Part shown: piece after piece, positions 1 to 64,000 of the stretch | Position numbering within the stretch: position 1 is the stretch's first letter | How the letters are laid out: every line of letters begins with the position of its first letter | Origin: Bacillales bacterium UBA6380 | Lineage (GTDB): Bacteria > Bacillota_I > Bacilli_A > RFN20 > CAG-826 | Assembly: GCA_002438785.1 (NCBI GenBank) | Contig: DJQS01000008.1 | Location: forward strand, 2,735 to 66,734 | DNA length: 64,000 nucleotides | Direction of reading: 5' to 3' | Translations under genes and position numbers: made by a program | Notes under the pieces: model-generated | What the model saw: only the letters and a program-made list of their open reading frames with translations | The model's database searches: none | What the model was told of the DNA's origin: nothing

Positions 1-110
1 TGTTAGTGATACATTTGTTAATAAAGATGAAAGAGAATTAACTCAAAAAGAGCGTCAAGAGGGTTTAAATAAGATGTTTAAACTTGCTTTGACATTAGCT
101 GAATAGAATA

Positions 111-740
111 ATGATTTTTTTAAATAGTGGTTTTACATATTTATTTTTTATTTTATTAATTTTTTTACTATTAGTTATAATTTTTTTACTATTTCTTCCG
201 TTATATAATTATTTATTTAGTAAAAAGAATTTTAAAAATAAAATATATAAAATAATTTATCATTATGCTTTAATTAATGATTTTTATCTTATAAATAATT
301 TAGAGTTAGTTAAGGATGAGGAGGTAAAAGCTGTTATTGATCATGTTTTGTTTTCTAATAAATATATTTATGTAATTAAAAGTAAATATTATGATGATGT
401 AATTGATGGAAAAAAAGAAGATAAAATTTGGATTAGTTATGATAAAAAATGTCGAAAAGAAGAGATTTTTAATCCACTTTTGCTTAATAAAGAAAGATGT
501 GATCGTTTTAGCTTATACAAGCATTTAGATAGAACTTTTTTTATTTCTATTGTAGTTGTAAATAATAATATAAAATTAAAAAACCTTTCAGAACTCAACT
601 CTTTTAATTCATATATATGTAAAATAAAAGATTTAAAAAAACTTATTAAAAGTATTGAAAAAAGAAACGTTTCAAAATTCAATACTGATAGTTTAGATAA
701 AGAAGTTAAAGATATCGCAAAAGAAATTGGGAGATTATAA
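111..740 (+). CDS. NERD-domain membrane protein (N-terminal TM helix, nuclease-related domain)
   Basis: N-terminal hydrophobic helix, then a block 'KAVIDHVLFSNKYIYVIKSKYYDD...KIWISYD' that resembles the NERD (nuclease-related) domain. Called from motif only. Confidence 0.45.
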   Translation: MIFLNSGFTYLFFILLIFLLLVIIFLLFLPLYNYLFSKKNFKNKIYKIIYHYALINDFYLINNLELVKDEEVKAVIDHVLFSNKYIYVIKSKYYDDVIDGKKEDKIWISYDKKCRKEEIFNPLLLNKERCDRFSLYKHLDRTFFISIVVVNNNIKLKNLSELNSFNSYICKIKDLKKLIKSIEKRNVSKFNTDSLDKEVKDIAKEIGRL

Positions 741-1925
741 ATGAATTTTAATAAAAAAGCTTATAAAGATTTCAAAGATAAATCACCTATTATGTTACAA
801 CTAGGATTGATTTTAATTTTATTTTTTGTTTTAGTTTATGTAATTTTTTATTTATTTAATGATTATATATCATCATTTTTAATAAGTAGTTTAATGTATG
901 GTGGTATTTTATCAATTATTTTAATTGTTTGTTTTTTTGCTTTAATATTAGGATTTATATCCCCACTGATATATAGTTATTTTGCAAGTAATAATGTATT
1001 AGATGGCAAAATGAAAGAAAATGTAACGATTAAAAATTTTTTCAGAACATATAAAATTGGTTCAACATTTCCTTTAAAAGGTCAATTAAAATTGTTTACT
1101 AACTTACTTTTTACTTTTTTAATTTATTTATGTTTTATTTTTATAACTTCATTAATAACATTTTCAATTATGTATCAATTTAATGCTTTAAGTTTAGCAA
1201 CAAATGTTAATGAAATAATTAAATTTATAAATGATTTTTATTATCAAAGTGAAATAGGAAATACTGATGGGATGACGAACGCTTTAAGTAATATTACATC
1301 TTTCCTTAATAATCAAGATAAAATGTATCCTTTTATGTATCCAATTACTTTTATTAATTTCTTTGCTATTTTATTTAGTTTATATTTTTTCATACATCAA
1401 ATTAATCTTGGCACTTTTAGATATTACATCGCTTCTTCTTTTGGTGGTGTAAATGCGAAATATTCAAATTTAATTTTTAAACAAGGTATAAAAAATATTC
1501 GAAAAGAATTTTATAAAGATTATTATGATACGTTATATCCTTTACTAATTATATTTATATTAGTATTTACACTTAGTTATTTTTCTTTATATTTTGTTAA
1601 AAATATAACTCAAAACGGACTTTATATATTAAGTTCAACATCAATTTTAATTACACTATCTATATTAATTTTATTAATGCCGATATCGTTTAATCATTTT
1701 ACTTTTTTATGGAATAAATACAATCATAATTTCGTTACTACTTTCATTAGCTTGGCTAATGAAAGTTTAACGCAAATGAAAGAGACCTATAACAATTTCG
1801 ATAACGAAAAAAAAGAACAATTAAAAAAAGCTGAGGACAATTTAAATAAAATAAAAGATCAACTTAAAAATAATCATTCTGATAAGGATGAATCAGATGA
1901 TTCTAAAGATGATCAAACTAAATAA
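741..1925 (+). CDS. polytopic membrane protein, hypothetical, with K/E/D-rich C-terminal tail
   Basis: Multiple hydrophobic segments. The ATG directly abuts the stop of the upstream ORF. C-terminal low-complexity tail 'KKEQLKKAEDNLNKIKDQ...DESDDSKDDQTK'. Confidence 0.5.
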   Translation: MNFNKKAYKDFKDKSPIMLQLGLILILFFVLVYVIFYLFNDYISSFLISSLMYGGILSIILIVCFFALILGFISPLIYSYFASNNVLDGKMKENVTIKNFFRTYKIGSTFPLKGQLKLFTNLLFTFLIYLCFIFITSLITFSIMYQFNALSLATNVNEIIKFINDFYYQSEIGNTDGMTNALSNITSFLNNQDKMYPFMYPITFINFFAILFSLYFFIHQINLGTFRYYIASSFGGVNAKYSNLIFKQGIKNIRKEFYKDYYDTLYPLLIIFILVFTLSYFSLYFVKNITQNGLYILSSTSILITLSILILLMPISFNHFTFLWNKYNHNFVTTFISLANESLTQMKETYNNFDNEKKEQLKKAEDNLNKIKDQLKNNHSDKDESDDSKDDQTK

Positions 1926-2053
1926 ATCATTTATTAATTTATTATATAAAAAAATAGTCTTAAATATGATATAGTATTTAAGGCTTTTTTATTAATTAGA
2001 TTTGATGTTAAAGCAATAAAAAAACATCGATAAATCGATGTTAGATACACGTC

Positions 2054-2127
2054 TGGAGCAAGTGACGGGAATCGAACCCGCATATTAACCTTGGCAAGGT
2101 TACGTTCTACCACTGAACTACACCTGC
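2054..2127 (-). tRNA. tRNA-Gly (anticodon GCC)
   Basis: The reverse complement reads gcaggtgtagttcagtggtagaacg...ccttGCCaagg...ggttcgattcccgtcacttgctCCA. The cloverleaf is good: a 7-bp acceptor stem with one G-U pair, anticodon loop tt-GCC-aa, and an encoded CCA. Confidence 0.85.
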
Positions 2128-2137
2128 GTGCTAAATT

Positions 2138-2166
2138 ATTATACGAAAATGCATTATTAATTGCAA
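2138..2166 (-). promoter_or_regulatory. sigma-70-like promoter for tRNA-Gly (TTGCAA-17-TATAAT on the minus strand)
   Basis: Read on the minus strand: TTGCAA, a 17-nt spacer, then TATAAT ending about 10 nt before the tRNA 5' end. Confidence 0.5.
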
Positions 2167-2182
2167 TAGGAGAATTTAAAAA

Positions 2183-3853
2183 ATGAACGATTTAAATGAA
2201 TTAGCTAACCTTATATTTCCTAATGTTACAAGAACTATTGAAGACTTAGAAAAATTATATCCTGAAAGAAATTTAAAAGAAGGAGCTAAAGTTACTAGGT
2301 TTGCTCCTTCACCAACTGGATTTTTACATACAGGAAGTTTATTTACCTCTCTTGTAGCTTACAAGGTTGCACATGATTCAGATGGTGTTTTTTATATCCG
2401 TTTAGAAGATACGGATACAAAAAGAGAAATCATAGGTAGTGGTGAACATTTAATTAAACAACTATATATGTTTAATATTATTCCTAATGAAGGGTATTTA
2501 GGTGATGAAGAAACTGGAAAATATGGTCCATATAAACAAAGCTCTCGTAAAGAAATTTATGAAATTGTTATTAAAGAAATGATTAAAAAAGGAATAGCGT
2601 ATCCTTGTTTTGCTAGCGAAGAAGAATTAACTAAATTAAGAAACGAACAAACTGCTAATAAAGAAATTACTGGATATTATGGAAAATATGCTATTTATCG
2701 TAATTTAGATGTTGCAACTGCGATTCAAATGATTAAAGATGGCAAGCCTTATGTTATTAGATTTAAAAGCTCTGGAAATCATCTAAACAAAATCAAAGTT
2801 CATGACGAAATTCGTGGTGATTTAGAATTATCACAAAATGATCAGGATATAGTAATTATGAAAAGTGATGGATTACCTACATATCATTTTGCCCATATTT
2901 GTGATGACCATTTCATGAGAACAAATTTAGTTACACGTGGTGAAGAATGGTTATCTTCTTTACCAATTCACTTAGAAATTTTTAAAGCTTTAGGATTTAA
3001 AGCACCAAAGTATGCTCATTTACCAGTCATTATGAAATTAGATAACGGAAATAGAAGAAAACTCTCTAAAAGAAAAGACGCTGAAGCTAGTGTAGATTAC
3101 TTTATAAAGCAAGGATATGAACCTAATGCTTTACTTGTCTATTTAATGACTATTGCAAACTCAAATTATGAAGATTTTATTGTTCAAAGCAAAGATTATA
3201 ATTTAGACCATTTTAAATTTAGTTTAAAAAAGATGAGTTTAGATGGTGCACTTTTTGATATTGGTAAATTGAATTTTTATTCTAAAGAAATTTTGTCTAA
3301 GATGAGTAAAGAAGAAATTTCTAATAAAGCCTTTGAATGGGCACAAATCTATGATCCATGTTTTGCTTCATTTATAAAAAAGGATTATGAAAGATTTTTA
3401 GCAATTATGAATATTGAAAGAGAAAAGAAAAATCCAAGAAAAGATTATGCTAAGTATAGTGATATATTTCCTTTAATTAAATTTTTTGATTATGATTTCT
3501 ATAAAGAAATTATTAATAAAAAAGAATATACTTTAAATAGTAAAATTTCTTTAGAAATTATAAAAACCTTTCTAAAATCATATGAAAATTCTAATTTTAT
3601 AAATTATGAATTTGAAAATGATTGGTTTAATAATATTAAAGATGTCGCTAAAAGAATAGGATTTTGTGTTGATAATAAATTATATAAGGAACATCCTTTA
3701 GACTATGTTGGCAATGTAAATGATGCCTGTGAACTATTAAGAATATGCTTAACAGGTAGAAATGTTACTCCTAATTTATTTTCAATTATGAAAATATTAA
3801 AGCAAAATGAAATTAAAAATAGAATAAATTATTTTGTTAATTTGCTTAAGTAG
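2183..3853 (+). CDS. gltX: glutamate--tRNA ligase (class I aaRS)
   Basis: 'RFAPSPTGFLHTGS' is the HIGH-type signature and 'KLSKR' is the KMSKS-type motif. AGGAG ribosome-binding site 11 nt upstream. A C-terminal extension makes it 556 aa. Confidence 0.88.
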   Translation: MNDLNELANLIFPNVTRTIEDLEKLYPERNLKEGAKVTRFAPSPTGFLHTGSLFTSLVAYKVAHDSDGVFYIRLEDTDTKREIIGSGEHLIKQLYMFNIIPNEGYLGDEETGKYGPYKQSSRKEIYEIVIKEMIKKGIAYPCFASEEELTKLRNEQTANKEITGYYGKYAIYRNLDVATAIQMIKDGKPYVIRFKSSGNHLNKIKVHDEIRGDLELSQNDQDIVIMKSDGLPTYHFAHICDDHFMRTNLVTRGEEWLSSLPIHLEIFKALGFKAPKYAHLPVIMKLDNGNRRKLSKRKDAEASVDYFIKQGYEPNALLVYLMTIANSNYEDFIVQSKDYNLDHFKFSLKKMSLDGALFDIGKLNFYSKEILSKMSKEEISNKAFEWAQIYDPCFASFIKKDYERFLAIMNIEREKKNPRKDYAKYSDIFPLIKFFDYDFYKEIINKKEYTLNSKISLEIIKTFLKSYENSNFINYEFENDWFNNIKDVAKRIGFCVDNKLYKEHPLDYVGNVNDACELLRICLTGRNVTPNLFSIMKILKQNEIKNRINYFVNLLK

Positions 3854-3865
3854 TTTGGTGGTTTT

Positions 3866-5548
3866 ATGAAGAGAAGTTTTACTATTTTATGTTTTAATTT
3901 ACTCATAACATCCAGTTTATTTGTTAGTGGATGTAATAATTCAAATTATCAAAATTTATGTACGATTAATTTTTATGTTGAAAATACTATATATGAGACT
4001 AAAAAGATAAATAAAGGTGAAAAATTATCTTATATTGAGGCACCTAAAATTGAAAATAAAGAATTTAAATATTGGACATTAGATTTAAATAGTAATACTG
4101 AATTTAATTTTAATACAATAGTTGAAAATGATTTAAATTTATATGCTTATTATGTTGACTCAGATTCTAATTATATAAAATTAGAACAAGACGATATCAG
4201 ATTTACGTATGATGACGTTTATAAATCGCAATATACTGGAGTAATTCCAAGTATCGGTAATCCTAATATTATAGTTGTTCCTGTTGAATTTAGTGATCAA
4301 ACTAGTTATAAATTTAATTCAAAGAATTTAAATACCTTAAATGCCTTATTTAATGGTAATAAAGAAGATAACACCAATGATTATCGTGAATCAGTACGCA
4401 GTTTTTATAAAAAATCTAGTTATGGATTGTTAGACATAAATTTTATTATAAGTGATGTATATAAGCCAACTATTACAAGTCGAAGTTTTGTAAGTTATGA
4501 AAATAGAGAAGATGGTGGGGGCACTTATAAATTAATTGAAGAATTTTATAATGAAGGGACGATAAACGACAAAAAAATTAACTTTAATGACTCAATATAT
4601 GATCTAAATAATGATAAATATGTTGATGGAATATGGTTTGTTTATAACAATATTAGTGAATATGATGCACAAAATTATTGGCCATATGTTTATTGGTATT
4701 ATGGTAATGATTCAACAATAAATATTAGTGCTTATGGTAATTGTAGTGCATATTTTATGTATGAAGATAGCTCTATTGGACAAGATTATCACACTTTTGT
4801 TCATGAAACAGGCCACATGTTAGGTCTTAATGATTATTATAATAGTAGTATTGATTCACAAATTGGTGCTTGTGGTGGACTTGATATGATGGATCAAAAT
4901 ATCGGTGATCATGATGCTTTTTCAAAATTTAGCTTAGGATGGACTAGTCCTTATATTGTTAAAGATGAGTGTGAAATAACATTAAAACCTTTTTCAACAA
5001 CAGGTGAATCAATTATAGTTGGTAATGAATTTAACAATAGCGCTTTTTCTGAATATTTTATTATTGAATTTTACACCCCAACTAATTTAAATGAATTAGA
5101 TTCTACTAATAAATATCCTAATAGAACTTTATACTATAGCAAAAATGGTGTTCGTATTTTTCATATTGACGCTCGTTTAGGAAAATTCAGTAATGAATAT
5201 AATAGTAGTTTTATGAACGAATTTTTAAATGTTGAAGCTACAAGTATTCCGTCTTTACTAGATACCAATAATAGATACTTTTATAATCCAGTTGGGGATA
5301 ATAGTTTAGATTATTCTTATGATGGTAAAACTCCTTTAATTGAATTAGTTACGAAGGGGAACACCCCTTTAAATAATAAACGTGTTGCTAATGACAATGA
5401 TTTATTTCATGTTGGAGACGTTTTTAATAAAGTAAATCAATCAAATTTTTTTAATAAAGGATTATTTAATAATGGTACATCTTTTGACTATAATGTTAGC
5501 ATTATAGAAATGAATGATAGTTTTGTAAGAATTAAATTTTCTAAATAA
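3866..5548 (+). CDS. surface lipoprotein zinc metalloprotease (HExxH, M6/InhA-like?)
   Basis: Signal peptide with lipobox 'FVSGC'. Zinc-binding motif 'VHETGHMLGLNDYY' (HExxH plus a downstream D). The family assignment is tentative. Confidence 0.6.
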   Translation: MKRSFTILCFNLLITSSLFVSGCNNSNYQNLCTINFYVENTIYETKKINKGEKLSYIEAPKIENKEFKYWTLDLNSNTEFNFNTIVENDLNLYAYYVDSDSNYIKLEQDDIRFTYDDVYKSQYTGVIPSIGNPNIIVVPVEFSDQTSYKFNSKNLNTLNALFNGNKEDNTNDYRESVRSFYKKSSYGLLDINFIISDVYKPTITSRSFVSYENREDGGGTYKLIEEFYNEGTINDKKINFNDSIYDLNNDKYVDGIWFVYNNISEYDAQNYWPYVYWYYGNDSTINISAYGNCSAYFMYEDSSIGQDYHTFVHETGHMLGLNDYYNSSIDSQIGACGGLDMMDQNIGDHDAFSKFSLGWTSPYIVKDECEITLKPFSTTGESIIVGNEFNNSAFSEYFIIEFYTPTNLNELDSTNKYPNRTLYYSKNGVRIFHIDARLGKFSNEYNSSFMNEFLNVEATSIPSLLDTNNRYFYNPVGDNSLDYSYDGKTPLIELVTKGNTPLNNKRVANDNDLFHVGDVFNKVNQSNFFNKGLFNNGTSFDYNVSIIEMNDSFVRIKFSK

Positions 5549-5591
5549 TTATATTTTAATTTACTATTATAAAGAATATAATAGTAAACAC

Positions 5592-5668
5592 GGCCTATTG
5601 GAGAAGTGGCTTAACTCACTGCCCTCTCAAGGCAGCATTCGTCGGTTCGAATCCGTCATAGGCTACCA
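5592..5668 (+). tRNA. tRNA-Glu-like gene with anticodon CUC (possible unusual isoacceptor or pseudo-tRNA)
   Basis: 77 nt with an encoded CCA. The first 28 nt are identical to the tRNA-Glu(UUC) at 21156. Perfect 5-bp anticodon stem ctgcc/ggcag with loop c-u-CUC-a-a. The T-stem carries one U-U mismatch (gtcgg/ccgtc). TATAAT at 5577-5582. Confidence 0.55.
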
Positions 5669-5680
5669 ATTTAATGAATT

Positions 5681-5710
5681 CCTATAATCACAAGTGTTAT
5701 AGGTTTTTTT
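5681..5710. terminator. bidirectional rho-independent terminator (stem cctataa/ttatagg, then T7)
   Basis: 7-bp perfect stem, 9-nt loop and a T-run on the plus strand, with an A-run on the minus strand. It overlaps the stop codon of the convergent minus-strand gene. Confidence 0.6.
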
Positions 5711-6824
5711 ATTTATTATTATAAATTGATATATATATTTCTTTCTCTTTTATAGTTCCACCTGCATGATTTGCCACAAGTGGCTTAAATTTTGAACTTG
5801 AAGTTAATGGATTATTAAATGAATATTCACCTTTAGATATTAGGAAGTAGTCACCTAAAGTGTTAATTGCGTTAATATTATAATTATTTGAATACCCAAA
5901 AATATGTTTTTGTAAAATTTCATCTTTAGTTAATAAAATGAATTTATCTTTATAATATAAGTTATATGCTTTTATAAAATTTTCTGGATTTTCAACAAAA
6001 AAACTTGCAAATCTCCCTTCAATAAAAAAATTTTTAAATTTTAATGAGTTATAAAATAAAGGATACTCATCAATGAAAATATTTTTAACATTAATCATCC
6101 CATGATCAGCTACTAGTATAAATATGGTATTTGGATTATTGTTAACTAAGTTAGAAACTTTAATATCTAAAAGTTTAATTAAGTCTTTTAAACCATAAAA
6201 ATCTATTCCGTTCATATGCATATAATGATCAGGCTCGCAACAATAAAGGTATGTAAAATCAAAGTCTTTTATTTTTTTGCTAGCTTCTTCAAATAATAAA
6301 TCCAAATCATAATCATTATTTTCCTTTAGAAAATTAAAACCCATTAATTGAATTGCTTTGTATTTATTATTGTTATTAATAATTTTGATAAAGTTTGTAA
6401 TATTTAGAATTTTTTCTGTAATTGGTGGATAAATTTTTTCTTTAGTTAATGAATTTGTACTAGGAAATATATCAATAAAAGAATTTATTTTTGGAAAATA
6501 TTGAGACCATCCTATGTAACCAGTTTCAATTGGATATTTACCAGTTAGCAAGGAAGTAGTAGCGGCAACTGTAGTTGGAGGATAAATAGAATTAATTGTT
6601 TTAAAAACATGACTATAAATAAATGGGCAATATTCTTTGTATTTATCGATGATATTTTTGCCAAATCCGTCAAGAAGTATCAAACAAACGTTTTTATTTT
6701 TATTTTTATTTAAAATGTCATCAATATATTTTAAAGAATGATGAAATGTTTGACATTCGAATCTTTTTAATATTGAATTACTGAGATTTACTAAAGTTTC
6801 TTTTTTACTAAGTTCTAATTTCAT
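5709..6824 (-). CDS. alkaline-phosphatase superfamily protein (type I phosphodiesterase / nucleotide pyrophosphatase-like)
   Basis: 'VCLILLDGFG' and 'ILVADHGM' are the metal-ligand motifs of the AlkP-core / nucleotide pyrophosphatase family. Confidence 0.6.
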   Translation of the reverse strand: MKLELSKKETLVNLSNSILKRFECQTFHHSLKYIDDILNKNKNKNVCLILLDGFGKNIIDKYKEYCPFIYSHVFKTINSIYPPTTVAATTSLLTGKYPIETGYIGWSQYFPKINSFIDIFPSTNSLTKEKIYPPITEKILNITNFIKIINNNNKYKAIQLMGFNFLKENNDYDLDLLFEEASKKIKDFDFTYLYCCEPDHYMHMNGIDFYGLKDLIKLLDIKVSNLVNNNPNTIFILVADHGMINVKNIFIDEYPLFYNSLKFKNFFIEGRFASFFVENPENFIKAYNLYYKDKFILLTKDEILQKHIFGYSNNYNINAINTLGDYFLISKGEYSFNNPLTSSSKFKPLVANHAGGTIKEKEIYISIYNNK

Positions 6825-7086
6825 AACTAGTTATTCTAATTTTTCTATGTTATAAAAACAACAAATTTTTAATTTAAAACACAATTTTTTTATTTAAAAT
6901 TTTTAAAAAATACGATTGTGTCTTACTTTTTTAATTAAAATGAAACTAATTTAAAACACAATTGTTTTTTAAAAAGTTAAAAAATGTAAGAATAAATATA
7001 AAAACCTTGTTGTTTTAAAGGATTTTTTTGAAAATTTTACGAAATTAATTATTTATTTTTTAGAATTAAAACATTAATATATAAGT

Positions 7087-7986
7087 ATGCAACACTTAAG
7101 TGACATTATTATAGTATGCTTATTAGCTTACGGATTTATTTTTGGATTAAGCCAAGGTTTTTTTCGAAAACTATGGAGAACTGTCGTTTTTTGTTCGCTT
7201 TTATTAATAATTTACTTTGCTTTTAAAGAAGTTGCAATTGATTTTATTAGATATGACTTATTAAGATTGATTAAACCTGACGGGATTGTTATCAATGTAA
7301 ATGAAGATTATTCAATTATTGCTACAAATATAGAAGATATTTTTGTAGTTTTGCAAAATGCTGATGAAAATTTAAGTGGTCAATATTTGAAACTAACATG
7401 TGCTCTTACATGTAAATTTATCTTTGTAGTTGCTTGCATTGGAGTTTCACTCATTGCTTCTATTGTAATTAGTTGGCCTTCATGGCACTTAGTAAAATTT
7501 ATAATTCCATCTAAGTTTAGAAAGCATGTTGGAATTTTTCAACGTTTATTTGGATGTGTTGTTGGAACATTTGAATGGATAGTAATTACATATTTATACG
7601 CAATTAGTCTTGGACAAGTTTGCCCAATATTAACAGAAATATTACCTTTATTAGAAAACGTTAATCAATTATCTAATTACTATTCTCAAATTAGTGAAGT
7701 AGTTAAATATATTAATCTAATTCTTGATCCTTCTAATTCAATTATTATGACTAATTTATTTAAGATTTTGTCATCTATTGGTATAGATTCTTATAAATTA
7801 TTAAGTTTTGAGTGGAACAACGCTCGTATTTTATTTAAAGATTCTTACGATTCACTTATTAGTGCAATCGATAAAATATTAAAAAATATTAATAGTTCTA
7901 ATAGTGGAAGTGAGAATGAAAATGTGGAAGGAATTTCTAATATAATTTCTTCTTATAAATTCGGTTTTAATTATTTAGGGATATAA
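7087..7986 (+). CDS. CvpA-family membrane protein
   Basis: The N-terminus 'IIIVCLLAYGFIFGLSQGFFRKLWRTVVF' is typical of CvpA (colicin V production) family proteins. Several TM helices. Confidence 0.5.
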   Translation: MQHLSDIIIVCLLAYGFIFGLSQGFFRKLWRTVVFCSLLLIIYFAFKEVAIDFIRYDLLRLIKPDGIVINVNEDYSIIATNIEDIFVVLQNADENLSGQYLKLTCALTCKFIFVVACIGVSLIASIVISWPSWHLVKFIIPSKFRKHVGIFQRLFGCVVGTFEWIVITYLYAISLGQVCPILTEILPLLENVNQLSNYYSQISEVVKYINLILDPSNSIIMTNLFKILSSIGIDSYKLLSFEWNNARILFKDSYDSLISAIDKILKNINSSNSGSENENVEGISNIISSYKFGFNYLGI

Positions 7987-8000
7987 AGGAGGATTAAAAC

Positions 8001-9815
8001 ATGAAAAAGAAAGGGTTGGCTTTGTGGACTGTGCTAACAATTGCCAGTGTATTACTTTTAGTACTTACTTTTTTATTTAGTAGTATCACTGAATGCGTTG
8101 GACTTTACACAAAAGACGCTAGCGAAATTACTTGGTTAAGTTTTGCTAATTTTTTTGCACCATTTGTTTATGGATTTAATGCTATAGCAAGTTTCAGTGT
8201 AAGATATTTAACAATAAGCTTAATTGTTGCTGTTGGATTATTTTTAATCGGAACGGTTGTATTATTTGTTTTAATGGGAGTTAAGAAAAAATGGAAGTAT
8301 TTAGGACAATTTTTTGTTCTATTAATTACCGCTGTTGTAGGTGTTTATTTATTATGCTTTATCTTTGATACTGATGCCTTTAATGGTATGAGTCCATCTA
8401 GACAAATGATTACAACTAACACATTCTATAATAGTTTGTTGCTTTTTACTTCTAATGGTAAGATTCCTGGAAATGTTATTACATCAACTATTTATTATTT
8501 GTTTTTAGTATTTATTGTTACAACAATTGTTGCAGTTTTTGGAATGACTATTTTGACAGCTATTAGACTTTTACAAACAAGAGTTGAAACTAATAATGCT
8601 GCTCCTGTTAAAGATGAAACTGTTAGTAATGCAAAAGTGAATGTTACTGAAGAGGAAAAACCTCTTGAAAAACCAACACCTAAGAAAAAAGTTGTTCTTG
8701 TTGTTAAAAGATATGATAGTTTTAAAGATGCCGGAGAAAAACCTGCTGAAAAACCTACTAATTATCCACATGAACAAGTAGTTGTTGAGCCATTAACTAG
8801 AGAAGATATTCGTCGTGCATTAAAAGAGGAGTTAGATGCTCGTTCAAAAGAAGAACAAAAAATTTCTTCTTACAACGAAATGAATAAATTAAAAGAAGAA
8901 CATTTAACTGTTAGTGAAGCTGATGCAACTAAGGTTGAAAAGGATGAACCACAAATTCCTACACCTGTTATTGTTGCTATTCCTACACCTGTTAAAGAAA
9001 AAGATTTAAATGAAGAATCGACTAAGGTTGAGCCAAAAGTAGAAAAAGAACCTTCTTTAACAAAAGAACAAATTAGGGATATTATTAAAGAAGAATTATT
9101 AAAAGCTTTAGAAGAATTAAAAAATCAAGAACCTGAAGTTGTAGAAGAGGTTGTAGAAGAAGTTCATGAAATTAAAGTACCAGTCGTCAAAAAAGTAGTT
9201 GAAGAAACTAAGACTGAGACTGAGCCTAATAATGAATTAGTAACTGAGGAAGTTAAAGAGGAACCGGTAGAGTCTAAAGAAGAATTAACAGAAGAATCTT
9301 CTACTACTAAACCTGTTGAAGAACAAAAGGCAACAGATGATAAAGAAGAACCAGTCGAAGAATTGGAAGTTAATAAGATTGAGAGAATACCTTTTGCACA
9401 AAGAATTAGAGAAGCTGATGCTGAAACTAAAGATAATTATAATCAAATAAAGTCATTGCTATTAAGTTATGGCTTAAAAAATAGAACAAGTAATGGCGGC
9501 GATGCTTTTAGATTGCATAAAGTTACATATTGTAAAATTACTGTTGCAGGAAAATCCTTGAAACTCTATTTAGCTTTAAACCCAGAAGATTATAAAAATA
9601 CAACTTTACCAATTAAAGATGCTTCTAGTAAAGCAATTTATAAAGAAATACCATTAGTTTTCAAAGTAAAAAGTGGTTTATCGCTTAGAAGAGCTGAACA
9701 ACTAATCACTGAAATGATGGACAAACACGGAATTGAACAAGCTGATCGTGTTGAAGTTAAAGATTATGCTTCTACATTAGAAAATACAACTGATGAAGAA
9801 GATAGTGAAGAATAG
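8001..9815 (+). CDS. membrane-anchored protein, paralog A: about 4 TM helices, an E/K/P-rich disordered linker and a conserved C-terminal domain of unknown function
   Basis: About 190 aa of hydrophobic N-terminus, then about 260 aa of acidic/lysine low complexity containing a 'TPVIVAIPTPV' motif. The C-terminal 115 aa are about 55% identical to the C-terminus of the next gene. Confidence 0.6.
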   Translation: MKKKGLALWTVLTIASVLLLVLTFLFSSITECVGLYTKDASEITWLSFANFFAPFVYGFNAIASFSVRYLTISLIVAVGLFLIGTVVLFVLMGVKKKWKYLGQFFVLLITAVVGVYLLCFIFDTDAFNGMSPSRQMITTNTFYNSLLLFTSNGKIPGNVITSTIYYLFLVFIVTTIVAVFGMTILTAIRLLQTRVETNNAAPVKDETVSNAKVNVTEEEKPLEKPTPKKKVVLVVKRYDSFKDAGEKPAEKPTNYPHEQVVVEPLTREDIRRALKEELDARSKEEQKISSYNEMNKLKEEHLTVSEADATKVEKDEPQIPTPVIVAIPTPVKEKDLNEESTKVEPKVEKEPSLTKEQIRDIIKEELLKALEELKNQEPEVVEEVVEEVHEIKVPVVKKVVEETKTETEPNNELVTEEVKEEPVESKEELTEESSTTKPVEEQKATDDKEEPVEELEVNKIERIPFAQRIREADAETKDNYNQIKSLLLSYGLKNRTSNGGDAFRLHKVTYCKITVAGKSLKLYLALNPEDYKNTTLPIKDASSKAIYKEIPLVFKVKSGLSLRRAEQLITEMMDKHGIEQADRVEVKDYASTLENTTDEEDSEE

Positions 9816-9827
9816 GAGAATCAAATT

Positions 9828-12005
9828 ATGAAAAAAATAAAATTAGTTGGTTGGCCTATAGTATTATTAGTATCTATATTATTGATGGGTGTAAGTGTCT
9901 TCTTTGCTTTCACTCAGCAAGGTTTAGAAATTCTAAAGTGGCCAATAGAAAGTAATGTACCTTTTTATGTAGCTAATGCTTTTAATGGAAGTAAAACTTT
10001 TTTAGGATTATGCAAAAACGCATTACTTCAAAGTTTTATTACCCCTTTTGTTAATTTCTCATTAAGCCCAATTACAATTGCTTTTTATGCTTGTTTTGGA
10101 GTATCAATCCTTTTAATGATTGTGCAAATTATCTATTTTGCAAAATCTAAAAAACCTTCGATGATTTTTTGGATAATTGTAACTTTAATGTTTGCTTTTG
10201 GTAGCATGATGGTTTGTGTTACTGTTCAACAATATTTCGGCGCTTCAGGTGAATATTTTATTGATAAAGCTAATGTTACTGAAATTAATGGTTATAAAGT
10301 AAATCAAGATGCTACTATCAAAAATTTATTATTAAATCCAAACGCAATGTTTGGTGGAAAATTTGCTAAAAAAGGCCTTGTAATGTGTGGCTTAGCTTGG
10401 CTATTTATTGTTAGTGTCGTATTATTTGTTATCTCTTATTTAGTCATTTTCATTCAAACGTTAGTTTATGCAAAAAGTCATAAATTTGATAAAGAACTTG
10501 CAAATAGTAATGCTAATGATGAGATTAATTATGATAATGTAGGCTTAGGTGGCACAACAAACAATATTAATACTGTTGGTAATTCATCACCTTTAATTGT
10601 TCAATATATAAATTCATATGGCCCTGATGCAAGATCAATGAATAATAATTGCTCTTGCCAATGTAATGATCAAACTCCTACTCAATATGGAAATTGTAAT
10701 TGTTCTCAACATATTCAAAATGTTGAAGAAGAAAAGCCTCTTACTAAAGAAGATGTTGAAAATATCATCAACAATGCTTTAAAAGAAACAAAAGAAACTA
10801 AAGAAGAAGTTTCTTATCAAAATGATGCTGGTGAAGAATTAGAATACGTAGATTTGGACGATCTTAAAAATTTAATTAAAGACCAAGTTAGTACTGCTAT
10901 TCATGAAGTAAATGCTGCAAAATCTGCAATCGAAGACAAAAAAGAGGTAGATTTACTCCCGGAAGAAACAAGCACTTATGATGAAAAACCATTTGCTAAG
11001 GATGTCAAAGTTGTAAGTGCAGATAATGATACATCTGACATCGCTGTTGATAACGAAAAGACAAAGGTAAAATTAACTACACCTATTGTTGTTGCTGTTC
11101 CTACTACTTTTGAACCTGAAAAAGAAACTGATTGCTCAGATTGTGATTGTACAAACAATTCTCAAGAAGAAACAGAAACTTTAACTGAAGATGAAATAAG
11201 AAATTTAGTTAGTGAAGAACTTAAATCAGCTTTGAAAGATTTTGCTAAACCAAAGCAAAAGAAAATTATTAAAAAGATAATTAATAAAGAGGTTCCAGAA
11301 TACATTGAAGAAGAGAAACCTGATGTAGAAAGTGATGTTTCTAATGCAAATAAAGAAACGTCTGTTTCTGAAGAACCTACAAATGTTATTGAAACTCCTA
11401 TAAGTATCGAAAAAGAAGTTACTGTCGAATCATCTTCAAAAGATCTTAAGGAAGAAAACGAAGTAAGTAAGGAAGTTCCACTTCAAGAAGAAAAACCTGC
11501 AGAAGTTCAATTAAAAGTTCAAAAAAATAATGAAGTTCGTGGAAAAGAATCTACAATTGAAAAAGGCGAAGTTGTTAGATTAAATTTCTTTGAAAGAATT
11601 GCTTCAGGTGATGATTTATTAAAATCTAATTATAATGCTATTAAAAATTTATTAATGAGTTATGGTTTAAAAGATAGATTATCTAATACTGGTGATACAT
11701 TTAGACTACATAAAGTTACATATGCTAAAATCACTTGTTTAGGTGATTCGTTAAAAATTTATTTAGCTCTTGATCCTAAAGATTATGTTTCAACTGCTTT
11801 ACCAATTCAAGATGTCTCTAGTAAGGATTCTTATAAAGACATTCCATTAGGATTTAAAGTTAGAAGTGATTTATCTTTAAGAAGAGCAAATGAATTGATT
11901 CAATCTACAATGAGAAAAGCAAATCTTGAAGCTCTTAGTGATTATCAAGTGGTAGACTTTGCTAAAGAAATTGAAGATGAAGTTTCAAAGAAAGTAGATA
12001 AATAA
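9828..12005 (+). CDS. membrane-anchored protein, paralog B: about 4 TM helices, Cys-rich and acidic linker, and the same conserved C-terminal domain
   Basis: Same architecture as the 8001 gene. The linker has Cys clusters 'NCSCQCND...GNCNCSQH' and 'DCSDCDCT', plus a 'TPIVVAVPTT' motif. The C-terminus 'FRLHKVTYAKIT...LKIYLALDPKDY...SLRRANELI' matches paralog A. Confidence 0.6.
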   Translation: MKKIKLVGWPIVLLVSILLMGVSVFFAFTQQGLEILKWPIESNVPFYVANAFNGSKTFLGLCKNALLQSFITPFVNFSLSPITIAFYACFGVSILLMIVQIIYFAKSKKPSMIFWIIVTLMFAFGSMMVCVTVQQYFGASGEYFIDKANVTEINGYKVNQDATIKNLLLNPNAMFGGKFAKKGLVMCGLAWLFIVSVVLFVISYLVIFIQTLVYAKSHKFDKELANSNANDEINYDNVGLGGTTNNINTVGNSSPLIVQYINSYGPDARSMNNNCSCQCNDQTPTQYGNCNCSQHIQNVEEEKPLTKEDVENIINNALKETKETKEEVSYQNDAGEELEYVDLDDLKNLIKDQVSTAIHEVNAAKSAIEDKKEVDLLPEETSTYDEKPFAKDVKVVSADNDTSDIAVDNEKTKVKLTTPIVVAVPTTFEPEKETDCSDCDCTNNSQEETETLTEDEIRNLVSEELKSALKDFAKPKQKKIIKKIINKEVPEYIEEEKPDVESDVSNANKETSVSEEPTNVIETPISIEKEVTVESSSKDLKEENEVSKEVPLQEEKPAEVQLKVQKNNEVRGKESTIEKGEVVRLNFFERIASGDDLLKSNYNAIKNLLMSYGLKDRLSNTGDTFRLHKVTYAKITCLGDSLKIYLALDPKDYVSTALPIQDVSSKDSYKDIPLGFKVRSDLSLRRANELIQSTMRKANLEALSDYQVVDFAKEIEDEVSKKVDK

Positions 12006-12045
12006 ATTTCATAAATAAGAATAGACAAAATCTTATAAAAATTAT

Positions 12046-12085
12046 AAAGTGTTAATGTTATGTGTTCATTAACACTTTATTTTTA
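12046..12085 (+). terminator. rho-independent terminator (12-bp perfect stem aaagtgttaatg/cattaacacttt, then T-run)
   Basis: Perfect 12-bp inverted repeat, 9-nt loop, followed by 'atttttat'. Confidence 0.75.
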
Positions 12086-12099
12086 TAGAGGTAATAAGT

Positions 12100-12681
12100 A
12101 TGGGTTATGATGATATAAATACTGGTTTTATTGAGGTTATCGCAGGACCAATGTTTGCTGGTAAGTCTGAAGAGTTAATAAGAAGAATTAATAGACTAAA
12201 ATATGCGAAAAAGAAGTTTTTAGTGTTTAAACCAATTATTGATGATCGTTATAGCATGACAGAAGTTGTATCTCATCAAAAAAGAAGAGAAGTTGCTATA
12301 CCAATTAATGAACCTCGTGAAGTTTTTAATTATATAAAGCCAGATACCGAAGTTGTTTGCATTGATGAAGTTCAATTTTTCAATGATGACATGTTCTATG
12401 TTATTAATGAATTAGCAGATTCTGGTAAAAGGGTTATTTGTGCTGGATTAGATTGCGATTTTCGAGGAGAGCCCTTCCCTCTTACTGCAAAATTATTAGC
12501 TAGAGCTGAATATGTTACTAAATTAACTGCTATTTGTGTTTGCTGTGGTAAAGAAGCCACGATGACCCAAAGACTTATTAATGGTATACCTGCTTATTTT
12601 GATGACCCAATAGTTTTAGTTGGTGCTAGCGAATCTTATGAACCTCGCTGTAGACATTGTCACAAAGTTCTTAAAAGATAA
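12100..12681 (+). CDS. tdk: thymidine kinase
   Basis: '[16 protein letters not shown]' is the P-loop of the Tdk family. C-terminal zinc ribbon 'CxxC...CRHC'. Confidence 0.9.
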
Positions 12682-12797
12682 AAAAACTACTAAATAATTA
12701 CTAAAATATAAGTTTCCAAGAATAAAATATTGGAACTTATTTTTTTATTCTTTACATATGTTAATTTATAAGAGCAACTTTTTTGGAGGATAATAAT

Positions 12798-15113
12798 ATG
12801 AATAAGATTATAAAAAGAGATGGGCGTATCGTAAAATTTGATAGAAATAAAATTTTTAGTGCTATTTTTAAAGCTTTTGCTTCTTTAGATATAGATAATG
12901 AGGATTTAATAAATAATATTGTTGATGAAGTAATAGATCGAATAAATAATAAATATAATGATAAATTGCCAAGAGTTGAAGATGTTCAGGATGAAATTGA
13001 AAAAGTTTTAATTGAGCATAATGAAGCTGAAGTAGCTAAGGCTTATATTTTATATCGTGCGAATAGAACTAGAATTAGAGAAAGTAAGACTCATTTAATG
13101 GAAACTTTAAAAGATATTACTTTTAAAGATGCTAAAGATAATAATACAAAAAGAGAAAACGCAAACATTGATGGCGATACTGCGATGGGTTGTATGCTAA
13201 GATATGGCAGTGAATCAGCTAAGGAATTTTATTTATCTAATGTAATTGATCCTCGCTTTGCTAAGGCTCATCGAGAAGGTGATATTCATATTCATGATAT
13301 GGATTTTTACACATTAACTATGACTTGTTGCCAAATTGATATCTTAGAATTATTTAAAAATGGATTTTCAACTGGGCATGGATTTTTAAGGGAGCCTCAA
13401 TCTATTAGAAGTTATTCTTCGTTAGCTTGTATCGCAATACAAGCTAATCAAAATGATATGCATGGTGGACAATCTATTCCTAATTTTGATTATGGCATGG
13501 CTCCTGGAGTTATTAAAACATATCGTAAAAGTATTGTAAGAAATATTTGTATTGTTTTAGGAACCTATGTCGATCATATTTGTAAAGATGAAGCAAAAGA
13601 AATTGTTAAAGAAGCTGAAGAATTATCTCATGATGAATGTCGTATCGGACATAAAGATTTTGAAAATTCTTTATATAATGTGATAGCAACTAGATTTGAA
13701 GACTTAGACGATCCTCTTAAATTAACTAATTTCATTTTAAAGACATCTTATAATGAAACTAGAGAAGAAACATATCAAGCAATGGAGGCTTTAATCCATA
13801 ATTTGAATACAATGCATTCACGTGCAGGTGCCCAAGTTCCTTTTTCTAGCTTAAATTATGGAACAGATACTTCTATTGAAGGAAGAATGGTTATTGATTG
13901 CCTACTTGATGCTACTTTAGCTGGTTTAGGTGATGGAGAAACTCCTATTTTTCCAATTCAAATTTTTAAATTAAAAGAAGGAGTAAGTTATAATAAAGAA
14001 GATCCAAATTATGATTTATTCAGAAAAGCTATTCGAGTAAGTGGAGCAAGATTGTTTCCAAATTTCTCTTTTTTAGATGCACCATTTAATTTGAAATATT
14101 ATAAAAAGGGCGATTATAAGACAGAAATCAGCTACATGGGATGTAGAACCCGTGTTATGGGGAATGTTGATAAAACTAAAGAAATTACTACTGGTCGAGG
14201 TAATTTAAGCTTTACATCTATTAATTTGCCAAGGCTTGGTATTAAACATAAAAATGATATCGATGGATTCTTTAATGAGTTAGATGAAAAAATGGATCTT
14301 GTAAAAGATCAATTATTAGAAAGATTTAAAATTCAATGTTCTAAGAAAGTTTACAACTTTCCATTTTTAATGGGTCAACATATTTGGCTTGATAGTGATA
14401 AATTAAAGTGGAATGACACAATTGAATCTGTAATTAGACATGGTACTTTAACTGTTGGATTTATTGGATTAGCAGAATGCTTAAAGGCTTTAATTGGCAA
14501 GCATCATGGTGAAAGCGATGAAGCGCAAGAATTAGGTGTAAAAATTATTGGTCATATGAGAGATAAGACTGATGAATATACAAAAAAATATAATTTAAAT
14601 TTTAGTTTAATTGCAACACCTGCTGAGGGCCTTAGTGGTCGTTTTGTAAAAATAGATAAAGAAAAATATGGAATAATTCCTGGTGTTACAGATCGTGATT
14701 ACTATACGAATTCATTCCATATTCCTGTTTATTATAAAATCTCTATTTTCGATAAGATAAAGAAAGAAGGTCCATACAATGCTTTAACTAATGGTGGACA
14801 TATTACTTATGTTGAAGTTGATGGCGATGTTGCTAAAAATGAAAAAGCATTTGAAAGTATTATTAGATGTATGCATGATAATGGTATTGGATATGGCTCT
14901 GTTAACCATCCTATCGATCGTGACCCTGTTTGTGGATATAATGGCATAATTGATGAATGCTGTCCTAAATGCGGTAGACATGAAGATGACACTAAATTCG
15001 AAAGAATTAGAAGAATTACTGGATATCTTGTTGGAACAACTGAGCGTTTTAATGATGCTAAAAAGGTTGAATTATCCCAAAGAGTTAAGCATTTAACGAA
15101 AGATAATTTATAA
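12798..15113 (+). CDS. nrdD: anaerobic ribonucleoside-triphosphate reductase (class III RNR)
   Basis: N-terminal ATP-cone 'MNKIIKRDGRIVKFDRNKI'. C-terminal glycyl-radical region 'RITGYLVG' and zinc-binding 'CxxC...CPKC'. GGAGGA ribosome-binding site 7 nt upstream of the ATG at 12798. The six-frame track starts earlier, at a TTG at 12783. Confidence 0.9.
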   Translation: MNKIIKRDGRIVKFDRNKIFSAIFKAFASLDIDNEDLINNIVDEVIDRINNKYNDKLPRVEDVQDEIEKVLIEHNEAEVAKAYILYRANRTRIRESKTHLMETLKDITFKDAKDNNTKRENANIDGDTAMGCMLRYGSESAKEFYLSNVIDPRFAKAHREGDIHIHDMDFYTLTMTCCQIDILELFKNGFSTGHGFLREPQSIRSYSSLACIAIQANQNDMHGGQSIPNFDYGMAPGVIKTYRKSIVRNICIVLGTYVDHICKDEAKEIVKEAEELSHDECRIGHKDFENSLYNVIATRFEDLDDPLKLTNFILKTSYNETREETYQAMEALIHNLNTMHSRAGAQVPFSSLNYGTDTSIEGRMVIDCLLDATLAGLGDGETPIFPIQIFKLKEGVSYNKEDPNYDLFRKAIRVSGARLFPNFSFLDAPFNLKYYKKGDYKTEISYMGCRTRVMGNVDKTKEITTGRGNLSFTSINLPRLGIKHKNDIDGFFNELDEKMDLVKDQLLERFKIQCSKKVYNFPFLMGQHIWLDSDKLKWNDTIESVIRHGTLTVGFIGLAECLKALIGKHHGESDEAQELGVKIIGHMRDKTDEYTKKYNLNFSLIATPAEGLSGRFVKIDKEKYGIIPGVTDRDYYTNSFHIPVYYKISIFDKIKKEGPYNALTNGGHITYVEVDGDVAKNEKAFESIIRCMHDNGIGYGSVNHPIDRDPVCGYNGIIDECCPKCGRHEDDTKFERIRRITGYLVGTTERFNDAKKVELSQRVKHLTKDNL

Positions 15114-15631
15114 TGACTGACTTTATAAGAATTGCTAGTGTCATTGACGATTCTATTGTTGATGGTCCTGGTATAAGGATGACAATTTTCTTTCAAGGAT
15201 GTAATCATAAATGTTTCGGTTGCTTTAATAAAGAAACATGGGATTTTCAAGGCGGACATTTATGTGACATTAATAAAATTTATGAAGCCGCTATGAAGAA
15301 TCCTCTATTAAGCGGAATTACTTTAAGTGGAGGCGATCCTATTTATCAAGTTAGTGGTGCATTAAAATTAATAAATTTGTTTCAAAATACAAATTTAGAT
15401 ATTATGGTTTATACTGGTTTCACATATGAAGAACTTCTCGAAATGGAAAAAAATAATGAAGATTTGCATACTTTTTTAGATAAAATAGATTATTTAGTTG
15501 ATGGTCCTTTTGAAATTGATAAAAAAGATATTGGATTAAAATTTCGTGGTTCGTCAAATCAAAGAATTATTGATATGAAAAAAACTAGAAAAGAAGGAAA
15601 AATTATTACTACTGATTTTTCAAATTACTAA
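15113..15631 (+). CDS. nrdG: anaerobic ribonucleotide reductase activating protein (radical SAM)
   Basis: 'GCNHKCFGC' is a CxxxCxxC radical-SAM cluster motif. Glycine-rich 'LSGGDP'. The start overlaps the nrdD stop. Confidence 0.85.
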   Translation: MTDFIRIASVIDDSIVDGPGIRMTIFFQGCNHKCFGCFNKETWDFQGGHLCDINKIYEAAMKNPLLSGITLSGGDPIYQVSGALKLINLFQNTNLDIMVYTGFTYEELLEMEKNNEDLHTFLDKIDYLVDGPFEIDKKDIGLKFRGSSNQRIIDMKKTRKEGKIITTDFSNY

Positions 15632-16157
15632 TATTTTCAACATAAATATCATTTATTAGCATTGATATGTCTTTAATAGGAATATTGGAAGTGTCAATTG
15701 TATAGTTGACACTTTTAATATTGTCATTAGAGAAATTTTCATCATCAATTTCTAATCTAGTGGAGATTGTAATTTCATCATCTAATCGATTTATCATTCT
15801 TTGTTTTCTAATTTCTTTTTTGCAATTTAAAAAGAATGTAATTATGGTTGGATCATTCAACTTGTTAAAAGCTATTAATCCGTTTGGATCAACTATTAAA
15901 ATTGTATTAAGACTTATATTCTTTTTTTCAGTTCCATAATAATTATTATTATATAAAGTGTATTCTATTAATTTATGTTCTTTAATTAAATGGAGAAAAC
16001 TAGTTTTATCAACAAAATGGTAATCTATCCCATCTATTTCTCCAATTCTTTTATTTCTAGTTGTAGTTGTAACAAACTTCTTATAGTTATAATTTTTACA
16101 TAAATATTTTGATATTTCTGTTTTTCCACTAGCACTTGGGCCTACCAATATAATCAT
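15609..16157 (-). CDS. gmk: guanylate kinase (short form)
   Basis: 'ILVGPSASGKTE' P-loop, 'TTTTRNKRIGEIDGIDYHFV' and 'YYGT' match Gmk signatures. Its 3' end overlaps the nrdG 3' end by 23 bp in convergent orientation. Confidence 0.65.
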   Translation of the reverse strand: MIILVGPSASGKTEISKYLCKNYNYKKFVTTTTRNKRIGEIDGIDYHFVDKTSFLHLIKEHKLIEYTLYNNNYYGTEKKNISLNTILIVDPNGLIAFNKLNDPTIITFFLNCKKEIRKQRMINRLDDEITISTRLEIDDENFSNDNIKSVNYTIDTSNIPIKDISMLINDIYVENISNLKNQ

Positions 16158-16244
16158 ATAGAAATTCTATAATAATTTAAAAATATTTTAAACTTTAAAA
16201 TTTTACCCCCATATATTTTGTTTTATTAACGACTTGTTATATGA

Positions 16245-17288
16245 ATGATTATGAATTATAAAATTTTATTTGCTACACTACCATGCTTATTATCTATATC
16301 TTCATTAAAAAAAGAAGTAAAAGAAGAAATTGAAGTTTATGATAAGCATATATATCAACAATCAAACTTATTTAATGTTAATGATTTTACATTTTCAATT
16401 AATAATGATGGTACATTTGAAGGTGATTTTTCACTTGAATCAAAAATAACAACAACACCTTTTTATGTAGATTTACTATATATTGAAGATGGAGAAACTC
16501 AAAAATCTTATGATCGAATTAGTATCCATAAACTAATTACGACAAGTAATAAAAAATATACATATAGTTTTAGTCTTAGTTTTTCTAAAAATATTGATAT
16601 TATAAATTTTGAGATTTCTTTTAGTATGCCTATATTAAAGAATTATTTAAATATTAAATTTAGTATCGATAATCCATTAGCTAGGGTAGAAATTTCTAAT
16701 GAGAAAAAATTATTTTATAAATATGAGTTTAAAAATTATATTGGATATAATTATTATTATTTATTTAAACCAACTAGTTTTTTAAACGCGCAAAAGCGTA
16801 TATTTTATTATGATTATTTTTCATTCAATAATTTTTATATTGAATCTAATTTTGATAACGCTTTTGATAGTGCTTATTTTTATATCGAACCTAAATATAC
16901 ACATTTATTAAGAATATTTAATCAATTTAATTCAATCTATCCTTTATACAAATTTTTAAAACTTAATCATTTTCATGATTTAAATAGAAGCTTCATTATG
17001 TTTAAAAATATTTATTATTATAATCCATTAACAAATTTTATGTATTTAACTAATAATGGCAAATATAAAGAAGTTCAAAATAGAATTTATATGCCTTTAA
17101 AATATTATGATATATATAAAAACTTTTCAATTGGACTCTATTTAAAATCTTTTAGTCCAAAAAAGTATCAAATTTTTTATACATATAATATGTTTTTCGA
17201 AAAAAATTATAAAAAAGATTACGCAGTTATTTATAAAGATAATTTCCAAATTACAAGTGATGATACCTTGGAGAATATTAAATTATGA
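16245..17288 (+). CDS. secreted N/Y/F-rich protein, hypothetical; first gene of the CpaF-ATPase locus
   Basis: N-terminal signal-like segment 'ILFATLPCLLSISS'. Highly biased N/Y/F/K composition. The stop overlaps the start of the next ORF. Confidence 0.45.
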   Translation: MIMNYKILFATLPCLLSISSLKKEVKEEIEVYDKHIYQQSNLFNVNDFTFSINNDGTFEGDFSLESKITTTPFYVDLLYIEDGETQKSYDRISIHKLITTSNKKYTYSFSLSFSKNIDIINFEISFSMPILKNYLNIKFSIDNPLARVEISNEKKLFYKYEFKNYIGYNYYYLFKPTSFLNAQKRIFYYDYFSFNNFYIESNFDNAFDSAYFYIEPKYTHLLRIFNQFNSIYPLYKFLKLNHFHDLNRSFIMFKNIYYYNPLTNFMYLTNNGKYKEVQNRIYMPLKYYDIYKNFSIGLYLKSFSPKKYQIFYTYNMFFEKNYKKDYAVIYKDNFQITSDDTLENIKL

Positions 17289-17695
17289 TGAATGTAGTAT
17301 TTATTTTTATAACTACAATATTATTATCCATATTTAATATTTTTAATATTACATATAAAGGAAATGAAATAAATAGAATTGTTATGAATATACCGCTTAA
17401 TTTGCTTAAAAATAGTATTGTTATTGAAGAAATTACAGAAGATGATTTTAATGCTTATTTTTTAAAAGATGAAGTAGAAAAAGACATTAAAAAATATTTA
17501 AATACATCTTTAAAAGGGAAAATAAATGAATATAATTTATCATTCTTTTATTATAAATATGATAGTAATGATATTTTAATAAAAGACAATAGTAATAAAC
17601 CGATTAATTTTCAATTACATTTTCATTGCAATTATTATAAAAATTATGATCTTAATCGATATTTAAAATTTAGGATTGAAGAGATTTGGGGGTAA
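17285..17695 (+). CDS. small membrane-anchored protein, hypothetical
   Basis: Single N-terminal TM helix 'VVFIFITTILLSIF'. Translationally coupled to its neighbours (ATGA overlap). Confidence 0.4.
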   Translation: MMNVVFIFITTILLSIFNIFNITYKGNEINRIVMNIPLNLLKNSIVIEEITEDDFNAYFLKDEVEKDIKKYLNTSLKGKINEYNLSFFYYKYDSNDILIKDNSNKPINFQLHFHCNYYKNYDLNRYLKFRIEEIWG

Positions 17696-17697
17696 TT

Positions 17698-18750
17698 ATG
17701 GAATGCGACAAAGTATTAGAATTTATTGAAAACTCTTTTTTAAAAGATTTATTAAATAACGAGAATATTACTGATATTTCATATAATGGAGAAACTATTT
17801 ATTATCAAGATAATTTAAAAGGCAGAATTAAAAGTTTAATAGAAGTAAATAGTAAAGAAGCTTATGATTTCATTAGACAAATAGCGAACTTATCTGACGC
17901 TCAATTTAGTTACACTGATCCGTTATTAGATATTAGTGTTGGAAAATATCGTATTAATGCTACTCATTATGCTATTTCTAGAAAAAAGAGAGAAAAATCA
18001 ATTTCATTTAGTATCCGTATAGGTTTTAATGAACTTAGAATTAAAAATGATAATTCTTTTATAACTAATAAGTGTAATGATTTAATTAATATTTTTTTAA
18101 AAAATAATAATTCAATAATAATTGGCGGATTAACAAGTAGTGGTAAAACAGAATTACAAAAATATTTGATTTCTACATTAAAGCCTGCAACAAGAATTAT
18201 AGTTATCGATAATGTAGATGAATTAGATATTGATTATATAAATTCTTCTTTAGACATTCAAACATGGTTAAATTTAGAAAAAGATAAAAAAATAAGTTTT
18301 GATCTACTTGTAAAAAACGCTCTTAGAAATAATCCTGATTATTTAATTGTTAGTGAAGCTCGAGGGGAAGAGATGTTATCAATATTAAATAGTGCGATGA
18401 GCGGTCATCCAACTATTACAACAATTCATTCTAAAAATATAATGAATATGTATTCAAGAATTACTAGAATGGCTATGTTAAAAAATCAGGCTTTAAAATT
18501 TGATGAAACTTTCATTGATGTTTTAGATCAATTTAAATTAATTATACATGTTAAAAAAGAAATAAAAGAAAATAACACAATAAAAAGATATATTGATTCT
18601 ATTGCTACAAATAGATTTAATAAAATTAGAATTCTATATAGATATCCTAACTATTATTATAAATTACCTAATTCAATTAAATATGATCTTAATCTAAGTA
18701 ACGATGAATTTAATAGCTTAAAAGAAAAATGGGAAGATAACTATGCTTAA
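17698..18750 (+). CDS. CpaF/TadA/VirB11-family secretion ATPase
   Basis: Walker A 'IIIGGLTSSGKTE'. Walker B / Asp box 'DYLIVSEARGEE'. His box 'MSGHPTITTIHSKN'. GGGGGT ribosome-binding site upstream of the ATG at 17698; the six-frame track starts at a TTG at 17686. Confidence 0.8.
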   Translation: MECDKVLEFIENSFLKDLLNNENITDISYNGETIYYQDNLKGRIKSLIEVNSKEAYDFIRQIANLSDAQFSYTDPLLDISVGKYRINATHYAISRKKREKSISFSIRIGFNELRIKNDNSFITNKCNDLINIFLKNNNSIIIGGLTSSGKTELQKYLISTLKPATRIIVIDNVDELDIDYINSSLDIQTWLNLEKDKKISFDLLVKNALRNNPDYLIVSEARGEEMLSILNSAMSGHPTITTIHSKNIMNMYSRITRMAMLKNQALKFDETFIDVLDQFKLIIHVKKEIKENNTIKRYIDSIATNRFNKIRILYRYPNYYYKLPNSIKYDLNLSNDEFNSLKEKWEDNYA

Positions 18751-19516
18751 AAGATTTCTAATATATTTAATAATTTGCCTAATTATTGGCGGGATGAATT
18801 TTTATATAACAAATAATGTTTATTTTAGCATTGGACTATTTATTATTGGAATATTGATATTTTCATTAGGCATTGATAAATCTATTAATCAATTTTTTAT
18901 TAAAGAAAAAAAGACAAAAGAGGCGATAAATTTTATTTCCAATTTCATAATTACTTTGTCAATTAATAAAAGCATATTGTCAACTTTTAATACCGTCGAA
19001 GAATCTTTCTCTAAAGATTTAAAAAATCAGGTTTATTTAATTAATAATCTAAATGTAGAAGAAAAAATAAAGTATCTAAGTAAATATTTTGCCTTATCTA
19101 TTTATGATGTGTTTTTAAATTTAATCGATCAATATATCTATAACGGAGGAGACGTTTTAAAGATTTCTCAATTACTTTTATTTGATGTTAGAAAGATTGA
19201 AGAAAAACTTGATTCACATAATGATATATTGATCAAAAAACTCATGGAATTCATTATTTTATGGATTATGATATTTGTAATTGTAATAATCATGAAATTA
19301 TCATTAGCTGATTATTTTTTAAAAATAGCATCATTAGATTATTTTAAATATGGAATGGGAATATTTTATCTTGGATTTTATCTAAATTTACTTATATTTA
19401 CATTACATGGATGTAATTTAGATTTTATTGAAACAAGTAAAATAAAAAATGAAGAAGTAACAAAAAAATGGAAGGTTAAAAATGTCAAAGTTAAAAGAAA
19501 AGATAGAGTCTTGTAA
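18743..19516 (+). CDS. polytopic membrane protein, TadB/GspF-like platform candidate
   Basis: N-terminal TM pair, a cytoplasmic about 120-aa domain and C-terminal TM helices. Its position directly after the ATPase, with 8-nt coupling, fits a platform protein. The family call rests on context only. Confidence 0.45.
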   Translation: MLKRFLIYLIICLIIGGMNFYITNNVYFSIGLFIIGILIFSLGIDKSINQFFIKEKKTKEAINFISNFIITLSINKSILSTFNTVEESFSKDLKNQVYLINNLNVEEKIKYLSKYFALSIYDVFLNLIDQYIYNGGDVLKISQLLLFDVRKIEEKLDSHNDILIKKLMEFIILWIMIFVIVIIMKLSLADYFLKIASLDYFKYGMGIFYLGFYLNLLIFTLHGCNLDFIETSKIKNEEVTKKWKVKNVKVKRKDRVL

Positions 19517-20141
19517 TCTAAATTATAAAAGAGAAATTTCAACTTTAATTATTTTAAATATTATTATTTTAATACTTAGTTTTGTTATTTTCATTTTTTC
19601 AAAAAATATTAGACTTTTGCTTTATTTTGCAATAATATTGGTATTATTTAATTTTTATTATTTAACAAAATACAATCGAATAATAGTTAAAAGAAAAAAT
19701 GATTTAACATTTGATTTTATAAATGTATTTAGTTATTTTCGAATTTATATTTCAAATTATAGAAATGTTTATATGTCAATTAAAGAAATAAGTAATTATG
19801 CTTCACCTTTTATAAAAATAAAACTTATAGAATTATTAGATAATATTGATAACGATAAAACCATCAAACCATTCATAACTTTTGCTAATTATTTTAATGA
19901 TAAAAAAATAGAAGAAGTAATGATAGCAATTTATGAAATGGTTAATGAAGGAAATAATGAAAATTATATTAACCAATTTGTAAGCATTTTTGAAACTTAT
20001 AAAGCTAGGATTGAAAAAACTAAAGAAGAGAAAAGAATAAATACTTTCAATAGAATTTGTTCTTTAAGTATCATCGGTGTAGGTATTTTAATGATTATTA
20101 TCATGCTTGGGATTGTAAATATGATAGGAGATCTAATCTAA
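19482..20141 (+). CDS. polytopic membrane protein, TadC/GspF-like platform candidate
   Basis: Same topology as the previous gene (TM, soluble domain, TM). GGAAGG ribosome-binding site. Overlaps the upstream gene. Confidence 0.45.
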   Translation: MSKLKEKIESCNLNYKREISTLIILNIIILILSFVIFIFSKNIRLLLYFAIILVLFNFYYLTKYNRIIVKRKNDLTFDFINVFSYFRIYISNYRNVYMSIKEISNYASPFIKIKLIELLDNIDNDKTIKPFITFANYFNDKKIEEVMIAIYEMVNEGNNENYINQFVSIFETYKARIEKTKEEKRINTFNRICSLSIIGVGILMIIIMLGIVNMIGDLI

Positions 20142-20506
20142 TGAGTAATAAACTAGCTTTTATTTTATCTATCTATATTATTTTAATGACTTTTTTATTT
20201 GGAACTGATTTAGTTATGTTACAAGTAAATTATTCAAATCTTGATTCATTAAGTCAATTAATATCTTTTAAAATAAGTGATTATGGAATTGATGAAAATG
20301 GTGATATTGATTCTACAATAATAGAATTTGCAAAAAACAATTTAAATGCGGACTTAATTAGAGCTGATGAAAGCTCAAAGCAATATAAAGAAGGTGATTT
20401 ATATCCTTATTTTCTTTTTAAAGAATATGATGCCATTATGCTTTCTATTACTCCAATTAAAGTTCAAATTAAGCGATATGCAGTTATCGGAATAAATCAC
20501 ACTTAA
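20141..20506 (+). CDS. small membrane-anchored protein, minor pseudopilin-like (TadE-like?)
   Basis: The ATG overlaps the upstream stop (TAATG). Single N-terminal hydrophobic helix 'LAFILSIYIILMTFLFG' followed by a soluble domain. Confidence 0.35.
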   Translation: MSNKLAFILSIYIILMTFLFGTDLVMLQVNYSNLDSLSQLISFKISDYGIDENGDIDSTIIEFAKNNLNADLIRADESSKQYKEGDLYPYFLFKEYDAIMLSITPIKVQIKRYAVIGINHT

Positions 20507-20517
20507 GGAGGAAATTT

Positions 20518-20709
20518 ATGAGTGAAATTAAAGGTCAATTATTAGGTATTGTGTTGGTATTAGCTATTTTTGGAGCTGTTTCTGGAGCATTATATTCAGC
20601 ATTTAAAACTTCTGCTGATAATGTTGCTGTAAAAGTAAGTGCAGATACCAAAGTCCCAGCAAATAGTAAAGCTATTTCTAACAATAATCTATTAAAATTT
20701 AATAAGTAA
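20518..20709 (+). CDS. 63-aa Flp/pilin-like peptide
   Basis: 'MSEIKG-QLLGIVLVLAIFGAVSGAL' has a charged leader ending in G, then a hydrophobic helix. Size and position match a Flp-type major pilin. GGAGGA ribosome-binding site. The canonical Flp G/xxxxEY motif is not present. Confidence 0.4.
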   Translation: MSEIKGQLLGIVLVLAIFGAVSGALYSAFKTSADNVAVKVSADTKVPANSKAISNNNLLKFNK

Positions 20710-20719
20710 TTTATGATAT

Positions 20720-20751
20720 AAGGTCTATTAGTTATAGGCCTTTTATTTTTT
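20720..20751 (+). terminator. rho-independent terminator after the pilin-like gene
   Basis: 9-bp stem aaggtctat/ataggcctt with one G-U pair, 4-nt loop, then 'tttatttttt'. Confidence 0.7.
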
Positions 20752-20781
20752 GTGTGCTAATATTATAAAGAGGTAATATTT

Positions 20782-21012
20782 ATGACAAATTATGAAAAAG
20801 TTTTAGAAAACTTAAAAACTAAGTTAAAAATTGAAAATTTAGATGCTAATGCAACATTAGCAAGTTTAGGACTTGATTCCCTTGATGTTGTAGAATTTGT
20901 TTTAGATTTAGAAGATGAATATGGCATAACTTTTGAACCAAGCGAAACTCAAGACATTAAAACTCTAGGTGATTTATTAAGACTAATTAAATCTAAATTA
21001 GGCGATAAATAA
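20782..21012 (+). CDS. acpP: acyl carrier protein
   Basis: 'LGLDSLDVVEFVLDLEDEYG' carries the phosphopantetheine-attachment DSL motif. 76 aa. Confidence 0.85.
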   Translation: MTNYEKVLENLKTKLKIENLDANATLASLGLDSLDVVEFVLDLEDEYGITFEPSETQDIKTLGDLLRLIKSKLGDK

Positions 21013-21028
21013 ATTTTTAAAAAAAGTG

Positions 21029-21057
21029 TTGAATTGAGCAACGCTATTTGCTATATT
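21029..21057 (+). promoter_or_regulatory. promoter of the tRNA-Asn/tRNA-Glu operon (TTGAAT-17-TGcTATATT)
   Basis: -35 TTGAAT, a 17-nt spacer and an extended -10 TGnTATATT, placed about 21 nt upstream of tRNA-Asn. Confidence 0.55.
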
Positions 21058-21078
21058 ATTAAAGCACTAAGGTGCTAT

Positions 21079-21153
21079 GCCAACTTAGCTCAATGGTAGA
21101 GCAATCGGCTGTTAACCGATCGGTTGTAGGTTCGAGCCCTATAGTTGGCGCCA
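21079..21153 (+). tRNA. tRNA-Asn (anticodon GUU)
   Basis: gccaact...agctcaatggtagagc...ggctGTTaaccgat...ggttcgagccct...agttggcgCCA. The cloverleaf is canonical. Confidence 0.85.
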
Positions 21154-21155
21154 GT

Positions 21156-21232
21156 GGCCTATTGGAGAAGTGGCTTAACTCACATGCCTTTCACGCATGC
21201 ATTCATGGGTTCGAATCCCGTATAGGTCACCA
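21156..21232 (+). tRNA. tRNA-Glu (anticodon UUC)
   Basis: ggcctat...catgc-ctTTCac-gcatg...atgggttcgaatcccgt-ataggtc-aCCA. Resembles Firmicute tRNA-Glu. Confidence 0.8.
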
Positions 21233-21246
21233 TTAAGGTTATAAAT

Positions 21247-21283
21247 GTTTGATACTCTTTCGTTGGGTGTCAAACTTTTTTTG
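21247..21283 (+). terminator. rho-independent terminator of the tRNA operon
   Basis: 11-bp stem gtttgatactc/gggtgtcaaac (two G-U pairs), 7-nt loop, then T7. Confidence 0.7.
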
Positions 21284-21730
21284 TTTATAGCGATATATAC
21301 TGACTTTTTAAGAATTGACACCGTGTAATAGTGTCTAAAAAAGGAAGTAAAATAAGATATTAATCATCATGTTTACATGAATAGTGTTCACTAATACATG
21401 ACAATACACTATTACACAGTGGAATGCACACAATTGAAATTTCATAAATTGCTTAACGCCGCGCTTAATTTTGTTCCATTACTTCATTTTTCTAGATAAT
21501 AGTTATATAAATATTTACTAGAAATATAATTTAAGTGAGACTATTTTTCTTAAAACGTAAGAATAAACGTTTCAAATCATTTGAAAGTGTATAGTATTAG
21601 GTAAGTTATATTTTATTTATTTCTATATTAATCCATTTTTATTTTATAAAATTAATTTGGTTATTACTAAAATTAGTTATAAAATTACATTGCTTAATAA
21701 AAGTGTTCCGAAAAAATAAAAGGAGATTTT

Positions 21731-22897
21731 ATGGAAGAAATAAATCATCAAGAAAAAATAAGTAAAAAAATCACTAATTTTTTTATCACGACATTAAATG
21801 GAATGGCTCATGGATTATTTGCAACTTTAATAGTTGGTACAATAATTGGTACAATTGGAGGGTTCTTTTTATATGGTAGTGGTAATAGTTTTTGTGATTT
21901 TATGTATAAAGTATTTGGTGATAGCAAAATTAGTATCTCTTTTTGTTTACAATCTATTACCGGACTTGGTATTGGAATAGGAATTGCTTTATCTTTAAAA
22001 CTATCTCCATTAAAAACTATAGTATTAGGAGCTATTGGAGAAATTGCAGCTTTTTTATCATTATCAACCAAATTTTGTATTGATCCTTTTAATTATGTAG
22101 AATCATTTATGTTTAAAATAGGAGATCCTCTTACGATCTATGTTGTTGTTATTTTAACAGCTTTATTGTTAGAATTTGTTTTAAAGAAGAAGACACCAGT
22201 TGATATATTACTTATACCATTATTTGGAATTATAGTAGGAACAATAATTACTTTAGGTGTAAGATATCCATTAATTTATATAACATACGGAATTCAATGG
22301 GTTGTTGGAAATGCCACAAATATTATTCCTTTTATAATGGGAATAATAATATCTGTTATTATGGGAATGGCTTTAACAGCGCCAATTTCTAGCGCCGCTA
22401 TTGCGGCAATGGTGTTTACTTTACCAACAAATATGAACTACTCTGAATTATTGAGTAGCTCTACATATTCAGGATTAGCATTAGCTAGTGGCGCTGCAAT
22501 TATTGGCTGTTGTACACAAATGGTGGGTTTTGCTATTCAATCGAGAAAAGATAATTCACTTGGTGTTGTTATATCAATAGCTATTGGGACATCAATGTTG
22601 CAATTTAAAAATATATTAAAAAAGCCGATTATTTGGCTCCCTACAATTATAGCTTCTGCAATTTTAGGACCAGTTTCAACTTGTCTATTAAAAGTAGTTT
22701 GTTTAGGTTCAAGTGCTGGAATGGGAACTGCTGGTTTAGTTGGACAGATTGGAACTTTTGCTTCTATGGGTAATATTTGGCAAACTTGGGTGGGTATCTT
22801 TATTTTAGAAATTATTGCCCCTATTATTCTTGTATTTTTGATTGATCTTTTATTTAGAAAGTTAAATTGGATTGTTAAAGGTGATTTAACTATATAG
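21731..22897 (+). CDS. polytopic Gly-rich membrane permease (PTS EIIC-like or other transporter; family uncertain)
   Basis: 388 aa with about 10 hydrophobic segments and many GxxxG motifs. AAGGAG ribosome-binding site. Preceded by a 500-bp structured leader. Confidence 0.45.
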   Translation: MEEINHQEKISKKITNFFITTLNGMAHGLFATLIVGTIIGTIGGFFLYGSGNSFCDFMYKVFGDSKISISFCLQSITGLGIGIGIALSLKLSPLKTIVLGAIGEIAAFLSLSTKFCIDPFNYVESFMFKIGDPLTIYVVVILTALLLEFVLKKKTPVDILLIPLFGIIVGTIITLGVRYPLIYITYGIQWVVGNATNIIPFIMGIIISVIMGMALTAPISSAAIAAMVFTLPTNMNYSELLSSSTYSGLALASGAAIIGCCTQMVGFAIQSRKDNSLGVVISIAIGTSMLQFKNILKKPIIWLPTIIASAILGPVSTCLLKVVCLGSSAGMGTAGLVGQIGTFASMGNIWQTWVGIFILEIIAPIILVFLIDLLFRKLNWIVKGDLTI

Positions 22898-23009
22898 AAA
22901 AAAAGAATTTATATATTAAGATTAATAATATTTAGAATATGCTAATAATTAATAATTATCTTACGTATAATTTGATAAAATAAAGATAACTATATTGGAG
23001 GAAATTATA

Positions 23010-23930
23010 ATGAACAAATTTAAGGATTTAAGAATAGTTGATAACTTTTATCAAACTTCGGCTTTTTTTCCGATGCCAACTATATTGATTTCTACACTTG
23101 ATGATGAGGGGAAAACAACTTTAGGTGCATATTCTTTATGTTTTCCTTATTATATTGCTGGTAAAGATTATTATGCGATGATTTTAGAATGTCGAAATTC
23201 TTCAAATACTGCACAAAACATTTTAAAAAGAGGGAAATGTGCTTTAAATTTCCTTGAAGATAATAAAAAAGATTTTAAAGAAACTGTTAGATTAGGATTT
23301 CCAGGTGATACAAGTAAAGAGAAAATGAAAGATTGTATTTTTAAACTTGAAAATGGCTTAGCTAGTGGAATAAGGCCACAAATTATTTCAAAAGCTTATC
23401 AAGTTTTTGAATGTAGTTGGGATGATAGTTTAGAAAACGCTTATTTAGATAAAAATAAAGTTGGACAACTTGATGGAGTGGAAGGTCCTTATAGAAATTT
23501 TAATGGTATAACATCTAAATTTGGTTGTCATTTTATTTTAAAAATTGACAAGATTCTTATGAAAGAAAAATATTATGATGCAATTATTAATGGCGTTAAA
23601 GCTAAAAATTTTCCAAAAATACCTGTTGATTATGGTTATAGAGATTCGACAAATTTTTGGTACGAGAAGTTCTCTAAGCCTATTGCAATGCCAATTCCTG
23701 CAAAAAAGGAAGCTGATTTAAATGGTGTAATTTATGCTGCAAACAGAATTGATCCTGAAATAAAATTTACTGAAGAAGCCTGCAAATCTCTTGTAAAAGT
23801 ACCTAGAATATTTTTAAAAACTGTGTTAAATGGATGTGTTGAATATGCTAAAGAACATAATATTAAAGTGATTGATGAAAACGTAATGAAAGACATTAAT
23901 GATAAGCGAAGAAAAGAAAAAGGAAAATAA
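23010..23930 (+). CDS. flavin reductase-like (FMN-binding split-barrel) domain protein with C-terminal extension
   Basis: 'AFFPMPTILISTLDDEGKTTLGAYSLCFP...AMILECRNSSNTAQNILKRGKCALNF' fits the flavin reductase-like domain pattern. GGAGG ribosome-binding site before the ATG at 23010; the six-frame track starts at a TTG at 22995. Confidence 0.5.
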   Translation: MNKFKDLRIVDNFYQTSAFFPMPTILISTLDDEGKTTLGAYSLCFPYYIAGKDYYAMILECRNSSNTAQNILKRGKCALNFLEDNKKDFKETVRLGFPGDTSKEKMKDCIFKLENGLASGIRPQIISKAYQVFECSWDDSLENAYLDKNKVGQLDGVEGPYRNFNGITSKFGCHFILKIDKILMKEKYYDAIINGVKAKNFPKIPVDYGYRDSTNFWYEKFSKPIAMPIPAKKEADLNGVIYAANRIDPEIKFTEEACKSLVKVPRIFLKTVLNGCVEYAKEHNIKVIDENVMKDINDKRRKEKGK

Positions 23931-23934
23931 TTTT

Positions 23935-24693
23935 ATGAAGCAACCTAAAAATATGCCTTTTAAAAAAGTTAAAATGACTGTTTTTACATTTATCATTCTT
24001 TGTATAACTGTTTTAATTTTTATATCTAATTTAGTTTTTTTATTCATAAATAAAAAAGATTCTACTAAATCAATTTTAGTATTTAACATATTAGAATCTT
24101 TATTAATGTTTATTCTTATTTTTATTCCTAATATTTTTACAAAGATTACAAAATTAAAGATTCCTGCTAGTATGGAAATAATGTATATAATTTTTTGTAC
24201 ATGCTCTATTATTTTAGGTGAAATCGGTGATTTTTATGCGAAATTTGGATGGTGGGACTCATTATTACATTTTTCTAGTGGAATATTATTAGGCATTTTA
24301 GGTTATGTAATTATCAATACGTTTAATAAATATAGTTCTGATAAAGAATTTAAATTTTCCCCATTATTTGTTAGTATATGGTGCATATGTTTTTCTTTAG
24401 CTATTGGTGCTATATGGGAAATGATTGAATTTGGATGTGATGAATTTTTTGGTACAAATATGCAACAATTTATGGAAAGTCGTGGAACTTTAGATAGTGG
24501 AGTAGCTTTAATTGGTCATGAAGCTTTAAAAGATACTATGAAAGATATAAGTTTAGATTTTTTAGGTTCAATTATACCTTCGCTTATTGGGTTTTTTGAG
24601 CTAAGAAAACACAAGAAAGGATTTGCTAATTCATATTTAGAAAAAGAAAAAGAAGAAATGAAAAAGAATAAGCCTGTTATTTTTGGAAAATAA
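23935..24693 (+). CDS. membrane protein, hypothetical
   Basis: Four to six TM helices. The ATG at 23935 lies just after the upstream stop, with an AAAGGA ribosome-binding site. The longer overlapping start in the six-frame track is judged less likely. Confidence 0.45.
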   Translation: MKQPKNMPFKKVKMTVFTFIILCITVLIFISNLVFLFINKKDSTKSILVFNILESLLMFILIFIPNIFTKITKLKIPASMEIMYIIFCTCSIILGEIGDFYAKFGWWDSLLHFSSGILLGILGYVIINTFNKYSSDKEFKFSPLFVSIWCICFSLAIGAIWEMIEFGCDEFFGTNMQQFMESRGTLDSGVALIGHEALKDTMKDISLDFLGSIIPSLIGFFELRKHKKGFANSYLEKEKEEMKKNKPVIFGK

Positions 24694-24743
24694 AGAAAAT
24701 AATTGAATTTAGAAGAGTTTTTATTTATATAAGGAGAAAAAAT

Positions 24744-26180
24744 ATGTCTTGTACAACTATTTTAGTAGGAAAAAAAGCAAGTTTTGATGGGTCAACAATG
24801 ATTGCACGAAATGATGATTCACCTAGTGGCATTTTTCATGAAAAGAAAATGATTGTTGTTGAACCTAAAAATCAAAAGTTAAGGTATTCATCGAAACTGT
24901 CGACATTTAAAATTGAACTTCCTTCTAACCCATTACGTTATACTTTAATGCCTAATGTTAATAAAAAAGAAGGTATTTGGGGTGCTGCAGGAATAAATAG
25001 TATGAATGTAGGAATGACTGCTACTGAAACAATAACTTCTAATCCGCTTGTTTTAGGTGCTGATCCATTATGCGTTGATTATAAAACCGGAAAAAATTAT
25101 GGTATTGGTGAAGAAGATTTAGTATGTATTGTATTACCATACATTAAAAGTGCTAGAGAAGGTGTTTTAAGACTTGGATCATTAATTGAAAAATATGGAA
25201 CATATGAAAGTAATGGCATCGCTTTTAATGATGAAAATGAAATTTGGTGGTTTGAATCAATAGGTGGACATCATTGGATTGCTAAAAAAGTACCAGATGA
25301 TCGATATGTTGTTATGCCTAATCAATTTGGATTAGACAATTTTGATTTTGATGATGCTTATAATGAGGCTAATGAAAATTTATGCTCCAGAGATTTAATA
25401 GAATTTATTAAAAAATATCATCTTGATTTAAATTTATCTAATAATTTTAATCCACGCCTAGCTTTTGGTAGTCATGATGATTCTGATCATGTTTATAATA
25501 CTCCTCGAGCATGGTTTATGCTTCGATATTTCAATCCTAATTCATACAAATGGGATGGTGAAAATGCTGATTATAAGCCAGAAAGTGATGATTTACCTTG
25601 GTCGATGATTCCAGAAAGAAAAATTACCATCGAAGACATTAAATATATTTTATCTAGCTATTATCAAGGAACTATTTTTAATCCATATCTTAAAGATGGT
25701 AAACATATATATCGACCAATTGGAATTAGTAGAACTAGTTTTATGGCTATACTTCAAATTCGACCTTATGTTAAGGATACTTTAAAAAGTATTGAATGGG
25801 TTTGCTTTGGATCTAATGCATTTAATGCAATTATACCGATTTACACTAATACTACTTTAATTCCTTCTTATTTAAACAATACTACTTTAGATGTAAACAC
25901 CAATAATTTTTATTGGTGTTCAAGATTAATTGGCGTGTTAGCTGATTCTAATTTTAATTTAACTAGTATTTATATTGAAAGATATCAAGATAATGTCGCT
26001 AAGTATTCTCATGAACTAATTAATAAACATGATGATATTATTAATGATGTAAGTGATGTTAATAAAGCTAATTTAGAAATTTCAAATATGGTTAAAAAAG
26101 AAACAACGAAGACATTAAATAAATTAGTTTATGTAACTAGTATGAAAATGAAAAACGGATTCGCTAGAAGCGATAATTAA
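24744..26180 (+). CDS. C69-family dipeptidase
   Basis: N-terminus 'MSCTTILVGKKASFDGSTMIARNDD' matches the Cys-nucleophile N-terminus of peptidase family C69. Confidence 0.7.
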   Translation: MSCTTILVGKKASFDGSTMIARNDDSPSGIFHEKKMIVVEPKNQKLRYSSKLSTFKIELPSNPLRYTLMPNVNKKEGIWGAAGINSMNVGMTATETITSNPLVLGADPLCVDYKTGKNYGIGEEDLVCIVLPYIKSAREGVLRLGSLIEKYGTYESNGIAFNDENEIWWFESIGGHHWIAKKVPDDRYVVMPNQFGLDNFDFDDAYNEANENLCSRDLIEFIKKYHLDLNLSNNFNPRLAFGSHDDSDHVYNTPRAWFMLRYFNPNSYKWDGENADYKPESDDLPWSMIPERKITIEDIKYILSSYYQGTIFNPYLKDGKHIYRPIGISRTSFMAILQIRPYVKDTLKSIEWVCFGSNAFNAIIPIYTNTTLIPSYLNNTTLDVNTNNFYWCSRLIGVLADSNFNLTSIYIERYQDNVAKYSHELINKHDDIINDVSDVNKANLEISNMVKKETTKTLNKLVYVTSMKMKNGFARSDN

Positions 26181-26181
26181 A

Positions 26182-26454
26182 ATGAAGGAAAACTTAAAGA
26201 TTTATAATATATTAAAATTAATGAATGATGGATATTCTTTTATATCCTATGTAAATAATGAAGAAGTAACATTTTTTATAGATTCTGATAATGTAATTGC
26301 TATTTCTAATTATTATAGGCTAAAACTAAATAAAACTGATTTTATGAAACTATATAAAGACAATGAATTCATGTTAAAAGAAGACATTGATAAAGTAAAG
26401 ATGGATTTAAATAAAGATTTAGAATATTATTCAAAGATTCAAAAAAGACAGTGA
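26182..26454 (+). CDS. hypothetical small protein
   Basis: 90-aa ORF, tightly packed between neighbours with a 1-nt gap upstream. Confidence 0.35.
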   Translation: MKENLKIYNILKLMNDGYSFISYVNNEEVTFFIDSDNVIAISNYYRLKLNKTDFMKLYKDNEFMLKEDIDKVKMDLNKDLEYYSKIQKRQ

Positions 26455-26461
26455 GGCATAT

Positions 26462-27478
26462 ATGAATATAGGGTTTATTGGAGCAAGTAAAATTTTAGAA
26501 ACAGTTATACCAATTTTTAGTAAATTTCCAGATAAATTTACATTATATGGTATAAGTAGTAGGGATAAAGAAAAAGCATTAGAATTTCAGAAAAAATATT
26601 CTATTTGCAAGGTTTTCGATTCATATGAAGACTTAGCAAAAGACGATAATATTGAATTAGTGTATGTTTCTACAGTAATTAGTAAACATTATGAAGATGT
26701 AAAATTATGTTTAAAAAATAATAAAAATGTTATTGTTGAAAAATCATTTACTAAATCTTATAAAGAAGCTAAGGAACTAATTGATTTAGCTAAGAAAAAG
26801 AACTTATATTTAGAAGAAGCCATATGGACAAGATTTATGCCTAGTAGAAATATAATTAATAAAATCATTAATTCAAAATTAATTGGTGATGTATATTATA
26901 TTGAAGCAAATCTTGGCTATAATATTTTTAATGTTGAAAGAATTAAAAATCCGTTATTAGGTGGAGGAGCATTACTTGATGTTGGTGTTTACCCATTGAA
27001 TTTTATTGATATGTTTGCTAGAAGTGTCAATCAAACTAACGAAATAGTTAGCTTTAATGTTATGAGTAAGCTTACTAATTTAGGAGTAGATGAGACAATT
27101 TGTGGTAATATCATTTACCAAAATGGTATCATTGGTAATTTCTTTGCAACTATTAATAATCTTACTACTCGAATAGGATATATTTATGGTAAAGATGGTA
27201 TTATTAAAGTGACAAATATTAACAATCCTGAGTTAATTGAAGTTTATAAAAGAAATAATATTAAAAAGAATAAATTTGATTTGGTAAGTAAAATTAAAGT
27301 TAAAGAAGAAGTTAATGGCTATGAATATGAATTCTTAGAAGCGTTTGACTTAATTAATAAAAAAAGAATTGAATCGAATTCAATGCCATTAAATGATAGC
27401 TTAAGAATGATGAATTTAATGAATAATATGCTTAAAAAAATAAAATCTAAAGTTGTAGAAACTAATAAAAAAAATTAG
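26462..27478 (+). CDS. Gfo/Idh/MocA-family NAD(P)-dependent oxidoreductase
   Basis: N-terminal Rossmann 'MNIGFIGASKI' and 'EKSFTKSYKEAKELIDLAKKKNLYLEEAIWTRFMP' are typical of the Gfo/Idh/MocA family. Confidence 0.65.
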   Translation: MNIGFIGASKILETVIPIFSKFPDKFTLYGISSRDKEKALEFQKKYSICKVFDSYEDLAKDDNIELVYVSTVISKHYEDVKLCLKNNKNVIVEKSFTKSYKEAKELIDLAKKKNLYLEEAIWTRFMPSRNIINKIINSKLIGDVYYIEANLGYNIFNVERIKNPLLGGGALLDVGVYPLNFIDMFARSVNQTNEIVSFNVMSKLTNLGVDETICGNIIYQNGIIGNFFATINNLTTRIGYIYGKDGIIKVTNINNPELIEVYKRNNIKKNKFDLVSKIKVKEEVNGYEYEFLEAFDLINKKRIESNSMPLNDSLRMMNLMNNMLKKIKSKVVETNKKN

Positions 27479-27489
27479 GATTAGTAGAT

Positions 27490-28557
27490 TTATTTAATAA
27501 ATTTAAAGTTTTTAATTAAATAATTTAAGTTATCATTTAAAAGTAATTTACTTAATTCGTTATAAGATGAAATAGTTTTATTTTTATAAGTTTTATAAAA
27601 ATAATTCATTAATTGATCCTCTATTGTATCTATTTTATTATAATATTTTTCATTAAGACCTTCATATTGTTCAATTAAAAAATTAATAAAAATTCTTCTT
27701 ATTAAAGATAATAATGAATCATTTAACCAATAGGAGAAAGTGGCTTGAGGAAATTTATTTTCTAATATTTTAAATCTTAAATAAAATTCCAGTCCATCAT
27801 TAGGATTATGATATAAATCTAAAAATAAAAAATCAAAATTAAATTTATCTATATCTTTTTTTATAAAAATTAAAGCATCCTCATTTATTATTTTTATTTT
27901 ATTTTTATATTGAAATCTAGGCAAAATAAATTTACTAAAAATGTCAATTATATTTTTATCTTTTTCAACAATGTAAATGTTATTAACATTTTCTTTTAAA
28001 GAAATCATAAATTGATAATATCCTAAACCTAGACCAAAAGTTAATACATTACCTTTAGCAGATGCAATTTGCTTACTCATCGTATTAATTTCATTTGGAG
28101 TAATAAGCATCCAAATTTCATTTTTGTATGATAATGTTAAATATTGAAATTCATTATTAAAATAACTTAAGTTAGTAATTTCTTTATAATTATCCTTTAT
28201 TTCAATATCATCGCTTATAAATATTTCATAGGGCTTATATTTTTTAAATTCAAGTTTATAATCATCTTTAATAAAACTAATATTTTTAAAAGCTTTTACA
28301 TAATCATTATCTAAAAATGAATTTAGATTAAGTTCTTTTAGATGAGTCTGATCTAAATAAACATTAATTTCTTCACTTTCATTAAGATATTTTTTTATAT
28401 TAATTTTTAATGAATTATTAATATTTTGCTTATTAAAATACATATCCTTATTAGATATAATCAAGTTATTTATTTCTGCATTAAACTTATTTTTTTCAAT
28501 CTGTTCAACTAGTTTTTCAAATCTTTTAAAATCATTTTTATTTAAATCAATGAGCAT
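27490..28557 (-). CDS. putative class I SAM-dependent methyltransferase / spermidine-synthase-like protein
   Basis: 'NVLTFGLGLGYY' is a Gly-rich motif-I-like segment. 'IYIVEKDKNIIDIF' and acidic 'DFLFLDLY' segments fit the spermidine synthase / MTase fold. Weak call. Confidence 0.35.
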   Translation of the reverse strand: MLIDLNKNDFKRFEKLVEQIEKNKFNAEINNLIISNKDMYFNKQNINNSLKINIKKYLNESEEINVYLDQTHLKELNLNSFLDNDYVKAFKNISFIKDDYKLEFKKYKPYEIFISDDIEIKDNYKEITNLSYFNNEFQYLTLSYKNEIWMLITPNEINTMSKQIASAKGNVLTFGLGLGYYQFMISLKENVNNIYIVEKDKNIIDIFSKFILPRFQYKNKIKIINEDALIFIKKDIDKFNFDFLFLDLYHNPNDGLEFYLRFKILENKFPQATFSYWLNDSLLSLIRRIFINFLIEQYEGLNEKYYNKIDTIEDQLMNYFYKTYKNKTISSYNELSKLLLNDNLNYLIKNFKFIK

Positions 28558-28617
28558 GAAATTATCTTAACAATCTATTGACAAATGGTCAATATTTTAG
28601 CAAAATAATATGGCGTT

Positions 28618-28693
28618 GGGTCTTTAGCTCAGCTGGGAGAGCGCTTCCATGGCATGGAAGAGGTCACCGGTTCGATCCCGGCAAGATCCACCA
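28618..28693 (+). tRNA. tRNA-Ala (anticodon GGC)
   Basis: gggtctttagctcagctgggagagcgc...cttcc-atGGCat-ggaag...ggttcgatcccgg-caagatcc-aCCA. The G3:U70 identity pair is present. Confidence 0.85.
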
Positions 28694-28858
28694 AATTTTA
28701 ATTAATTAAGGGCTTGATTGATATGAAACATCGATTAAGTCTTTTTATTTTCGCATTTATGAAAATAAATGAAAAAATTTCATAGTTTAATTCATTTGAT
28801 TTTCTCTTTTTAATCTATGATTAAATATTTTATAATTAATAGGAAAAGAGGTAAAAAT

Positions 28859-30005
28859 ATGTCGTCAAAAAGATTTATGTTAAATGAAACTTCTTATCAT
28901 GGTCATGGAGCTATTTCAAATATTGTTCCAGAAATTGAAAACCGTGGTTTTAAGAAGGTATTAGTTTGTAGTGATCCTGATTTAGTTAAGTTTGGAGTTA
29001 CTAAAAAGGTTACTGATTTATTAGATAAAGCTAATATTAAATATACTTTATATACTAATATTAAGCCAAATCCTACTATTGAAAACGTTACAAGTGGTGT
29101 AAAAGCTTGTAAAGAATTTAATGCTGATTGTATAGTTGCTATTGGTGGTGGTTCATCTATGGATACTGCTAAAGCTATTGGTATTATTATAACTAATCCT
29201 GAATTTAGTGATGTTAGATCTTTAGAAGGAGTTGCTCCAACAAAAAAACCATGTTTACCAATTATTGCTGTTGCAACAACTGCAGGTACTGCAGCAGAAG
29301 TTACGATCAATTATGTTATTACTGATGTTGAAAAGAAAAAGGAAATTTGTTTGCGTTGATCCACATGACATGCCTATTGTTGCTATTGTTGATCCAGATA
29401 TGATGAGTTCAATGCCTAAAGGTTTAACCGCTTCTACTGGAATGGATGCATTAACTCATGCAATTGAAGGTTATATTACTAAAGGTGCATGGGAAATGTC
29501 TGATATGTTCCATATAAAAGCTATTGAATTGATTTCTAAAAATCTTAGAAAAGCTGTTGCTAATGATCCTGATGGAAGAGAAGGAATGGCTTTAGGCCAA
29601 TATATTGCTGGTATGGGATTTTCTAATGTTGGTTTAGGTATTGATCATGCTATGGCTCATACTTTAAGTGCTTATTATGATATTCCTCATGGTGTTGCTT
29701 GTGCAATGTTATTACCAATTGCTATGGAATTTAATAAGGAAGCTACTGGTAGTAAATATAAAGATATAGCTATTGCTATGGGTGTTGATGTTTCTAATAT
29801 GAATCAGGAAGAATATCGACAAGCTGCAATCGATGCTGTTAAAAAATTATCAATAGATGTTGGCATTCCAACTAAATGCGAAAAGATTTTACAAAAAGAT
29901 CTCGATTCATTAGCTAGCGATGCTCTTAAAGATGTTTGTTACCCAGGTAATCCAAAAGAAGCTAGTAAAGAAGAAGTTATTGCGTTATTTTCTAAATTAA
30001 TGTAA
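28859..30005 (+). pseudogene. iron-containing (group III) alcohol dehydrogenase, split by a +1 frameshift in an A-run near 29336-29340
   Basis: The N-terminal 167 aa ('GGGSSMDTAKAI') and the C-terminal 225 aa ('DALTHAIEGY', 'HAMAHTLSAYYDIPHGVACAMLLP') lie in different frames. Deleting one A from 'gaaaagaaaaagg' restores 'VEKKRKFVCVDPHD' and gives a protein of about 382 aa. Confidence 0.7.
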
Positions 30006-30157
30006 ATATAAAAAATTAAAAATGTAAAAGCACTTTTAAAAAAGAGTGCTTTTTTTGTTAAAATCCTTTAGATCTCAGCTTTTTTATTAAAATTTAATAA
30101 ATTATTTTGTTATAAAAAATAATAGTAATAATAAGAATCTAAATTTATAATATTCAT

Positions 30158-31231
30158 ATGATATTTAAAAACTTATTTAAAACTCATAAAAAAGAGAAAG
30201 TATCTAAAATTGAAGCGCCAAAAAATGGTATTAGGTTTGCTTCAGCTACAACAGACTTTATTTTTTATATTGTAATCTTTTTAATTTTATATATATTTGG
30301 CGGAAATGGATTTGTAAATACTATTACAGATTATGATAATAATCAAAAAATTATGAATTCATATGTTTATAGTTCATCTTTAGGAAATTTTCAAAATGGT
30401 AAATTTATAGAGATTAAAGATGATACTAATTCTATTGATAATTATCTAAATAGTCTTGAATATTATTATTTAAATTGGAAGACTGGAGTCTATAATAATT
30501 TAATCGATAAAAATAATAATTTATATATCGAGAATCCAAATACAATTAATTATTTAATTGAATTTAATAATAAAGAAATAGATTATAGATATTATTGGTT
30601 TAATGTGAATGTATTAAAATTAGAAGATACTTTAAATTTATATGATTCAAAAGAGGTTAAAGATTTTTTTATTTATCAAAATGATAAAAATCAAATTGCG
30701 GTAAAAAATCCAAAATATTTTGATGATAACGGGAAGATATATTTACAATTTCAAGAAGATATTACTTCATTTTTTAAAAAAGAATATTCAAAAGCAAGTC
30801 TAGATTTATCTAATTCATCTTTTTATCAGAATGTACAAAAACAAAATGAAGTAGCTGAAAAAATTGAATATATTGTTTTTTTACTTACCCCCTTATTAAT
30901 TATCTATATTATCCCTGGATTAATATTTACTGAACGAAAAACTTTTTCTAGAATAATTTATAAAATAGGTTTAATAAATATGGAAGGTAAAGATCTTAGT
31001 AGATTTTCTTATTTATTAAGGTTTGTTCCTTTTTTAATGATTTTATTATTAAATTATTTTTTAAATTCTTTAATTATTTTTATTATATTATTAACGTTGC
31101 TATTTATTTTTAATCTTTGTTTATCTTTATTTAGTCCTAATAGAAAAGGAATATTTGATTATATATCAAATTCTTTATATATTGATGATCGTAAAATAAG
31201 TTTTATTAAATATGAAAAAGAAGACAAATGA
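30158..31231 (+). CDS. RDD-family membrane protein with a large extracytoplasmic insertion
   Basis: N-terminal 'RFASATTDFIFYIVIFLILYIF' and C-terminal 'ERKTFSRIIYKIGLINMEGKDLS...LRFVPF' match the RDD family signature. About 200-aa insert between the TM segments. Confidence 0.55.
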   Translation: MIFKNLFKTHKKEKVSKIEAPKNGIRFASATTDFIFYIVIFLILYIFGGNGFVNTITDYDNNQKIMNSYVYSSSLGNFQNGKFIEIKDDTNSIDNYLNSLEYYYLNWKTGVYNNLIDKNNNLYIENPNTINYLIEFNNKEIDYRYYWFNVNVLKLEDTLNLYDSKEVKDFFIYQNDKNQIAVKNPKYFDDNGKIYLQFQEDITSFFKKEYSKASLDLSNSSFYQNVQKQNEVAEKIEYIVFLLTPLLIIYIIPGLIFTERKTFSRIIYKIGLINMEGKDLSRFSYLLRFVPFLMILLLNYFLNSLIIFIILLTLLFIFNLCLSLFSPNRKGIFDYISNSLYIDDRKISFIKYEKEDK

Positions 31232-32315
31232 TTTAACCTTTAATTATTCGATGATTGATAAAGATTATTCGAAAGGATATTTAGCTTTAGCTCCTATATG
31301 GAAAAGAGCTTTAGCAGGATTAGTTGATTTTTTATTATTTATATTTATTACAACTAGTTTTTATTTTGGGTTTAAAGAAATTTTTTTAACATCTAGTAAT
31401 GTTAAAAAAATTAATAATGAATTTAGTAATGTAATGAAAGAATCAGGGCTTTTTAAAGAAGAAAATAATGAATTTTCTCTTTTTGAAAGTAATAATTATT
31501 TAGATTATCAAGATATTGTCTTTAAATTTTATTCTTCAAATTTAAATAATATTGATAATAAAGAAACAGTAAAAGATGTATACTGGTTTAATGTTTACTT
31601 ATTAGGTCAAGATGATGAATTGAATAAATTTGATGACGAAAATAATAAGCGATATAAATTTGTTTTAAATAATGGAAAAAAATATTTTGAATATTCAATT
31701 TCTAAAAGTGGGGAAAAAGAATATGATAAGTTTGCAACTATTAAAAAAGATCTTTATATTGACAATGAATTACCCAAAGATACATATAATAAGATTTTAA
31801 ATTATTATTATAATTTAGATTCTAATTGTGTATATGCTATAGCTTGTAATGATTTATATTCTACAAATGTTTACCAAACATTAAGAACATCATATAGTCG
31901 TTATTATTTTAATTACCCGCTTTATGTTTCTTTACCACTTTCTTATTTTATAATTTATGTTTTACCTATCTTAATTTTTAAAAATGGAGAGACTTTTGCA
32001 AAGAAAATGTTTAATTTATGCCTAGTTGATATAAATGGATATAGCTCAAATAAATTTAAAAATATATTTAGAATGCTCATTCCTATTTTATTTATTTTAA
32101 TAATTTTTATATTTAACCCAATGTTTGCTTTAATATTATTTTTATTAATGGTTTTTATTTCTTTTTTATTAATGATATTTAACACTATGCATAAATCGCT
32201 ATTTGATTTTTGTGGATTAACACTATGCATTGACAATAAAGAATCTATTTGGTTTAAAAGTAAATATGAACAACTTCAGTATGAAGAAAATATGAAGAAA
32301 ATAAAGAAATTGTAA
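31212..32315 (+). CDS. RDD-family membrane protein, paralog
   Basis: 'WKRALAGLVDFLLFIFI' and 'GETFAKKMFNLCLVDINGYS' match the RDD signature. Same insert architecture as the upstream gene, with a 20-nt overlap. Confidence 0.55.
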   Translation: MKKKTNDLTFNYSMIDKDYSKGYLALAPIWKRALAGLVDFLLFIFITTSFYFGFKEIFLTSSNVKKINNEFSNVMKESGLFKEENNEFSLFESNNYLDYQDIVFKFYSSNLNNIDNKETVKDVYWFNVYLLGQDDELNKFDDENNKRYKFVLNNGKKYFEYSISKSGEKEYDKFATIKKDLYIDNELPKDTYNKILNYYYNLDSNCVYAIACNDLYSTNVYQTLRTSYSRYYFNYPLYVSLPLSYFIIYVLPILIFKNGETFAKKMFNLCLVDINGYSSNKFKNIFRMLIPILFILIIFIFNPMFALILFLLMVFISFLLMIFNTMHKSLFDFCGLTLCIDNKESIWFKSKYEQLQYEENMKKIKKL

Positions 32316-32396
32316 AACACATTTGTATTATATTTTTATCTAACATTTTAATGCTACTTTATGTTATTATATAAGGCTATTTTGGGGGAATGATGG

Positions 32397-34037
32397 ATGG
32401 AAGTCAAAATTCAAGGTCTTACAAAAAAATTCTATAGTAAGAAAAATCAAGAGACAATTGCAGTAAATAATATGACGTTTACAATTCCTGATGGTAAACT
32501 TGCTGGATTGCTTGGTCCTAGTGGTTGCGGTAAATCAACAACTTTGTATATGATTGCTGGTTTACATAAGCCAACTGATGGTAAGATTTATTTTGGAGAT
32601 GAAGATGTTACTAATATTCCTCCAGAAAATAGAGGAATTGGATTAGTATTTCAAAACTACGCATTATATCCTCATTTATCTGTTAGACAAAATATACAGT
32701 TTCCACTAGACAATGTAAAAATTAATTACGTTAGTGGAAAAGGTATTGATAATAAAAAAATCAAAGAAATTGATAAAGAAATTAATAAAGTTACAAAGGA
32801 AATCGAATCTTTTAGTAAAAAGAAAGAACATCTTTTTAAATTAAATGAAGAATTAAAAGCTAAAAAGGATGAATTTGCTACTTTAAATGAGGAAGAACAA
32901 GTAAATTCTAAACTTATTAAGGAAATAGCTAAACAAGAAGAAGCAATTTATGCTATTCATATTGATGAGAACGCTTTAAATGAATTAAATGATAAATTAA
33001 ATAATTTAAATAAAGAATTAGATTATTATAAAAATACTGAAGTTGATTTGTATAAGACTAGAAAATTAACTAAAGATGAAAAAAACGAAATCGTTTTAAG
33101 AATGGCTAAGTTAGTCGATATTGAAAAATATCTTGAAAGAAAGCCAAAAGAACTTAGTGGTGGACAACAACAACGTGTTGCTATTGCTAGAGCCTTAGCT
33201 AAAAAGCCACAAGTCCTTTTACTTGATGAACCTCTAAGTAATCTTGATGCTAGACTTAGACTTCAAACTCGTGAAGAAATTAAACGTATTCAAAAAGAAA
33301 CTAAAATTACTACAATTTTCGTTACTCATGATCAAGAAGAGGCTATGTCTATTAGTGATTTTATAGTTGTAATGAAAGAAGGAGTTATTCAACAAATTGG
33401 TGAACCTCAAGCAGTTTATGATGAACCAGCTAATTTATTTGTTGCTAAATTCTTAGGGTCTCCTGCTATTAATATTTTTGATGGAGAAATAAAAAATGGA
33501 AAACTTTATATTGGTGAAAAAGAAATCGATAGCGATTCTGTTTATAAAGTTGAATACCATGGCCTAGAAGATTATACAGTTATTGAACCAGTTGATGATT
33601 CAAAAGTAAAAGAAACTACTAAATTAATAAGTGAAAAAGAAGACTTAATAAATAAAGCTACTGGTGAAGATAAAATAAAACTTGAAGAAGAAGTTAACAA
33701 ATTAAAAGAAAGATTAGAGACTGAAAAATCTAAACTTCAATATCATGAAGTTACAAAACAAAAAGAAGTTAATAAAACTGATCGTAAAGTATTTATTGGT
33801 GTTAGACCTGAATGTTTTAAATTAAATTCTAGAGGAAAAATCAATGTAAATGTTGATATAGTTGAACATATTGGCCGAGATATTTCCGTTATAGGAAAAA
33901 TTGAAGGTCAACCAAAATCACATTTAAAAATTATCATCCCTAGTGAAGAAAGATCTAAGATTGTTGGAAATGATAAAGCAACATTTTCTTTAAAGAAATT
34001 TTATGTCTTTAACGAAGATGGAACACGTGTGAAATAA
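32397..34037 (+). CDS. ABC transporter ATP-binding protein, MalK/MsmK/UgpC type, with two long coiled-coil insertions
   Basis: Walker A 'GPSGCGKST', Q-loop 'FQNYALYPH', signature 'LSGGQQQRVAIARA', Walker B 'LLLDEPLSNLD' and H-loop 'FVTHDQ'. An insert of about 125 aa lies between the Q-loop and the signature motif, and a second insert lies in the C-terminal regulatory domain. Confidence 0.85.
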   Translation: MEVKIQGLTKKFYSKKNQETIAVNNMTFTIPDGKLAGLLGPSGCGKSTTLYMIAGLHKPTDGKIYFGDEDVTNIPPENRGIGLVFQNYALYPHLSVRQNIQFPLDNVKINYVSGKGIDNKKIKEIDKEINKVTKEIESFSKKKEHLFKLNEELKAKKDEFATLNEEEQVNSKLIKEIAKQEEAIYAIHIDENALNELNDKLNNLNKELDYYKNTEVDLYKTRKLTKDEKNEIVLRMAKLVDIEKYLERKPKELSGGQQQRVAIARALAKKPQVLLLDEPLSNLDARLRLQTREEIKRIQKETKITTIFVTHDQEEAMSISDFIVVMKEGVIQQIGEPQAVYDEPANLFVAKFLGSPAINIFDGEIKNGKLYIGEKEIDSDSVYKVEYHGLEDYTVIEPVDDSKVKETTKLISEKEDLINKATGEDKIKLEEEVNKLKERLETEKSKLQYHEVTKQKEVNKTDRKVFIGVRPECFKLNSRGKINVNVDIVEHIGRDISVIGKIEGQPKSHLKIIIPSEERSKIVGNDKATFSLKKFYVFNEDGTRVK

Positions 34038-34055
34038 AATAAAGTTGGTAAATTT

Positions 34056-35054
34056 ATGGAAAATTCACAAATTTTAGATCAAACATTATATGTAAGAAAG
34101 AGAAAATGGTATATGCCAGAATGGTGTAAAGCATGGATTGCTCTTATACCAGCATTGTTTTTCTTAATAGTTTTTATGATCTATCCAATATTAAATACAA
34201 TATGTATTTCTTTTATTGAAAACTTTGCGTGGGTTGGAAAAAGTGGAAGTAGCTTTGCTTTAACTAACTTTTTTGCTGCAGCGAATAACTCTCGTATTCA
34301 AGAAATGTATTTTAATTTTAATAATTATATCAATGTTCTTATTGATAACAATTTCCAAACAGCATTATTTAATACGGTAATGCTTGTTATTGTACAAGTA
34401 CCATTAACTATCATTATTGGTTTGCTTATTGCAGTTGCTTTAAATTCAATAAAACCATTAAAAGCATTTTTCCAAACAGTGTTTTTCTTGCCTTATGTAA
34501 CTAACACTATTGCATTAGGTGTTGTCTTTTCAATGATGTTTTCATCTAATTCTGGTGGTTTAATGAACTCTTTTATAAATCTTTTTGGATTAGATCCTGT
34601 CGGATGGATGTCTAATAAATGGTCGATGTTTTTCGTTCTTACAGTCTATTCAATATGGAATGGATTAGCTTTTAAAATATTAGTATTTTCTAGTGGACTT
34701 GCTACAATTGATAAACAATATTATGATGCTGCTAGAATTGATGGTTCTTCTAAATTTACTATTTTTAGAAGAATTACTGTTCCATTATTATCACCTCAAA
34801 TTCTTTATATTACTGTTACCTCGTTCATTGGGGCATTTAAAGCTTACTCACAAATTATTTCTTTAGTAGGTGGTGGTGCTACTAATTTTGGTGGAAGTAA
34901 TAATAAGATGTGGATTACAGTTGTTGGATATATTTATTATTATCAAACTGATAAAATTGGCCAAGCTAGTGCTGCTGCAGTAATTTTATTATTAATTATT
35001 TTACTTATTACTGGTGTTCAAATGTTAGTAAGTAAAAAAAGAGTTCACTATTAG
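34056..35054 (+). CDS. ABC transporter permease (MalF/UgpA-like)
   Basis: EAA loop 'DAARIDGSSKFTIFRRITVPLLSP'. Six TM segments. Confidence 0.8.
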   Translation: MENSQILDQTLYVRKRKWYMPEWCKAWIALIPALFFLIVFMIYPILNTICISFIENFAWVGKSGSSFALTNFFAAANNSRIQEMYFNFNNYINVLIDNNFQTALFNTVMLVIVQVPLTIIIGLLIAVALNSIKPLKAFFQTVFFLPYVTNTIALGVVFSMMFSSNSGGLMNSFINLFGLDPVGWMSNKWSMFFVLTVYSIWNGLAFKILVFSSGLATIDKQYYDAARIDGSSKFTIFRRITVPLLSPQILYITVTSFIGAFKAYSQIISLVGGGATNFGGSNNKMWITVVGYIYYYQTDKIGQASAAAVILLLIILLITGVQMLVSKKRVHY

Positions 35055-35065
35055 GAGGTAAATGT

Positions 35066-36016
35066 ATGGCAAATTCAAGCAGAAATGAAGTTTACTTTAC
35101 TAGTGAAAGAGATCGTAAAATTTATGTAACAAAGAAAGTTTTACATTATATATTAGTTTATGCATTTTTAACAATTTTGGGTTTATTCATGATAATTCCT
35201 TTTTATTACATGATTATTAACTCGTTTAAAGATGCTAAGATATATGAAAATGAATTATTAAATAGTAATTTAAATTTATTTGATTTTTCTAGTATGGGAT
35301 TATCATTAAATAATTTTAAGGCTATATTTAATTTAAAAATGGGTGGTAAACCTGTCAATATTGGTATGTTTTTCCTCAATACTTTTATTGTTTCTATTTT
35401 ATCTACTATCTTTACTTTAATTACGACAGTATTAGCAAGTTTTGCTTTTGCTCGTATTAATTTTAAAGGTAAAAATATATTATTTTCAATTTTGCTTGCT
35501 ACTATGATGATTCCTGGTGAAATGATGATTATTACAAATTATCAAACAGCATTAACATGGAATATGGCAAATACATATAGTTCATTAATATTTGTTCATG
35601 GTGTGAGTGTTTTCTATATTTTCTATTTAAGACAAACATTCCAACAAATACCAAATGAGCTTTATTTAGCAAGCAAGGTTGATGGCTATGGAACTTTCTC
35701 TTATTTATGGAAAGTAATGATTCCGATTGCGATGCCAACTATTATTTCGATTGCTATTTTATCATTGATGGGTGCATGGAATAGTTATGTTTGGCCTAAT
35801 TTAATTGCTAGTGGTGAAAACCCTATCTTTGGAAATTCGATGAAATTAGTTAGTAATGGTCTTATGGATATGTTTACTAATTCGTTAACTGGAGAAAGTA
35901 ATGATACAGCTAAAATGGCTGCAGCTTTACTTGTTACTATCCCATTATTTATTTTCTTTTTAATTTTTAGAAAGAAGATTATGAGTGGAGTTTCTCGTAG
36001 TGGTATTAAAGGTTAG
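35066..36016 (+). CDS. ABC transporter permease (MalG/UgpE-like)
   Basis: EAA loop 'ASKVDGYGTFSYLWKVMIPIAMP'. Confidence 0.8.
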   Translation: MANSSRNEVYFTSERDRKIYVTKKVLHYILVYAFLTILGLFMIIPFYYMIINSFKDAKIYENELLNSNLNLFDFSSMGLSLNNFKAIFNLKMGGKPVNIGMFFLNTFIVSILSTIFTLITTVLASFAFARINFKGKNILFSILLATMMIPGEMMIITNYQTALTWNMANTYSSLIFVHGVSVFYIFYLRQTFQQIPNELYLASKVDGYGTFSYLWKVMIPIAMPTIISIAILSLMGAWNSYVWPNLIASGENPIFGNSMKLVSNGLMDMFTNSLTGESNDTAKMAAALLVTIPLFIFFLIFRKKIMSGVSRSGIKG

Positions 36017-36034
36017 TCTTAAGGAGTTTTTGTT

Positions 36035-37660
36035 GTGAAGAAGTTAAAATTAATTGCATTGTCTTTATTTGCTACAACTGGATTATTAGCAAGTTGTGGA
36101 GGAAATAATGGAGGAGTTGGAGCTGATTATACAGTTGATATGAGTATTGATACAAGAGGTGTAAATATTGAAATGTGGACATCTTTTGGCCAATCTATTA
36201 ATAGTAATTTAGAAAATATCTTAGAAGAATTTAAAAATGAAACTGGTATTACTGTTACTCATACTTCAAAAGGTGGATATGAAAATCTTCGTGAAGCGAT
36301 AAGTTTAGCAGCTTCCGGGCAAAAATATCCTAATGTTTGTATTGGTTATCCCGATCATTTTGCTGGTTATATTAATTCAGATATTCAACTTCGACTTGAT
36401 TATTTAATTGAACATGATAGTGAAATTCCTACTAGTAGAACAAATGAAGATGGGTCAACCTTTTATGAATTAGATCCTATTGATATGTCTAGTTTTTATA
36501 GTGATTATATGAAAGAAAACCAAAATCTTGAATTTAAAAAAGATGGGAGTGGTTATACTTTAGGATTACCTTTTAATAAATCTACTGAAGTAATGGTTTA
36601 TAATAAAACTTTTATTGATTGGGCAAGTACTCAAAATTCTAACATTAAAGTCCCTGAAACATATGATGAATTAGAATCAGTTGGAAAAGCTATATTTACT
36701 TTACTTGATAATGCTCCTAGGGCTTTTAGTAGTTCTAAAGGTATTTTTGATTATGACGATAAACATGTTGCTACTAAAGGCTATGTTTTAGGAAATGATG
36801 GAAAGGTCTATCTTAATGAATCCGAATGTTCTAAGGCTACAAAAAATGATTCAGTTATTGATTTAACTTCAGTTACTTCAACAATGCCATTTAAAGTATT
36901 TTCTTACGATTCTCAATCGAATTTCTTTATTTCTTTAATTAGAAATTATGGTGGCGAGTATACTCATTTAGATAAGTCAACAAGAAAAGGATATGTTGAT
37001 TTTAATAATGATGTAACAAAAGAAGCCTTAACAATGGTTAAAAAATTATCTAATGAAAATATTTTAGGTATACCAAAGACTTGGGCTAAAGAATCCTTTT
37101 CTACTGATGCATTTAAACTTGAATTAACATTATTTAGTGTTTCTAGTAGTGCTGGAGCTAGTAAGAATGTAAATGGAAATAGATATGAAATGGGTGTAAG
37201 TACTGCACCTGTTAAAGATTTAAGTAATAAAAATGTTATTTCTCAAGGAACAAATTTAGCTATTTTAGATAAGGGTAGCGATAAAGAAATTGTTGCTAGT
37301 TGGAAATTGTTAAAATATTTAACACAAAAAGCTAATGGTGAATTTGCTTATGAATCGGGATATTACCCTTGTTCAACTATTGGTATGAATAGTGATATTT
37401 ATCAAAATTTCTTAAGTGGTAAAGGAGTTAGTGATTCTGTTGAAGATAAAGCTAAAAGAGCAGCAGCTAATGTTAATGCTAATGTTTATTTAAATGATTC
37501 ATCAAATTGGAATAAATTCGTTGATGATGCTTTTGTTGGATCGAGTTTAGTTAGAACTGAGGCTGAAACAATTATTCCTCAAGTTATTGAAGGAGCTTTA
37601 ACAATTGATGAAATTTTGAATAATGCTTATTCTAATTTATCTTCTTATGTAAAAAAATAA
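36035..37660 (+). CDS. lipoprotein, ABC transporter substrate-binding protein (family 1), paralog 1
   Basis: Lipobox 'LLASCGG'. About 38% identical to the next gene. The SBP-like fold is inferred from context and length. Confidence 0.6.
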   Translation: MKKLKLIALSLFATTGLLASCGGNNGGVGADYTVDMSIDTRGVNIEMWTSFGQSINSNLENILEEFKNETGITVTHTSKGGYENLREAISLAASGQKYPNVCIGYPDHFAGYINSDIQLRLDYLIEHDSEIPTSRTNEDGSTFYELDPIDMSSFYSDYMKENQNLEFKKDGSGYTLGLPFNKSTEVMVYNKTFIDWASTQNSNIKVPETYDELESVGKAIFTLLDNAPRAFSSSKGIFDYDDKHVATKGYVLGNDGKVYLNESECSKATKNDSVIDLTSVTSTMPFKVFSYDSQSNFFISLIRNYGGEYTHLDKSTRKGYVDFNNDVTKEALTMVKKLSNENILGIPKTWAKESFSTDAFKLELTLFSVSSSAGASKNVNGNRYEMGVSTAPVKDLSNKNVISQGTNLAILDKGSDKEIVASWKLLKYLTQKANGEFAYESGYYPCSTIGMNSDIYQNFLSGKGVSDSVEDKAKRAAANVNANVYLNDSSNWNKFVDDAFVGSSLVRTEAETIIPQVIEGALTIDEILNNAYSNLSSYVKK

Positions 37661-37675
37661 TTTTAAGGGGGAAAT

Positions 37676-39232
37676 ATGAAAGAAAAATTTATTAAAACTT
37701 TATTTAGTAGCGTTATATTAGGTCTATCTTTAGTTAGTTGTGGAGGTAATAAAGGTAACTCCTACCCTAAAGATTATAGTATAGATACTACTGGGGCTAG
37801 TATTACTTTTTGGACTCCTTTTGGTGCTGAAATTGAAGGCTATGTTGAGAGTTATATTCAAGATTTTGAAAATGAATATGGGATTAATGTTGAGCTTGAA
37901 AGTAAAGGTAGTTATGATAATTTAAGAAAAGCAATTGTTGGAGCAGCCACTAGTGGAAAGTATCCTAATGTTGCTTTAGCTTATCCTGATCATATGGCTG
38001 AATATGTCAATAATGATATTATTCTTCGTCTTGATTCATTTTTTGAGCATGATAATGAAACTACTAATTCATTAGTTAGCGATAATGTAAGTCTAGCAAT
38101 CTCAGATTTTTATTCTGATTATATGAAAGAAAATCAATTAGTTGAGTTTAAAAGTGATGGTAGCGGATATACTCTAGGTGTACCTTTTAATAAATCAACT
38201 GAGGTAATGGTTTATAATGAAACTTTCTTTGATTGGGCAAGTTCAGTTGATAGTGATATCAAAGTTCCAACTACTTACGAAGAACTTGAAGTTATTGGTA
38301 CTAAAATCTTAAATGTTATGGATAATGCTTATGGCAAGATTATAGGTGAAGATAATAAAATTTATAATTCTGCTAAAGACGCTCCTAATGGTAAAATTAA
38401 GCTTGATTTCACTAAACTTACTAAAAATACAGATCCTACTGATTCTAAGTTAGAATCTACAAGATTCGTTCCATTTTCTTATGATTCTCAAGCTAATTTC
38501 TTTATTACATTATGTAGACAATGGGGTGGAGAATATACTGGTGTTGATCAAAATAAACACGGGAAGTTACTTTTTAATAGCGATAAAGTAAAAGAAGGTT
38601 TAGCTTATATTCAAAAATTATTTAATAAAGGAATTATTGGTATCCCTGCTAGTTATGGTGAAGCTAAATATAATTCAAACCCATTTAAAAAGATTCAAAC
38701 TGTTATGAATATTGGTTCTACTGCTGGAGCTGATAATGCTTTAGCTAGTGGAGATAAATTTACTACTGGATCTGCTCCAGTTTTATATAAAGATAGTGAA
38801 CATAAATATGTTATTTCTCAAGGAACTAATTTAGTAATGCTTGATAAAGGTAGTGATAAAGAACGCCTAGCTTCTTGGCAATTAGTTAAATATTTATCAA
38901 AAAAAGTTAATGGTGAGTTTGCTATTGATTCAGGATATTTTCCAAGTTGTGAATATGCTCAAAATAGTGAAAAATATCAAGAGTTTTTAAATATGAATCC
39001 TAGTAAATTATTGCCTAACGAAGTTCAATCTCAACAAATTGCTAAGATTAATAGTTCAATTTACATGAGTGAAAGTGAAAATTGGACAAAGTTTGTTGAT
39101 ACTCCTTTTGTAGGTAGCGCTAGATGTAGAGAAGAAGTCGCAACAATTATTCCACAATTGTTTACTGATAAAAAAACTCCTGAACAAGTTCTTGAAACGG
39201 CTTTAAAAAATTTAGTTGATTTTAATAAATAG
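37676..39232 (+). CDS. lipoprotein, ABC transporter substrate-binding protein, paralog 2
   Basis: Lipobox 'LVSCGG'. Shared blocks with the previous gene ('KYPNV', 'YPDH', 'GSGYTLG', 'PFNKSTEVMVYN'). Confidence 0.6.
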   Translation: MKEKFIKTLFSSVILGLSLVSCGGNKGNSYPKDYSIDTTGASITFWTPFGAEIEGYVESYIQDFENEYGINVELESKGSYDNLRKAIVGAATSGKYPNVALAYPDHMAEYVNNDIILRLDSFFEHDNETTNSLVSDNVSLAISDFYSDYMKENQLVEFKSDGSGYTLGVPFNKSTEVMVYNETFFDWASSVDSDIKVPTTYEELEVIGTKILNVMDNAYGKIIGEDNKIYNSAKDAPNGKIKLDFTKLTKNTDPTDSKLESTRFVPFSYDSQANFFITLCRQWGGEYTGVDQNKHGKLLFNSDKVKEGLAYIQKLFNKGIIGIPASYGEAKYNSNPFKKIQTVMNIGSTAGADNALASGDKFTTGSAPVLYKDSEHKYVISQGTNLVMLDKGSDKERLASWQLVKYLSKKVNGEFAIDSGYFPSCEYAQNSEKYQEFLNMNPSKLLPNEVQSQQIAKINSSIYMSESENWTKFVDTPFVGSARCREEVATIIPQLFTDKKTPEQVLETALKNLVDFNK

Positions 39233-39234
39233 AG

Positions 39235-40758
39235 GTGAATATGAAAAAAAGATTTAAATTTTTATTAAGTATTTTCTTACTTGGAAGTGTAATTAGTCTT
39301 TCAAGTTGTAATAATAATAAGGTTGATCTTCTTGATCCAAATACTAGAGAATTAATTAAATTAAATGATGTTAATGAGTTACTTCCAGAAACTCCATACA
39401 CTGATAGTTTAAAATTAAAGGAAGATTATACAAATAAAGTTTTTACTAGTGATGGAATTGGTTTAGTAAAATTAGCTAGTAATACTGATGGAGATACTGC
39501 TAAATTTTATGATGCTAGTAAAACTATTAATGATCGTTTTACTCTTAGATTTTTAGGTATTAATACTCCTGAATCAACAGCCACGATCGAACCTTGGGGT
39601 AAAAAAGCTAGTGTCTATGTTGCTAATATTTTAAATAAGGCTAATGAAAATGGTGAAATTGTTTTAATTAATGATTTTGATGTCTTTGGTCAAAAAGAGA
39701 CTAATGGTAGATATTTAGGTTTTGTTTGGTATCGACTTGATAAAAATAGTGATTTTAGATTACTTAATTTAGAAATCGTTGAACAAGGATATTCAAAGAA
39801 TTTATTATTTGATGAATCAAAGCGTTGTAATTATCGCTCTTATTTTGAAAAAGCTGATATTTATGCTTCTAGACTTAAATTAAGAGTTCATGGCTTTAAA
39901 AATGATGATGGCTATGATTATAATAATTCCGTAGTTAATACAACAATTAAATATTTATTAGATAATTATGAAAAATTAGGGGTTACTGATGAAAGTAGTG
40001 GTAAAAAATTAAATATCGATGCTACTGTTCTTGGTCTTAGTGGAGATAATCTTTATCTTAGAGATACTATTCCTAATGAAGATGGGGAATATGGTTATAT
40101 TTATCTTTATGCTGGATATGGTAAAAGTTTAGCTAGTGTTGTTAATGTTGGTGATTATATTAATTTTTATTGTCGAGCTACTACATTTTTAAATAGTGTT
40201 CAACTTAGTGATATTGAATATTCTAGTTATGGGCGATATAAATTTATAAATTATACTTCAATTGCTAATCAAGATATAACTAATGCTGATGAAAAAACTA
40301 TTAAAGAAGTTAAAGCAACTAAGGAAAAAATTGCTACTTTTACTCCATATTTAGAATCTGATTTTAATTCATTAGATGATTGTAAATCTTTAAGTGATGT
40401 TTCTAATTTTAGTAATCGCTTAGTTAAAGCAAAATTAACAATAAGAAATGTTACTGCTAGTAGTGATGATGATCAAAATGAAGGTAGTTCTACTTCAAAT
40501 GAATATTATTATAAAAAAGATGAAAATTCTAATATGACAATTTATTCTTATTTAAATGATATTAGTAATTATCTTTATATTAATATGAGAGTTGATGGAA
40601 CAACTTATCCTTATCCTGAATACAGTATGTTTGAAGTTGGCAAAACTTATATAGTTAAAGGCTATTTAAAACCATACTATGACAAATATCAAGTTTGTTT
40701 ATTTAATAACAAACTTGAATTTAACTATATTGAAGAATTTAAGGAAGAAATGGAATAA
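39235..40758 (+). CDS. membrane nuclease lipoprotein (staphylococcal thermonuclease/SNase domain plus C-terminal extension)
   Basis: Lipobox 'SLSSCNN'. 'DGDTAKFYD...FTLRFLGINTPES' matches the SNase calcium-binding and active-site region. A nuclease lipoprotein in an ABC operon is the classic arrangement in Mollicutes (MnuA-like). Confidence 0.7.
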   Translation: MNMKKRFKFLLSIFLLGSVISLSSCNNNKVDLLDPNTRELIKLNDVNELLPETPYTDSLKLKEDYTNKVFTSDGIGLVKLASNTDGDTAKFYDASKTINDRFTLRFLGINTPESTATIEPWGKKASVYVANILNKANENGEIVLINDFDVFGQKETNGRYLGFVWYRLDKNSDFRLLNLEIVEQGYSKNLLFDESKRCNYRSYFEKADIYASRLKLRVHGFKNDDGYDYNNSVVNTTIKYLLDNYEKLGVTDESSGKKLNIDATVLGLSGDNLYLRDTIPNEDGEYGYIYLYAGYGKSLASVVNVGDYINFYCRATTFLNSVQLSDIEYSSYGRYKFINYTSIANQDITNADEKTIKEVKATKEKIATFTPYLESDFNSLDDCKSLSDVSNFSNRLVKAKLTIRNVTASSDDDQNEGSSTSNEYYYKKDENSNMTIYSYLNDISNYLYINMRVDGTTYPYPEYSMFEVGKTYIVKGYLKPYYDKYQVCLFNNKLEFNYIEEFKEEME

Positions 40759-40760
40759 TT

Positions 40761-41240
40761 ATGAAAAAAAGTTTAATTTTAACATTAGGTTTAGGAATAT
40801 TCTTATTAGGAAGTTGTGGAAATAATGATGTTTCAACATTTGATCCTAATAATTGGACTGATAAAGATTATTTAGATAAAGCTTTTAAAGGAACTGTCGC
40901 TAGTTATCAAAATGGCATTAGTTTTACTGATGAAACTGTTGAATATTTATTGTTTAAAGATCGTAGTTCTCAAAAGAATTTTTACGTTTGTGGAATTAGC
41001 GATGTTGTTGGAAAAGTGAATAAAGAAAGTGTAACAAAAACTATTGCTTTTGATTGGATAGTGAGTGATGACTCTTTATTTAAAGTAAATGATATTTCTA
41101 GTATTCCAGGAGCTAAATTATATACTCCTAAATATTCAGAAATTAAAGAAGATACAAAGGTTACATTAAAAGGTATTGCTTATTTAAATAGTGATACTAA
41201 AACAGTAACTTATAACTTAGTAATTAAAGCTAATGCTTAA
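40761..41240 (+). CDS. small lipoprotein, hypothetical
   Basis: Lipobox 'LGSCGNN'. 159 aa. Confidence 0.5.
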   Translation: MKKSLILTLGLGIFLLGSCGNNDVSTFDPNNWTDKDYLDKAFKGTVASYQNGISFTDETVEYLLFKDRSSQKNFYVCGISDVVGKVNKESVTKTIAFDWIVSDDSLFKVNDISSIPGAKLYTPKYSEIKEDTKVTLKGIAYLNSDTKTVTYNLVIKANA

Positions 41241-41285
41241 TTACTAGTTTGAATAGATTAAGGTAAAATTTTTAGGGAGGATTTT

Positions 41286-44144
41286 ATGAAAAGAAAATTT
41301 ATACCAATTCTTACTCTTAGTGCATTATTATCTTTAGGTGCTATGAGTGGAACATTAGTTAGTTGTGGGGAAATCAATAACAAAGATGATGATAACGGCC
41401 AAACAAAGACTTTAACACTTGAAGCAAGTAAAACAACAATTGAAGTAGGAAGTGATATTACTTTCACTATTAAATTAGATGATTCTAATTTAATGAGTGG
41501 ATATGAACTTACTAGTTCTAATCCTAGTGTTTTAGCTATTAAAGGAACTAAAGCTACTGCAATTAGTGCTGGTGAAGCTAAAGTTTATGCTACTTATAAA
41601 GGTGCTAAATCAAATGAAGTAACTATTACTGTCACTGAAAAAGGTGAAAGTTATACTAGTTTAACTGATGCTATTTTAGAAGCTAGTGAAGGAGAAGCTA
41701 ATGCTTCCAAAGGTGTTACTAGTAATGAATACAGTGTTAAAGCAGTTGTTGTTTCAACTGATAAAGATGCTAACATGGTAATTTATGATGGAGAAAGTTA
41801 TGGATATATCTATAAGAGTAGTATTGATATTTCTGGCTACAATGTTGGTGATACGCTTAAAGTTAAAGGTGCTTTAACTAATTATTATGGATGTTTACAA
41901 TTTAGTGATCCTGCTATTACTAAATTAAATGAATCTATTGCTTTACCAACTCCTAGTGAATATGATGCTAAAAAGTTTGAAGAATATGGAGCTAATGCAG
42001 CTAAAAATAGTTCTAAAATTACTACAGGAATTGCTACAAGAAACGAATATGTTACTGTGAGTAAATTAAAATATGTTGGTGGTTCTAAATTTGAATTAAT
42101 GGATGCTACTACTTCTACTTATAAATTAATTAGTGTTTATAAAACTGAGAAAACTTATAGAGAGAATAATATTGAAAATTTAGCTAATGGAACTGAAGTA
42201 AGTATAACTGGATCTATATTAGGCTTTAATAGTGGTAAAGGATATTTTAATCTTATTGCTAATGAAGTTAAAGTTACTAAAGAAGCTATTAAAGCTACTG
42301 GAATCACTTTAGATGTTGGAAGTGGTACAGTTGAAACATATGGATCACTTAAATTAAGTGCAACTTTATCTCCTGAAGGAGCTGGAGGAAATGTAAGTTA
42401 TTCCTTAGCTAAAGGTGATGAAACAAAAGCTAAAATTGTTGATGATAAATTATATGGATTAGAAGAAGGTGAAGTTACAGTTACTGCTAAAGTTGATAGT
42501 TTAGTTAGTGAAGCTAAAAAAGTTACTATTACTAAAGGAAATAATGCTTTTGCTAATGCAGAAGTTAAAACTGTTAGTGAAATGGCAGAATTAACTAGTG
42601 CTGATCAAACAAAAGTTTATAAAGTTACTGGTGTAGTTAGTGAAGCTAAATCTACTGATATATATGGAAACATAATTATAAAGGATACTAATGCTGAAAA
42701 AACTATTAAAGCTTATGGAACTAGTAGTGATTTTACTGCTTTTAGTGAAGCTGATGGAAAATTAAAATTTAATAATCAAAAGAACTTTAATACTGCTATT
42801 TTAAATAAATTATTTGCTCAAGGAGATACAGTTGAATTCTTTGTTGTTCCTTATACCTATAACAAATCTTTATCTTACTACTTTGCATTTAATAAATTAG
42901 TTAAAAAGGGCGAAGGTGGTGAGACCCCAGTTACTCCTACTACAACTACAACAATTGATGGTAAATATAAAGTTGTTGATCCTGAAATTGGTAAAACTTA
43001 TAAATTAGGTTTAGATCAAAAGGCTTTAAATAAGACTTTATATTTAAATGGTGAAATGAGTAGCTATTATCAAGCTACTACTGAAAATGATGCTGAAGCA
43101 ATTGATGTTACTTTAGAAGGTACGCTTGATGCTTGTAAAATGTATTATTTAAATGATGGTGTTAAAACTTATATTGAAGCTATTTTAAGTGGAGAACATA
43201 AAAATGGTGTTTATTCAACTGAATCAACAATGACTTGGAAATATGATTCATCACTTAAAACAATGGTTACTACACTTGGAGAAGATGAAGTTTATTTAGG
43301 AACATATAAAGATTTTACTACATTTAGTTTAAGCAATACTGAATATGCTAATAGCTCAACAAGTTACGTTTCTCATTTTCTTACAAAATTAGAAGAAAGT
43401 GAAAAAGTTAAAGTTACTGGAATTAATGCACCTGAGAGTATAACTTTAGAAGAGTATGAATCTAAAGAAATTGGTGCTACTGTTACTCCTAGTGATGCTA
43501 CAGTTAAAGGATTAACTTATACATCTAATAACACTGAAATAGCTACTGTTGATACAGAAGGAAAAGTAGTTGGTGTTAAGGCTGGTGAAACTACTATTAC
43601 AGTTACTAGTAAAGATGATCCTTTAATTTCTAAAACTGTTAAGGTAATAGTTAAGGCTGCTCCAACTGATGTTGATTTTGTCGATATCAAATCCTCTGAT
43701 TTTATAAATACAGGAATTACAGGTGGGACTTATAGTAATCTTGATGAAGTAGTTGAAGTAAAAACTAAGGGTATAAACTTTTCTTATAAAAATATTTATT
43801 TAACAGAAAATTATTTCCAATTAAATAATAGAGAAAATAATAATAAAGGCAGAAGTTCATTATGGTTGTCTTCGCTTAGTGAAAAAGAGATTAGTAGTAT
43901 TACAATTACTTGCGGAAAGACTTGGAATGGTAAAGCAAATTTAGAATGTCAATTTTCAACTGAAATAATAACAACCTTGAATGACACATCTACTTTGACT
44001 TGTAGTGGAAGTGAGATGAGTGATGTCAATAAGACTTACACTTTTAATTCCAATATTGAGGGTGCTAAGGGCTTTATCTTTGATACTCAAACCGCTAAGG
44101 GAGCTTTATATATTTCAAATATACGAATAACTTATAAAAAATAA
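41286..44144 (+). CDS. large surface lipoprotein with bacterial Ig-like (Big_2-type) domains
   Basis: Lipobox 'LVSCGE'. Repeated segments of about 80 aa ending '...AKVYATYKGAKSNEVTITVTEK' and '...TITVTSKDDPLISKTVKVIVKA' are typical of Big_2. Confidence 0.55.
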   Translation: MKRKFIPILTLSALLSLGAMSGTLVSCGEINNKDDDNGQTKTLTLEASKTTIEVGSDITFTIKLDDSNLMSGYELTSSNPSVLAIKGTKATAISAGEAKVYATYKGAKSNEVTITVTEKGESYTSLTDAILEASEGEANASKGVTSNEYSVKAVVVSTDKDANMVIYDGESYGYIYKSSIDISGYNVGDTLKVKGALTNYYGCLQFSDPAITKLNESIALPTPSEYDAKKFEEYGANAAKNSSKITTGIATRNEYVTVSKLKYVGGSKFELMDATTSTYKLISVYKTEKTYRENNIENLANGTEVSITGSILGFNSGKGYFNLIANEVKVTKEAIKATGITLDVGSGTVETYGSLKLSATLSPEGAGGNVSYSLAKGDETKAKIVDDKLYGLEEGEVTVTAKVDSLVSEAKKVTITKGNNAFANAEVKTVSEMAELTSADQTKVYKVTGVVSEAKSTDIYGNIIIKDTNAEKTIKAYGTSSDFTAFSEADGKLKFNNQKNFNTAILNKLFAQGDTVEFFVVPYTYNKSLSYYFAFNKLVKKGEGGETPVTPTTTTTIDGKYKVVDPEIGKTYKLGLDQKALNKTLYLNGEMSSYYQATTENDAEAIDVTLEGTLDACKMYYLNDGVKTYIEAILSGEHKNGVYSTESTMTWKYDSSLKTMVTTLGEDEVYLGTYKDFTTFSLSNTEYANSSTSYVSHFLTKLEESEKVKVTGINAPESITLEEYESKEIGATVTPSDATVKGLTYTSNNTEIATVDTEGKVVGVKAGETTITVTSKDDPLISKTVKVIVKAAPTDVDFVDIKSSDFINTGITGGTYSNLDEVVEVKTKGINFSYKNIYLTENYFQLNNRENNNKGRSSLWLSSLSEKEISSITITCGKTWNGKANLECQFSTEIITTLNDTSTLTCSGSEMSDVNKTYTFNSNIEGAKGFIFDTQTAKGALYISNIRITYKK

Positions 44145-44269
44145 ATTAGAAATATTTAATTGACTAAAGGGGTTTAAGAATATAGTTATCTTAAACCCCT
44201 TAGTTTTATTAAAAAGTCTTTAAATATTGGATTAAATTTATAAAATTATATTAGAAATAGGAGATATTA

Positions 44270-46480
44270 ATGTTTCATTTAAATAGATTTTCTTTAATTA
44301 AAATGATGTTATTTTCTACTTTATTTATTAATTTAGTTTCTTGTAATGATATTAATAAAATAAATAAAGATAATGAATTTAAAGTATTTTTTAGTTTAGA
44401 TAAATATCTTTACGAAGTAGGAGAAGTAATATCATTTAATAATTTAGAAGTATTAGATAAAGTAACTAGAAAAGAAATACTAGATTATAAAATATATTTA
44501 AATGAAATATTAATTAGTACTAATGAATATGTTTTTAAAAGTTCTGGAACATATTCAATATATATAAAAAAAGATAATTATCAAACTTATAAGTTTGATA
44601 ATGATATTGAAGTTATAGACAATAGTGTTAAATCTAAAGTGATGACTTTAGATTTAAATAAAACTAAGACTAATTATTATATTGGAGATATTTATTCATA
44701 TAACGATATATATTTATTTGATGAATTTAATAAAAGAATAAATAATTTTAATAGCGATCTTAATGATGGATATATTTTTAATAGTGTCGGAGAATTTAAG
44801 ATTAATTTATCTTATTTAGATTATACAGATATTAGTTATGTAATTAATGTGAAAGAATCAATTACCCCGATATTAAAAATAACTAATAAACCAAATAAGT
44901 TATATTATGAATTAGGTGATAGATTTTCTAAAGATGGTTTAAAAGTAATTAATTTAAATAATAATGAAGAAATTACTGATTATTCTTTAAGTATTTTAGA
45001 TGGTGAAATATTAAATACTTTAGGAAAAATTGAAGTAATTGTTAGTAAAAATAATTTTGTATCGACATCTTTTTATATTGAAGTTAATAATAAAACTAAT
45101 ATTAATGATATAACTACTTTAGATATTTATACAATAAATGATACTCATGGGGCTTTTTCTCGTAATGGTGAAGTTAGTCCTAAACAAGCTGGAGTGAGTT
45201 ATATTAGTAGTTATTATAACAACTTAAAAGATGTTAACACCTTATTTTTATCAAGTGGAGATATGTTTCAAGGTGGAATTGAATCTAATAATACTAAAGG
45301 TTTAATTATGACTGAAGCAATGAACTACATGAATATTGATGCAATGACTATCGGTAATCATGAATTTGATTGGGATGAAGAATATATTATTAAAAATAAG
45401 GAATTAATGGAGTTTCCTTTATTAGCTAGTAATATCTTTTATAAAGATAGTGATGAAATTCCAAGTTATTTAGATAAATCTGTAATTATTACTCGTAATG
45501 ATTTAGATATAGGAATTATTGGGAGTGTAAGAGAAAATTTAGGAAGTTCAATTATTAGCTCAATAAGTAGTAAATTTGATTTTCCTAATCCAATTAGTTA
45601 TATTAAAGAAGAAAGTGATAAGTTAAGGAAACTTGGTTGTGATGTTATTATTTTATTAAGTCATGATGAAGGATATGATATAAATGAAGAAAATAAACCA
45701 ACTAAGTTTTATGATTTAACTAAAATAAGTAATGTAAGTAATTCTCGATATGTTGATGCGATGATTTTTGGGCATGATCATAATTTAAAATATGGTATAT
45801 ATAATGATGTAAGTTATGTTGAAGCTAGATGCAATGGATCATATTTAGGAAATATTAAAATTAATATTAAGAAAAATAGCGAATTTAATTATTCTGTAAT
45901 TAGTTCTAATTCTACTGTATTAGATATTTATAATTTAACTAATAATGTTGATAGTGATACTAATATTGATAATTTATTATTTAAATATAAAGATGAAATC
46001 GGAGATATAAATGGAGTAATTTATAATTTTAATAATTATTATTCTAAAAATGAATTTACTTACATTGTTTCTCAAGCTATTGTCTGGTTTATAAATAATA
46101 ATAAAGATAAGTTTGATAATAAAGAAATTAATATTGGGGTCCATAATTTTGCTGGAATTAGAAGTGCAGTTAATAAAGGAGAATTTAAAGAGAGTGATTT
46201 AGTGAAAGTTTGTCCTTTTTCTAATTCAATTTCGATTATTAAATGCAATAAATCGATGCTAAATTATTTAATTAATTCAAATAATGCAGTTTATTATTTA
46301 TATGATGAAGCACTTATTAGTAATGATGGATATTATTATATTGGAACAATTAGTTATATTGCTGAATTTACCGATAAAAATAATAATTCTAGATGGCTTG
46401 ATTATAAAGAATATAATGACTTTATAATTAAAGATGTTGTTAAAGATTTTTTAGTCAATAATAAAGATTTAAATTTGTAA
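44270..46480 (+). CDS. lipoprotein 5'-nucleotidase / metallophosphatase family protein with N-terminal extra domain
   Basis: Lipobox 'LVSCND'. Calcineurin-like motifs 'TINDTHGAF', 'SGDMFQG' and 'GNHEFDW'. Confidence 0.65.
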   Translation: MFHLNRFSLIKMMLFSTLFINLVSCNDINKINKDNEFKVFFSLDKYLYEVGEVISFNNLEVLDKVTRKEILDYKIYLNEILISTNEYVFKSSGTYSIYIKKDNYQTYKFDNDIEVIDNSVKSKVMTLDLNKTKTNYYIGDIYSYNDIYLFDEFNKRINNFNSDLNDGYIFNSVGEFKINLSYLDYTDISYVINVKESITPILKITNKPNKLYYELGDRFSKDGLKVINLNNNEEITDYSLSILDGEILNTLGKIEVIVSKNNFVSTSFYIEVNNKTNINDITTLDIYTINDTHGAFSRNGEVSPKQAGVSYISSYYNNLKDVNTLFLSSGDMFQGGIESNNTKGLIMTEAMNYMNIDAMTIGNHEFDWDEEYIIKNKELMEFPLLASNIFYKDSDEIPSYLDKSVIITRNDLDIGIIGSVRENLGSSIISSISSKFDFPNPISYIKEESDKLRKLGCDVIILLSHDEGYDINEENKPTKFYDLTKISNVSNSRYVDAMIFGHDHNLKYGIYNDVSYVEARCNGSYLGNIKINIKKNSEFNYSVISSNSTVLDIYNLTNNVDSDTNIDNLLFKYKDEIGDINGVIYNFNNYYSKNEFTYIVSQAIVWFINNNKDKFDNKEINIGVHNFAGIRSAVNKGEFKESDLVKVCPFSNSISIIKCNKSMLNYLINSNNAVYYLYDEALISNDGYYYIGTISYIAEFTDKNNNSRWLDYKEYNDFIIKDVVKDFLVNNKDLNL

Positions 46481-46593
46481 AACAATTGTAAAATTATAAA
46501 AAATACTTTATTTTAGCTGAGTTTTTATATAGAATACTTTGGTAATCGGATACCCCCAAAATAACGAAGATTACATTTTTTAAGGAGAAAAAA

Positions 46594-48519
46594 ATGAAAA
46601 AATCTAATGTTTTGTGGGTTGCTTCTATTTTACTTGGAGCAAGTATTGTTACTAGTTGTCAAAATCAAGAAATAATTGATACAAATACTATCTATCAAAT
46701 AAAACTTGTTTATAATGATGGTGAATCTTATCTTTATGAGGCTAAAGGTGGAAGCTTAATTAATTTAGATACTTTTACTTTACCAGAATATGATTATAAA
46801 AAAGTAGAAAATTTTTATTTAGATGAAGAATATAATAAAGTCTATGATTATAATCAAAAAGTAAAAGCTAATTTAACTTTATATGTTAAATTAGTTGATA
46901 ATAGTTATGATATTAAAACATTAAAAGATAATAACAATGTTGGTGAGAAAGTAGTTGTTAGTGGAGTAGTTGGGTATAAAAAGAAATTATTAGGTTCAAA
47001 AACTGATAGTGATCCAAATGGAACTAGATATAATGATCAAATTGATTGTTTTTATCTATTTGATGATACTGGATCAATATTAATTTACGATAAATATGTT
47101 ACTGATAATGTTAAAGTTGGAAATAAAATAACTCTACAAGCAACTTATACAACTTACATATTAGGAACAGAAATTGAATATGCTAATAAAGCTGGATACA
47201 CTGGAAGTCGACAATTAACTAATGCAACAATAGTTAGTAATGATAATTTAACAACTAATAAAATAAATCAAGATTTAGTTAAAAATGTTGATTTATATGA
47301 TATAACTGTTGCTCCTACAAATATTAATATTACTAGTAACGTTTATAATGTTCATGCCAAAATTAAAAAATCTCAGGAACCAGGATATTTAAATTACTAT
47401 TTATATGATCCAATTGGAGTTGGTTCTACTTATGTTTATACAAATAATAACGGGTCTGACTATGCTTGGCTTGATGAATTTGATGATGATGAATATCATA
47501 ATGTAGTTATTGCTATTTATAATGCTAAATGCGCTAGTAATAATAGCTATTATCGTATTATTCCTTTAGAAGTTAATGAAGTTTATAAACAAACTGATTT
47601 AGATATAGCTAAAGGTGCAGCAGTTACTATTAGTAATAGTGTTAATACTGAATATTTTTATAGTAATAATGATGTTACTTTAGATAATCAAGTTAGTTTC
47701 GATTCTTCTTCAATGTATAAAGATTGTAAAATTAATATAACAAGTAGCGATACGTCAATTATTGACATTAATAGTGACAATAAGATTATAATTAAATCTA
47801 AAGAAGGTAGTGCAAATGTGACTTTTAAAGCTAGTTTAAATGGAGTAGAAGCTAGTGTAAGTAAAGTCTTTAATGTTATTAGTCCTAGTAATATTATAAC
47901 TACTAATATTAATGATATTTATGATAATAGTGATAGTTTAGCTAACAAAGAAGTTAGTATTAAAGGTATAGTAGTTGGATATGCTTGGAAATCTAAAGCT
48001 GGAAATAAAGGTGTATATTATATTAATGATGGAACAAATACAATCTTAGTTTCCCTAAATAATGAAAGTTTATCTACTGAACTTGAAATTGGGCAAGAAG
48101 TAATTTATACAGGTACTTATAAGGTTCAAGATTCTGGAGATCGTAGTCTTAATGATGCAAATTTAAAATATTATACAACTACTAAAAAAGAATTAAATTA
48201 TACATTTAAAACAGTAACTGTTAATGATTTATATAATAATTATAGTGAGTTATCTAAAGAAAATATTTCTGGTCAAGTTTTTGAATGTAGTTTCATTGTT
48301 GGTATAAATGATGGTAGTTATTCAAAGACTGCTAAAATGATTGATTTAGATAATAATGAAGTATTTATAAGTGTATATTCAGGTAGTTTTTCTAATGTTG
48401 AATTCTTAGAAAAATATGAAGGTAAAAAAGTAAAAGCAAAAATTGGTATTCGTGATGAATATTATAAATCTAGATTTAGAGTTGATGTATTAAATGAAAC
48501 AATTGAAGTGATTGAATAG
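46594..48519 (+). CDS. surface lipoprotein, hypothetical
   Basis: Lipobox 'IVTSCQN'. No recognisable catalytic motif. Confidence 0.45.
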   Translation: MKKSNVLWVASILLGASIVTSCQNQEIIDTNTIYQIKLVYNDGESYLYEAKGGSLINLDTFTLPEYDYKKVENFYLDEEYNKVYDYNQKVKANLTLYVKLVDNSYDIKTLKDNNNVGEKVVVSGVVGYKKKLLGSKTDSDPNGTRYNDQIDCFYLFDDTGSILIYDKYVTDNVKVGNKITLQATYTTYILGTEIEYANKAGYTGSRQLTNATIVSNDNLTTNKINQDLVKNVDLYDITVAPTNINITSNVYNVHAKIKKSQEPGYLNYYLYDPIGVGSTYVYTNNNGSDYAWLDEFDDDEYHNVVIAIYNAKCASNNSYYRIIPLEVNEVYKQTDLDIAKGAAVTISNSVNTEYFYSNNDVTLDNQVSFDSSSMYKDCKINITSSDTSIIDINSDNKIIIKSKEGSANVTFKASLNGVEASVSKVFNVISPSNIITTNINDIYDNSDSLANKEVSIKGIVVGYAWKSKAGNKGVYYINDGTNTILVSLNNESLSTELEIGQEVIYTGTYKVQDSGDRSLNDANLKYYTTTKKELNYTFKTVTVNDLYNNYSELSKENISGQVFECSFIVGINDGSYSKTAKMIDLDNNEVFISVYSGSFSNVEFLEKYEGKKVKAKIGIRDEYYKSRFRVDVLNETIEVIE

Positions 48520-48628
48520 ATTATTTTAACTTAATTTTATAAATTAGCTATTTTAGAAGTTTAATTTCTTTAATAGCTTTTTTATTTATTTTATATAATT
48601 AATAAATAAAATTATATAAAATAATATT

Positions 48629-49771
48629 ATGATAAAAAAAGAAAAGTATGGGAATATTATTGATTATTTAAAGAGTAATCAAAAGTCATTTATAGAGCAA
48701 TCTTTTAATGATGTTGATGGATTAGTCTTTTCTTATTTAGCGTATTATAATTTTGAATCAATTAATATTAATTCTAAAAGAGTGAAAATAAGTTCTATTG
48801 AAAATGAATTATTATTGAATGAAAATAATTATCATTTAAGTAATTATGATGAAAAGAAGGAATTTTTAATAGCATTAAAAAGCTCTAATCGATATAAAGA
48901 TATTGAAGTTAGTAATTTTGTTAGATTATATAATTTAGAAAAAGAAGAGCAGTTTTGCGGGGTTTTATTTCATTATAAAGACTTATTTTCTTTTGTTAGT
49001 TTTAGAGGAACTGATACTACAATATATGGATGGAAAGAAGATTTAAATTTATCTTATTCTTATCCACTTATTTCTCAATGTGATGCTTTATCTTATTTAA
49101 ATAATTCATATAAATATTTAAATAAGATAATTTATGTTGGTGGTCATTCTAAAGGTGGTAATTTAGCAGTTTATAGTGCAATTAATTCATATAAATATAT
49201 TTATAAACATATTATACATATTTATTCTTATGATGGACCTGGGTTTAAAGAATTATTTTTTAAATCTAAAAAATATAAAGAACGTAAATATAAAATTATT
49301 AAATATGTTCCTGAATTTTCTATATTTGGAATGATTATGGAAGAAAGTGAAGATTTTAAAGTTATTAATGCTAAGGGTTTTACAATTATGGAACATATCG
49401 TCTTTAATTGGATAATTAAAGATAATAATTTTGATATCTTAACTAGTATTACTAGTGGTGCTTATATTTTTGATAAAGCTATAAATAAATGGTTACTTTC
49501 TTATGATGATGAAACGAAAAAAAGATTAGTTTCTTTACTTTATTCTATTATTATTAATAACAATATTTTAAGAGTAGAAGATATAAGGAATAATTTATTA
49601 AATTTAGTTAAAACATATAATGCTCTAGATAAAGAAAGTAAGATATTTATTAAAAAGGTTACAAAAAAATTTATATCTTTAACTTTAAATTATGCTAAGG
49701 ATAATTTTATTAATGAGACAAGTAAAACAAAAGAAATAATTAAAAATAAAATTAATTTTAAAAATAAATAA
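48629..49771 (+). CDS. alpha/beta-hydrolase, lipase class 3-like (DUF2974/Mbeg1-like)
   Basis: 'FRGTDTTIYGWKEDL' and the nucleophile elbow 'GGHSKGGNLA' (GHSxG). Confidence 0.55.
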   Translation: MIKKEKYGNIIDYLKSNQKSFIEQSFNDVDGLVFSYLAYYNFESININSKRVKISSIENELLLNENNYHLSNYDEKKEFLIALKSSNRYKDIEVSNFVRLYNLEKEEQFCGVLFHYKDLFSFVSFRGTDTTIYGWKEDLNLSYSYPLISQCDALSYLNNSYKYLNKIIYVGGHSKGGNLAVYSAINSYKYIYKHIIHIYSYDGPGFKELFFKSKKYKERKYKIIKYVPEFSIFGMIMEESEDFKVINAKGFTIMEHIVFNWIIKDNNFDILTSITSGAYIFDKAINKWLLSYDDETKKRLVSLLYSIIINNNILRVEDIRNNLLNLVKTYNALDKESKIFIKKVTKKFISLTLNYAKDNFINETSKTKEIIKNKINFKNK

Positions 49772-50335
49772 TTATTTTAATTTATTTCCTTCATTAAAAG
49801 CTTTAGCTACAACGTTTCCTAATTCAAAATAGTTATTACTAGTAGGATCAAAAACTAATATATGAGCTTTAGAAATATCAATTTTACTAGTTTCTTTATT
49901 AATGATTTTTTCATCAACAGAAACATTAATAATTTTAGCAACTAAAATCTCACTTTTTTCATCATAACTTAATAGATGACATTCTAAAGCTAATGGAAGT
50001 TCATTAATAATTGGAGCATTAACGAATTCACTTTTAGTTATACTAAATTTTGATTTTTTAAATTTATTTACGTCATCTTTTCCACTAACAATACCAACAT
50101 AATCACAACTAGCGACAGTATCTTTTGTTCCTGCACTAATTGTAAAATCTTTATTACGAAGAATATTTTCTGTAGTTAAATGTGTTTTACTTAAACATAG
50201 CGTAACTTTATCATAATCAGACATCATAGACCAAGCAGCATTCATAATGTTAACACTATTATCACTATTATAAGTAGCGATTATTGAAACAGTTTCAGGA
50301 AGTAAATATGGTTTTGAACCTAAATTTTTTCTCAT
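49772..50335 (-). CDS. flavin reductase-like domain protein
   Basis: 'PETVSIIATYNSDNSVNIMNAAWSMM' fits the FMN-binding split-barrel pattern. AAAGGAGA ribosome-binding site. Confidence 0.5.
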   Translation of the reverse strand: MRKNLGSKPYLLPETVSIIATYNSDNSVNIMNAAWSMMSDYDKVTLCLSKTHLTTENILRNKDFTISAGTKDTVASCDYVGIVSGKDDVNKFKKSKFSITKSEFVNAPIINELPLALECHLLSYDEKSEILVAKIINVSVDEKIINKETSKIDISKAHILVFDPTSNNYFELGNVVAKAFNEGNKLK

Positions 50336-50665
50336 TTTTCAATCTCCTTTAATTAATATAATCTTTTATAATTTTAACATTTAATGTCGAAAGTGTTACA
50401 AAATTTATTTATTATTAATTTTATTGAGTCTTACCTAAGTAATTTAATAACCTAAATTAACTTAATTAATTTTTAATTACTTTAATAACATTACTTAAGA
50501 TATTTGTAAAAAATTCATTTAACTTAAAAGTATAAGAATTGTTTATTAAATTTTACTTAACTTTATGATCTTTATAATTTAAAATTTCAAAATATAATTA
50601 TTTTTTAATGTAAATAAGTATAAAAAGATAAATAAATTGTTAAAATATCTTAAAGGAAAAAAATT

Positions 50666-53086
50666 ATGTTAGATAAACACTTAATAGCTAAAACAGACCC
50701 TAAAAGTAAAGCTGACTCATTTATTTATTGGCAAAATTATCGCATTACAGTCTTATTTGATGAATTATTTCGTATTGAAAAATCAAAAGATAAGATTTTT
50801 AATGATAAAGCTACTCAATCAATTTGGTTTAGAAATAAAATAGTTCCAAAGTTTGAAATTTTAGAATCAGATGATTTTCATATTAAAGTAAAAACTAATA
50901 AAGTTACATTAGTGTTAATTAATTCAGTTTCAATAACTGATTCTTTTATTTTGATAAAAAATAGAAAAATTTATTTAGATAATGAAGGCAATCTTAAGGG
51001 TACTTATAGAACTCTAGATGCTTATGATGGCAAATATTTTGTTGGATTTGATAGAAAGGGCAATACTGAAATAAAATTAGATAATGGTGTTGCCTCATTA
51101 AGTGGGGTTAGTGTCATTGATGATAGTAAAAGCTTGATATTAGATGATGATGGTAAATTAAAAAGTGCCTTAAAAGATCATGAGGATTATTATGTTTTCG
51201 CATATGGACATAATTATAGAGAAGCATTAAAAGCTCTTTTTGAATTAACTGGTTATACTCCTTTACTTCCTCGATATGCATTTGGTAATTGGTGGAGTAG
51301 ATATCATGAATATAATGACAAAGAATATATGTCTACGCTATATAAATTTATTAATCATAATGTTCCAATTACTGTTTCTACAATTGACATGGATTGGCAT
51401 TATAATTCTAATAATTTAGATAAAGCGATGCATATAGAAGAATTGCATCGTAACACTCCTTTTTATGGTGGAAAAGATGGCTGGACAGGATACACTTGGA
51501 ATAAGGACTTATTCCCTGATTATAAAGGCTTTTTAAAAGAAATTAATAATCTAGGATTTCATGTTACCATTAACCTTCATCCTGCTCTTGGAATTAGATG
51601 GTTTGAAGATTGTTATAACGATTTTGCCTTGGCTATGGGTAAAGATGTAAAAAGCGGAGAACAAATTAAGTTTGATATTACAGATGATAATTTTATCAAT
51701 AATTATTTTAAAATAATTCATAAGCCATATGAAAACGATGGTGTTAGTTTTTATTGGATAGATTGGCAACAAGGAACAAGTTCAAAAGTAGAAGGATTAG
51801 ATCCTTTATGGAGTTTAAATCATTATCATTATTTAGATAATGCCTATAATCATGATAAAGGTTTAATTCTTTCTAGATATGCAGGTATAGGTTCAAATAG
51901 ATACCCAGTTGGATTTTCTGGAGATACTATTTCTAGTTGGAAAACATTGCAATATATTAGTGAATTTACTTCAAAATCTAGCAATGTTGGTTTTACATAT
52001 TGGAGTCATGATATTGGTGGACATTTTGGTGGCAAACTCGATTATCAACTTTATACTAGATTTGTTCAATTTGGAGTTTTTTCACCAATTAATAGATTGC
52101 ATAGTTCAAATATGCCAATAATAAGTAAAGAACCTTGGTATTTTTTAAATGGATGTGGAGATATCGCTATGGATTTTTTACGATTAAGACATAGATTAAT
52201 TCCTTACTTATATTCTTATAGTTATAGAACACATCTAGAAGGACTAGCTTTAATAGAACCATTATATTATGAAAATTCTAATAAAAAGAAGTCATACAAA
52301 TATCCAAATGAATATATTTTTGCTCAAGATGGTTTCATTATTCCAATTACTACTCCATTAAATAAAGATGGCTATGCATTAGTAAAAGGTTATGTTCCAA
52401 AAGGAAGATATTTTGATTTTTTTACTCACGATATTTATGAAGAGAAAAAAGATAAAGAAATAACTTTTGCACGAACATTAGAAAGTATGCCATATTTAGT
52501 TAAAGCCGGTTCTTTTATATCTTTAAATCATGACAAGCTCAAATATAATGAAGTATCAAATCCTAATAAATTAATGCTTATAACATCTATTGGGAATGGA
52601 TCTTTAACTCTTTATGAAGATGAAAATAAAAATATATCGAAAACATATTTTAAAAATAACGTAATTGATTATAAAACATTGCAATTATCAATTAGTTTTA
52701 GTAATTCTAATCAAGTTTTTCATCATAATAGAATATTTACTTTTGATTATGTCGATATTGAAACTGCAAATATTAAAGTCTATAAAAATAATAAAAATTA
52801 TGAAAATTACAAAATTCTATATGCTGATAATTTAAAATTTGAAATTGAAGTAGATAATGAGTCAACATACTTAATTGAAATATCATTCAATATAACTAAT
52901 CGATTCATAGAAATAAGTAAAATATTACAACGCATTTTATATACAATTGTTATAAGTACTGATGATAAATATAAGGTTCTAGATGAGATATCAAAACAAT
53001 CAAATATTGAAGATTTGTATAATGCTATAAAAAATAATCAATATCTTAATAAATCGCAAAAATTAAGATTACTTGAAATATTTTAA
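50666..53086 (+). CDS. glycoside hydrolase, GH31-like
   Basis: 'TIDMDWHY' is an (I/L)D(M/L)D(Y/W)M-like region. 'DGVSFYWIDWQQG' aligns with the GH31 nucleophile motif WiDMNE, about 125 aa downstream. The family call is moderate. Confidence 0.5.
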   Translation: MLDKHLIAKTDPKSKADSFIYWQNYRITVLFDELFRIEKSKDKIFNDKATQSIWFRNKIVPKFEILESDDFHIKVKTNKVTLVLINSVSITDSFILIKNRKIYLDNEGNLKGTYRTLDAYDGKYFVGFDRKGNTEIKLDNGVASLSGVSVIDDSKSLILDDDGKLKSALKDHEDYYVFAYGHNYREALKALFELTGYTPLLPRYAFGNWWSRYHEYNDKEYMSTLYKFINHNVPITVSTIDMDWHYNSNNLDKAMHIEELHRNTPFYGGKDGWTGYTWNKDLFPDYKGFLKEINNLGFHVTINLHPALGIRWFEDCYNDFALAMGKDVKSGEQIKFDITDDNFINNYFKIIHKPYENDGVSFYWIDWQQGTSSKVEGLDPLWSLNHYHYLDNAYNHDKGLILSRYAGIGSNRYPVGFSGDTISSWKTLQYISEFTSKSSNVGFTYWSHDIGGHFGGKLDYQLYTRFVQFGVFSPINRLHSSNMPIISKEPWYFLNGCGDIAMDFLRLRHRLIPYLYSYSYRTHLEGLALIEPLYYENSNKKKSYKYPNEYIFAQDGFIIPITTPLNKDGYALVKGYVPKGRYFDFFTHDIYEEKKDKEITFARTLESMPYLVKAGSFISLNHDKLKYNEVSNPNKLMLITSIGNGSLTLYEDENKNISKTYFKNNVIDYKTLQLSISFSNSNQVFHHNRIFTFDYVDIETANIKVYKNNKNYENYKILYADNLKFEIEVDNESTYLIEISFNITNRFIEISKILQRILYTIVISTDDKYKVLDEISKQSNIEDLYNAIKNNQYLNKSQKLRLLEIF

Positions 53087-53239
53087 TTGAAAGTGTAAAT
53101 TTATTAAACATGTCAATTATTATCACTGTAAAAGTCAAAAGAAGTAAATTTTTTTAGTTTACATCGAAATAAATTGAAAACCGCTTCGCATTATGATTTA
53201 ATCATAATAGTTGTTAATCAACCAAAGGAGCATTTTTAT

Positions 53240-53440
53240 ATGACTGGTGTTGTAAAATTTTTTAATGATGCAAAGGGCTATGGCTTTATTGTTTCTGATG
53301 AAACAAAAAAAGATATTTTTGTTCATTTTACTGGAATCGAAGGTAGTGGACATAGAAGTTTAAAAGAAGGCCAAAAAGTTACTTTTGATGTCGTTAATGA
53401 TGAAAAAAGTGGCAAAGAAAGAGCAGTTCACGTAAAATAA
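53240..53440 (+). CDS. cspA: cold-shock protein
   Basis: '[17 protein letters not shown]...FVHF' are the RNP1/RNP2 motifs of CspA. AAGGAG ribosome-binding site. The long upstream in-frame extension in the six-frame track is judged to be leader sequence. Confidence 0.85.
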
Positions 53441-53476
53441 ATTTGTTAGTTATATTATACTAAACCTATTTATTTT

Positions 53477-55924
53477 ATGAAAAAATATAAAGATAGCCAA
53501 TTTCATATAGTTAATCCGAATTATCAAAAAGGATTAAGTGAAGAAGAAGTAAATTTATATAAGAAAAATGGTTTAGTAAATAAAAAAAATAAAAGAGTAG
53601 GAAAATCTCATTTAAGAATTATATTTGAGAGTTTTTTTACTTTTTTTAATATTATCTTATATGTTTTAGTAATAATATTTGCTTTATTTCAAAATCTTTA
53701 TCCGAGTGGAAATAAAGTAATAAGTATTACTAAATATGGTTTTTTAATTGTTATTTTTTTAAATGCTTTAACTTCGATCATTTCAAGTGAAGTGAGTAAA
53801 AGCGTTATTAAAAAAATGAAAATTGTTAGTATTAATAAAATTAGTGTTATTCGAGATGGATTAGAAAAAGTTATTGATATTAATGATATTGTTTTAGATG
53901 ATATTTTATTGTTAAAAAACGGAAACGAATTGCCTTGTGATTGTAAGATTATTCATGGAGATTGTTTTGTCAATGAATCCATGATTACTGGTGAAAGTAA
54001 TGCTTTAAAAAAGATTGAAGGCGATATATTATTATCGGGTAGTTTTATAAGTTATGGTAGATGTTATGCTCAAGCAATAAAAATCGGTAACGATACATAT
54101 GTTTCAAATTTAGAAGATAAAATTAATAACATAAAAAAGAAAAAAAGCTTACTAATTTCAAATATAAATAGAATAATTAAATATTTAGTAATGTTTTTAA
54201 TACCAATTGTAATTTTAGTTGGATTAAAAATTTACTATGTTGGAGAAGATGGAAAACACTTTGTTTTTACTTTAGATATAATTACAAAATGCGGAGCAAC
54301 AATCGTTGGTATGATACCTATTGGTATGATTCTTTTATCGTCAATTTCTTTATCTGAATCGATTGTTAATTTATATAAGAAGAAGGTTATGATACAAGAA
54401 TTATATGCAGTAGAAAACTTAAGTCGAGTTGATACTTTGTGTTTAGATAAAACTGGTACTTTAACTACACAAAATTTCGTAGTTAAAAACTATATAAATT
54501 TTACTAATTTAGATTTAAAAAATATAATGCCGATTATTTTAAAATTTAATAATGAAGAAAATAAAACTTATTTAGCTTTACTAGATTATTTTGGAAGTAA
54601 AACTAATATTAATGAAATAAAAAATATCGTTCATTTTGATAGTAGTAAAAAATATTCTATTACAACTTTATTAAATAATGATTCTTATTATCTAGGTGCT
54701 CCAGATATTCTTTTTAAAAATAATGAAAAAATATTATTAGAAGTGGATAATTATGCTAAGGAAGGCTATCGTGTTTTAGGTGTTAAATTAAATGATTTGC
54801 CAATTGGCATTATAGTTTTACAAGATGAATTAAGAAAAGGAATTATAAACACGATTAATTATTTTTATAATTTAGATATTGATATAAAAATAATTAGTGG
54901 AGATAATTTAGAAACAGTTAAACAAATTGCTAAAGTTTGTGGAATAAAAAATTATAATAAAGCAATTTCTTTAGAAAATGTTCAATTAAATAAAATAAAA
55001 GATCTTTCTAATGAATATACAATTTTTACAAGGGCTACTCCTGAACAAAAATATGAAATTGTTCATTCTTTAATTAATGATAAAAAAGTTGTTGGTTATA
55101 TTGGAGATGGAGTTAATGATACCTTAAGTTTAAAAGAAGCTAATTGCAGTATATCTTTAAATAGTGGGGCCCAATCAAGTAAATGTGTAAGTGATGTTAT
55201 TTTACTAGATGATGATTTTTCTAATCTTCCTTTAACTTTTTTAGAAGGAAGGAGAGTTGTTTCTAATATAGAAAGGTCTTTATTATTATTTTTAACTAAG
55301 TCGATATTTATTGGCTTATTTTCGTTTTTATCTATATTTAATAAAAATGGTTTAATAATTGAAATAGAATCAATATATATTTATGAATTTGTTTCAATTG
55401 CCTTGTGTGGTTTTTTATTATCTTTACAAAATCATAACTTAAAGCCACTTAAGGGCGAGTTTATAAAAGCTGTTTTATTAAAATCATTAAAATATGGCAT
55501 ATTTATGACTATATCATCATTTTTAGTAATAATATTAAATTACTTTTTAAAATTTCAGGAATTATCTAGTTTAGTAACAATTAATATTACCTTAGCTGGT
55601 CTAATGATTTTATTTGAAATTTGTAGACCATTTAATAAATATACTAAATTTGTTTTTATAATTGGAGTTTCGTTATCTATTTTATTAATGTTTGGTTTTA
55701 GTGATGTATTTTTAAATCCAAATTATTTAAAGACTGCAAACTCATCATTAGAGCAAATTCAATTAATATTTGATGATTTTTTTAAAATAAATGTTTTTAA
55801 AGCCTATACTTATAAGGAAGTTAGCTTCATAGTTAGTTCAATTATATTTATTCCTTTTTTATATTATCTAATAGATTGGATGATTAAATTTATAAATAGG
55901 CATATTAAAAATAAAAAAAGTTAA
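53477..55924 (+). CDS. P-type cation-transporting ATPase (P2/P3-like)
   Basis: Phosphorylation motif 'DKTGTLT', 'TGES' actuator motif and hinge 'GDGVNDTLSLKEANCSI'. Confidence 0.8.
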   Translation: MKKYKDSQFHIVNPNYQKGLSEEEVNLYKKNGLVNKKNKRVGKSHLRIIFESFFTFFNIILYVLVIIFALFQNLYPSGNKVISITKYGFLIVIFLNALTSIISSEVSKSVIKKMKIVSINKISVIRDGLEKVIDINDIVLDDILLLKNGNELPCDCKIIHGDCFVNESMITGESNALKKIEGDILLSGSFISYGRCYAQAIKIGNDTYVSNLEDKINNIKKKKSLLISNINRIIKYLVMFLIPIVILVGLKIYYVGEDGKHFVFTLDIITKCGATIVGMIPIGMILLSSISLSESIVNLYKKKVMIQELYAVENLSRVDTLCLDKTGTLTTQNFVVKNYINFTNLDLKNIMPIILKFNNEENKTYLALLDYFGSKTNINEIKNIVHFDSSKKYSITTLLNNDSYYLGAPDILFKNNEKILLEVDNYAKEGYRVLGVKLNDLPIGIIVLQDELRKGIINTINYFYNLDIDIKIISGDNLETVKQIAKVCGIKNYNKAISLENVQLNKIKDLSNEYTIFTRATPEQKYEIVHSLINDKKVVGYIGDGVNDTLSLKEANCSISLNSGAQSSKCVSDVILLDDDFSNLPLTFLEGRRVVSNIERSLLLFLTKSIFIGLFSFLSIFNKNGLIIEIESIYIYEFVSIALCGFLLSLQNHNLKPLKGEFIKAVLLKSLKYGIFMTISSFLVIILNYFLKFQELSSLVTINITLAGLMILFEICRPFNKYTKFVFIIGVSLSILLMFGFSDVFLNPNYLKTANSSLEQIQLIFDDFFKINVFKAYTYKEVSFIVSSIIFIPFLYYLIDWMIKFINRHIKNKKS

Positions 55925-55937
55925 TTATAATTAAAAT

Positions 55938-57419
55938 ATGGAATATGTTTTAACAAGTCTAGAGGCAAAAAAGAGTGATTTATTAACTATTAATAATGGT
56001 ATTTCATCATTAGAACTTATGGAATTGGCTGGGAAAAAAATATATGATGAAATAGTTAAAATTATTAATAAAAGTCTTAAAATTTTAATAGTTGTTGGTA
56101 ATGGTGGTAATGGTGGAGATGGTTATGTTATTGCTAGAAAATTATTTAATAATGGATATAATGTTTCTATATTAGATATTAATAGCAAGTATTCTAACGA
56201 ATGTTTAATAAATAAAAATAAATATTTAGGAAAATTTGTTTCATCTTTAAATGATAATTATGATGTATATATTGATGCTATATTTGGAATTGGATTAAAT
56301 AAGAATATTGAAAATCCATATTTTGAAATTATAACAACGTTAAATAGTAAACAAGGACTAAAAATAAGTATTGATATACCTAGTGGAATAAATGGGACTA
56401 CTGGGGAAATAATGGGAGTAGCATTTAAAACTAATTATTTATTTACTGTAGAATTTATTAAAGAAGGTCTTTTATTAAATAAAGGTCCTAGTTATTACGA
56501 TAAGCTTAAGGTTGTTCATATTGGTATAAAATCTATAAAAAAACCTTATTTTGAAGGGGTTTTTGATAAAAATGATTATATTAATTATATTCCAAAAAGA
56601 GAAAAAATTTCAAATAAAAGTAATTATGGTCGATGTGCTTTAATTGGAGGAAGCATAAATTATTTAGGATCTATTTTGCTATCAGATAATGCTTTAGCGA
56701 CACTTTTAGTTGGAGCTGGTTATTCAACTATTTGTGTTCCAAAATCATTATTAATATTTTATTCTATGAAATATTTAGAAAACACATATATTTGTTTTAA
56801 AGATCATAATGGATTTATAAAATTTGATAAAAAAAGTTTAGATAAATTATTAAATTATGATTCGATTGCTATTGGAATGGGAATAGGAATTAGTAAAGAT
56901 GTTTATAAAATAATTACTTACTTATTAAAAAATTATAAAAAGAGATTAGTTATTGATGCAGATGGATTAAATTCATTAGCAAAATATGGAATAGATATTT
57001 TAAAAAATCATCAATGTGAAGTTATTTTAACACCACATTTAATGGAATTTTCTCGCTTAACTAATTTAACTATAAATGAAATTTTAAAAGATGAAATACA
57101 AATTATTAAGAATTTTGCTAAAAAGTACAATTTAATTATTAATGTAAAAAGTAATATTAGTATAATAAGTAATGGTGAAGATGTAATTTATAACATTAAT
57201 GGAAATCCTAGTTTAGCTAAGGGTGGAAGTGGAGATGTTTTAAGTGGGATAACATTAGGTTTAATAGCTAAAAGTAAAAATTTAATAAAGAGTGTTGCTT
57301 TTGCTTCTTATATATTAGGTAGAGCTAGTGATTTAGCTATTTTAACTATTAATGAGAATAGTGTTTTATCTAGTGATATCATTCAAAACATAAGCAATGT
57401 TTTGAATGAATTACAATGA
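55938..57419 (+). CDS. nnr: bifunctional NAD(P)H-hydrate epimerase/dehydratase
   Basis: N-terminal YjeF-N 'VVGNGGNGGDGYVIARKL'. C-terminal carbohydrate-kinase 'GGSGDVLSGI'. Confidence 0.8.
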   Translation: MEYVLTSLEAKKSDLLTINNGISSLELMELAGKKIYDEIVKIINKSLKILIVVGNGGNGGDGYVIARKLFNNGYNVSILDINSKYSNECLINKNKYLGKFVSSLNDNYDVYIDAIFGIGLNKNIENPYFEIITTLNSKQGLKISIDIPSGINGTTGEIMGVAFKTNYLFTVEFIKEGLLLNKGPSYYDKLKVVHIGIKSIKKPYFEGVFDKNDYINYIPKREKISNKSNYGRCALIGGSINYLGSILLSDNALATLLVGAGYSTICVPKSLLIFYSMKYLENTYICFKDHNGFIKFDKKSLDKLLNYDSIAIGMGIGISKDVYKIITYLLKNYKKRLVIDADGLNSLAKYGIDILKNHQCEVILTPHLMEFSRLTNLTINEILKDEIQIIKNFAKKYNLIINVKSNISIISNGEDVIYNINGNPSLAKGGSGDVLSGITLGLIAKSKNLIKSVAFASYILGRASDLAILTINENSVLSSDIIQNISNVLNELQ

Positions 57420-57437
57420 TTTGCTATAATATTTAAT

Positions 57438-58091
57438 ATGAAAAAAATAAATTTTAGAAATTTTAATCAATATAATTTTGCAAAATTTGCTATGATTACT
57501 TCGTATTTATTAGCAACTTTGATGTTAATCACTTTTTGTTATAATCTATTTACAATTGTTTATTATCATAATAATTATGACATTCAAACAATCATAAGCA
57601 ATGTCATAAATATTTGCTTTTATATTTTTATGGCTAATTATTTTAATAAAGGTAAAAACGAGTTTTATTATCTATTTTATGGTGTATTATGCTTACTAAT
57701 TTGTAATTTTATTATTCCAATTATTTTGGACATTATACGATTAAATTTTACATATTTCACTTTTATTCCACTTATTATTAGTTCGGTTTTATCAATAATT
57801 TATTTTATTTTTTTAGTTTTAGAAAATAAAAAAAGAGAAAAGAAATATTTAAAATGCTTGATAATTGTAGGAATAATTTTAGCAATCGCTTCTTTAATAT
57901 ATGGAATTTTTAGTATAATCAATTTATTTTTAATGTTTATTCCTTTATTTGGTTCATTAACTAATTTTAACGATTTTTTATATTTATTTAGTTTTGCTAT
58001 TAGTATAATAGCTTCACTAATTGAAACTTGCTTAATTCCAATTATTATTGGTCTTTATCCTTTGATATTAAAAAAAGAAAGATTATATTAA
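57438..58091 (+). CDS. polytopic membrane protein, hypothetical
   Basis: 217 aa with about 6 TM helices and no motif. Confidence 0.4.
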   Translation: MKKINFRNFNQYNFAKFAMITSYLLATLMLITFCYNLFTIVYYHNNYDIQTIISNVINICFYIFMANYFNKGKNEFYYLFYGVLCLLICNFIIPIILDIIRLNFTYFTFIPLIISSVLSIIYFIFLVLENKKREKKYLKCLIIVGIILAIASLIYGIFSIINLFLMFIPLFGSLTNFNDFLYLFSFAISIIASLIETCLIPIIIGLYPLILKKERLY

Positions 58092-58139
58092 TTTTAATAT
58101 TTTAAAATAATATTGATTATATCGTATTTTTTAAAATAT

Positions 58140-58168
58140 TATTAATTCTTTATATAATATGGTATAAT
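58140..58168 (+). promoter_or_regulatory. extended -10 promoter (TGgTATAAT) that predicts a leaderless transcript for the response regulator
   Basis: TGGTATAAT at 58160-58168, and 6 nt later the ATG at 58175. There is no Shine-Dalgarno sequence. Confidence 0.45.
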
Positions 58169-58174
58169 CTTTTT

Positions 58175-58858
58175 ATGAAGAACATTTCTATTTTAATTTT
58201 ATCTAATGATAAAGATAGTGCTAAGGAATTGAAAAATTTATTAGATTCTAATACTTATAATGTTATCATTACTAATAATCCTTTTGATGCCATGAATTAT
58301 TGTATTAAAGATATAATTAATTTATTAATCGTTGATATTGTTTCTAATAATGGCTTTGGACTTGAAATTATTAAAAAGTTTAGAGATTATAGTTCAACCT
58401 TACCTATTTTAGTACTTATTGGTCGTAATGATATTGAGAGTAAAATTATTGCTTTTAATGCTGGAGCTAATGATTTATTAGTTAAACCTTTTAATGTCTT
58501 TGAATTTAAAATTCGAGTAAATAATCAATTAAAAATGTTAAATGAGGAACATCATGAAACATTTAAAAATGGTGATTTAACAATTGATTATGATAAGCGT
58601 TTAGTAAAAATTAAAAATAAAGAGATACACTTAACAAATTTAGAATATAAAATTTTAGCTCTATTAGCTAATAATTTAGATAAAGTATTAACCTACGATT
58701 ACATAATCGATAATATTTGGGGAAAAGATGGACAAGATTATAATGGATTAAGAGTGTTTGTATGTGGTATAAGGAATAAACTTAAAACTGATAGAAAAGT
58801 TTCTAAATATATTCGCACGCAAGTTAATGTCGGATATAAAATGAAAAGAGTTTCCTAA
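58175..58858 (+). CDS. OmpR-family response regulator (receiver plus winged helix), orphan
   Basis: Receiver domain with a 'LLIVDIV' Asp and 'K' near position 104. C-terminal 'LTNLEYKILALLANN...TYDYII...VFVCGIRNKL' winged helix. No histidine kinase gene is adjacent. Confidence 0.7.
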   Translation: MKNISILILSNDKDSAKELKNLLDSNTYNVIITNNPFDAMNYCIKDIINLLIVDIVSNNGFGLEIIKKFRDYSSTLPILVLIGRNDIESKIIAFNAGANDLLVKPFNVFEFKIRVNNQLKMLNEEHHETFKNGDLTIDYDKRLVKIKNKEIHLTNLEYKILALLANNLDKVLTYDYIIDNIWGKDGQDYNGLRVFVCGIRNKLKTDRKVSKYIRTQVNVGYKMKRVS

Positions 58859-58991
58859 TCTAAAATTATAAAAAATAAGTAATTTTGGTAAGCTTTTTAA
58901 TTATTTTTATAAATTATTTATTTAAAAAACATTAAAAATAAAATAATAAAAAAAGTCCTTTCATTATATCTTTGTTTTTGGTAAAATCTAT

Positions 58992-59011
58992 TTCGGTATA
59001 AAAATACCGAA
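58992..59011. promoter_or_regulatory. perfect 20-bp palindrome TTCGGTAT-aaaa-ATACCGAA overlapping the putative -10 of rex
   Basis: 8-bp arms with a 4-bp spacer. It ends 8 nt before the rex ATG and overlaps TATAAA at 58997-59002. Confidence 0.5.
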
Positions 59012-59019
59012 TAAATTTT

Positions 59020-59679
59020 ATGGGAAATTCAAAACTTACAGAAAATCAATTAAGAAGGATGCCAGTTTACTTAAACTATTTAAAAAGAATCTCTGATAAA
59101 GGGGTTGATTTTATTTCGTGTCAAGAAATAGCTGATGCTAATTTTCTTAATCAAGAACAAGTAAGAAAAGATATTGCTTTGGTTAGCAGTATCAATGGAG
59201 TTCCAAATAAGGGTAGAGATGTAAAACTATTAATAAGAGACATTGAAAAAGTTTTAGGAATTGATAATGAAAACGACGCGATAATTGTTGGCATTGGAAG
59301 TTTAGGTACTGCTTTGTGCAATTATAATGGTTTTAGAAGTTATGGATTAAGAATTGTTGCGGGATTTGATCATAACGAATCTCTAATTGGCAAAGTTATT
59401 AATGGTATTCCAATTTATAATTTAATTGATCTTAAAAAAATAAATGAAAAATTAAATGTAAAGATTGCTATTATGACAGTTCCTGCTTTAGCTGCAAAAG
59501 AAGTGGCTAATATCTTAATTAATAATGGCATTGAAGCAATTTGGAATTTTGCCCCTATTAAGCTTGATTTAGGTGATAAAGTTATAATTACTAACATGGA
59601 TATGGCAAGTAGTTTAGCATCTTTATCGCATAAATTATATATTAAACATCACGAAAATAAAGGAGACAAAAATGAGTGA
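59020..59679 (+). CDS. rex: redox-sensing transcriptional repressor Rex
   Basis: N-terminal winged helix 'RRMPVYLNYLKRI...SCQEIADANFLNQEQVRKDIA'. Rossmann 'IIVGIGSLGTALCNYNGF'. Overlaps the adhE start by 8 nt. Confidence 0.8.
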   Translation: MGNSKLTENQLRRMPVYLNYLKRISDKGVDFISCQEIADANFLNQEQVRKDIALVSSINGVPNKGRDVKLLIRDIEKVLGIDNENDAIIVGIGSLGTALCNYNGFRSYGLRIVAGFDHNESLIGKVINGIPIYNLIDLKKINEKLNVKIAIMTVPALAAKEVANILINNGIEAIWNFAPIKLDLGDKVIITNMDMASSLASLSHKLYIKHHENKGDKNE

Positions 59680-62302
59680 GATTAACGAAAATGTATTAAA
59701 AGATGTCGATGCTTTAGTTAAAAAAGGATTAGTAGCATTAGATGAATTTAGAGAATTAAATCAAGAGCAAGTTGATTATATCGTTGCTAAAGTGAGCGTA
59801 TCAGTTCTTGATCATCATGAATATTTAGCAAGACTTGCAATTGAAGAAACAGGTAGAGGTGTTTTTGAAGATAAATGTACTAAAAATTTATTTGCATGTG
59901 AATATGTCACTAATGCAATGAGACATTTAAAAACTTGTGGAATTATAAGCGATGATCCAGTTACAGGAATTACTGAAATAGCTGATCCATTAGGTGTTAT
60001 TTGTGGTATTACACCAGTTACTAACCCAACTAGTACAGTAATTTTTAAATCTTTGATTTCTTTAAAGACAAGAAATCCTATTATTTTTGCTTTCCATCCT
60101 AATGCTCAAAAATGCTGTGTTAAAACTGCTGAAATTATTAGGGAAGCTGCTATTAAAGCTGGTGCTCCTAAAAATTGTATTCAATGGATTGAAAAACCTT
60201 CTATGGATGCTACAACAGCTTTAATGCAAAATCCAGGAGTTGCTTCTATTTTAGCTACTGGTGGTAATGCAATGGTTAGAGCTGCATATAGTTGTGGTAA
60301 ACCTGCTTTAGGAGTTGGTGCTGGTAACGTTCCTGCTTATGTTGAAAAAACCTGTAATGTTGCTCAAGCTGCAAATGATATTTTAATGTCTAAAGCATTT
60401 GATAATGGTATGGTTTGTGCTAGTGAACAAGCAGCTATTATTGATCAAGAAATTTATGATGATTTTATTTCACATATAAAAAGATATGGCGCTTATCTTT
60501 GTAATAAAGAAGAAAAAGCGATGCTTGAAAAATATATGTTTAGACCAACACCTGATGGAAAAGGAACTGCTTTATTCCCTGGATTAGTCGGACATAGTGC
60601 TTATGATATTGCACATAATGCTGGATTTGAAGTTCCAGAAGAAACACCAATTTTATTAGTTGAATGTAAAGAAGTAAGCATGAAAGAATGTTTAACTCGT
60701 GAAAAATTATCTCCTGTATTAGCTTTAGTAAAAGCAAAAGACACCGCTGATGGATTTAATAAAGCTGAAGCTATGGTTGAACAAGGCGGCTTAGGTCATA
60801 GCGCTTGTATTCATACAGCAAGTAAAGAATTAGCTGATGAATTTGGCAAACGTCTTGAAGCTTGTAGAATCATTTGGAACTCCCCAACAACATTTGGTGG
60901 TATTGGTAATGTTTATAATTCTTTCTTACCTTCTATGACTTTAGGTTGTGGTAGTTATGGCCATAACTCAGTAAGTGGTAATGTTAGTGCTGTTAACTTA
61001 ATAAATATTAAAAGAATTGGTAAGAGGAGAAATAATATGCAATGGTTTAAAGTCCCATCAAAAATATATTTTGAAAGAAATAGTATTCAATATTTAAAAG
61101 ATGCTAAGAATGTAAACAAGGCTTTCATTGTTACTGATAGTTCAATGGTAAAATTAGGCTTCTTACAAAAAGTTATTGATGAATTAAAAGCTAGAAGAAA
61201 TGATGTCACAATTCAATTATTTACTGATGTAGAACCAGATCCAGATATTACAACTGTTAAAAAAGGTTGCGAATTAATGAGAAGCTTTGAACCTGATACA
61301 ATTATTGCTTTAGGTGGTGGTAGCTCAATGGATGCTGCTAAAGGTATGTGGTTATTCTATGAAAATCCAGATGTTAATTTTGATGATTTAAAACAAAAAT
61401 TTATGGATATTCGTAAGAGAGCCTTTAGATATCCTGAACTTGGCAAAAAATCAAAATTAATCTGTATTCCAACAACTAGTGGAACAGGTAGTGAAGTTAC
61501 TCCATTTGCTGTTATTTCAAATCGTGCTGAAAATAAAAAATATCCATTAACTGATTATTCTTTAACTCCTACAATTGCAATTATTGATCCTGAATTTACT
61601 ACTAATTTACCAGCACAAGTTACAGCTGATACTGGGCTTGATGTTTTAACTCATGCTTTAGAAGCTTATGCAAGTGTTTTAGCAAGTGATTATACAGATG
61701 CTTTAGCTCTTCAAGCAGCCCAAATGGTATTTGAATATTTACCAAGATGTGTTAAAAATGGTAAAAACGATTTAGAAGCACGTGAAAAAATGCATAATGC
61801 ATCAACAATGGCTGGAATGGCATTTGCTAATGCTTTCTTAGGTATGTGTCACTCTATGGCTCATAAAGTTGGTGGCATGTTCCATGTTCCTCATGGTAGA
61901 GCAAACGCCATTTTATTACCATATGTTATTAGATATAATGGTCAAATTCCTCAAAAATTATCTACTTGGCCAAAATATAATGTTTATGATGCCGACAAAC
62001 GTTATGCTAAGATTGCTCGTTTACTTGGTTTAAAAGCTAATACTGATGCTGAAGGAGTAGAATCTTTAGCTGAAGCAGTTTATAAATTAGGCTTAGAATG
62101 TGGTGAAAAAATGAATTTTAAAGATCAAGGCATTGATGAAAAAGAATGGCTAAGTAAAGTTGAAGAATTATCATATTTAGCTTACGAGGATCAATGTACT
62201 CCAGCTAATCCACGTATTCCTTTAGTTAAAGATATGCAACAAATTTTAATTGATGCATACTATGATAATTTTATGAAAACTGGTCCAAAAGCTAAAAAAT
62301 AA
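59672..62302 (+). CDS. adhE: bifunctional acetaldehyde-CoA / alcohol dehydrogenase
   Basis: 876 aa. The N-terminal ALDH domain carries 'MVCASEQA' with the catalytic Cys. The C-terminal Fe-ADH domain carries 'GGGSSMDAAKGMW' and 'HSMAHKVGGMFHVPHGRANAI'. Confidence 0.9.
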   Translation: MSEINENVLKDVDALVKKGLVALDEFRELNQEQVDYIVAKVSVSVLDHHEYLARLAIEETGRGVFEDKCTKNLFACEYVTNAMRHLKTCGIISDDPVTGITEIADPLGVICGITPVTNPTSTVIFKSLISLKTRNPIIFAFHPNAQKCCVKTAEIIREAAIKAGAPKNCIQWIEKPSMDATTALMQNPGVASILATGGNAMVRAAYSCGKPALGVGAGNVPAYVEKTCNVAQAANDILMSKAFDNGMVCASEQAAIIDQEIYDDFISHIKRYGAYLCNKEEKAMLEKYMFRPTPDGKGTALFPGLVGHSAYDIAHNAGFEVPEETPILLVECKEVSMKECLTREKLSPVLALVKAKDTADGFNKAEAMVEQGGLGHSACIHTASKELADEFGKRLEACRIIWNSPTTFGGIGNVYNSFLPSMTLGCGSYGHNSVSGNVSAVNLINIKRIGKRRNNMQWFKVPSKIYFERNSIQYLKDAKNVNKAFIVTDSSMVKLGFLQKVIDELKARRNDVTIQLFTDVEPDPDITTVKKGCELMRSFEPDTIIALGGGSSMDAAKGMWLFYENPDVNFDDLKQKFMDIRKRAFRYPELGKKSKLICIPTTSGTGSEVTPFAVISNRAENKKYPLTDYSLTPTIAIIDPEFTTNLPAQVTADTGLDVLTHALEAYASVLASDYTDALALQAAQMVFEYLPRCVKNGKNDLEAREKMHNASTMAGMAFANAFLGMCHSMAHKVGGMFHVPHGRANAILLPYVIRYNGQIPQKLSTWPKYNVYDADKRYAKIARLLGLKANTDAEGVESLAEAVYKLGLECGEKMNFKDQGIDEKEWLSKVEELSYLAYEDQCTPANPRIPLVKDMQQILIDAYYDNFMKTGPKAKK

Positions 62303-62341
62303 TAGGGAATAGCAAGGTTTTAAGTTAAATTAATTGTTTAT

Positions 62342-62376
62342 TTAGACTCGTCAGATTGGCGAGTCTAAATTTTTTA
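62342..62376 (+). terminator. rho-independent terminator after adhE
   Basis: 9-bp perfect stem ttagactcg/cgagtctaa, 9-nt loop, then 'attttttaat'. Confidence 0.7.
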
Positions 62377-62438
62377 ATAAATAGTAATTTATAGAAGTAT
62401 AAAATTAAATGTTATAAAATATTTGAGGAGAAATATAT

Positions 62439-63881
62439 ATGGCAAAATTTGATACAAGAGTCCAAGAATTAAGATATGAGGTAGTTAAGGCTGTTGCTAG
62501 ACATTTATTTAATGATGACTTTAATGAAAAAGTCTTAGATATTCCTAAAGAAATCATTCCTGGTCCTAAGCCAACAATGCGTTGTTGTATTTATAAAGAA
62601 AGAGCAATCGTTGAAGAAAGAATTAAATTAACTATTCATAATTCTTTTGACAATAGTAATGTCATTAATGTTATTCCGATTGCTTGTGATGAATGTCCTT
62701 TAGGTGGATATACCGTTACAGATCAATGTAGAGGTTGCATTGCACATAGATGTTATAATGCATGTCCTAGAAAGTGTATTAGTTTTGATAATAATCTTCG
62801 TGCTCATATCGATAAATCTAAATGTGTTAATTGCGGAATGTGTGCAAGAAACTGCCCATATGAAGCTATTGAAAATAAGGTTAGACCATGTGAAAGAGCT
62901 TGTAAAATGAAAGCAATTTCACCAAGTAATGTTGATAGTAGTGCAACTATAAATTACGATAAGTGTATTCAATGTGGAGCGTGTGTTTATACGTGTCCAT
63001 TTGGAGCAATTGTTGATGAATCATATATTAAACAAGTTATTGATATCATTAAAGGAAGCGAAAATAATACTAAATATCAAGTTTATGCTGTTGTTGCTCC
63101 TTCCATTGGTGCTAATTTTTATGGCTTTAAAACTGGACAAATAATTAGTGCCATTAAAAAGCTTGGTTTTTATCGTGTTGCTGAAGCTGCTTTAGGAGCA
63201 GATATGGTTGCTCTTGAAGAGGCTAGCGAATTGGCTAATAAAGGTATTTTAACTTCTTCATGTTGTCCAGCTTTTGTTACATATATTAAAAAATATTATC
63301 CTACATTAAGTGATAAAGTTAGTCATACATTATCTCCAATGGCTATGATTTCAAAGACATTAAAAGAGCATAAACCAGGTTGTAAAGTTATATTTATTGG
63401 GCCTTGTACAGCTAAAAAACAAGAGGTTAGATGGGAAAGTGTTAGACCTTATGTTGATAGCGTTTTAACATTTGAAGAGTTACAGGCTTTAATTGATGCA
63501 AAAGATATTGATGTTGGAAGTTTAGTAGAATCACATTATGAATATGGAAGCGAATTTGGTAGGGGCTTTGCTAAATGTGGTGGTTTAACTGCTGCTGTTA
63601 ATCAAGCCTTAAAAGAAAAGAAATCCAATTTTATTGCTAAAGGTGTTGTTTGTGATGGAATAGATAATATTAAACTTGTTTTAAATAAATTAAAAGCTGG
63701 AACAGATGAATTTAATTTTATTGAAGGTATGGCGTGTGTTGGTGGTTGTATTGGTGGACCTTGTAATTTAACCCATGAAATGCGTAATAAAATTATGGTT
63801 GATAAATTTTCTAATAGTGCTGAAAGTAAAACTATTAGTGATGCAATTTTAAAAGCAGGAGTTATTGATAAAAATGAATAA
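62439..63881 (+). CDS. [FeFe]-hydrogenase family protein (two 4Fe-4S ferredoxin motifs plus H-cluster domain)
   Basis: 'CVNCGMCARNCP' and 'CIQCGACVYTCP' are the ferredoxin motifs. The H-cluster motifs are L1 'TSSCCPAFV', L2 'GPCTAKKQE' and L3 'EGMACVGGCIGGP'. Confidence 0.75.
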   Translation: MAKFDTRVQELRYEVVKAVARHLFNDDFNEKVLDIPKEIIPGPKPTMRCCIYKERAIVEERIKLTIHNSFDNSNVINVIPIACDECPLGGYTVTDQCRGCIAHRCYNACPRKCISFDNNLRAHIDKSKCVNCGMCARNCPYEAIENKVRPCERACKMKAISPSNVDSSATINYDKCIQCGACVYTCPFGAIVDESYIKQVIDIIKGSENNTKYQVYAVVAPSIGANFYGFKTGQIISAIKKLGFYRVAEAALGADMVALEEASELANKGILTSSCCPAFVTYIKKYYPTLSDKVSHTLSPMAMISKTLKEHKPGCKVIFIGPCTAKKQEVRWESVRPYVDSVLTFEELQALIDAKDIDVGSLVESHYEYGSEFGRGFAKCGGLTAAVNQALKEKKSNFIAKGVVCDGIDNIKLVLNKLKAGTDEFNFIEGMACVGGCIGGPCNLTHEMRNKIMVDKFSNSAESKTISDAILKAGVIDKNE

Positions 63882-64000
63882 GGAATTTAGAGATTTAATT
63901 ACTGATGATGAAAGTTTTGCTGATGTTATATTAATCGGTGTGCCATTTGATAAAAATGCGAGTGTTGGTAAAGGAGCTAGTTTTGCTCCACAAGTTTTAA
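63874..64000 (+). CDS. arginase/agmatinase-family protein (5' fragment, continues beyond the window)
   Basis: The ATG at 63874 overlaps the hydrogenase stop. 'ILIGVPFDKNASVGKGASFAPQ' resembles the N-terminal metal-site region of the ureohydrolase family. Confidence 0.45.
   Translation, partial: MNKEFRDLITDDESFADVILIGVPFDKNASVGKGASFAPQVL

Follow-up and report, generated by a model that had tools for sequence, protein, structure and literature searches.

Two adjacent, co-directional genes, hereafter paralogs A and B, lie within the window, the 64,000-nt stretch of contig DJQS01000008.1 (Bacillales bacterium UBA6380) that was analysed, and their open reading frames have the limits first given in the earlier note (Table 1). 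Each is preceded, 8-9 nt 5' of its ATG, by a Shine-Dalgarno sequence (AAGGAGG for A, GGAG for B). The gene directly upstream is separated from A by a 14-nt gap and is probably co-transcribed with it; the resemblance of its product to the CvpA/Colicin_V family is weak (E 0.004, 17.5 bits, below the 29.3-bit cutoff).

Table 1. Features of the paralog A and B locus, in window coordinates.
Feature	Position	Strand	Basis
Upstream 299-aa multi-pass membrane protein, weakly CvpA/Colicin_V-like	7087..7986	+	Pfam PF02674
Paralog A, 604 aa	8001..9815	+	ORF; RBS
A: N-terminal 4-TM anchor, aa 1-199, predicted N-in/C-in	8001..8597	+	Hydropathy, AlphaFold, positive-inside statistics
A: acidic E/K/V/P/T-rich linker, predicted cytoplasmic, mostly disordered with two confident helices	8598..9374	+	Composition, pLDDT
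A: linker helix motif 1, LTREDIRRALKEEL	8793..8834	+	Motif search
A: TPVIVAIPT motif, aa 321-329	8961..8987	+	Motif search
A: linker helix motif 2, LTKEQIRDIIKEEL	9057..9098	+	Motif search
A: C-terminal basic alpha/beta domain, aa 459-585, pI 9.5, then acidic tail to 9812	9375..9755	+	AlphaFold, K/R columns, PDC-S18, Foldseek
Paralog B, 725 aa, diverged downstream copy	9828..12005	+	ORF; RBS
B: N-terminal 4-TM anchor, aa 1-217	9828..10478	+	Hydropathy
B: PLIVQYI motif; family consensus TGATFGGPLVVQYFNG	10590..10610	+	Motif search, alignment
B: Cys-rich linker cluster CSCQCNDQTPTQYGNCNC	10650..10703	+	Sequence
B: TPIVVAVPT motif, aa 418-426	11079..11105	+	Motif search
B: linker helix motif, LTEDEIRNLVSEEL	11181..11222	+	Motif search
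B: C-terminal basic alpha/beta domain, aa 580-706, pI 9.0	11565..11945	+	BLASTP, charge, PDC-S18

That the two genes are tandem paralogs, as the earlier note had proposed, is confirmed by their full-length similarity (BLASTP E 1e-55). When the proteins were compared by region, the significant match fell in the C-terminal parts (55.7% identity over 140 aa, E 8.7e-54, close to the 55% first estimated, with 59% identity in a 111-aa core of the domain), whereas neither the transmembrane regions (best E 0.74) nor the linkers (best E 0.10) displayed significant pairwise similarity; the relationship is therefore other than one of low-complexity sequence. Both proteins have the architecture originally described, in which a four-TM anchor is joined through a long acidic linker to a globular C-terminal domain, and beyond this domain they have in common only that architecture and short motifs. 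Searches of Pfam and NCBIfam returned nothing but noise at E ≤ 1 for A and B, and a sequence search of the PDB returned no match. No curated family, and hence no characterised Pfam family, matches the C-terminal domain, in keeping with the initial view that it stands outside every known family. A and B are members of a genuine, uncharacterised family, as yet unnamed, whose features are four TM helices in an N-in/C-in orientation, LTxEDIR-type helices within an acidic linker, and a basic domain marked by GDxFRLH...GKxLKLY...PLVFKVKS; A has all of these and B all but the GK lysine (GD in its place).

Hydropathy analysis places the hydrophobic helices at about residues 3-37, 61-96, 99-127 and 155-191 of A and 1-33, 77-107, 110-135 and 179-217 of B, and the anchor helices of the A AlphaFold model span residues 2-34, 65-94, 98-122 and 157-199 with block-mean pLDDT values of 83-93. 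Basic segments of the A anchor are found at the N-terminus (MKKK) and in the TM2-3 loop (KKKWKY). The density of Lys and Arg is 0.26 on the N-terminus, TM2-3 loop and post-TM4 flank as compared with 0.047 in loops 1 and 3. Since the positive-inside rule is obeyed by 108 of 109 four-TM homologues, the anchor is predicted to be N-in/C-in and the linker and C-terminal domain to be cytoplasmic, a point on which the earlier note had allowed either side of the membrane. Four TM helices and a single domain make up the commonest architecture of the family (106/201 homologues). Weak matches to DUF4064 (PF13273) were detected in the N-terminal TM region of eight of 72 full-length homologues (best E 5.5e-5), with none in A and B themselves; DUF4064 proteins are small, multi-pass and uncharacterised, and are devoid of the linker and C-terminal domain.

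The predicted topology bears on the first of three roles put forward in the earlier note, an adhesin head, a division or cytoskeletal tether and a nucleic-acid-binding head. As an adhesin, the protein would use its linker as an envelope-spanning stalk and its C-terminal domain as an extracellular adhesin or ligand-binding head. Gram-positive surface proteins often have E/P/T/K-rich linkers, a composition that the linkers studied here fit, and two homologues, P0062 with a Big_2 Ig-like domain within its linker and P0008, a short protein from a 1-kb contig with a signal-peptide-like N-terminus, raise the possibility that rare members lie outside the cytoplasm. An adhesin head is nevertheless disfavoured as very improbable because the positive-inside rule places the domain in the cytoplasm; it is also contradicted by an anchor-less variant of 243 aa (P0029) that occupies the same syntenic slot without a signal peptide, by the basic flank that follows the TM helix of single-TM variants such as P0126, by fusions of the domain to cytoplasmic McrC-like proteins, by the CxC-rich clusters of B-type linkers, and by a zinc ribbon in one homologue.

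The linkers (263 aa and pI 4.6 in A, where E, K, V, P and T predominate; 359 aa and pI 4.4 in B) had been described as disordered. Their acidic and largely disordered nature holds, with pLDDT values below 50 at residues 202-261, 307-350 and 391-446 of A, but the A linker also comprises two confidently predicted helices, at 267-302 (block-mean pLDDT 72-90) and 355-389 (69-86), both of which bear a repeated motif, L[TS]xE[DE]IRxxxxEEL. This motif is present in 20/23 A-type, 12/23 B-type and 40/58 single-copy relatives, and R359 and E365 of its second copy in A fall in nearly invariant columns of a 72-sequence alignment. The TP[IV][IV]VA[IV]PT motif earlier reported as common to A and B is indeed present in both; its strict form is poorly kept among relatives (8/104), and in A it has a pLDDT of about 40 and is undocked in the AlphaFold monomer model. 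Other short linker features include the PLVVQYFNG motif, found in 80 of 152 homologues, and CxC-rich clusters, which occur at varying positions in 9/23 B-type copies.

A profile search with the C-terminal domain retrieved 3178 representative clusters at 50% identity, 2710 of them at E ≤ 1e-10. The domain is found in 293 species genomes, mostly of small-genome gut Bacilli represented by MAGs labelled Mollicutes or Bacilli (e.g. Candidatus Onthovivens), which we take to fall in the GTDB order RF39. A family this large and widespread, whose domain also lies inside the PADLOC candidate model PDC-S18 (PDLC04945, PDLC04946), does not fit the lineage-specific module that the duplication had first suggested. 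The C-terminal half of PDC-S18 (~175-330 of 365 positions) corresponds to this domain: model positions 189-328 align to residues 442-581 of A (E 4e-7) and positions 197-329 to B (E 1e-4), and multi-copy relatives are matched with the same partial coverage at E values down to 6e-27. No match to the whole model was found, its N-terminal half being unmatched in A, B and their relatives; in its place A and B carry the 4-TM anchor and long linker. Judging from these alignments, the domain is already embedded, without a name, in PDC-S18, a model of which no mention was found in the literature searched.

Tandem arrays of two to seven copies of the domain are present in 40/201 homologues. Fourteen array proteins have a DUF2357-type N-terminus (Pfam E 1e-9 for P0048), and at three independent loci such proteins are encoded directly after an McrB-like AAA_5 ATPase matching PDC-M26A at E 1e-36 to 1e-38. 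The resulting McrBC-like arrangement (PDC-M26, an AAA_5 ATPase with a DUF2357 protein) was seen in the distant relatives P0041, P0045 and P0048. At the window no DUF2357 or AAA_5 match was found, the neighbours of A and B being the CvpA-like protein and a thymidine kinase. The E values obtained with PDC-S18, together with the adjoining PDC-M26A ATPases, could be taken to indicate that A and B are kin to PDC-S18 and PDC-M26 and act in defence against phage or foreign DNA, or as sensors of invading nucleic acid at the membrane. We consider this improbable: only the C-terminal half of PDC-S18 is matched, searches of Pfam, NCBIfam and PADLOC found no effector domain (nuclease, TIR, pore-former etc.), and the family was not found in phage, plasmid and IMG/VR collections. 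Moreover, the location contrasts sharply with a variable defence island, the same housekeeping neighbourhood being conserved over about 80 species loci and metagenomic contigs, where the gene follows gltX/pyrG and precedes tdk/CNNM, a gmk-like gene and a T2SSE operon. Neither these neighbours (gltX, pyrG, tdk, CNNM and the gmk-like gene) nor nrdDG, likewise conserved near the gene, reveal a functional coupling.

Most relatives carry a single gene; the tandem pair is confined to 22 of the 80 loci, all in one sub-clade, and is directly preceded by an orthologue of the upstream membrane protein in 19 of these 22 (L001-L022; missing in L015, L020 and L022). A-type (upstream) copies form one clade and B-type copies are monophyletic (23/23), a pattern indicating that the pair arose by one duplication of a single ancestral gene within that sub-clade. 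Paralog A is the ancestral-type copy. Lys518, which maps to the beta3-beta4 turn of the AlphaFold model, is kept in 21/22 A-type copies of these loci and His506 in all 22, while the PLVVQY motif has been lost from the A-type (0/23). In B-type copies, by contrast, PLVVQY is kept in 20/23, His506 is relaxed, and Lys518 is replaced in the B copy of the window and in at least 20 of the 22 B copies of the loci (by S, Q, D or E, the four residue types listed, K being absent). Since the two copies have shed complementary features, PLVVQY in A and K518 in B, these losses suggest that A and B may now cooperate.

The C-terminal domain of A is confidently modelled by AlphaFold as an alpha/beta fold (pLDDT 90, pTM 0.84) and carries the conserved signature SRxSxxGDxFRLH, GKxLKLYxALxPxDY and PLVFKVKSxLSxRR. 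Across the family it is basic, having a median pI of 9.2, a net charge of +5 and ten columns that are at least 80% K/R, within otherwise acidic proteins. The wider family shows no conserved catalytic constellation, since both H506 and R504 vary among the repeats of P0041, P0048 and P0052. Foldseek yielded weak fold neighbours only (E 0.03-0.3, TM 0.46-0.56). Foremost among them is the MmcQ/YjbR protein 2fki (PF04237; probability 0.99, TM 0.46/0.56 over 98 columns), which recurs with the full-length model. The informative neighbours make up one structural group that further includes 2od0 (VP1028), presumably a TfoX N-terminal domain, the YdhG/DUF1801-like 9t2w, 2oc6, 2i8d and 2kl4, and a DUF5655 phage protein from BFVD (E 2.7e-3). 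The YdhG/DUF1801, DUF5655 and 2od0 matches recur among the top results and are weak (TM 0.3-0.48), and their functional labels are diverse or absent, 9t2w having been deposited as frataxin. The predicted fold most resembles this group, a 'double-wing'/secretion-chaperone-like alpha/beta sandwich.

The 'double-wing' fold of MmcQ/YjbR is putatively DNA-binding and also occurs in the C-terminal domain of T4 MotA, DNA binding by YjbR itself being a structural prediction. Like the domain as modelled here, MmcQ/YjbR is a small alpha/beta sandwich that occurs fused to nuclease/restriction-type modules. The two differ in that identity in the structural alignment is only about 9-10%, in the extra N-terminal helices and distinct signature of the present domain, and in the free-standing nature of YjbR proteins (~118 aa), which lack a membrane tether and tandem arrays. 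PF04237 gave no match at E ≤ 1 in A, B or the 72 full-length homologues and none at E ≤ 0.01 in nine multi-copy relatives, and comparison of the domain profile with an enterobacterial YjbR alignment, a template of low diversity and hence a weak test, gave an hhalign probability of 0.4. The Pfam models for DUF1801/YdhG, DUF5655 and TfoX_N were not among the matches listed for A, B and the 72 homologues (25 of 83 families).

Of the three roles first proposed, that of a nucleic-acid-binding head agrees most closely with the observations, although binding itself is inferred; the observations speak neither for nor against a division or cytoskeletal tether. We tentatively favour, with slightly less than even confidence, a C-terminal domain that binds nucleic acid; anchored as they are, A and B would then hold DNA, or perhaps RNA, against the cytoplasmic side of the membrane. 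We favour binding because the domain is basic, because no catalytic constellation is conserved in the wider family, because the domain occurs in two- to seven-copy arrays, typical of polymer-binding modules, because it is found in DUF2357/McrC-like fusions beside McrB-like ATPases, and because it forms the C-terminal half of PDC-S18; the fold matches behind this reading, including that to YjbR, are weak, and neither sequence nor profile comparison connects the domain with YjbR. On this view the domain would bind a ligand instead of catalysing a reaction, most likely gripping nucleic acid through conserved Lys and Arg residues on its beta-sheet and hairpin, and the flexible linker would serve as a long leash. 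Competition with the polyanionic ligand may come from the linker and the tail, both of them acidic.

Alternatively, the C-terminal domain may be a protein-binding or chaperone-like module that recruits or sequesters a cytoplasmic partner at the membrane, or that binds linear motifs such as PLVVQY in its own linker or that of the paralog. The same fold group holds the type III secretion chaperones Spa15 and InvB along with the YdhG-like frataxin entry, the conserved linker motifs (PLVVQYFNG and the repeated LTxEDIR helices) resemble docking sites, and the retention of the motif in B and of an intact domain in A would suit a contact between the two. We regard this alternative as unlikely, given that the chaperone matches are the weakest of the group (probability 0.1-0.25, TM ~0.3), that the linker motifs of A are undocked in the monomer model, and that the strongly basic surface with its ten conserved K/R columns and the McrBC-like fusions better suit a polyanionic ligand.

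The layout of A and B recalls FtsK/SpoIIIE, in which a 4-TM anchor (about 200 aa, N-in/C-in) at the N-terminus leads through a long low-complexity linker to a C-terminal module whose last part is a small winged DNA-recognition domain. The similarity is one of architecture and is offered as an analogy, not as membership: neither FtsK_4TM nor FtsK_SpoIIIE had a Pfam match among A, B and the 72 homologues, A and B lack the ATPase motor domain, and their linkers are acidic and E/K-rich where those of FtsK/SpoIIIE are P/Q-rich.

The tandem pair described in the earlier note was recovered as two co-directional open reading frames, here called paralogs A and B, each with a Shine-Dalgarno sequence 8-9 nt 5' of its ATG and preceded by a gene for a CvpA-like membrane protein (Table). 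Gaps of 14 nt and 12 nt separate the CvpA-like gene from A and A from B, respectively; promoter and terminator scans of positions 6700-12900 scored no better than shuffled sequence, and the operon structure of A and B is accordingly read from the 12-14-nt gaps only. Genes for thymidine kinase, nrdD and nrdG follow 3' of B and, beyond nrdG, a guanylate-kinase-like gene on the opposite strand precedes an operon carrying a ComGA-like T2SSE ATPase. Full-length BLASTP of A against B gave an E value of 1e-55, and the claimed C-terminal identity of about 55% was confirmed (55.7% over 140 aa, E 8.7e-54). Since the C-terminal regions are alike and the transmembrane (TM) regions and linkers show no significant pairwise similarity, the paralogy signal lies in a genuine globular domain (A 459-585, B 580-706), and its confinement to low-complexity sequence is ruled out. 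DNA tandem-repeat scans returned tiny repeats only, so that the paralogy is not that of a recent DNA repeat. The four-TM N-terminus also held, four hydrophobic helices being found within the first 190-217 residues of both proteins.

Table. Coordinates of the features discussed (window positions unless a locus, L, is named)
Feature	Position	Strand	Remarks
Paralog A	8001..9815	+	ORF, 604 aa, table 11
Paralog B	9828..12005	+	ORF, 725 aa, co-directional with A
CvpA-like multi-pass membrane protein	7087..7986		299 aa; weak Pfam match, E 0.004, under cutoff
Guanylate-kinase-like gene, then T2SSE-bearing operon	15609-20506	-, then +	
T2SSE (ComGA-like) ATPase	17686-18750	+	with five Pfam-less ORFs, two upstream and three downstream
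CxC-rich, metallothionein-like cluster in B linker	10650-10703		
RDD paralog pair (second tandem membrane-protein pair)	30158-32315		357 + 367 aa, ORFs overlap
Surface-like protein with Big_2 domain	41286-44144		952 aa; E 6e-12
Surface-like protein with sub-threshold Listeria-Bacteroides repeat (Flg_new)	3866-5548		560 aa; E 2.5e-5
Low-G+C stretches (0.19-0.24)	16001-20000, 26001-28000, 30001-32000, 44001-50000, 54001-58000		most core genes 0.27-0.30
Anchor-less homologue P0029	L081 8001-8732		243 aa
McrBC-like cluster	L084 6467-11183		unrelated metagenomic contig
McrBC-like cluster	L090 4417-10188		unrelated metagenomic contig
McrBC-like cluster	L091 4452-10869		unrelated metagenomic contig

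The view that the C-terminal domain lies outside known families was upheld: A and B returned only noise from Pfam and NCBIfam, a Pfam scan of 72 homologues revealed no relevant family, a PDB sequence-profile search yielded no match, and sequence-level membership failed for every curated family tested. The proposal of a lineage-restricted module was not sustained. A word-indexed search retrieved 40 relatives, none of them named. When 1.84 billion representatives were searched with a profile, 3178 clusters (at 50% identity) matched at E <= 1e-3, 2710 of them at E <= 1e-10; in species-representative genomes, relatives are encoded by 293 stretches. Of these 293, the best 80 come nearly all from MAGs of gut, rumen or faeces that carry the labels Bacilli, Mollicutes, Erysipelotrichaceae, Candidatus Onthovivens (placed by NCBI in Bacillota; Bacilli) or Candidatus Enteromonas, and that we assign to the GTDB order RF39. 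Four TM helices with a single C-terminal domain characterize 106 of the 201 homologues retrieved, 40 carry two to seven tandem copies of the domain, and in 186 no more than 40 residues follow the domain. Phage, plasmid and IMG/VR collections held no match to the window's domain or to the divergent repeat of the array protein P0052, and a word-indexed search with the latter gave zero matches. Neither the domain family nor the 4TM-linker-domain architecture seems to have been described before: no source searched gives a name, and the literature searched yielded no paper on them.

AlphaFold modeled the domain from a 27-sequence alignment with a pLDDT of 90 and a pTM of 0.84, predicting a pair of helices, a four-stranded meander, a short helix, a further two strands and, at the C-terminus, a long helix. 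Foldseek found nothing in the PDB at E <= 1e-3, but the top of the list obtained with this predicted model is coherent despite weak scores: YjbR (2fki) came first (E 0.03, probability 0.99, TM 0.46/0.56), with 2od0 (VP1028) and the YdhG/DUF1801 structures 9t2w and 2oc6 as further matches and the type III chaperones Spa15 and InvB as weaker ones. The full-length model returned the same list plus 2i8d and 2kl4; for its four-TM part, the PDB offered no informative neighbour. Among viral models, an unnamed protein matched best (E 2.7e-5), ahead of a DUF5655 protein (E 2.7e-3); nothing relevant to DUF5655 was found in the literature searched. YjbR/MmcQ proteins adopt a 'double-wing' fold resembling the DNA-binding C-terminus of T4 MotA, and occur in defence contexts as fusions with nucleases and EVE domains (PMC7641849). 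They and their structural neighbours are nearest to the domain by fold only. An hhalign comparison of the domain profile with YjbR, whose alignment is of low diversity and nearly all from Enterobacteriaceae, gave a probability of 0.4, a weak negative; as the fold match comes with no hhalign or Pfam link, the domain is not placed in PF04237 and is called a new sequence family of predicted YjbR/YdhG-like fold outside it. We rate the 4TM-linker-domain proteins as a new family whose fold class is known and whose architecture is new.

Whether this domain faces the cytoplasm bears on the suggestion that it might be an extracellular adhesin head. In 109 four-TM homologues, K/R density is 0.26 over the N-terminal flank, the loop joining TM2 to TM3 and the first 15 residues following TM4, and 0.047 in loops 1 and 3, the former set being the richer in 108 of the 109; A itself starts with MKKK and has KKKWKY in its TM2-TM3 loop. 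This distribution indicates an N-in/C-in topology with linker and domain in the cytoplasm, with independent support from the basic post-TM flanks of single-TM variants, from the fusion of the domain to McrC-like cytoplasmic proteins and from the anchor-less homologue P0029. Caveats to an inside location are one homologue whose linker contains a Big_2 domain and one short homologue, on a 1-kb contig, with a signal-peptide-like start, and we regard the adhesin reading as most improbable. The related-lineage homologue P0029, with neither TM helix nor signal peptide, consists of one LTEADVRRIISEEL helix plus the domain and occupies a slot (pyrG - gene - CNNM) syntenic with that of the family gene; the membrane anchor is thus dispensable in some species.

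Domain segments have a median pI of 9.2 and a mean net charge of +5, while the neighbouring linker and tail are strongly acidic. Ten columns are at least 80% K/R (R468, K484, R495, R504, K512, K518, K555, K557, R563 and R564, numbered as in A) and are placed by the model on strands, the beta3-beta4 turn and the start of the last helix. No catalytic constellation persists in the wider family (repeats of P0041, P0048 and P0052), which, together with arrays reaching seven copies, argues for a module that binds a ligand of repetitive or polymeric nature. Fourteen array proteins have a common N-terminal region of 300-450 aa that, in P0048, matches Pfam DUF2357 above threshold (E 1e-9) and, weakly, the PADLOC phage-defence candidate model PDC-M26B. 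In three loci (L084, L090 and L091), a gene for an AAA_5-type ATPase of ~510 aa matching the candidate model PDC-M26A (E 1e-36 to 1e-38) lies directly upstream, and the two products form a predicted McrBC-like pair. The array proteins of these clusters (1060-1622 aa) join a DUF2357/McrC-like N-terminus to three to seven tandem domain copies, and are followed 3' by an uncharacterized 246-429-aa protein and then by EAL-domain genes. A PNP_UDP_1 gene sits between two EAL genes in L084 and L091; L090 has a single GGDEF+EAL gene and no PNP_UDP_1. The whole looks like an undescribed McrBC-like system tied to c-di-GMP phosphodiesterases, in which the repeat array may stand in place of the usual nuclease end. 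In P0048 and P0052, a short conserved motif of the form (A)PLI(E/A)RGLI(K/H)(I/V) comes after every copy of the domain and may represent an additional small element within the repeat unit. The C-terminal half of PDC-S18, a further PADLOC candidate with no mention in the literature searched, matches the domain (A, E 4e-7; B, E 1e-4; relatives, to E 6e-27), the only part that it has in common with A and B.

The basic charge, the lack of a catalytic signature, the McrC-like fusions, the McrB-like neighbours and PDC-S18 together favour nucleic-acid recognition as the role of the domain. The established parts of the window's proteins are a four-TM anchor facing the cytoplasm, a lengthy acidic leash that is helical in part, and a globular head of basic charge; quite possibly, the head binds DNA, or perhaps RNA, and tethers it to the membrane. 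The head would then grip the nucleic acid, the linker would fix it to the membrane at a long, adjustable distance, and the acidic linker and tail would act as intramolecular competitors of the nucleic acid.

The linkers are long and acidic as the earlier note had it (A, 263 aa, pI 4.6; B, 359 aa, pI 4.4), but not wholly disordered, AlphaFold predicting confident helices at A 267-302 and 355-389 (block-mean pLDDT 72-90 and 69-86). These include the two copies in A of a helix motif, L[TS]xE[DE]IRxxxxEEL, of which B has one strict copy. The motif TP[IV][IV]VA[IV]PT is indeed present in A and B, although its strict form is rare among relatives (8 of 104); the helix motif and a linear motif of consensus TGATFGGPLVVQYFNG, present in B as PLIVQYI and absent from A, are better conserved. 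Under a reading of the head as a protein-binding or chaperone-like module, TGATFGGPLVVQYFNG, LTKEQIRDIIKEEL and TPVIVAIPT would be candidate peptide ligands; the full-length AlphaFold model shows no docking of TPVIVAIPT, and we consider this reading rather unlikely. Besides the CxC-rich cluster in the B linker, similar clusters occur in the downstream copies of L019 (for example, CVCNCNCNCNCGCNCHDNCQCGCSCGCDCGSNC) and L006. Clusters with at least four Cys are found in 9 of 23 B-type linkers, differ in position and length between species, and may reflect metal binding or drifting low-complexity sequence.

That A and B are tandem paralogs is correct, the pair being restricted to 22 of 80 loci and a single gene of 570-860 aa occupying the other 58. 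A neighbour-joining tree of the domain groups all 23 downstream (B-type) copies as monophyletic and places the upstream (A-type) copies in a clade including one single-copy sequence, pointing to one duplication. Among A-type copies, Lys518 is retained in 21 of 22 loci copies and His506 in 22 of 22, and PLVVQY never occurs (0 of 23). B-type copies retain PLVVQY (20 of 23), have relaxed His506 (15 of 22) and, in the window's B and at least 20 of 22 loci copies, have replaced Lys518 by S, Q, D or E, lysine not being among the four residue types listed. Single-copy proteins have both features (K518, 55 of 58; PLVVQY, 42 of 58). Judged by these residues, the complementary divergence is textbook subfunctionalisation, and the complementary losses suggest that A and B function jointly. 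In the window's clade, labour would be divided between A, with an intact head and no PLVVQY, and B, with PLVVQY kept and an altered head. Even if the domain binds protein, the pair offers a clean case of subfunctionalisation in which a linear motif is lost on one side and a conserved lysine on the other.

Across the 80 loci and independent metagenomic contigs, the order gltX/pyrG(/dagK) - gene - (tdk) - CNNM x2 - gmk-like (opposite strand) - T2SSE operon recurs; the CvpA-like gene lies 5' of the pair in 19 of 22 pair loci, and tdk downstream in 20 of 22 (missing in L010 and L013). This is housekeeping-style synteny rather than a variable island. A defence or sensor role for the window's genes, to which the matches to phage-defence candidate models might point, seems very unlikely. 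No functional link was found to the neighbouring gltX, pyrG, dagK, tdk, CNNM and gmk-like genes. The T2SSE-bearing operon, probably of competence-pilus type, is likewise located 3' of the family gene in many relatives. It shows no evident operon link with A and B and, given the opposite-strand genes in between, the association is taken as synteny only.

A wider reading, which we find distinctly unlikely as a whole, combines a core motor-less, FtsK-like tether between the membrane and the nucleoid or incoming DNA with a McrBC-like array recognition module and an obligate A/B heteromer, the likeness of A and B to FtsK being an architectural analogy only. A new double-wing-type domain would hold DNA at the membrane in small-genome gut Bacilli, tandem arrays of this DNA-gripping domain would have been recruited for recognition by the undescribed McrBC-like system and, in the Onthovivens-like clade, the docking motif would be retained by one subunit and the intact DNA-binding wing by the other. 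The family's gene is conserved and syntenic in abundant, uncultured human and animal gut bacteria. If the nucleic-acid-binding role proposed above holds, a name and a function would be gained for a large family of orphan domains, with >3000 clusters (50% identity), a new sequence family would join the YjbR-type double-wing fold, the PDC-S18 C-terminal half and the McrC-like repeat arrays would be explained, likely as nucleic-acid recognition modules, and reduced-genome gut bacteria would have a concrete candidate for a DNA-membrane connection.

Elsewhere in the window, each member of the second tandem membrane-protein pair has a C-terminal RDD domain (E 1e-7 and 5e-10). As the 952-aa surface-like protein shows, the window's organism does use Big_2 on proteins outside this family; the Flg_new match of the 560-aa surface-like protein scores 24.7 bits against a 27-bit cutoff. 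G+C content is very low throughout (0.19-0.33), and the lowest stretches overlap partly with Pfam-less ORFs, for example at 46594-48519.

Follow-up and report, generated by a model that had tools for sequence, protein, structure and literature searches.

Type IV filament (TFF) machines are generically defined by an ATPase, an inner-membrane platform and a pilin (PMC6668835). The tad locus of Bifidobacterium breve reads tadZ-tadA-tadB-tadC-flp-tadE-tadF, with tadV elsewhere. Tad systems have been proposed to derive from archaeal type IV pili (PMC6668835). In the uncultured gut order TANB77 of the Bacillota, a conserved cluster of Tad-like type comprises CpaB, TadZ/CpaE, an ATPase of 640 aa, a protein in which TadC and TadB are fused, and seven pilin-like proteins of larger size (PMC11680825). 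Gram-positive conjugative plasmids carry modules with a "VirB11" ATPase. The ATPase of pAW63 was named VirB11 (PMC1196294) and the module genes of pLM80 are co-regulated (PMC9484302).

We analysed a 64,000-nucleotide stretch of DNA, hereafter the window, from an uncultured, reduced-genome, Mollicutes-related gut bacterium. In the list of its open reading frames, seven genes (p1 to p7) are tightly packed on the same strand from position 16245 to 20709, with a terminator at the end (Table 1). p1 and p2 overlap by 4 nt, p3 and p4 by 8 nt, p4 and p5 by 35 nt and p5 and p6 by 1 nt. A 2-nt gap separates p2 from p3, and an 11-nt gap containing the sole strong Shine-Dalgarno sequence of the operon precedes p7. 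Folding of the terminator with its T-run gave -12.2 kcal/mol (z = -4.1; 0 of 200 shuffled sequences equally stable). The start of the ATPase gene is most likely the ATG given in the table, replacing a TTG at 17686, because the resulting form equals a database protein (P0001) and the gene called in a homologous locus (L085). The layout that a first-pass annotation had described from the letters of the sequence, seven packed co-oriented genes closed by a strong terminator, is therefore present.

Table 1. Coordinates of the operon features in the window.
Feature	Position	Strand	Length or remark
p1	16245..17288	+	347 aa
p2	17285..17695	+	136 aa
p3 (ATPase)	17698..18750	+	350 aa
p4	18743..19516	+	257 aa
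p5	19482..20141	+	219 aa
p6	20141..20506	+	121 aa
AAGGAGG ribosome-binding site	20505..20511	+	6 nt before p7 start, read from sequence
p7	20518..20709	+	63 aa
Intrinsic terminator closing the operon	20720..20752	+	hairpin 20720-20742 plus T-run

The operon order is kept in 80 loci fetched from MAGs of uncultured gut and rumen Bacilli. These loci stand for 80 species-level genomes, drawn from the 303 that have a relative. The succession p2 to p7 recurs in essentially all of them where the contig allows, and the arrangement is therefore not due to chance. The ATPases of these loci are only 45-76% identical. Wherever flanks were inspected (five loci and the window), the operon lies between gmk and acpP. 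Because of this conserved order and these flanks, the operon is a vertically inherited core locus. Standard annotation misses it almost entirely. The literature consulted contains no description of such a system in the Mollicutes-related host lineage, in line with the earlier remark that it would be unusual in a Mollicutes-like genome. The organism is uncultured, so its filament is a predicted one.

Judged from its sequence, p3 is a secretion ATPase of the T2SSE/VirB11/TadA superfamily and presumably the motor of the machine. Searching with the T2SSE profile (PF00437), as the first-pass annotation had suggested, gave a match above the gathering score (E = 1.2e-21). The motifs on which a CpaF/TadA/VirB11-type ATPase had been proposed, Walker A (GxTxSGKTE), the Asp box (IDNVDEL) and the His box (GHPTITTxH), are invariant in 17 homologs, as is LIVSEARGxE; Walker B is also conserved. 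The NCBIfam VirB11, TadA-like, TrbB and FlaI models all scored between 85 and 105 bits, far under their cut-offs (104.6 vs 249.95 for VirB11, TIGR02788; 85.8 vs 304.55 for TrbB). Among PDB entries, p3 matched afGspE (2OAP, 5e-14), FlaI (2e-12), HP0525 (1e-11) and CpaF (1.5e-10). The CpaF match spans residues 138-265 of p3 only, whereas archaeal GspE, FlaI and VirB11 give better and longer matches. In the comparison with plasmid sequences, CpaF reached E = 1e-8 as compared to 1e-46 for Firmicutes plasmid ATPases. By these sequence matches, CpaF does not appear to be a nearer relative of p3 than VirB11 or the archaeal ATPases are. In a rough neighbour-joining tree that sampled a single CpaF and zero archaeal sequences, the chromosomal ATPases grouped together in 100/100 bootstraps, and this clade was the sister of the plasmid ATPases rather than a branch within them.

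Downstream of the ATPase, p4 is a polytopic platform protein with a GspF/TadB-type fold, and p5 is its platform paralog in the TadC position. Each contains one GspF-like domain, a cytoplasmic fold of the GspF/TadB/TadC type. Their paralogy, at first a matter of appearance, was borne out by hhalign (93.8%, E = 1.8e-7). The T2SSF profile (PF00482), also suggested earlier, left both p4 and p5 undetected and came near its threshold with their plasmid counterparts. Two plasmid proteins that NCBI assigns to the T2SSF family are the specific counterparts, one of p4 and the other of p5, and these score 25.7 and 24.6 bits against a Pfam cut-off of 25.2. The second of them, the partner of p5 (96.1%, E = 2.8e-9), thus falls just under the cut-off (E = 2.7e-5); p5 also aligned with the plasmid platform-B family at 95.9%. 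Direct hhalign of p4/p5 to bona fide Ralstonia TadB was not significant. The T2SSE-family hexameric ATPase of the TFF superfamily is represented here by p3 (PF00437 and motifs), and the GspF/PilC/TadB-type inner-membrane platform by p4/p5, which also reproduce the two half-size paralogs, TadB and TadC, that follow the ATPase in Tad loci.

Predicting the fold of the presumed pseudopilin p6, a step the first-pass annotation had proposed, yielded a confident type IV pilin-like model (long helix plus sheet), by which p6 is a candidate minor pilin or pseudopilin. Weak matches to TadF were obtained with 7 of 39 p6 homologs (best E = 0.07), and none of p6 to TadE (PF07811). The Flp-sized p7 starts with the leader MSEIKG, followed by Q and a hydrophobic helix of about 20 residues, and its C-terminus is variable. 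M1, E3, K5, G6 and F18 are invariant; Q7, L9, G10, L13, V14 and F29 are at least 90% conserved. Of 70 sequences, 69 show the pattern M[SGA]E[ILV]KG and 63 have Q at +1. The alignment thus agrees with the earlier description of a Gly-ending leader lacking the EY motif: the putative mature N-terminus, QLLGIVL, is without Glu5/Tyr6 and hence without the Flp G/XXXXEY motif. The leader of p6, MxxK-x-(G/A/S), has the same length, and both proteins carry six residues ending in G/A/S with Lys just before. This leader and the hydrophobic helix behind it recall a class III signal peptide, but p6 and p7 match no pilin model significantly and have no Glu5, and cleavage is putative. No other small ORF of the window has a class-III-like signal. 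p7 had no Pfam match, and profile comparison linked it significantly neither to a pilin family nor to the peptides of the plasmids; Flp_Fap (PF04964) matched 0 of 38 homologs even at E<=10 and archaeal Pilin_N matched 2 of 38 weakly. p7 is the last gene before the terminator and looks highly expressed, and it is a candidate for the major filament subunit.

The two upstream proteins, first noted as an N/Y-rich protein with a signal peptide and a small membrane-anchored protein, both recur. In almost all of 76 loci, a signal-peptide protein of 316-425 aa, in several cases with a lipobox, occupies the position of p1; the exceptions are three shorter, upstream-truncated ORFs. Iterative HMM search united these proteins into one family with a mean column identity of about 17%, and p1 had no sequence match in Pfam or the PDB. 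This fast-evolving, secreted or lipoprotein family is a candidate surface accessory or adhesin. p2 is bitopic. Its TM helix lies at the N-terminus, it carries a G..INR....P motif that is conserved, and it keeps its position in at least 67 loci. It has no leader motif and no significant match to Pfam, p6 or plasmid counterparts; possibly it is an assembly or minor-subunit protein.

As the first-pass annotation had stated, several parts are absent. The 27 window proteins scanned include no secretin, Peptidase_A24, VirB4 or VirD4, and neither do the genes called in the flanks of four homologous loci. The neighbouring 8-10 kb or so in four loci likewise contained no relaxase, VirB4 or VirD4, and no relaxase occurred among the scanned window proteins. 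The membrane ORFs of the window include no prepilin peptidase, and a motif scan of 1.26 Mb (window plus 91 loci) gave no ORF with a G-x-G-D-type motif. TadZ (ParA-like) and CpaB/RcpC (SAF-domain) are missing from the operon, p1 and p2 having no such matches.

Like monoderm Tad/Flp (type IVc) systems, the locus has one small ATPase of the bifunctional type with two half-size platform paralogs directly downstream, a pilin-sized peptide of about 60 aa, a TM-anchored pilin-like protein of about 120 aa, no secretin, and no peptidase in the operon. It differs by the short leader of p7, the order p6 then p7 of the pilin-like genes, the lack of TadZ and CpaB/RcpC, the extra p1 and p2, which match no family, and platforms missed by Pfam T2SSF. 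Tad family membership was rejected because no Flp motif, TadZ or RcpC/CpaB was found in the operon and no TadV in the window and related loci scanned. From the initial reading of a Tad/Flp-like locus, the type IV filament-type machine stands and the family membership falls. In its working the machine would resemble the Tad systems of monoderms, yet it cannot be shown to belong to their family.

Other described systems were compared in the same way. EppA substrates have no Glu5 and carry Gln at +1. These traits are shared by p7, and other resemblances to Epd/EppA-dependent archaeal type IV pili are the weak Pilin_N matches and the best PDB matches of the ATPase, afGspE and FlaI. In contrast, the present locus splits its platform over two genes, does not retain the QxSxExxxL motif and belongs to a bacterium, and the search turned up no homolog of EppA, FlaK or PibD. 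The ComG pseudopilus is likewise a monoderm TFF with a small ATPase and TM-anchored pilin-like proteins. It was rejected on the ComGA score (NF041000, 63.2 vs a 300-bit cut-off), on ComGB being a single two-domain platform, and on the absence here of the ComGC-type leader (G|FTLxE). The SpoIIIA channel, also rejected, shares with the locus only the GspF-like fold of SpoIIIAB; gene number, sizes and order differ, and the SpoIIIAA model (TIGR02858) gave 13.8 bits (E = 0.026) as compared to 1e-24 to 1e-30 for the VirB11, TadA and FlaI models. The TANB77 cluster is, as here, a lineage-wide, formerly unannotated pilus cluster that was recognised chiefly by structure in gut Bacillota not yet cultured, but it is another family of loci.

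The closest relatives are the "VirB11" modules of pAW63/pXO2/pBT9727, of Listeria pLM80-type plasmids, of Enterococcus pZB18, which we take to be of the pHT/pMG1 type, of B. badius pPM400 and of a P. larvae plasmid. The ATPases share about 30% identity over their full length, and significant profile matches link the ATPase (100%), the platforms (73% and 96%) and p6 (94%). The order is also the same: small TM protein, ATPase, platform A, platform B, a protein of about 120 aa and a peptide of about 50 aa. However, the plasmid modules lie inside transfer regions, together with genes for VirB4, VirD4 and VirB2-like pilins, their ATPases are longer by 70-120 N-terminal residues, and a very large surface protein stands upstream where the chromosomal locus has p1. 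The plasmid peptides start with MLDQNTDR and have no Gly at the site equivalent to that of p7, so leader cleavage may not be common to both groups. The view that the locus is Tad-like rather than conjugative thus needs amendment: the chromosomal locus is indeed without VirB4/VirD4, but the contrast was too sharp, since four components have their nearest relatives in plasmid transfer regions.

Overall, we think it probable that the operon encodes a minimal TFF machine, Tad-like in its working but not demonstrably Tad, from a clade that current family models barely recognise; the suspicion of an undescribed variant was in this respect well placed. A p3 hexamer would dock on the membrane p4/p5 heterodimer. 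p7 and p6 would enter the membrane, and a prepilin-type peptidase whose gene lies elsewhere would remove their six-residue leader (MSEIKG|Q, MxxKxG|). Assembly would be primed by p6, perhaps together with p2, and ATP hydrolysis would lift p7 subunits from the bilayer into a thin Flp-like helical fibre, with p1 as the likeliest surface or tip partner giving binding specificity. In a reduced-genome gut bacterium, such a fibre could serve attachment to partner microbes, mucus or particles. Among the functions that we infer, adhesion, cell contact or DNA uptake, the likeliest job would be contact with other cells or surfaces, because the plasmid homologs of the module belong to regions for conjugative transfer.

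The same machine might instead build a short pseudopilus for DNA uptake (competence-like, possibly nucleotide scavenging) or for pushing proteins such as p1 across the envelope. This is unlikely in our estimation, although Com and T2SS pseudopili have the same core parts, an ATPase, a platform and pilin-like proteins. The nucleotide-salvage genes tdk, nrdDG and gmk are close by and the window also holds a surface 5'-nucleotidase and a nucleotide pyrophosphatase; this synteny is variable (CNNM genes replace nrdDG in loci L001-L004) and may be coincidence. In Micrococcus, Tad pili have been linked to DNA uptake. The same link has been drawn for Liberibacter (PMC8513845). Against the pseudopilus stand the ComG differences given above and the Sec-type signal peptide that p1 carries of its own. 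Quite improbable is an ATPase-driven membrane complex making no filament, with p7 as a small membrane subunit or regulator and the pilin-like model of p6 a chance product of a common helix-plus-sheet topology. The lack of significant similarity of p7 to any pilin family, and of a peptidase in the window and loci scanned, would suit such a complex, but the SpoIIIAA score is low, gene content and order are unlike spoIIIA, and a short Gly-ending leader on two proteins beside a T2SSE/T2SSF pair is a TFF hallmark. Still less probable is that the locus is what remains of a conjugative element, or a domesticated part of one, and that its ATPase partners a type IV secretion system encoded elsewhere: despite the plasmid relatives and the name given to the pAW63 ATPase, VirB11/TrbB membership was rejected on the model scores, the lack of VirB4/VirD4 in the window and in the flanks of related loci and the T2SSF-type partners, which to our knowledge true VirB11 proteins come without, and the sister position of the chromosomal clade, the absence of relaxase from the regions scanned and the conserved order between housekeeping genes argue likewise.

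Returning to the minimal TFF machine, the locus could, more speculatively, have founded, on the chromosome, a TFF clade that has escaped recognition and is common to reduced, possibly wall-less gut Bacilli and to Gram-positive plasmid transfer regions (pAW63/pXO2, pLM80, pHT-type). Its subunits of about 50-60 aa have ultra-short leaders and lack Glu5; an enzyme that is unlinked or not of the A24 type would mature them, or they would stay unprocessed. The relatives on Gram-positive conjugative plasmids are overlooked gene sets. If this proposal is true, the plasmid version would be an overlooked mating or contact filament of Gram-positive conjugation, contradicting the current statement that Gram-positive conjugation systems have neither VirB11-type ATPases nor pili. 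In its chromosomal form, the fibre would then attach the cell to a host or a partner, and this in a relative of the Mollicutes, a class that has been reported to lack all TFF genes.

The operon consists of seven tightly packed genes on the + strand, p1 to p7, with overlaps of 1-35 nt and gaps of at most 11 nt. They encode a secreted protein or lipoprotein (p1), a 136-aa bitopic protein (p2), an ATPase (p3), two paralogous platform proteins (p4 and p5), a 121-aa protein with a pilin fold (p6) and a 63-aa Flp-sized peptide (p7). The sequence AAGGAGG stands ahead of p7, and a hairpin with a T-run follows it (-12.2 kcal/mol, z = -4.1). The first-pass annotation had thus described the locus accurately, as seven packed ORFs with a terminator after the last. 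The start codon of p3 most likely lies at the ATG that gives 350 aa; this 350-aa protein is identical to a public database entry (P0001) and corresponds to the gene as called in a homologous locus, L085. Upstream of the operon are nrdD, nrdG and gmk (divergent); downstream are acpP, then tRNA-Asn and tRNA-Glu. Several nucleotide-salvage genes cluster round the operon, namely those for thymidine kinase, the anaerobic ribonucleotide reductase nrdD/nrdG, guanylate kinase, a nucleotide pyrophosphatase/phosphodiesterase and a surface 5′-nucleotidase lipoprotein. A pair of adjacent large membrane proteins with no Pfam match is also kept upstream of tdk in the homologous loci L085 and L086; the first of them begins with MKKKG followed by a hydrophobic helix.

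Coordinates of the operon and of other features (window positions unless a locus is named)
Position	Strand	Feature	Remark
741-1925		polytopic protein	394 aa, 7 TM helices, no Pfam match
5709-6824	-	nucleotide salvage
8001-9815		large membrane protein	604 aa
9828-12005		large membrane protein	725 aa
12100-16157		nucleotide salvage
16245-20709	+	operon p1-p7	seven ORFs
17698	+	p3 start (ATG)	most likely start
20720-20752		hairpin and T-run	3′ of p7
36035-48519		seven successive genes	N-terminal signal sequences
44270-46480		nucleotide salvage	lipoprotein-type Cys less clear
57438-58091		polytopic protein	217 aa, 6 TM helices, no Pfam match
1662-2108 (L090, pZB18)		CPBP-family endopeptidase gene	few kb upstream of plasmid module

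We then considered the distribution of the locus. A total of 1,457 homologs of p3 were detected, the sole named one being from Candidatus Onthovivens. With each GTDB species represented by one genome, the scan found relatives in 303 species-level genomes. The best 80 of these 303 are nearly all uncultured MAGs from gut, rumen or faeces, labelled Bacilli, Mollicutes, Onthovivens, Enteromonas or Fiminaster; a few short contigs binned under unrelated taxa look mis-binned. Candidatus Enteromonas corresponds to GTDB order RFN20, family CAG-826 (PMC8035907). The term 'Mollicutes-like', which had been applied to this genome, is therefore fair as a lineage label, not as a statement on the cell wall. 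The order p2 to p7 is identical in essentially all of these 80 loci with a long enough contig, and gmk and acpP bracket the operon in the window and in all five loci whose flanks were inspected. The GC content of the operon (16001-20000) is about 20%, as compared to 28-29% in its immediate flanks and about 25% over the window. A horizontal-island reading was rejected, because other membrane or lipoprotein stretches are equally AT-rich (26-28 kb, 30-32 kb and 44-50 kb) and because the locus keeps its synteny throughout the lineage. Overall, the operon belongs to the core genome and is passed on by vertical descent, unlike an island.

Elsewhere in the window, seven successive genes encode products with N-terminal signal sequences, most of them with a lipobox-like Cys; one carries a Big_2 domain and one is a 5′-nucleotidase. 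This run fits a Mollicutes-like, lipoprotein-rich surface. The codon CGG is absent from the 19,464 codons of 48 ORFs (window 1-64000), while CGA, CGT, CGC, AGA and AGG all occur. In the related genus Onthovivens, CGG is reported to be read as Trp (PMC13092985), and in the CAG-288 genus Enterosoma AGG is reported as Met. The AGG codons of the operon, three in all and located in p1, p2 and p5, were taken as Arg in translation.

The product of p3 is a T2SSE ATPase (PF00437, E = 1e-21), with the Walker A, Asp-box, Walker B and His-box residues invariant among its homologs. It scored below every NCBIfam equivalog cut-off (VirB11, 104.6; TadA-like, 95.5; TrbB, 85.8; FlaI, 84.5; ComGA, 63 bits). Among solved structures, the best sequence matches were to archaeal GspE 2OAP (5e-14), FlaI (2e-12), HP0525 VirB11 (1e-11) and CpaF, over the core only (1.5e-10). 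The ATPase tree of Denise et al. has a Tad/archaeal/VirB11 part (PMC6668835), and sequence comparison places p3 in this part, without assigning it to a single family.

The platform proteins p4 and p5 gave no Pfam or NCBIfam match. They are paralogous to each other (hhalign 93.8%, E = 1.8e-7). Sequence-profile searches of the PDB with p4, p5 and p1 returned no match, and the similarity of p4 and p5 to one Ralstonia TadB was not significant. A profile search with p4 found 28 close relatives, none with a Pfam label. An HMM search of 1.84 billion proteins recovered a small closed family of 309 clusters; no bridge to T2SSF appeared among the strong matches listed, because these are strong family members only.

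The homologs of p7 share the N-terminus M-S-E-I-K-G-Q-L-L-G-I-V-L-V. No variation occurs at M1, E3, K5, G6 and F18, and conservation reaches at least 90% at Q7, L9, G10, L13, V14 and F29, while the C-terminal 25-45 residues vary freely. Of 70 sequences, 69 show the leader pattern and 63 have Gln at +1. The homologs of p6 start with M-x-x-K-x-(G/A/S) followed by a hydrophobic helix, so that both leaders are six residues long. Glu at +5 is absent from p6 and p7, as is the Flp EY motif from p7; weak matches to archaeal Pilin_N were found in 2 of 38 p7 homologs. The bitopic p2 has no leader, no relatives detectable beyond its own lineage and no significant similarity to p6. The p1 position is always occupied by a signal-peptide protein or lipoprotein of 316-425 aa, the exceptions being a few ORFs cut short where a contig stops. 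These proteins evolve very fast yet form one family, in which no known domain was found.

Related modules were visible on Gram-positive plasmids. In a tblastn search of PLSDB with p3, ATPases of Firmicutes plasmids came first (E = 1e-46 to 1e-17), in alignments of about 30% identity that span almost the entire protein. Trailing far behind were TrbB (1e-14 to 1e-7), Campylobacter VirB11 (2e-12) and CpaF (1e-8, core only). In a rough NJ tree, the chromosomal ATPases form a single clade (100/100) whose sister group is the plasmid clade (91/100), with VirB11, TrbB and CpaF all outside both. Five plasmid loci were compared (L087-L091: NZ_CP019656.1, NZ_CP082364.1, CP068980.1, NC_016967.1 and NZ_CP009900.1). 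On B. badius pPM400 and a P. larvae plasmid, two proteins of about 240 aa, annotated as T2SSF family or FlaJ, flank the ATPase within a transfer region containing VirD4, VirB4 and a VirB6-like gene; only this trio of the module was seen there. The p4 profile matched the downstream protein (97.2%, E = 4e-11) and the p5 profile the upstream one (96.1%, E = 2.8e-9), the swapped pairings being much weaker. Both plasmid proteins match Pfam T2SSF over the full domain, with 25.7 and 24.6 bits for a cut-off of 25.2.

On pLM80-type plasmids, pZB18 and pXO2/pAW63, the order is a TM protein of about 120-130 aa, the ATPase, proteins of about 270, 250 and 115-120 aa, and one or two peptides of 48-56 aa with MLDQNTDR followed by a hydrophobic helix. 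This is the layout of p2 to p7. Against these families, hhalign gave probabilities of 100% for the ATPase, 73% for p4 versus platform A, 95.9% for p5 versus platform B and 93.8% for p6; p2, and p7 versus the plasmid peptides, were not significant. The module of pXO2, Listeria and pZB18 thus comprises the ATPase, two T2SSF-like platform proteins, a pilin-fold-like protein of about 120 aa and the small peptides; in pXO2, a frameshift disrupts the first platform gene. The plasmid modules adjoin VirB4, VirD4 and VirB2-like genes. In published plasmid descriptions, the ATPase is named 'VirB11' and its neighbours are hypothetical (PMC1196294; PMC9484302), and a 2025 review states that Gram-positive T4SSs are without VirB11 homologs (PMC12857230).

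A prepilin peptidase was found neither in the operon, nor by Pfam searches of all polytopic ORFs of the window, nor by a motif scan of 1.26 Mb of the window and related loci. Within this scope, the missing peptidase is the main gap in the filament reading. Two polytopic proteins of the window, of 394 and 217 aa, were considered as candidates but have no GxGD-type motif. On pZB18 (E. faecium), a gene for a CPBP-family intramembrane glutamic endopeptidase lies near the module, and this enzyme is a conceivable candidate for an alternative processing of the small peptides.

The locus has three core parts of type IV filaments (TFF): an ATPase, a platform and putative pilin-like subunits whose short leader ends in Gly. 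Because these parts occur together with the split platform typical of Tad, we read the locus as what would be a type IV filament machine of minimal make-up, resembling Tad or archaeal systems. The major subunit would be p7, while p6 and perhaps p2 would provide priming or minor subunits; p1 would act at the surface as a variable partner. Such a machine would work like a monoderm Tad pilus, although the locus is not a demonstrable member of the Tad systems, as it is without the Flp motif, TadZ and CpaB; the clade of its ATPase and the comparison with TadE/F speak neither for nor against membership. From its parts we infer fibre formation, leader cleavage and a biological role, for which we favour, by analogy with the plasmid context, contact with cells or surfaces. 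DNA uptake is a live alternative, kept because nucleotide-salvage genes surround the operon. ComG, a true VirB11/T4SS and SpoIIIA were each rejected on model scores and gene content.

Searches of the open-access literature turned up no prior account of the system, neither for RF39/RFN20 nor for Gram-positive plasmids. Genome annotation misses the putative filament locus because all but one of its seven proteins lack a family assignment. The locus also reveals the plasmid block of 'VirB11 plus hypothetical proteins' (pAW63/pXO2, Listeria, Enterococcus) as a TFF-type module, so far overlooked in Gram-positive conjugative plasmids and experimentally testable. Since the plasmid hosts are cultivable and genetically tractable, the function of the whole family is directly testable. 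The interest of this annotation-invisible operon lies in its conservation over a large uncultured lineage related to the Mollicutes, a class that shares with just one order the reported lack of TFF genes (PMC3244431). Overall, this widespread lineage of uncultured gut and rumen bacteria with reduced genomes seems to have no surface-filament machinery other than this operon, whose presence in relatives of the Mollicutes bears on how such auxotrophs take up DNA or adhere to hosts or to partner microbes.
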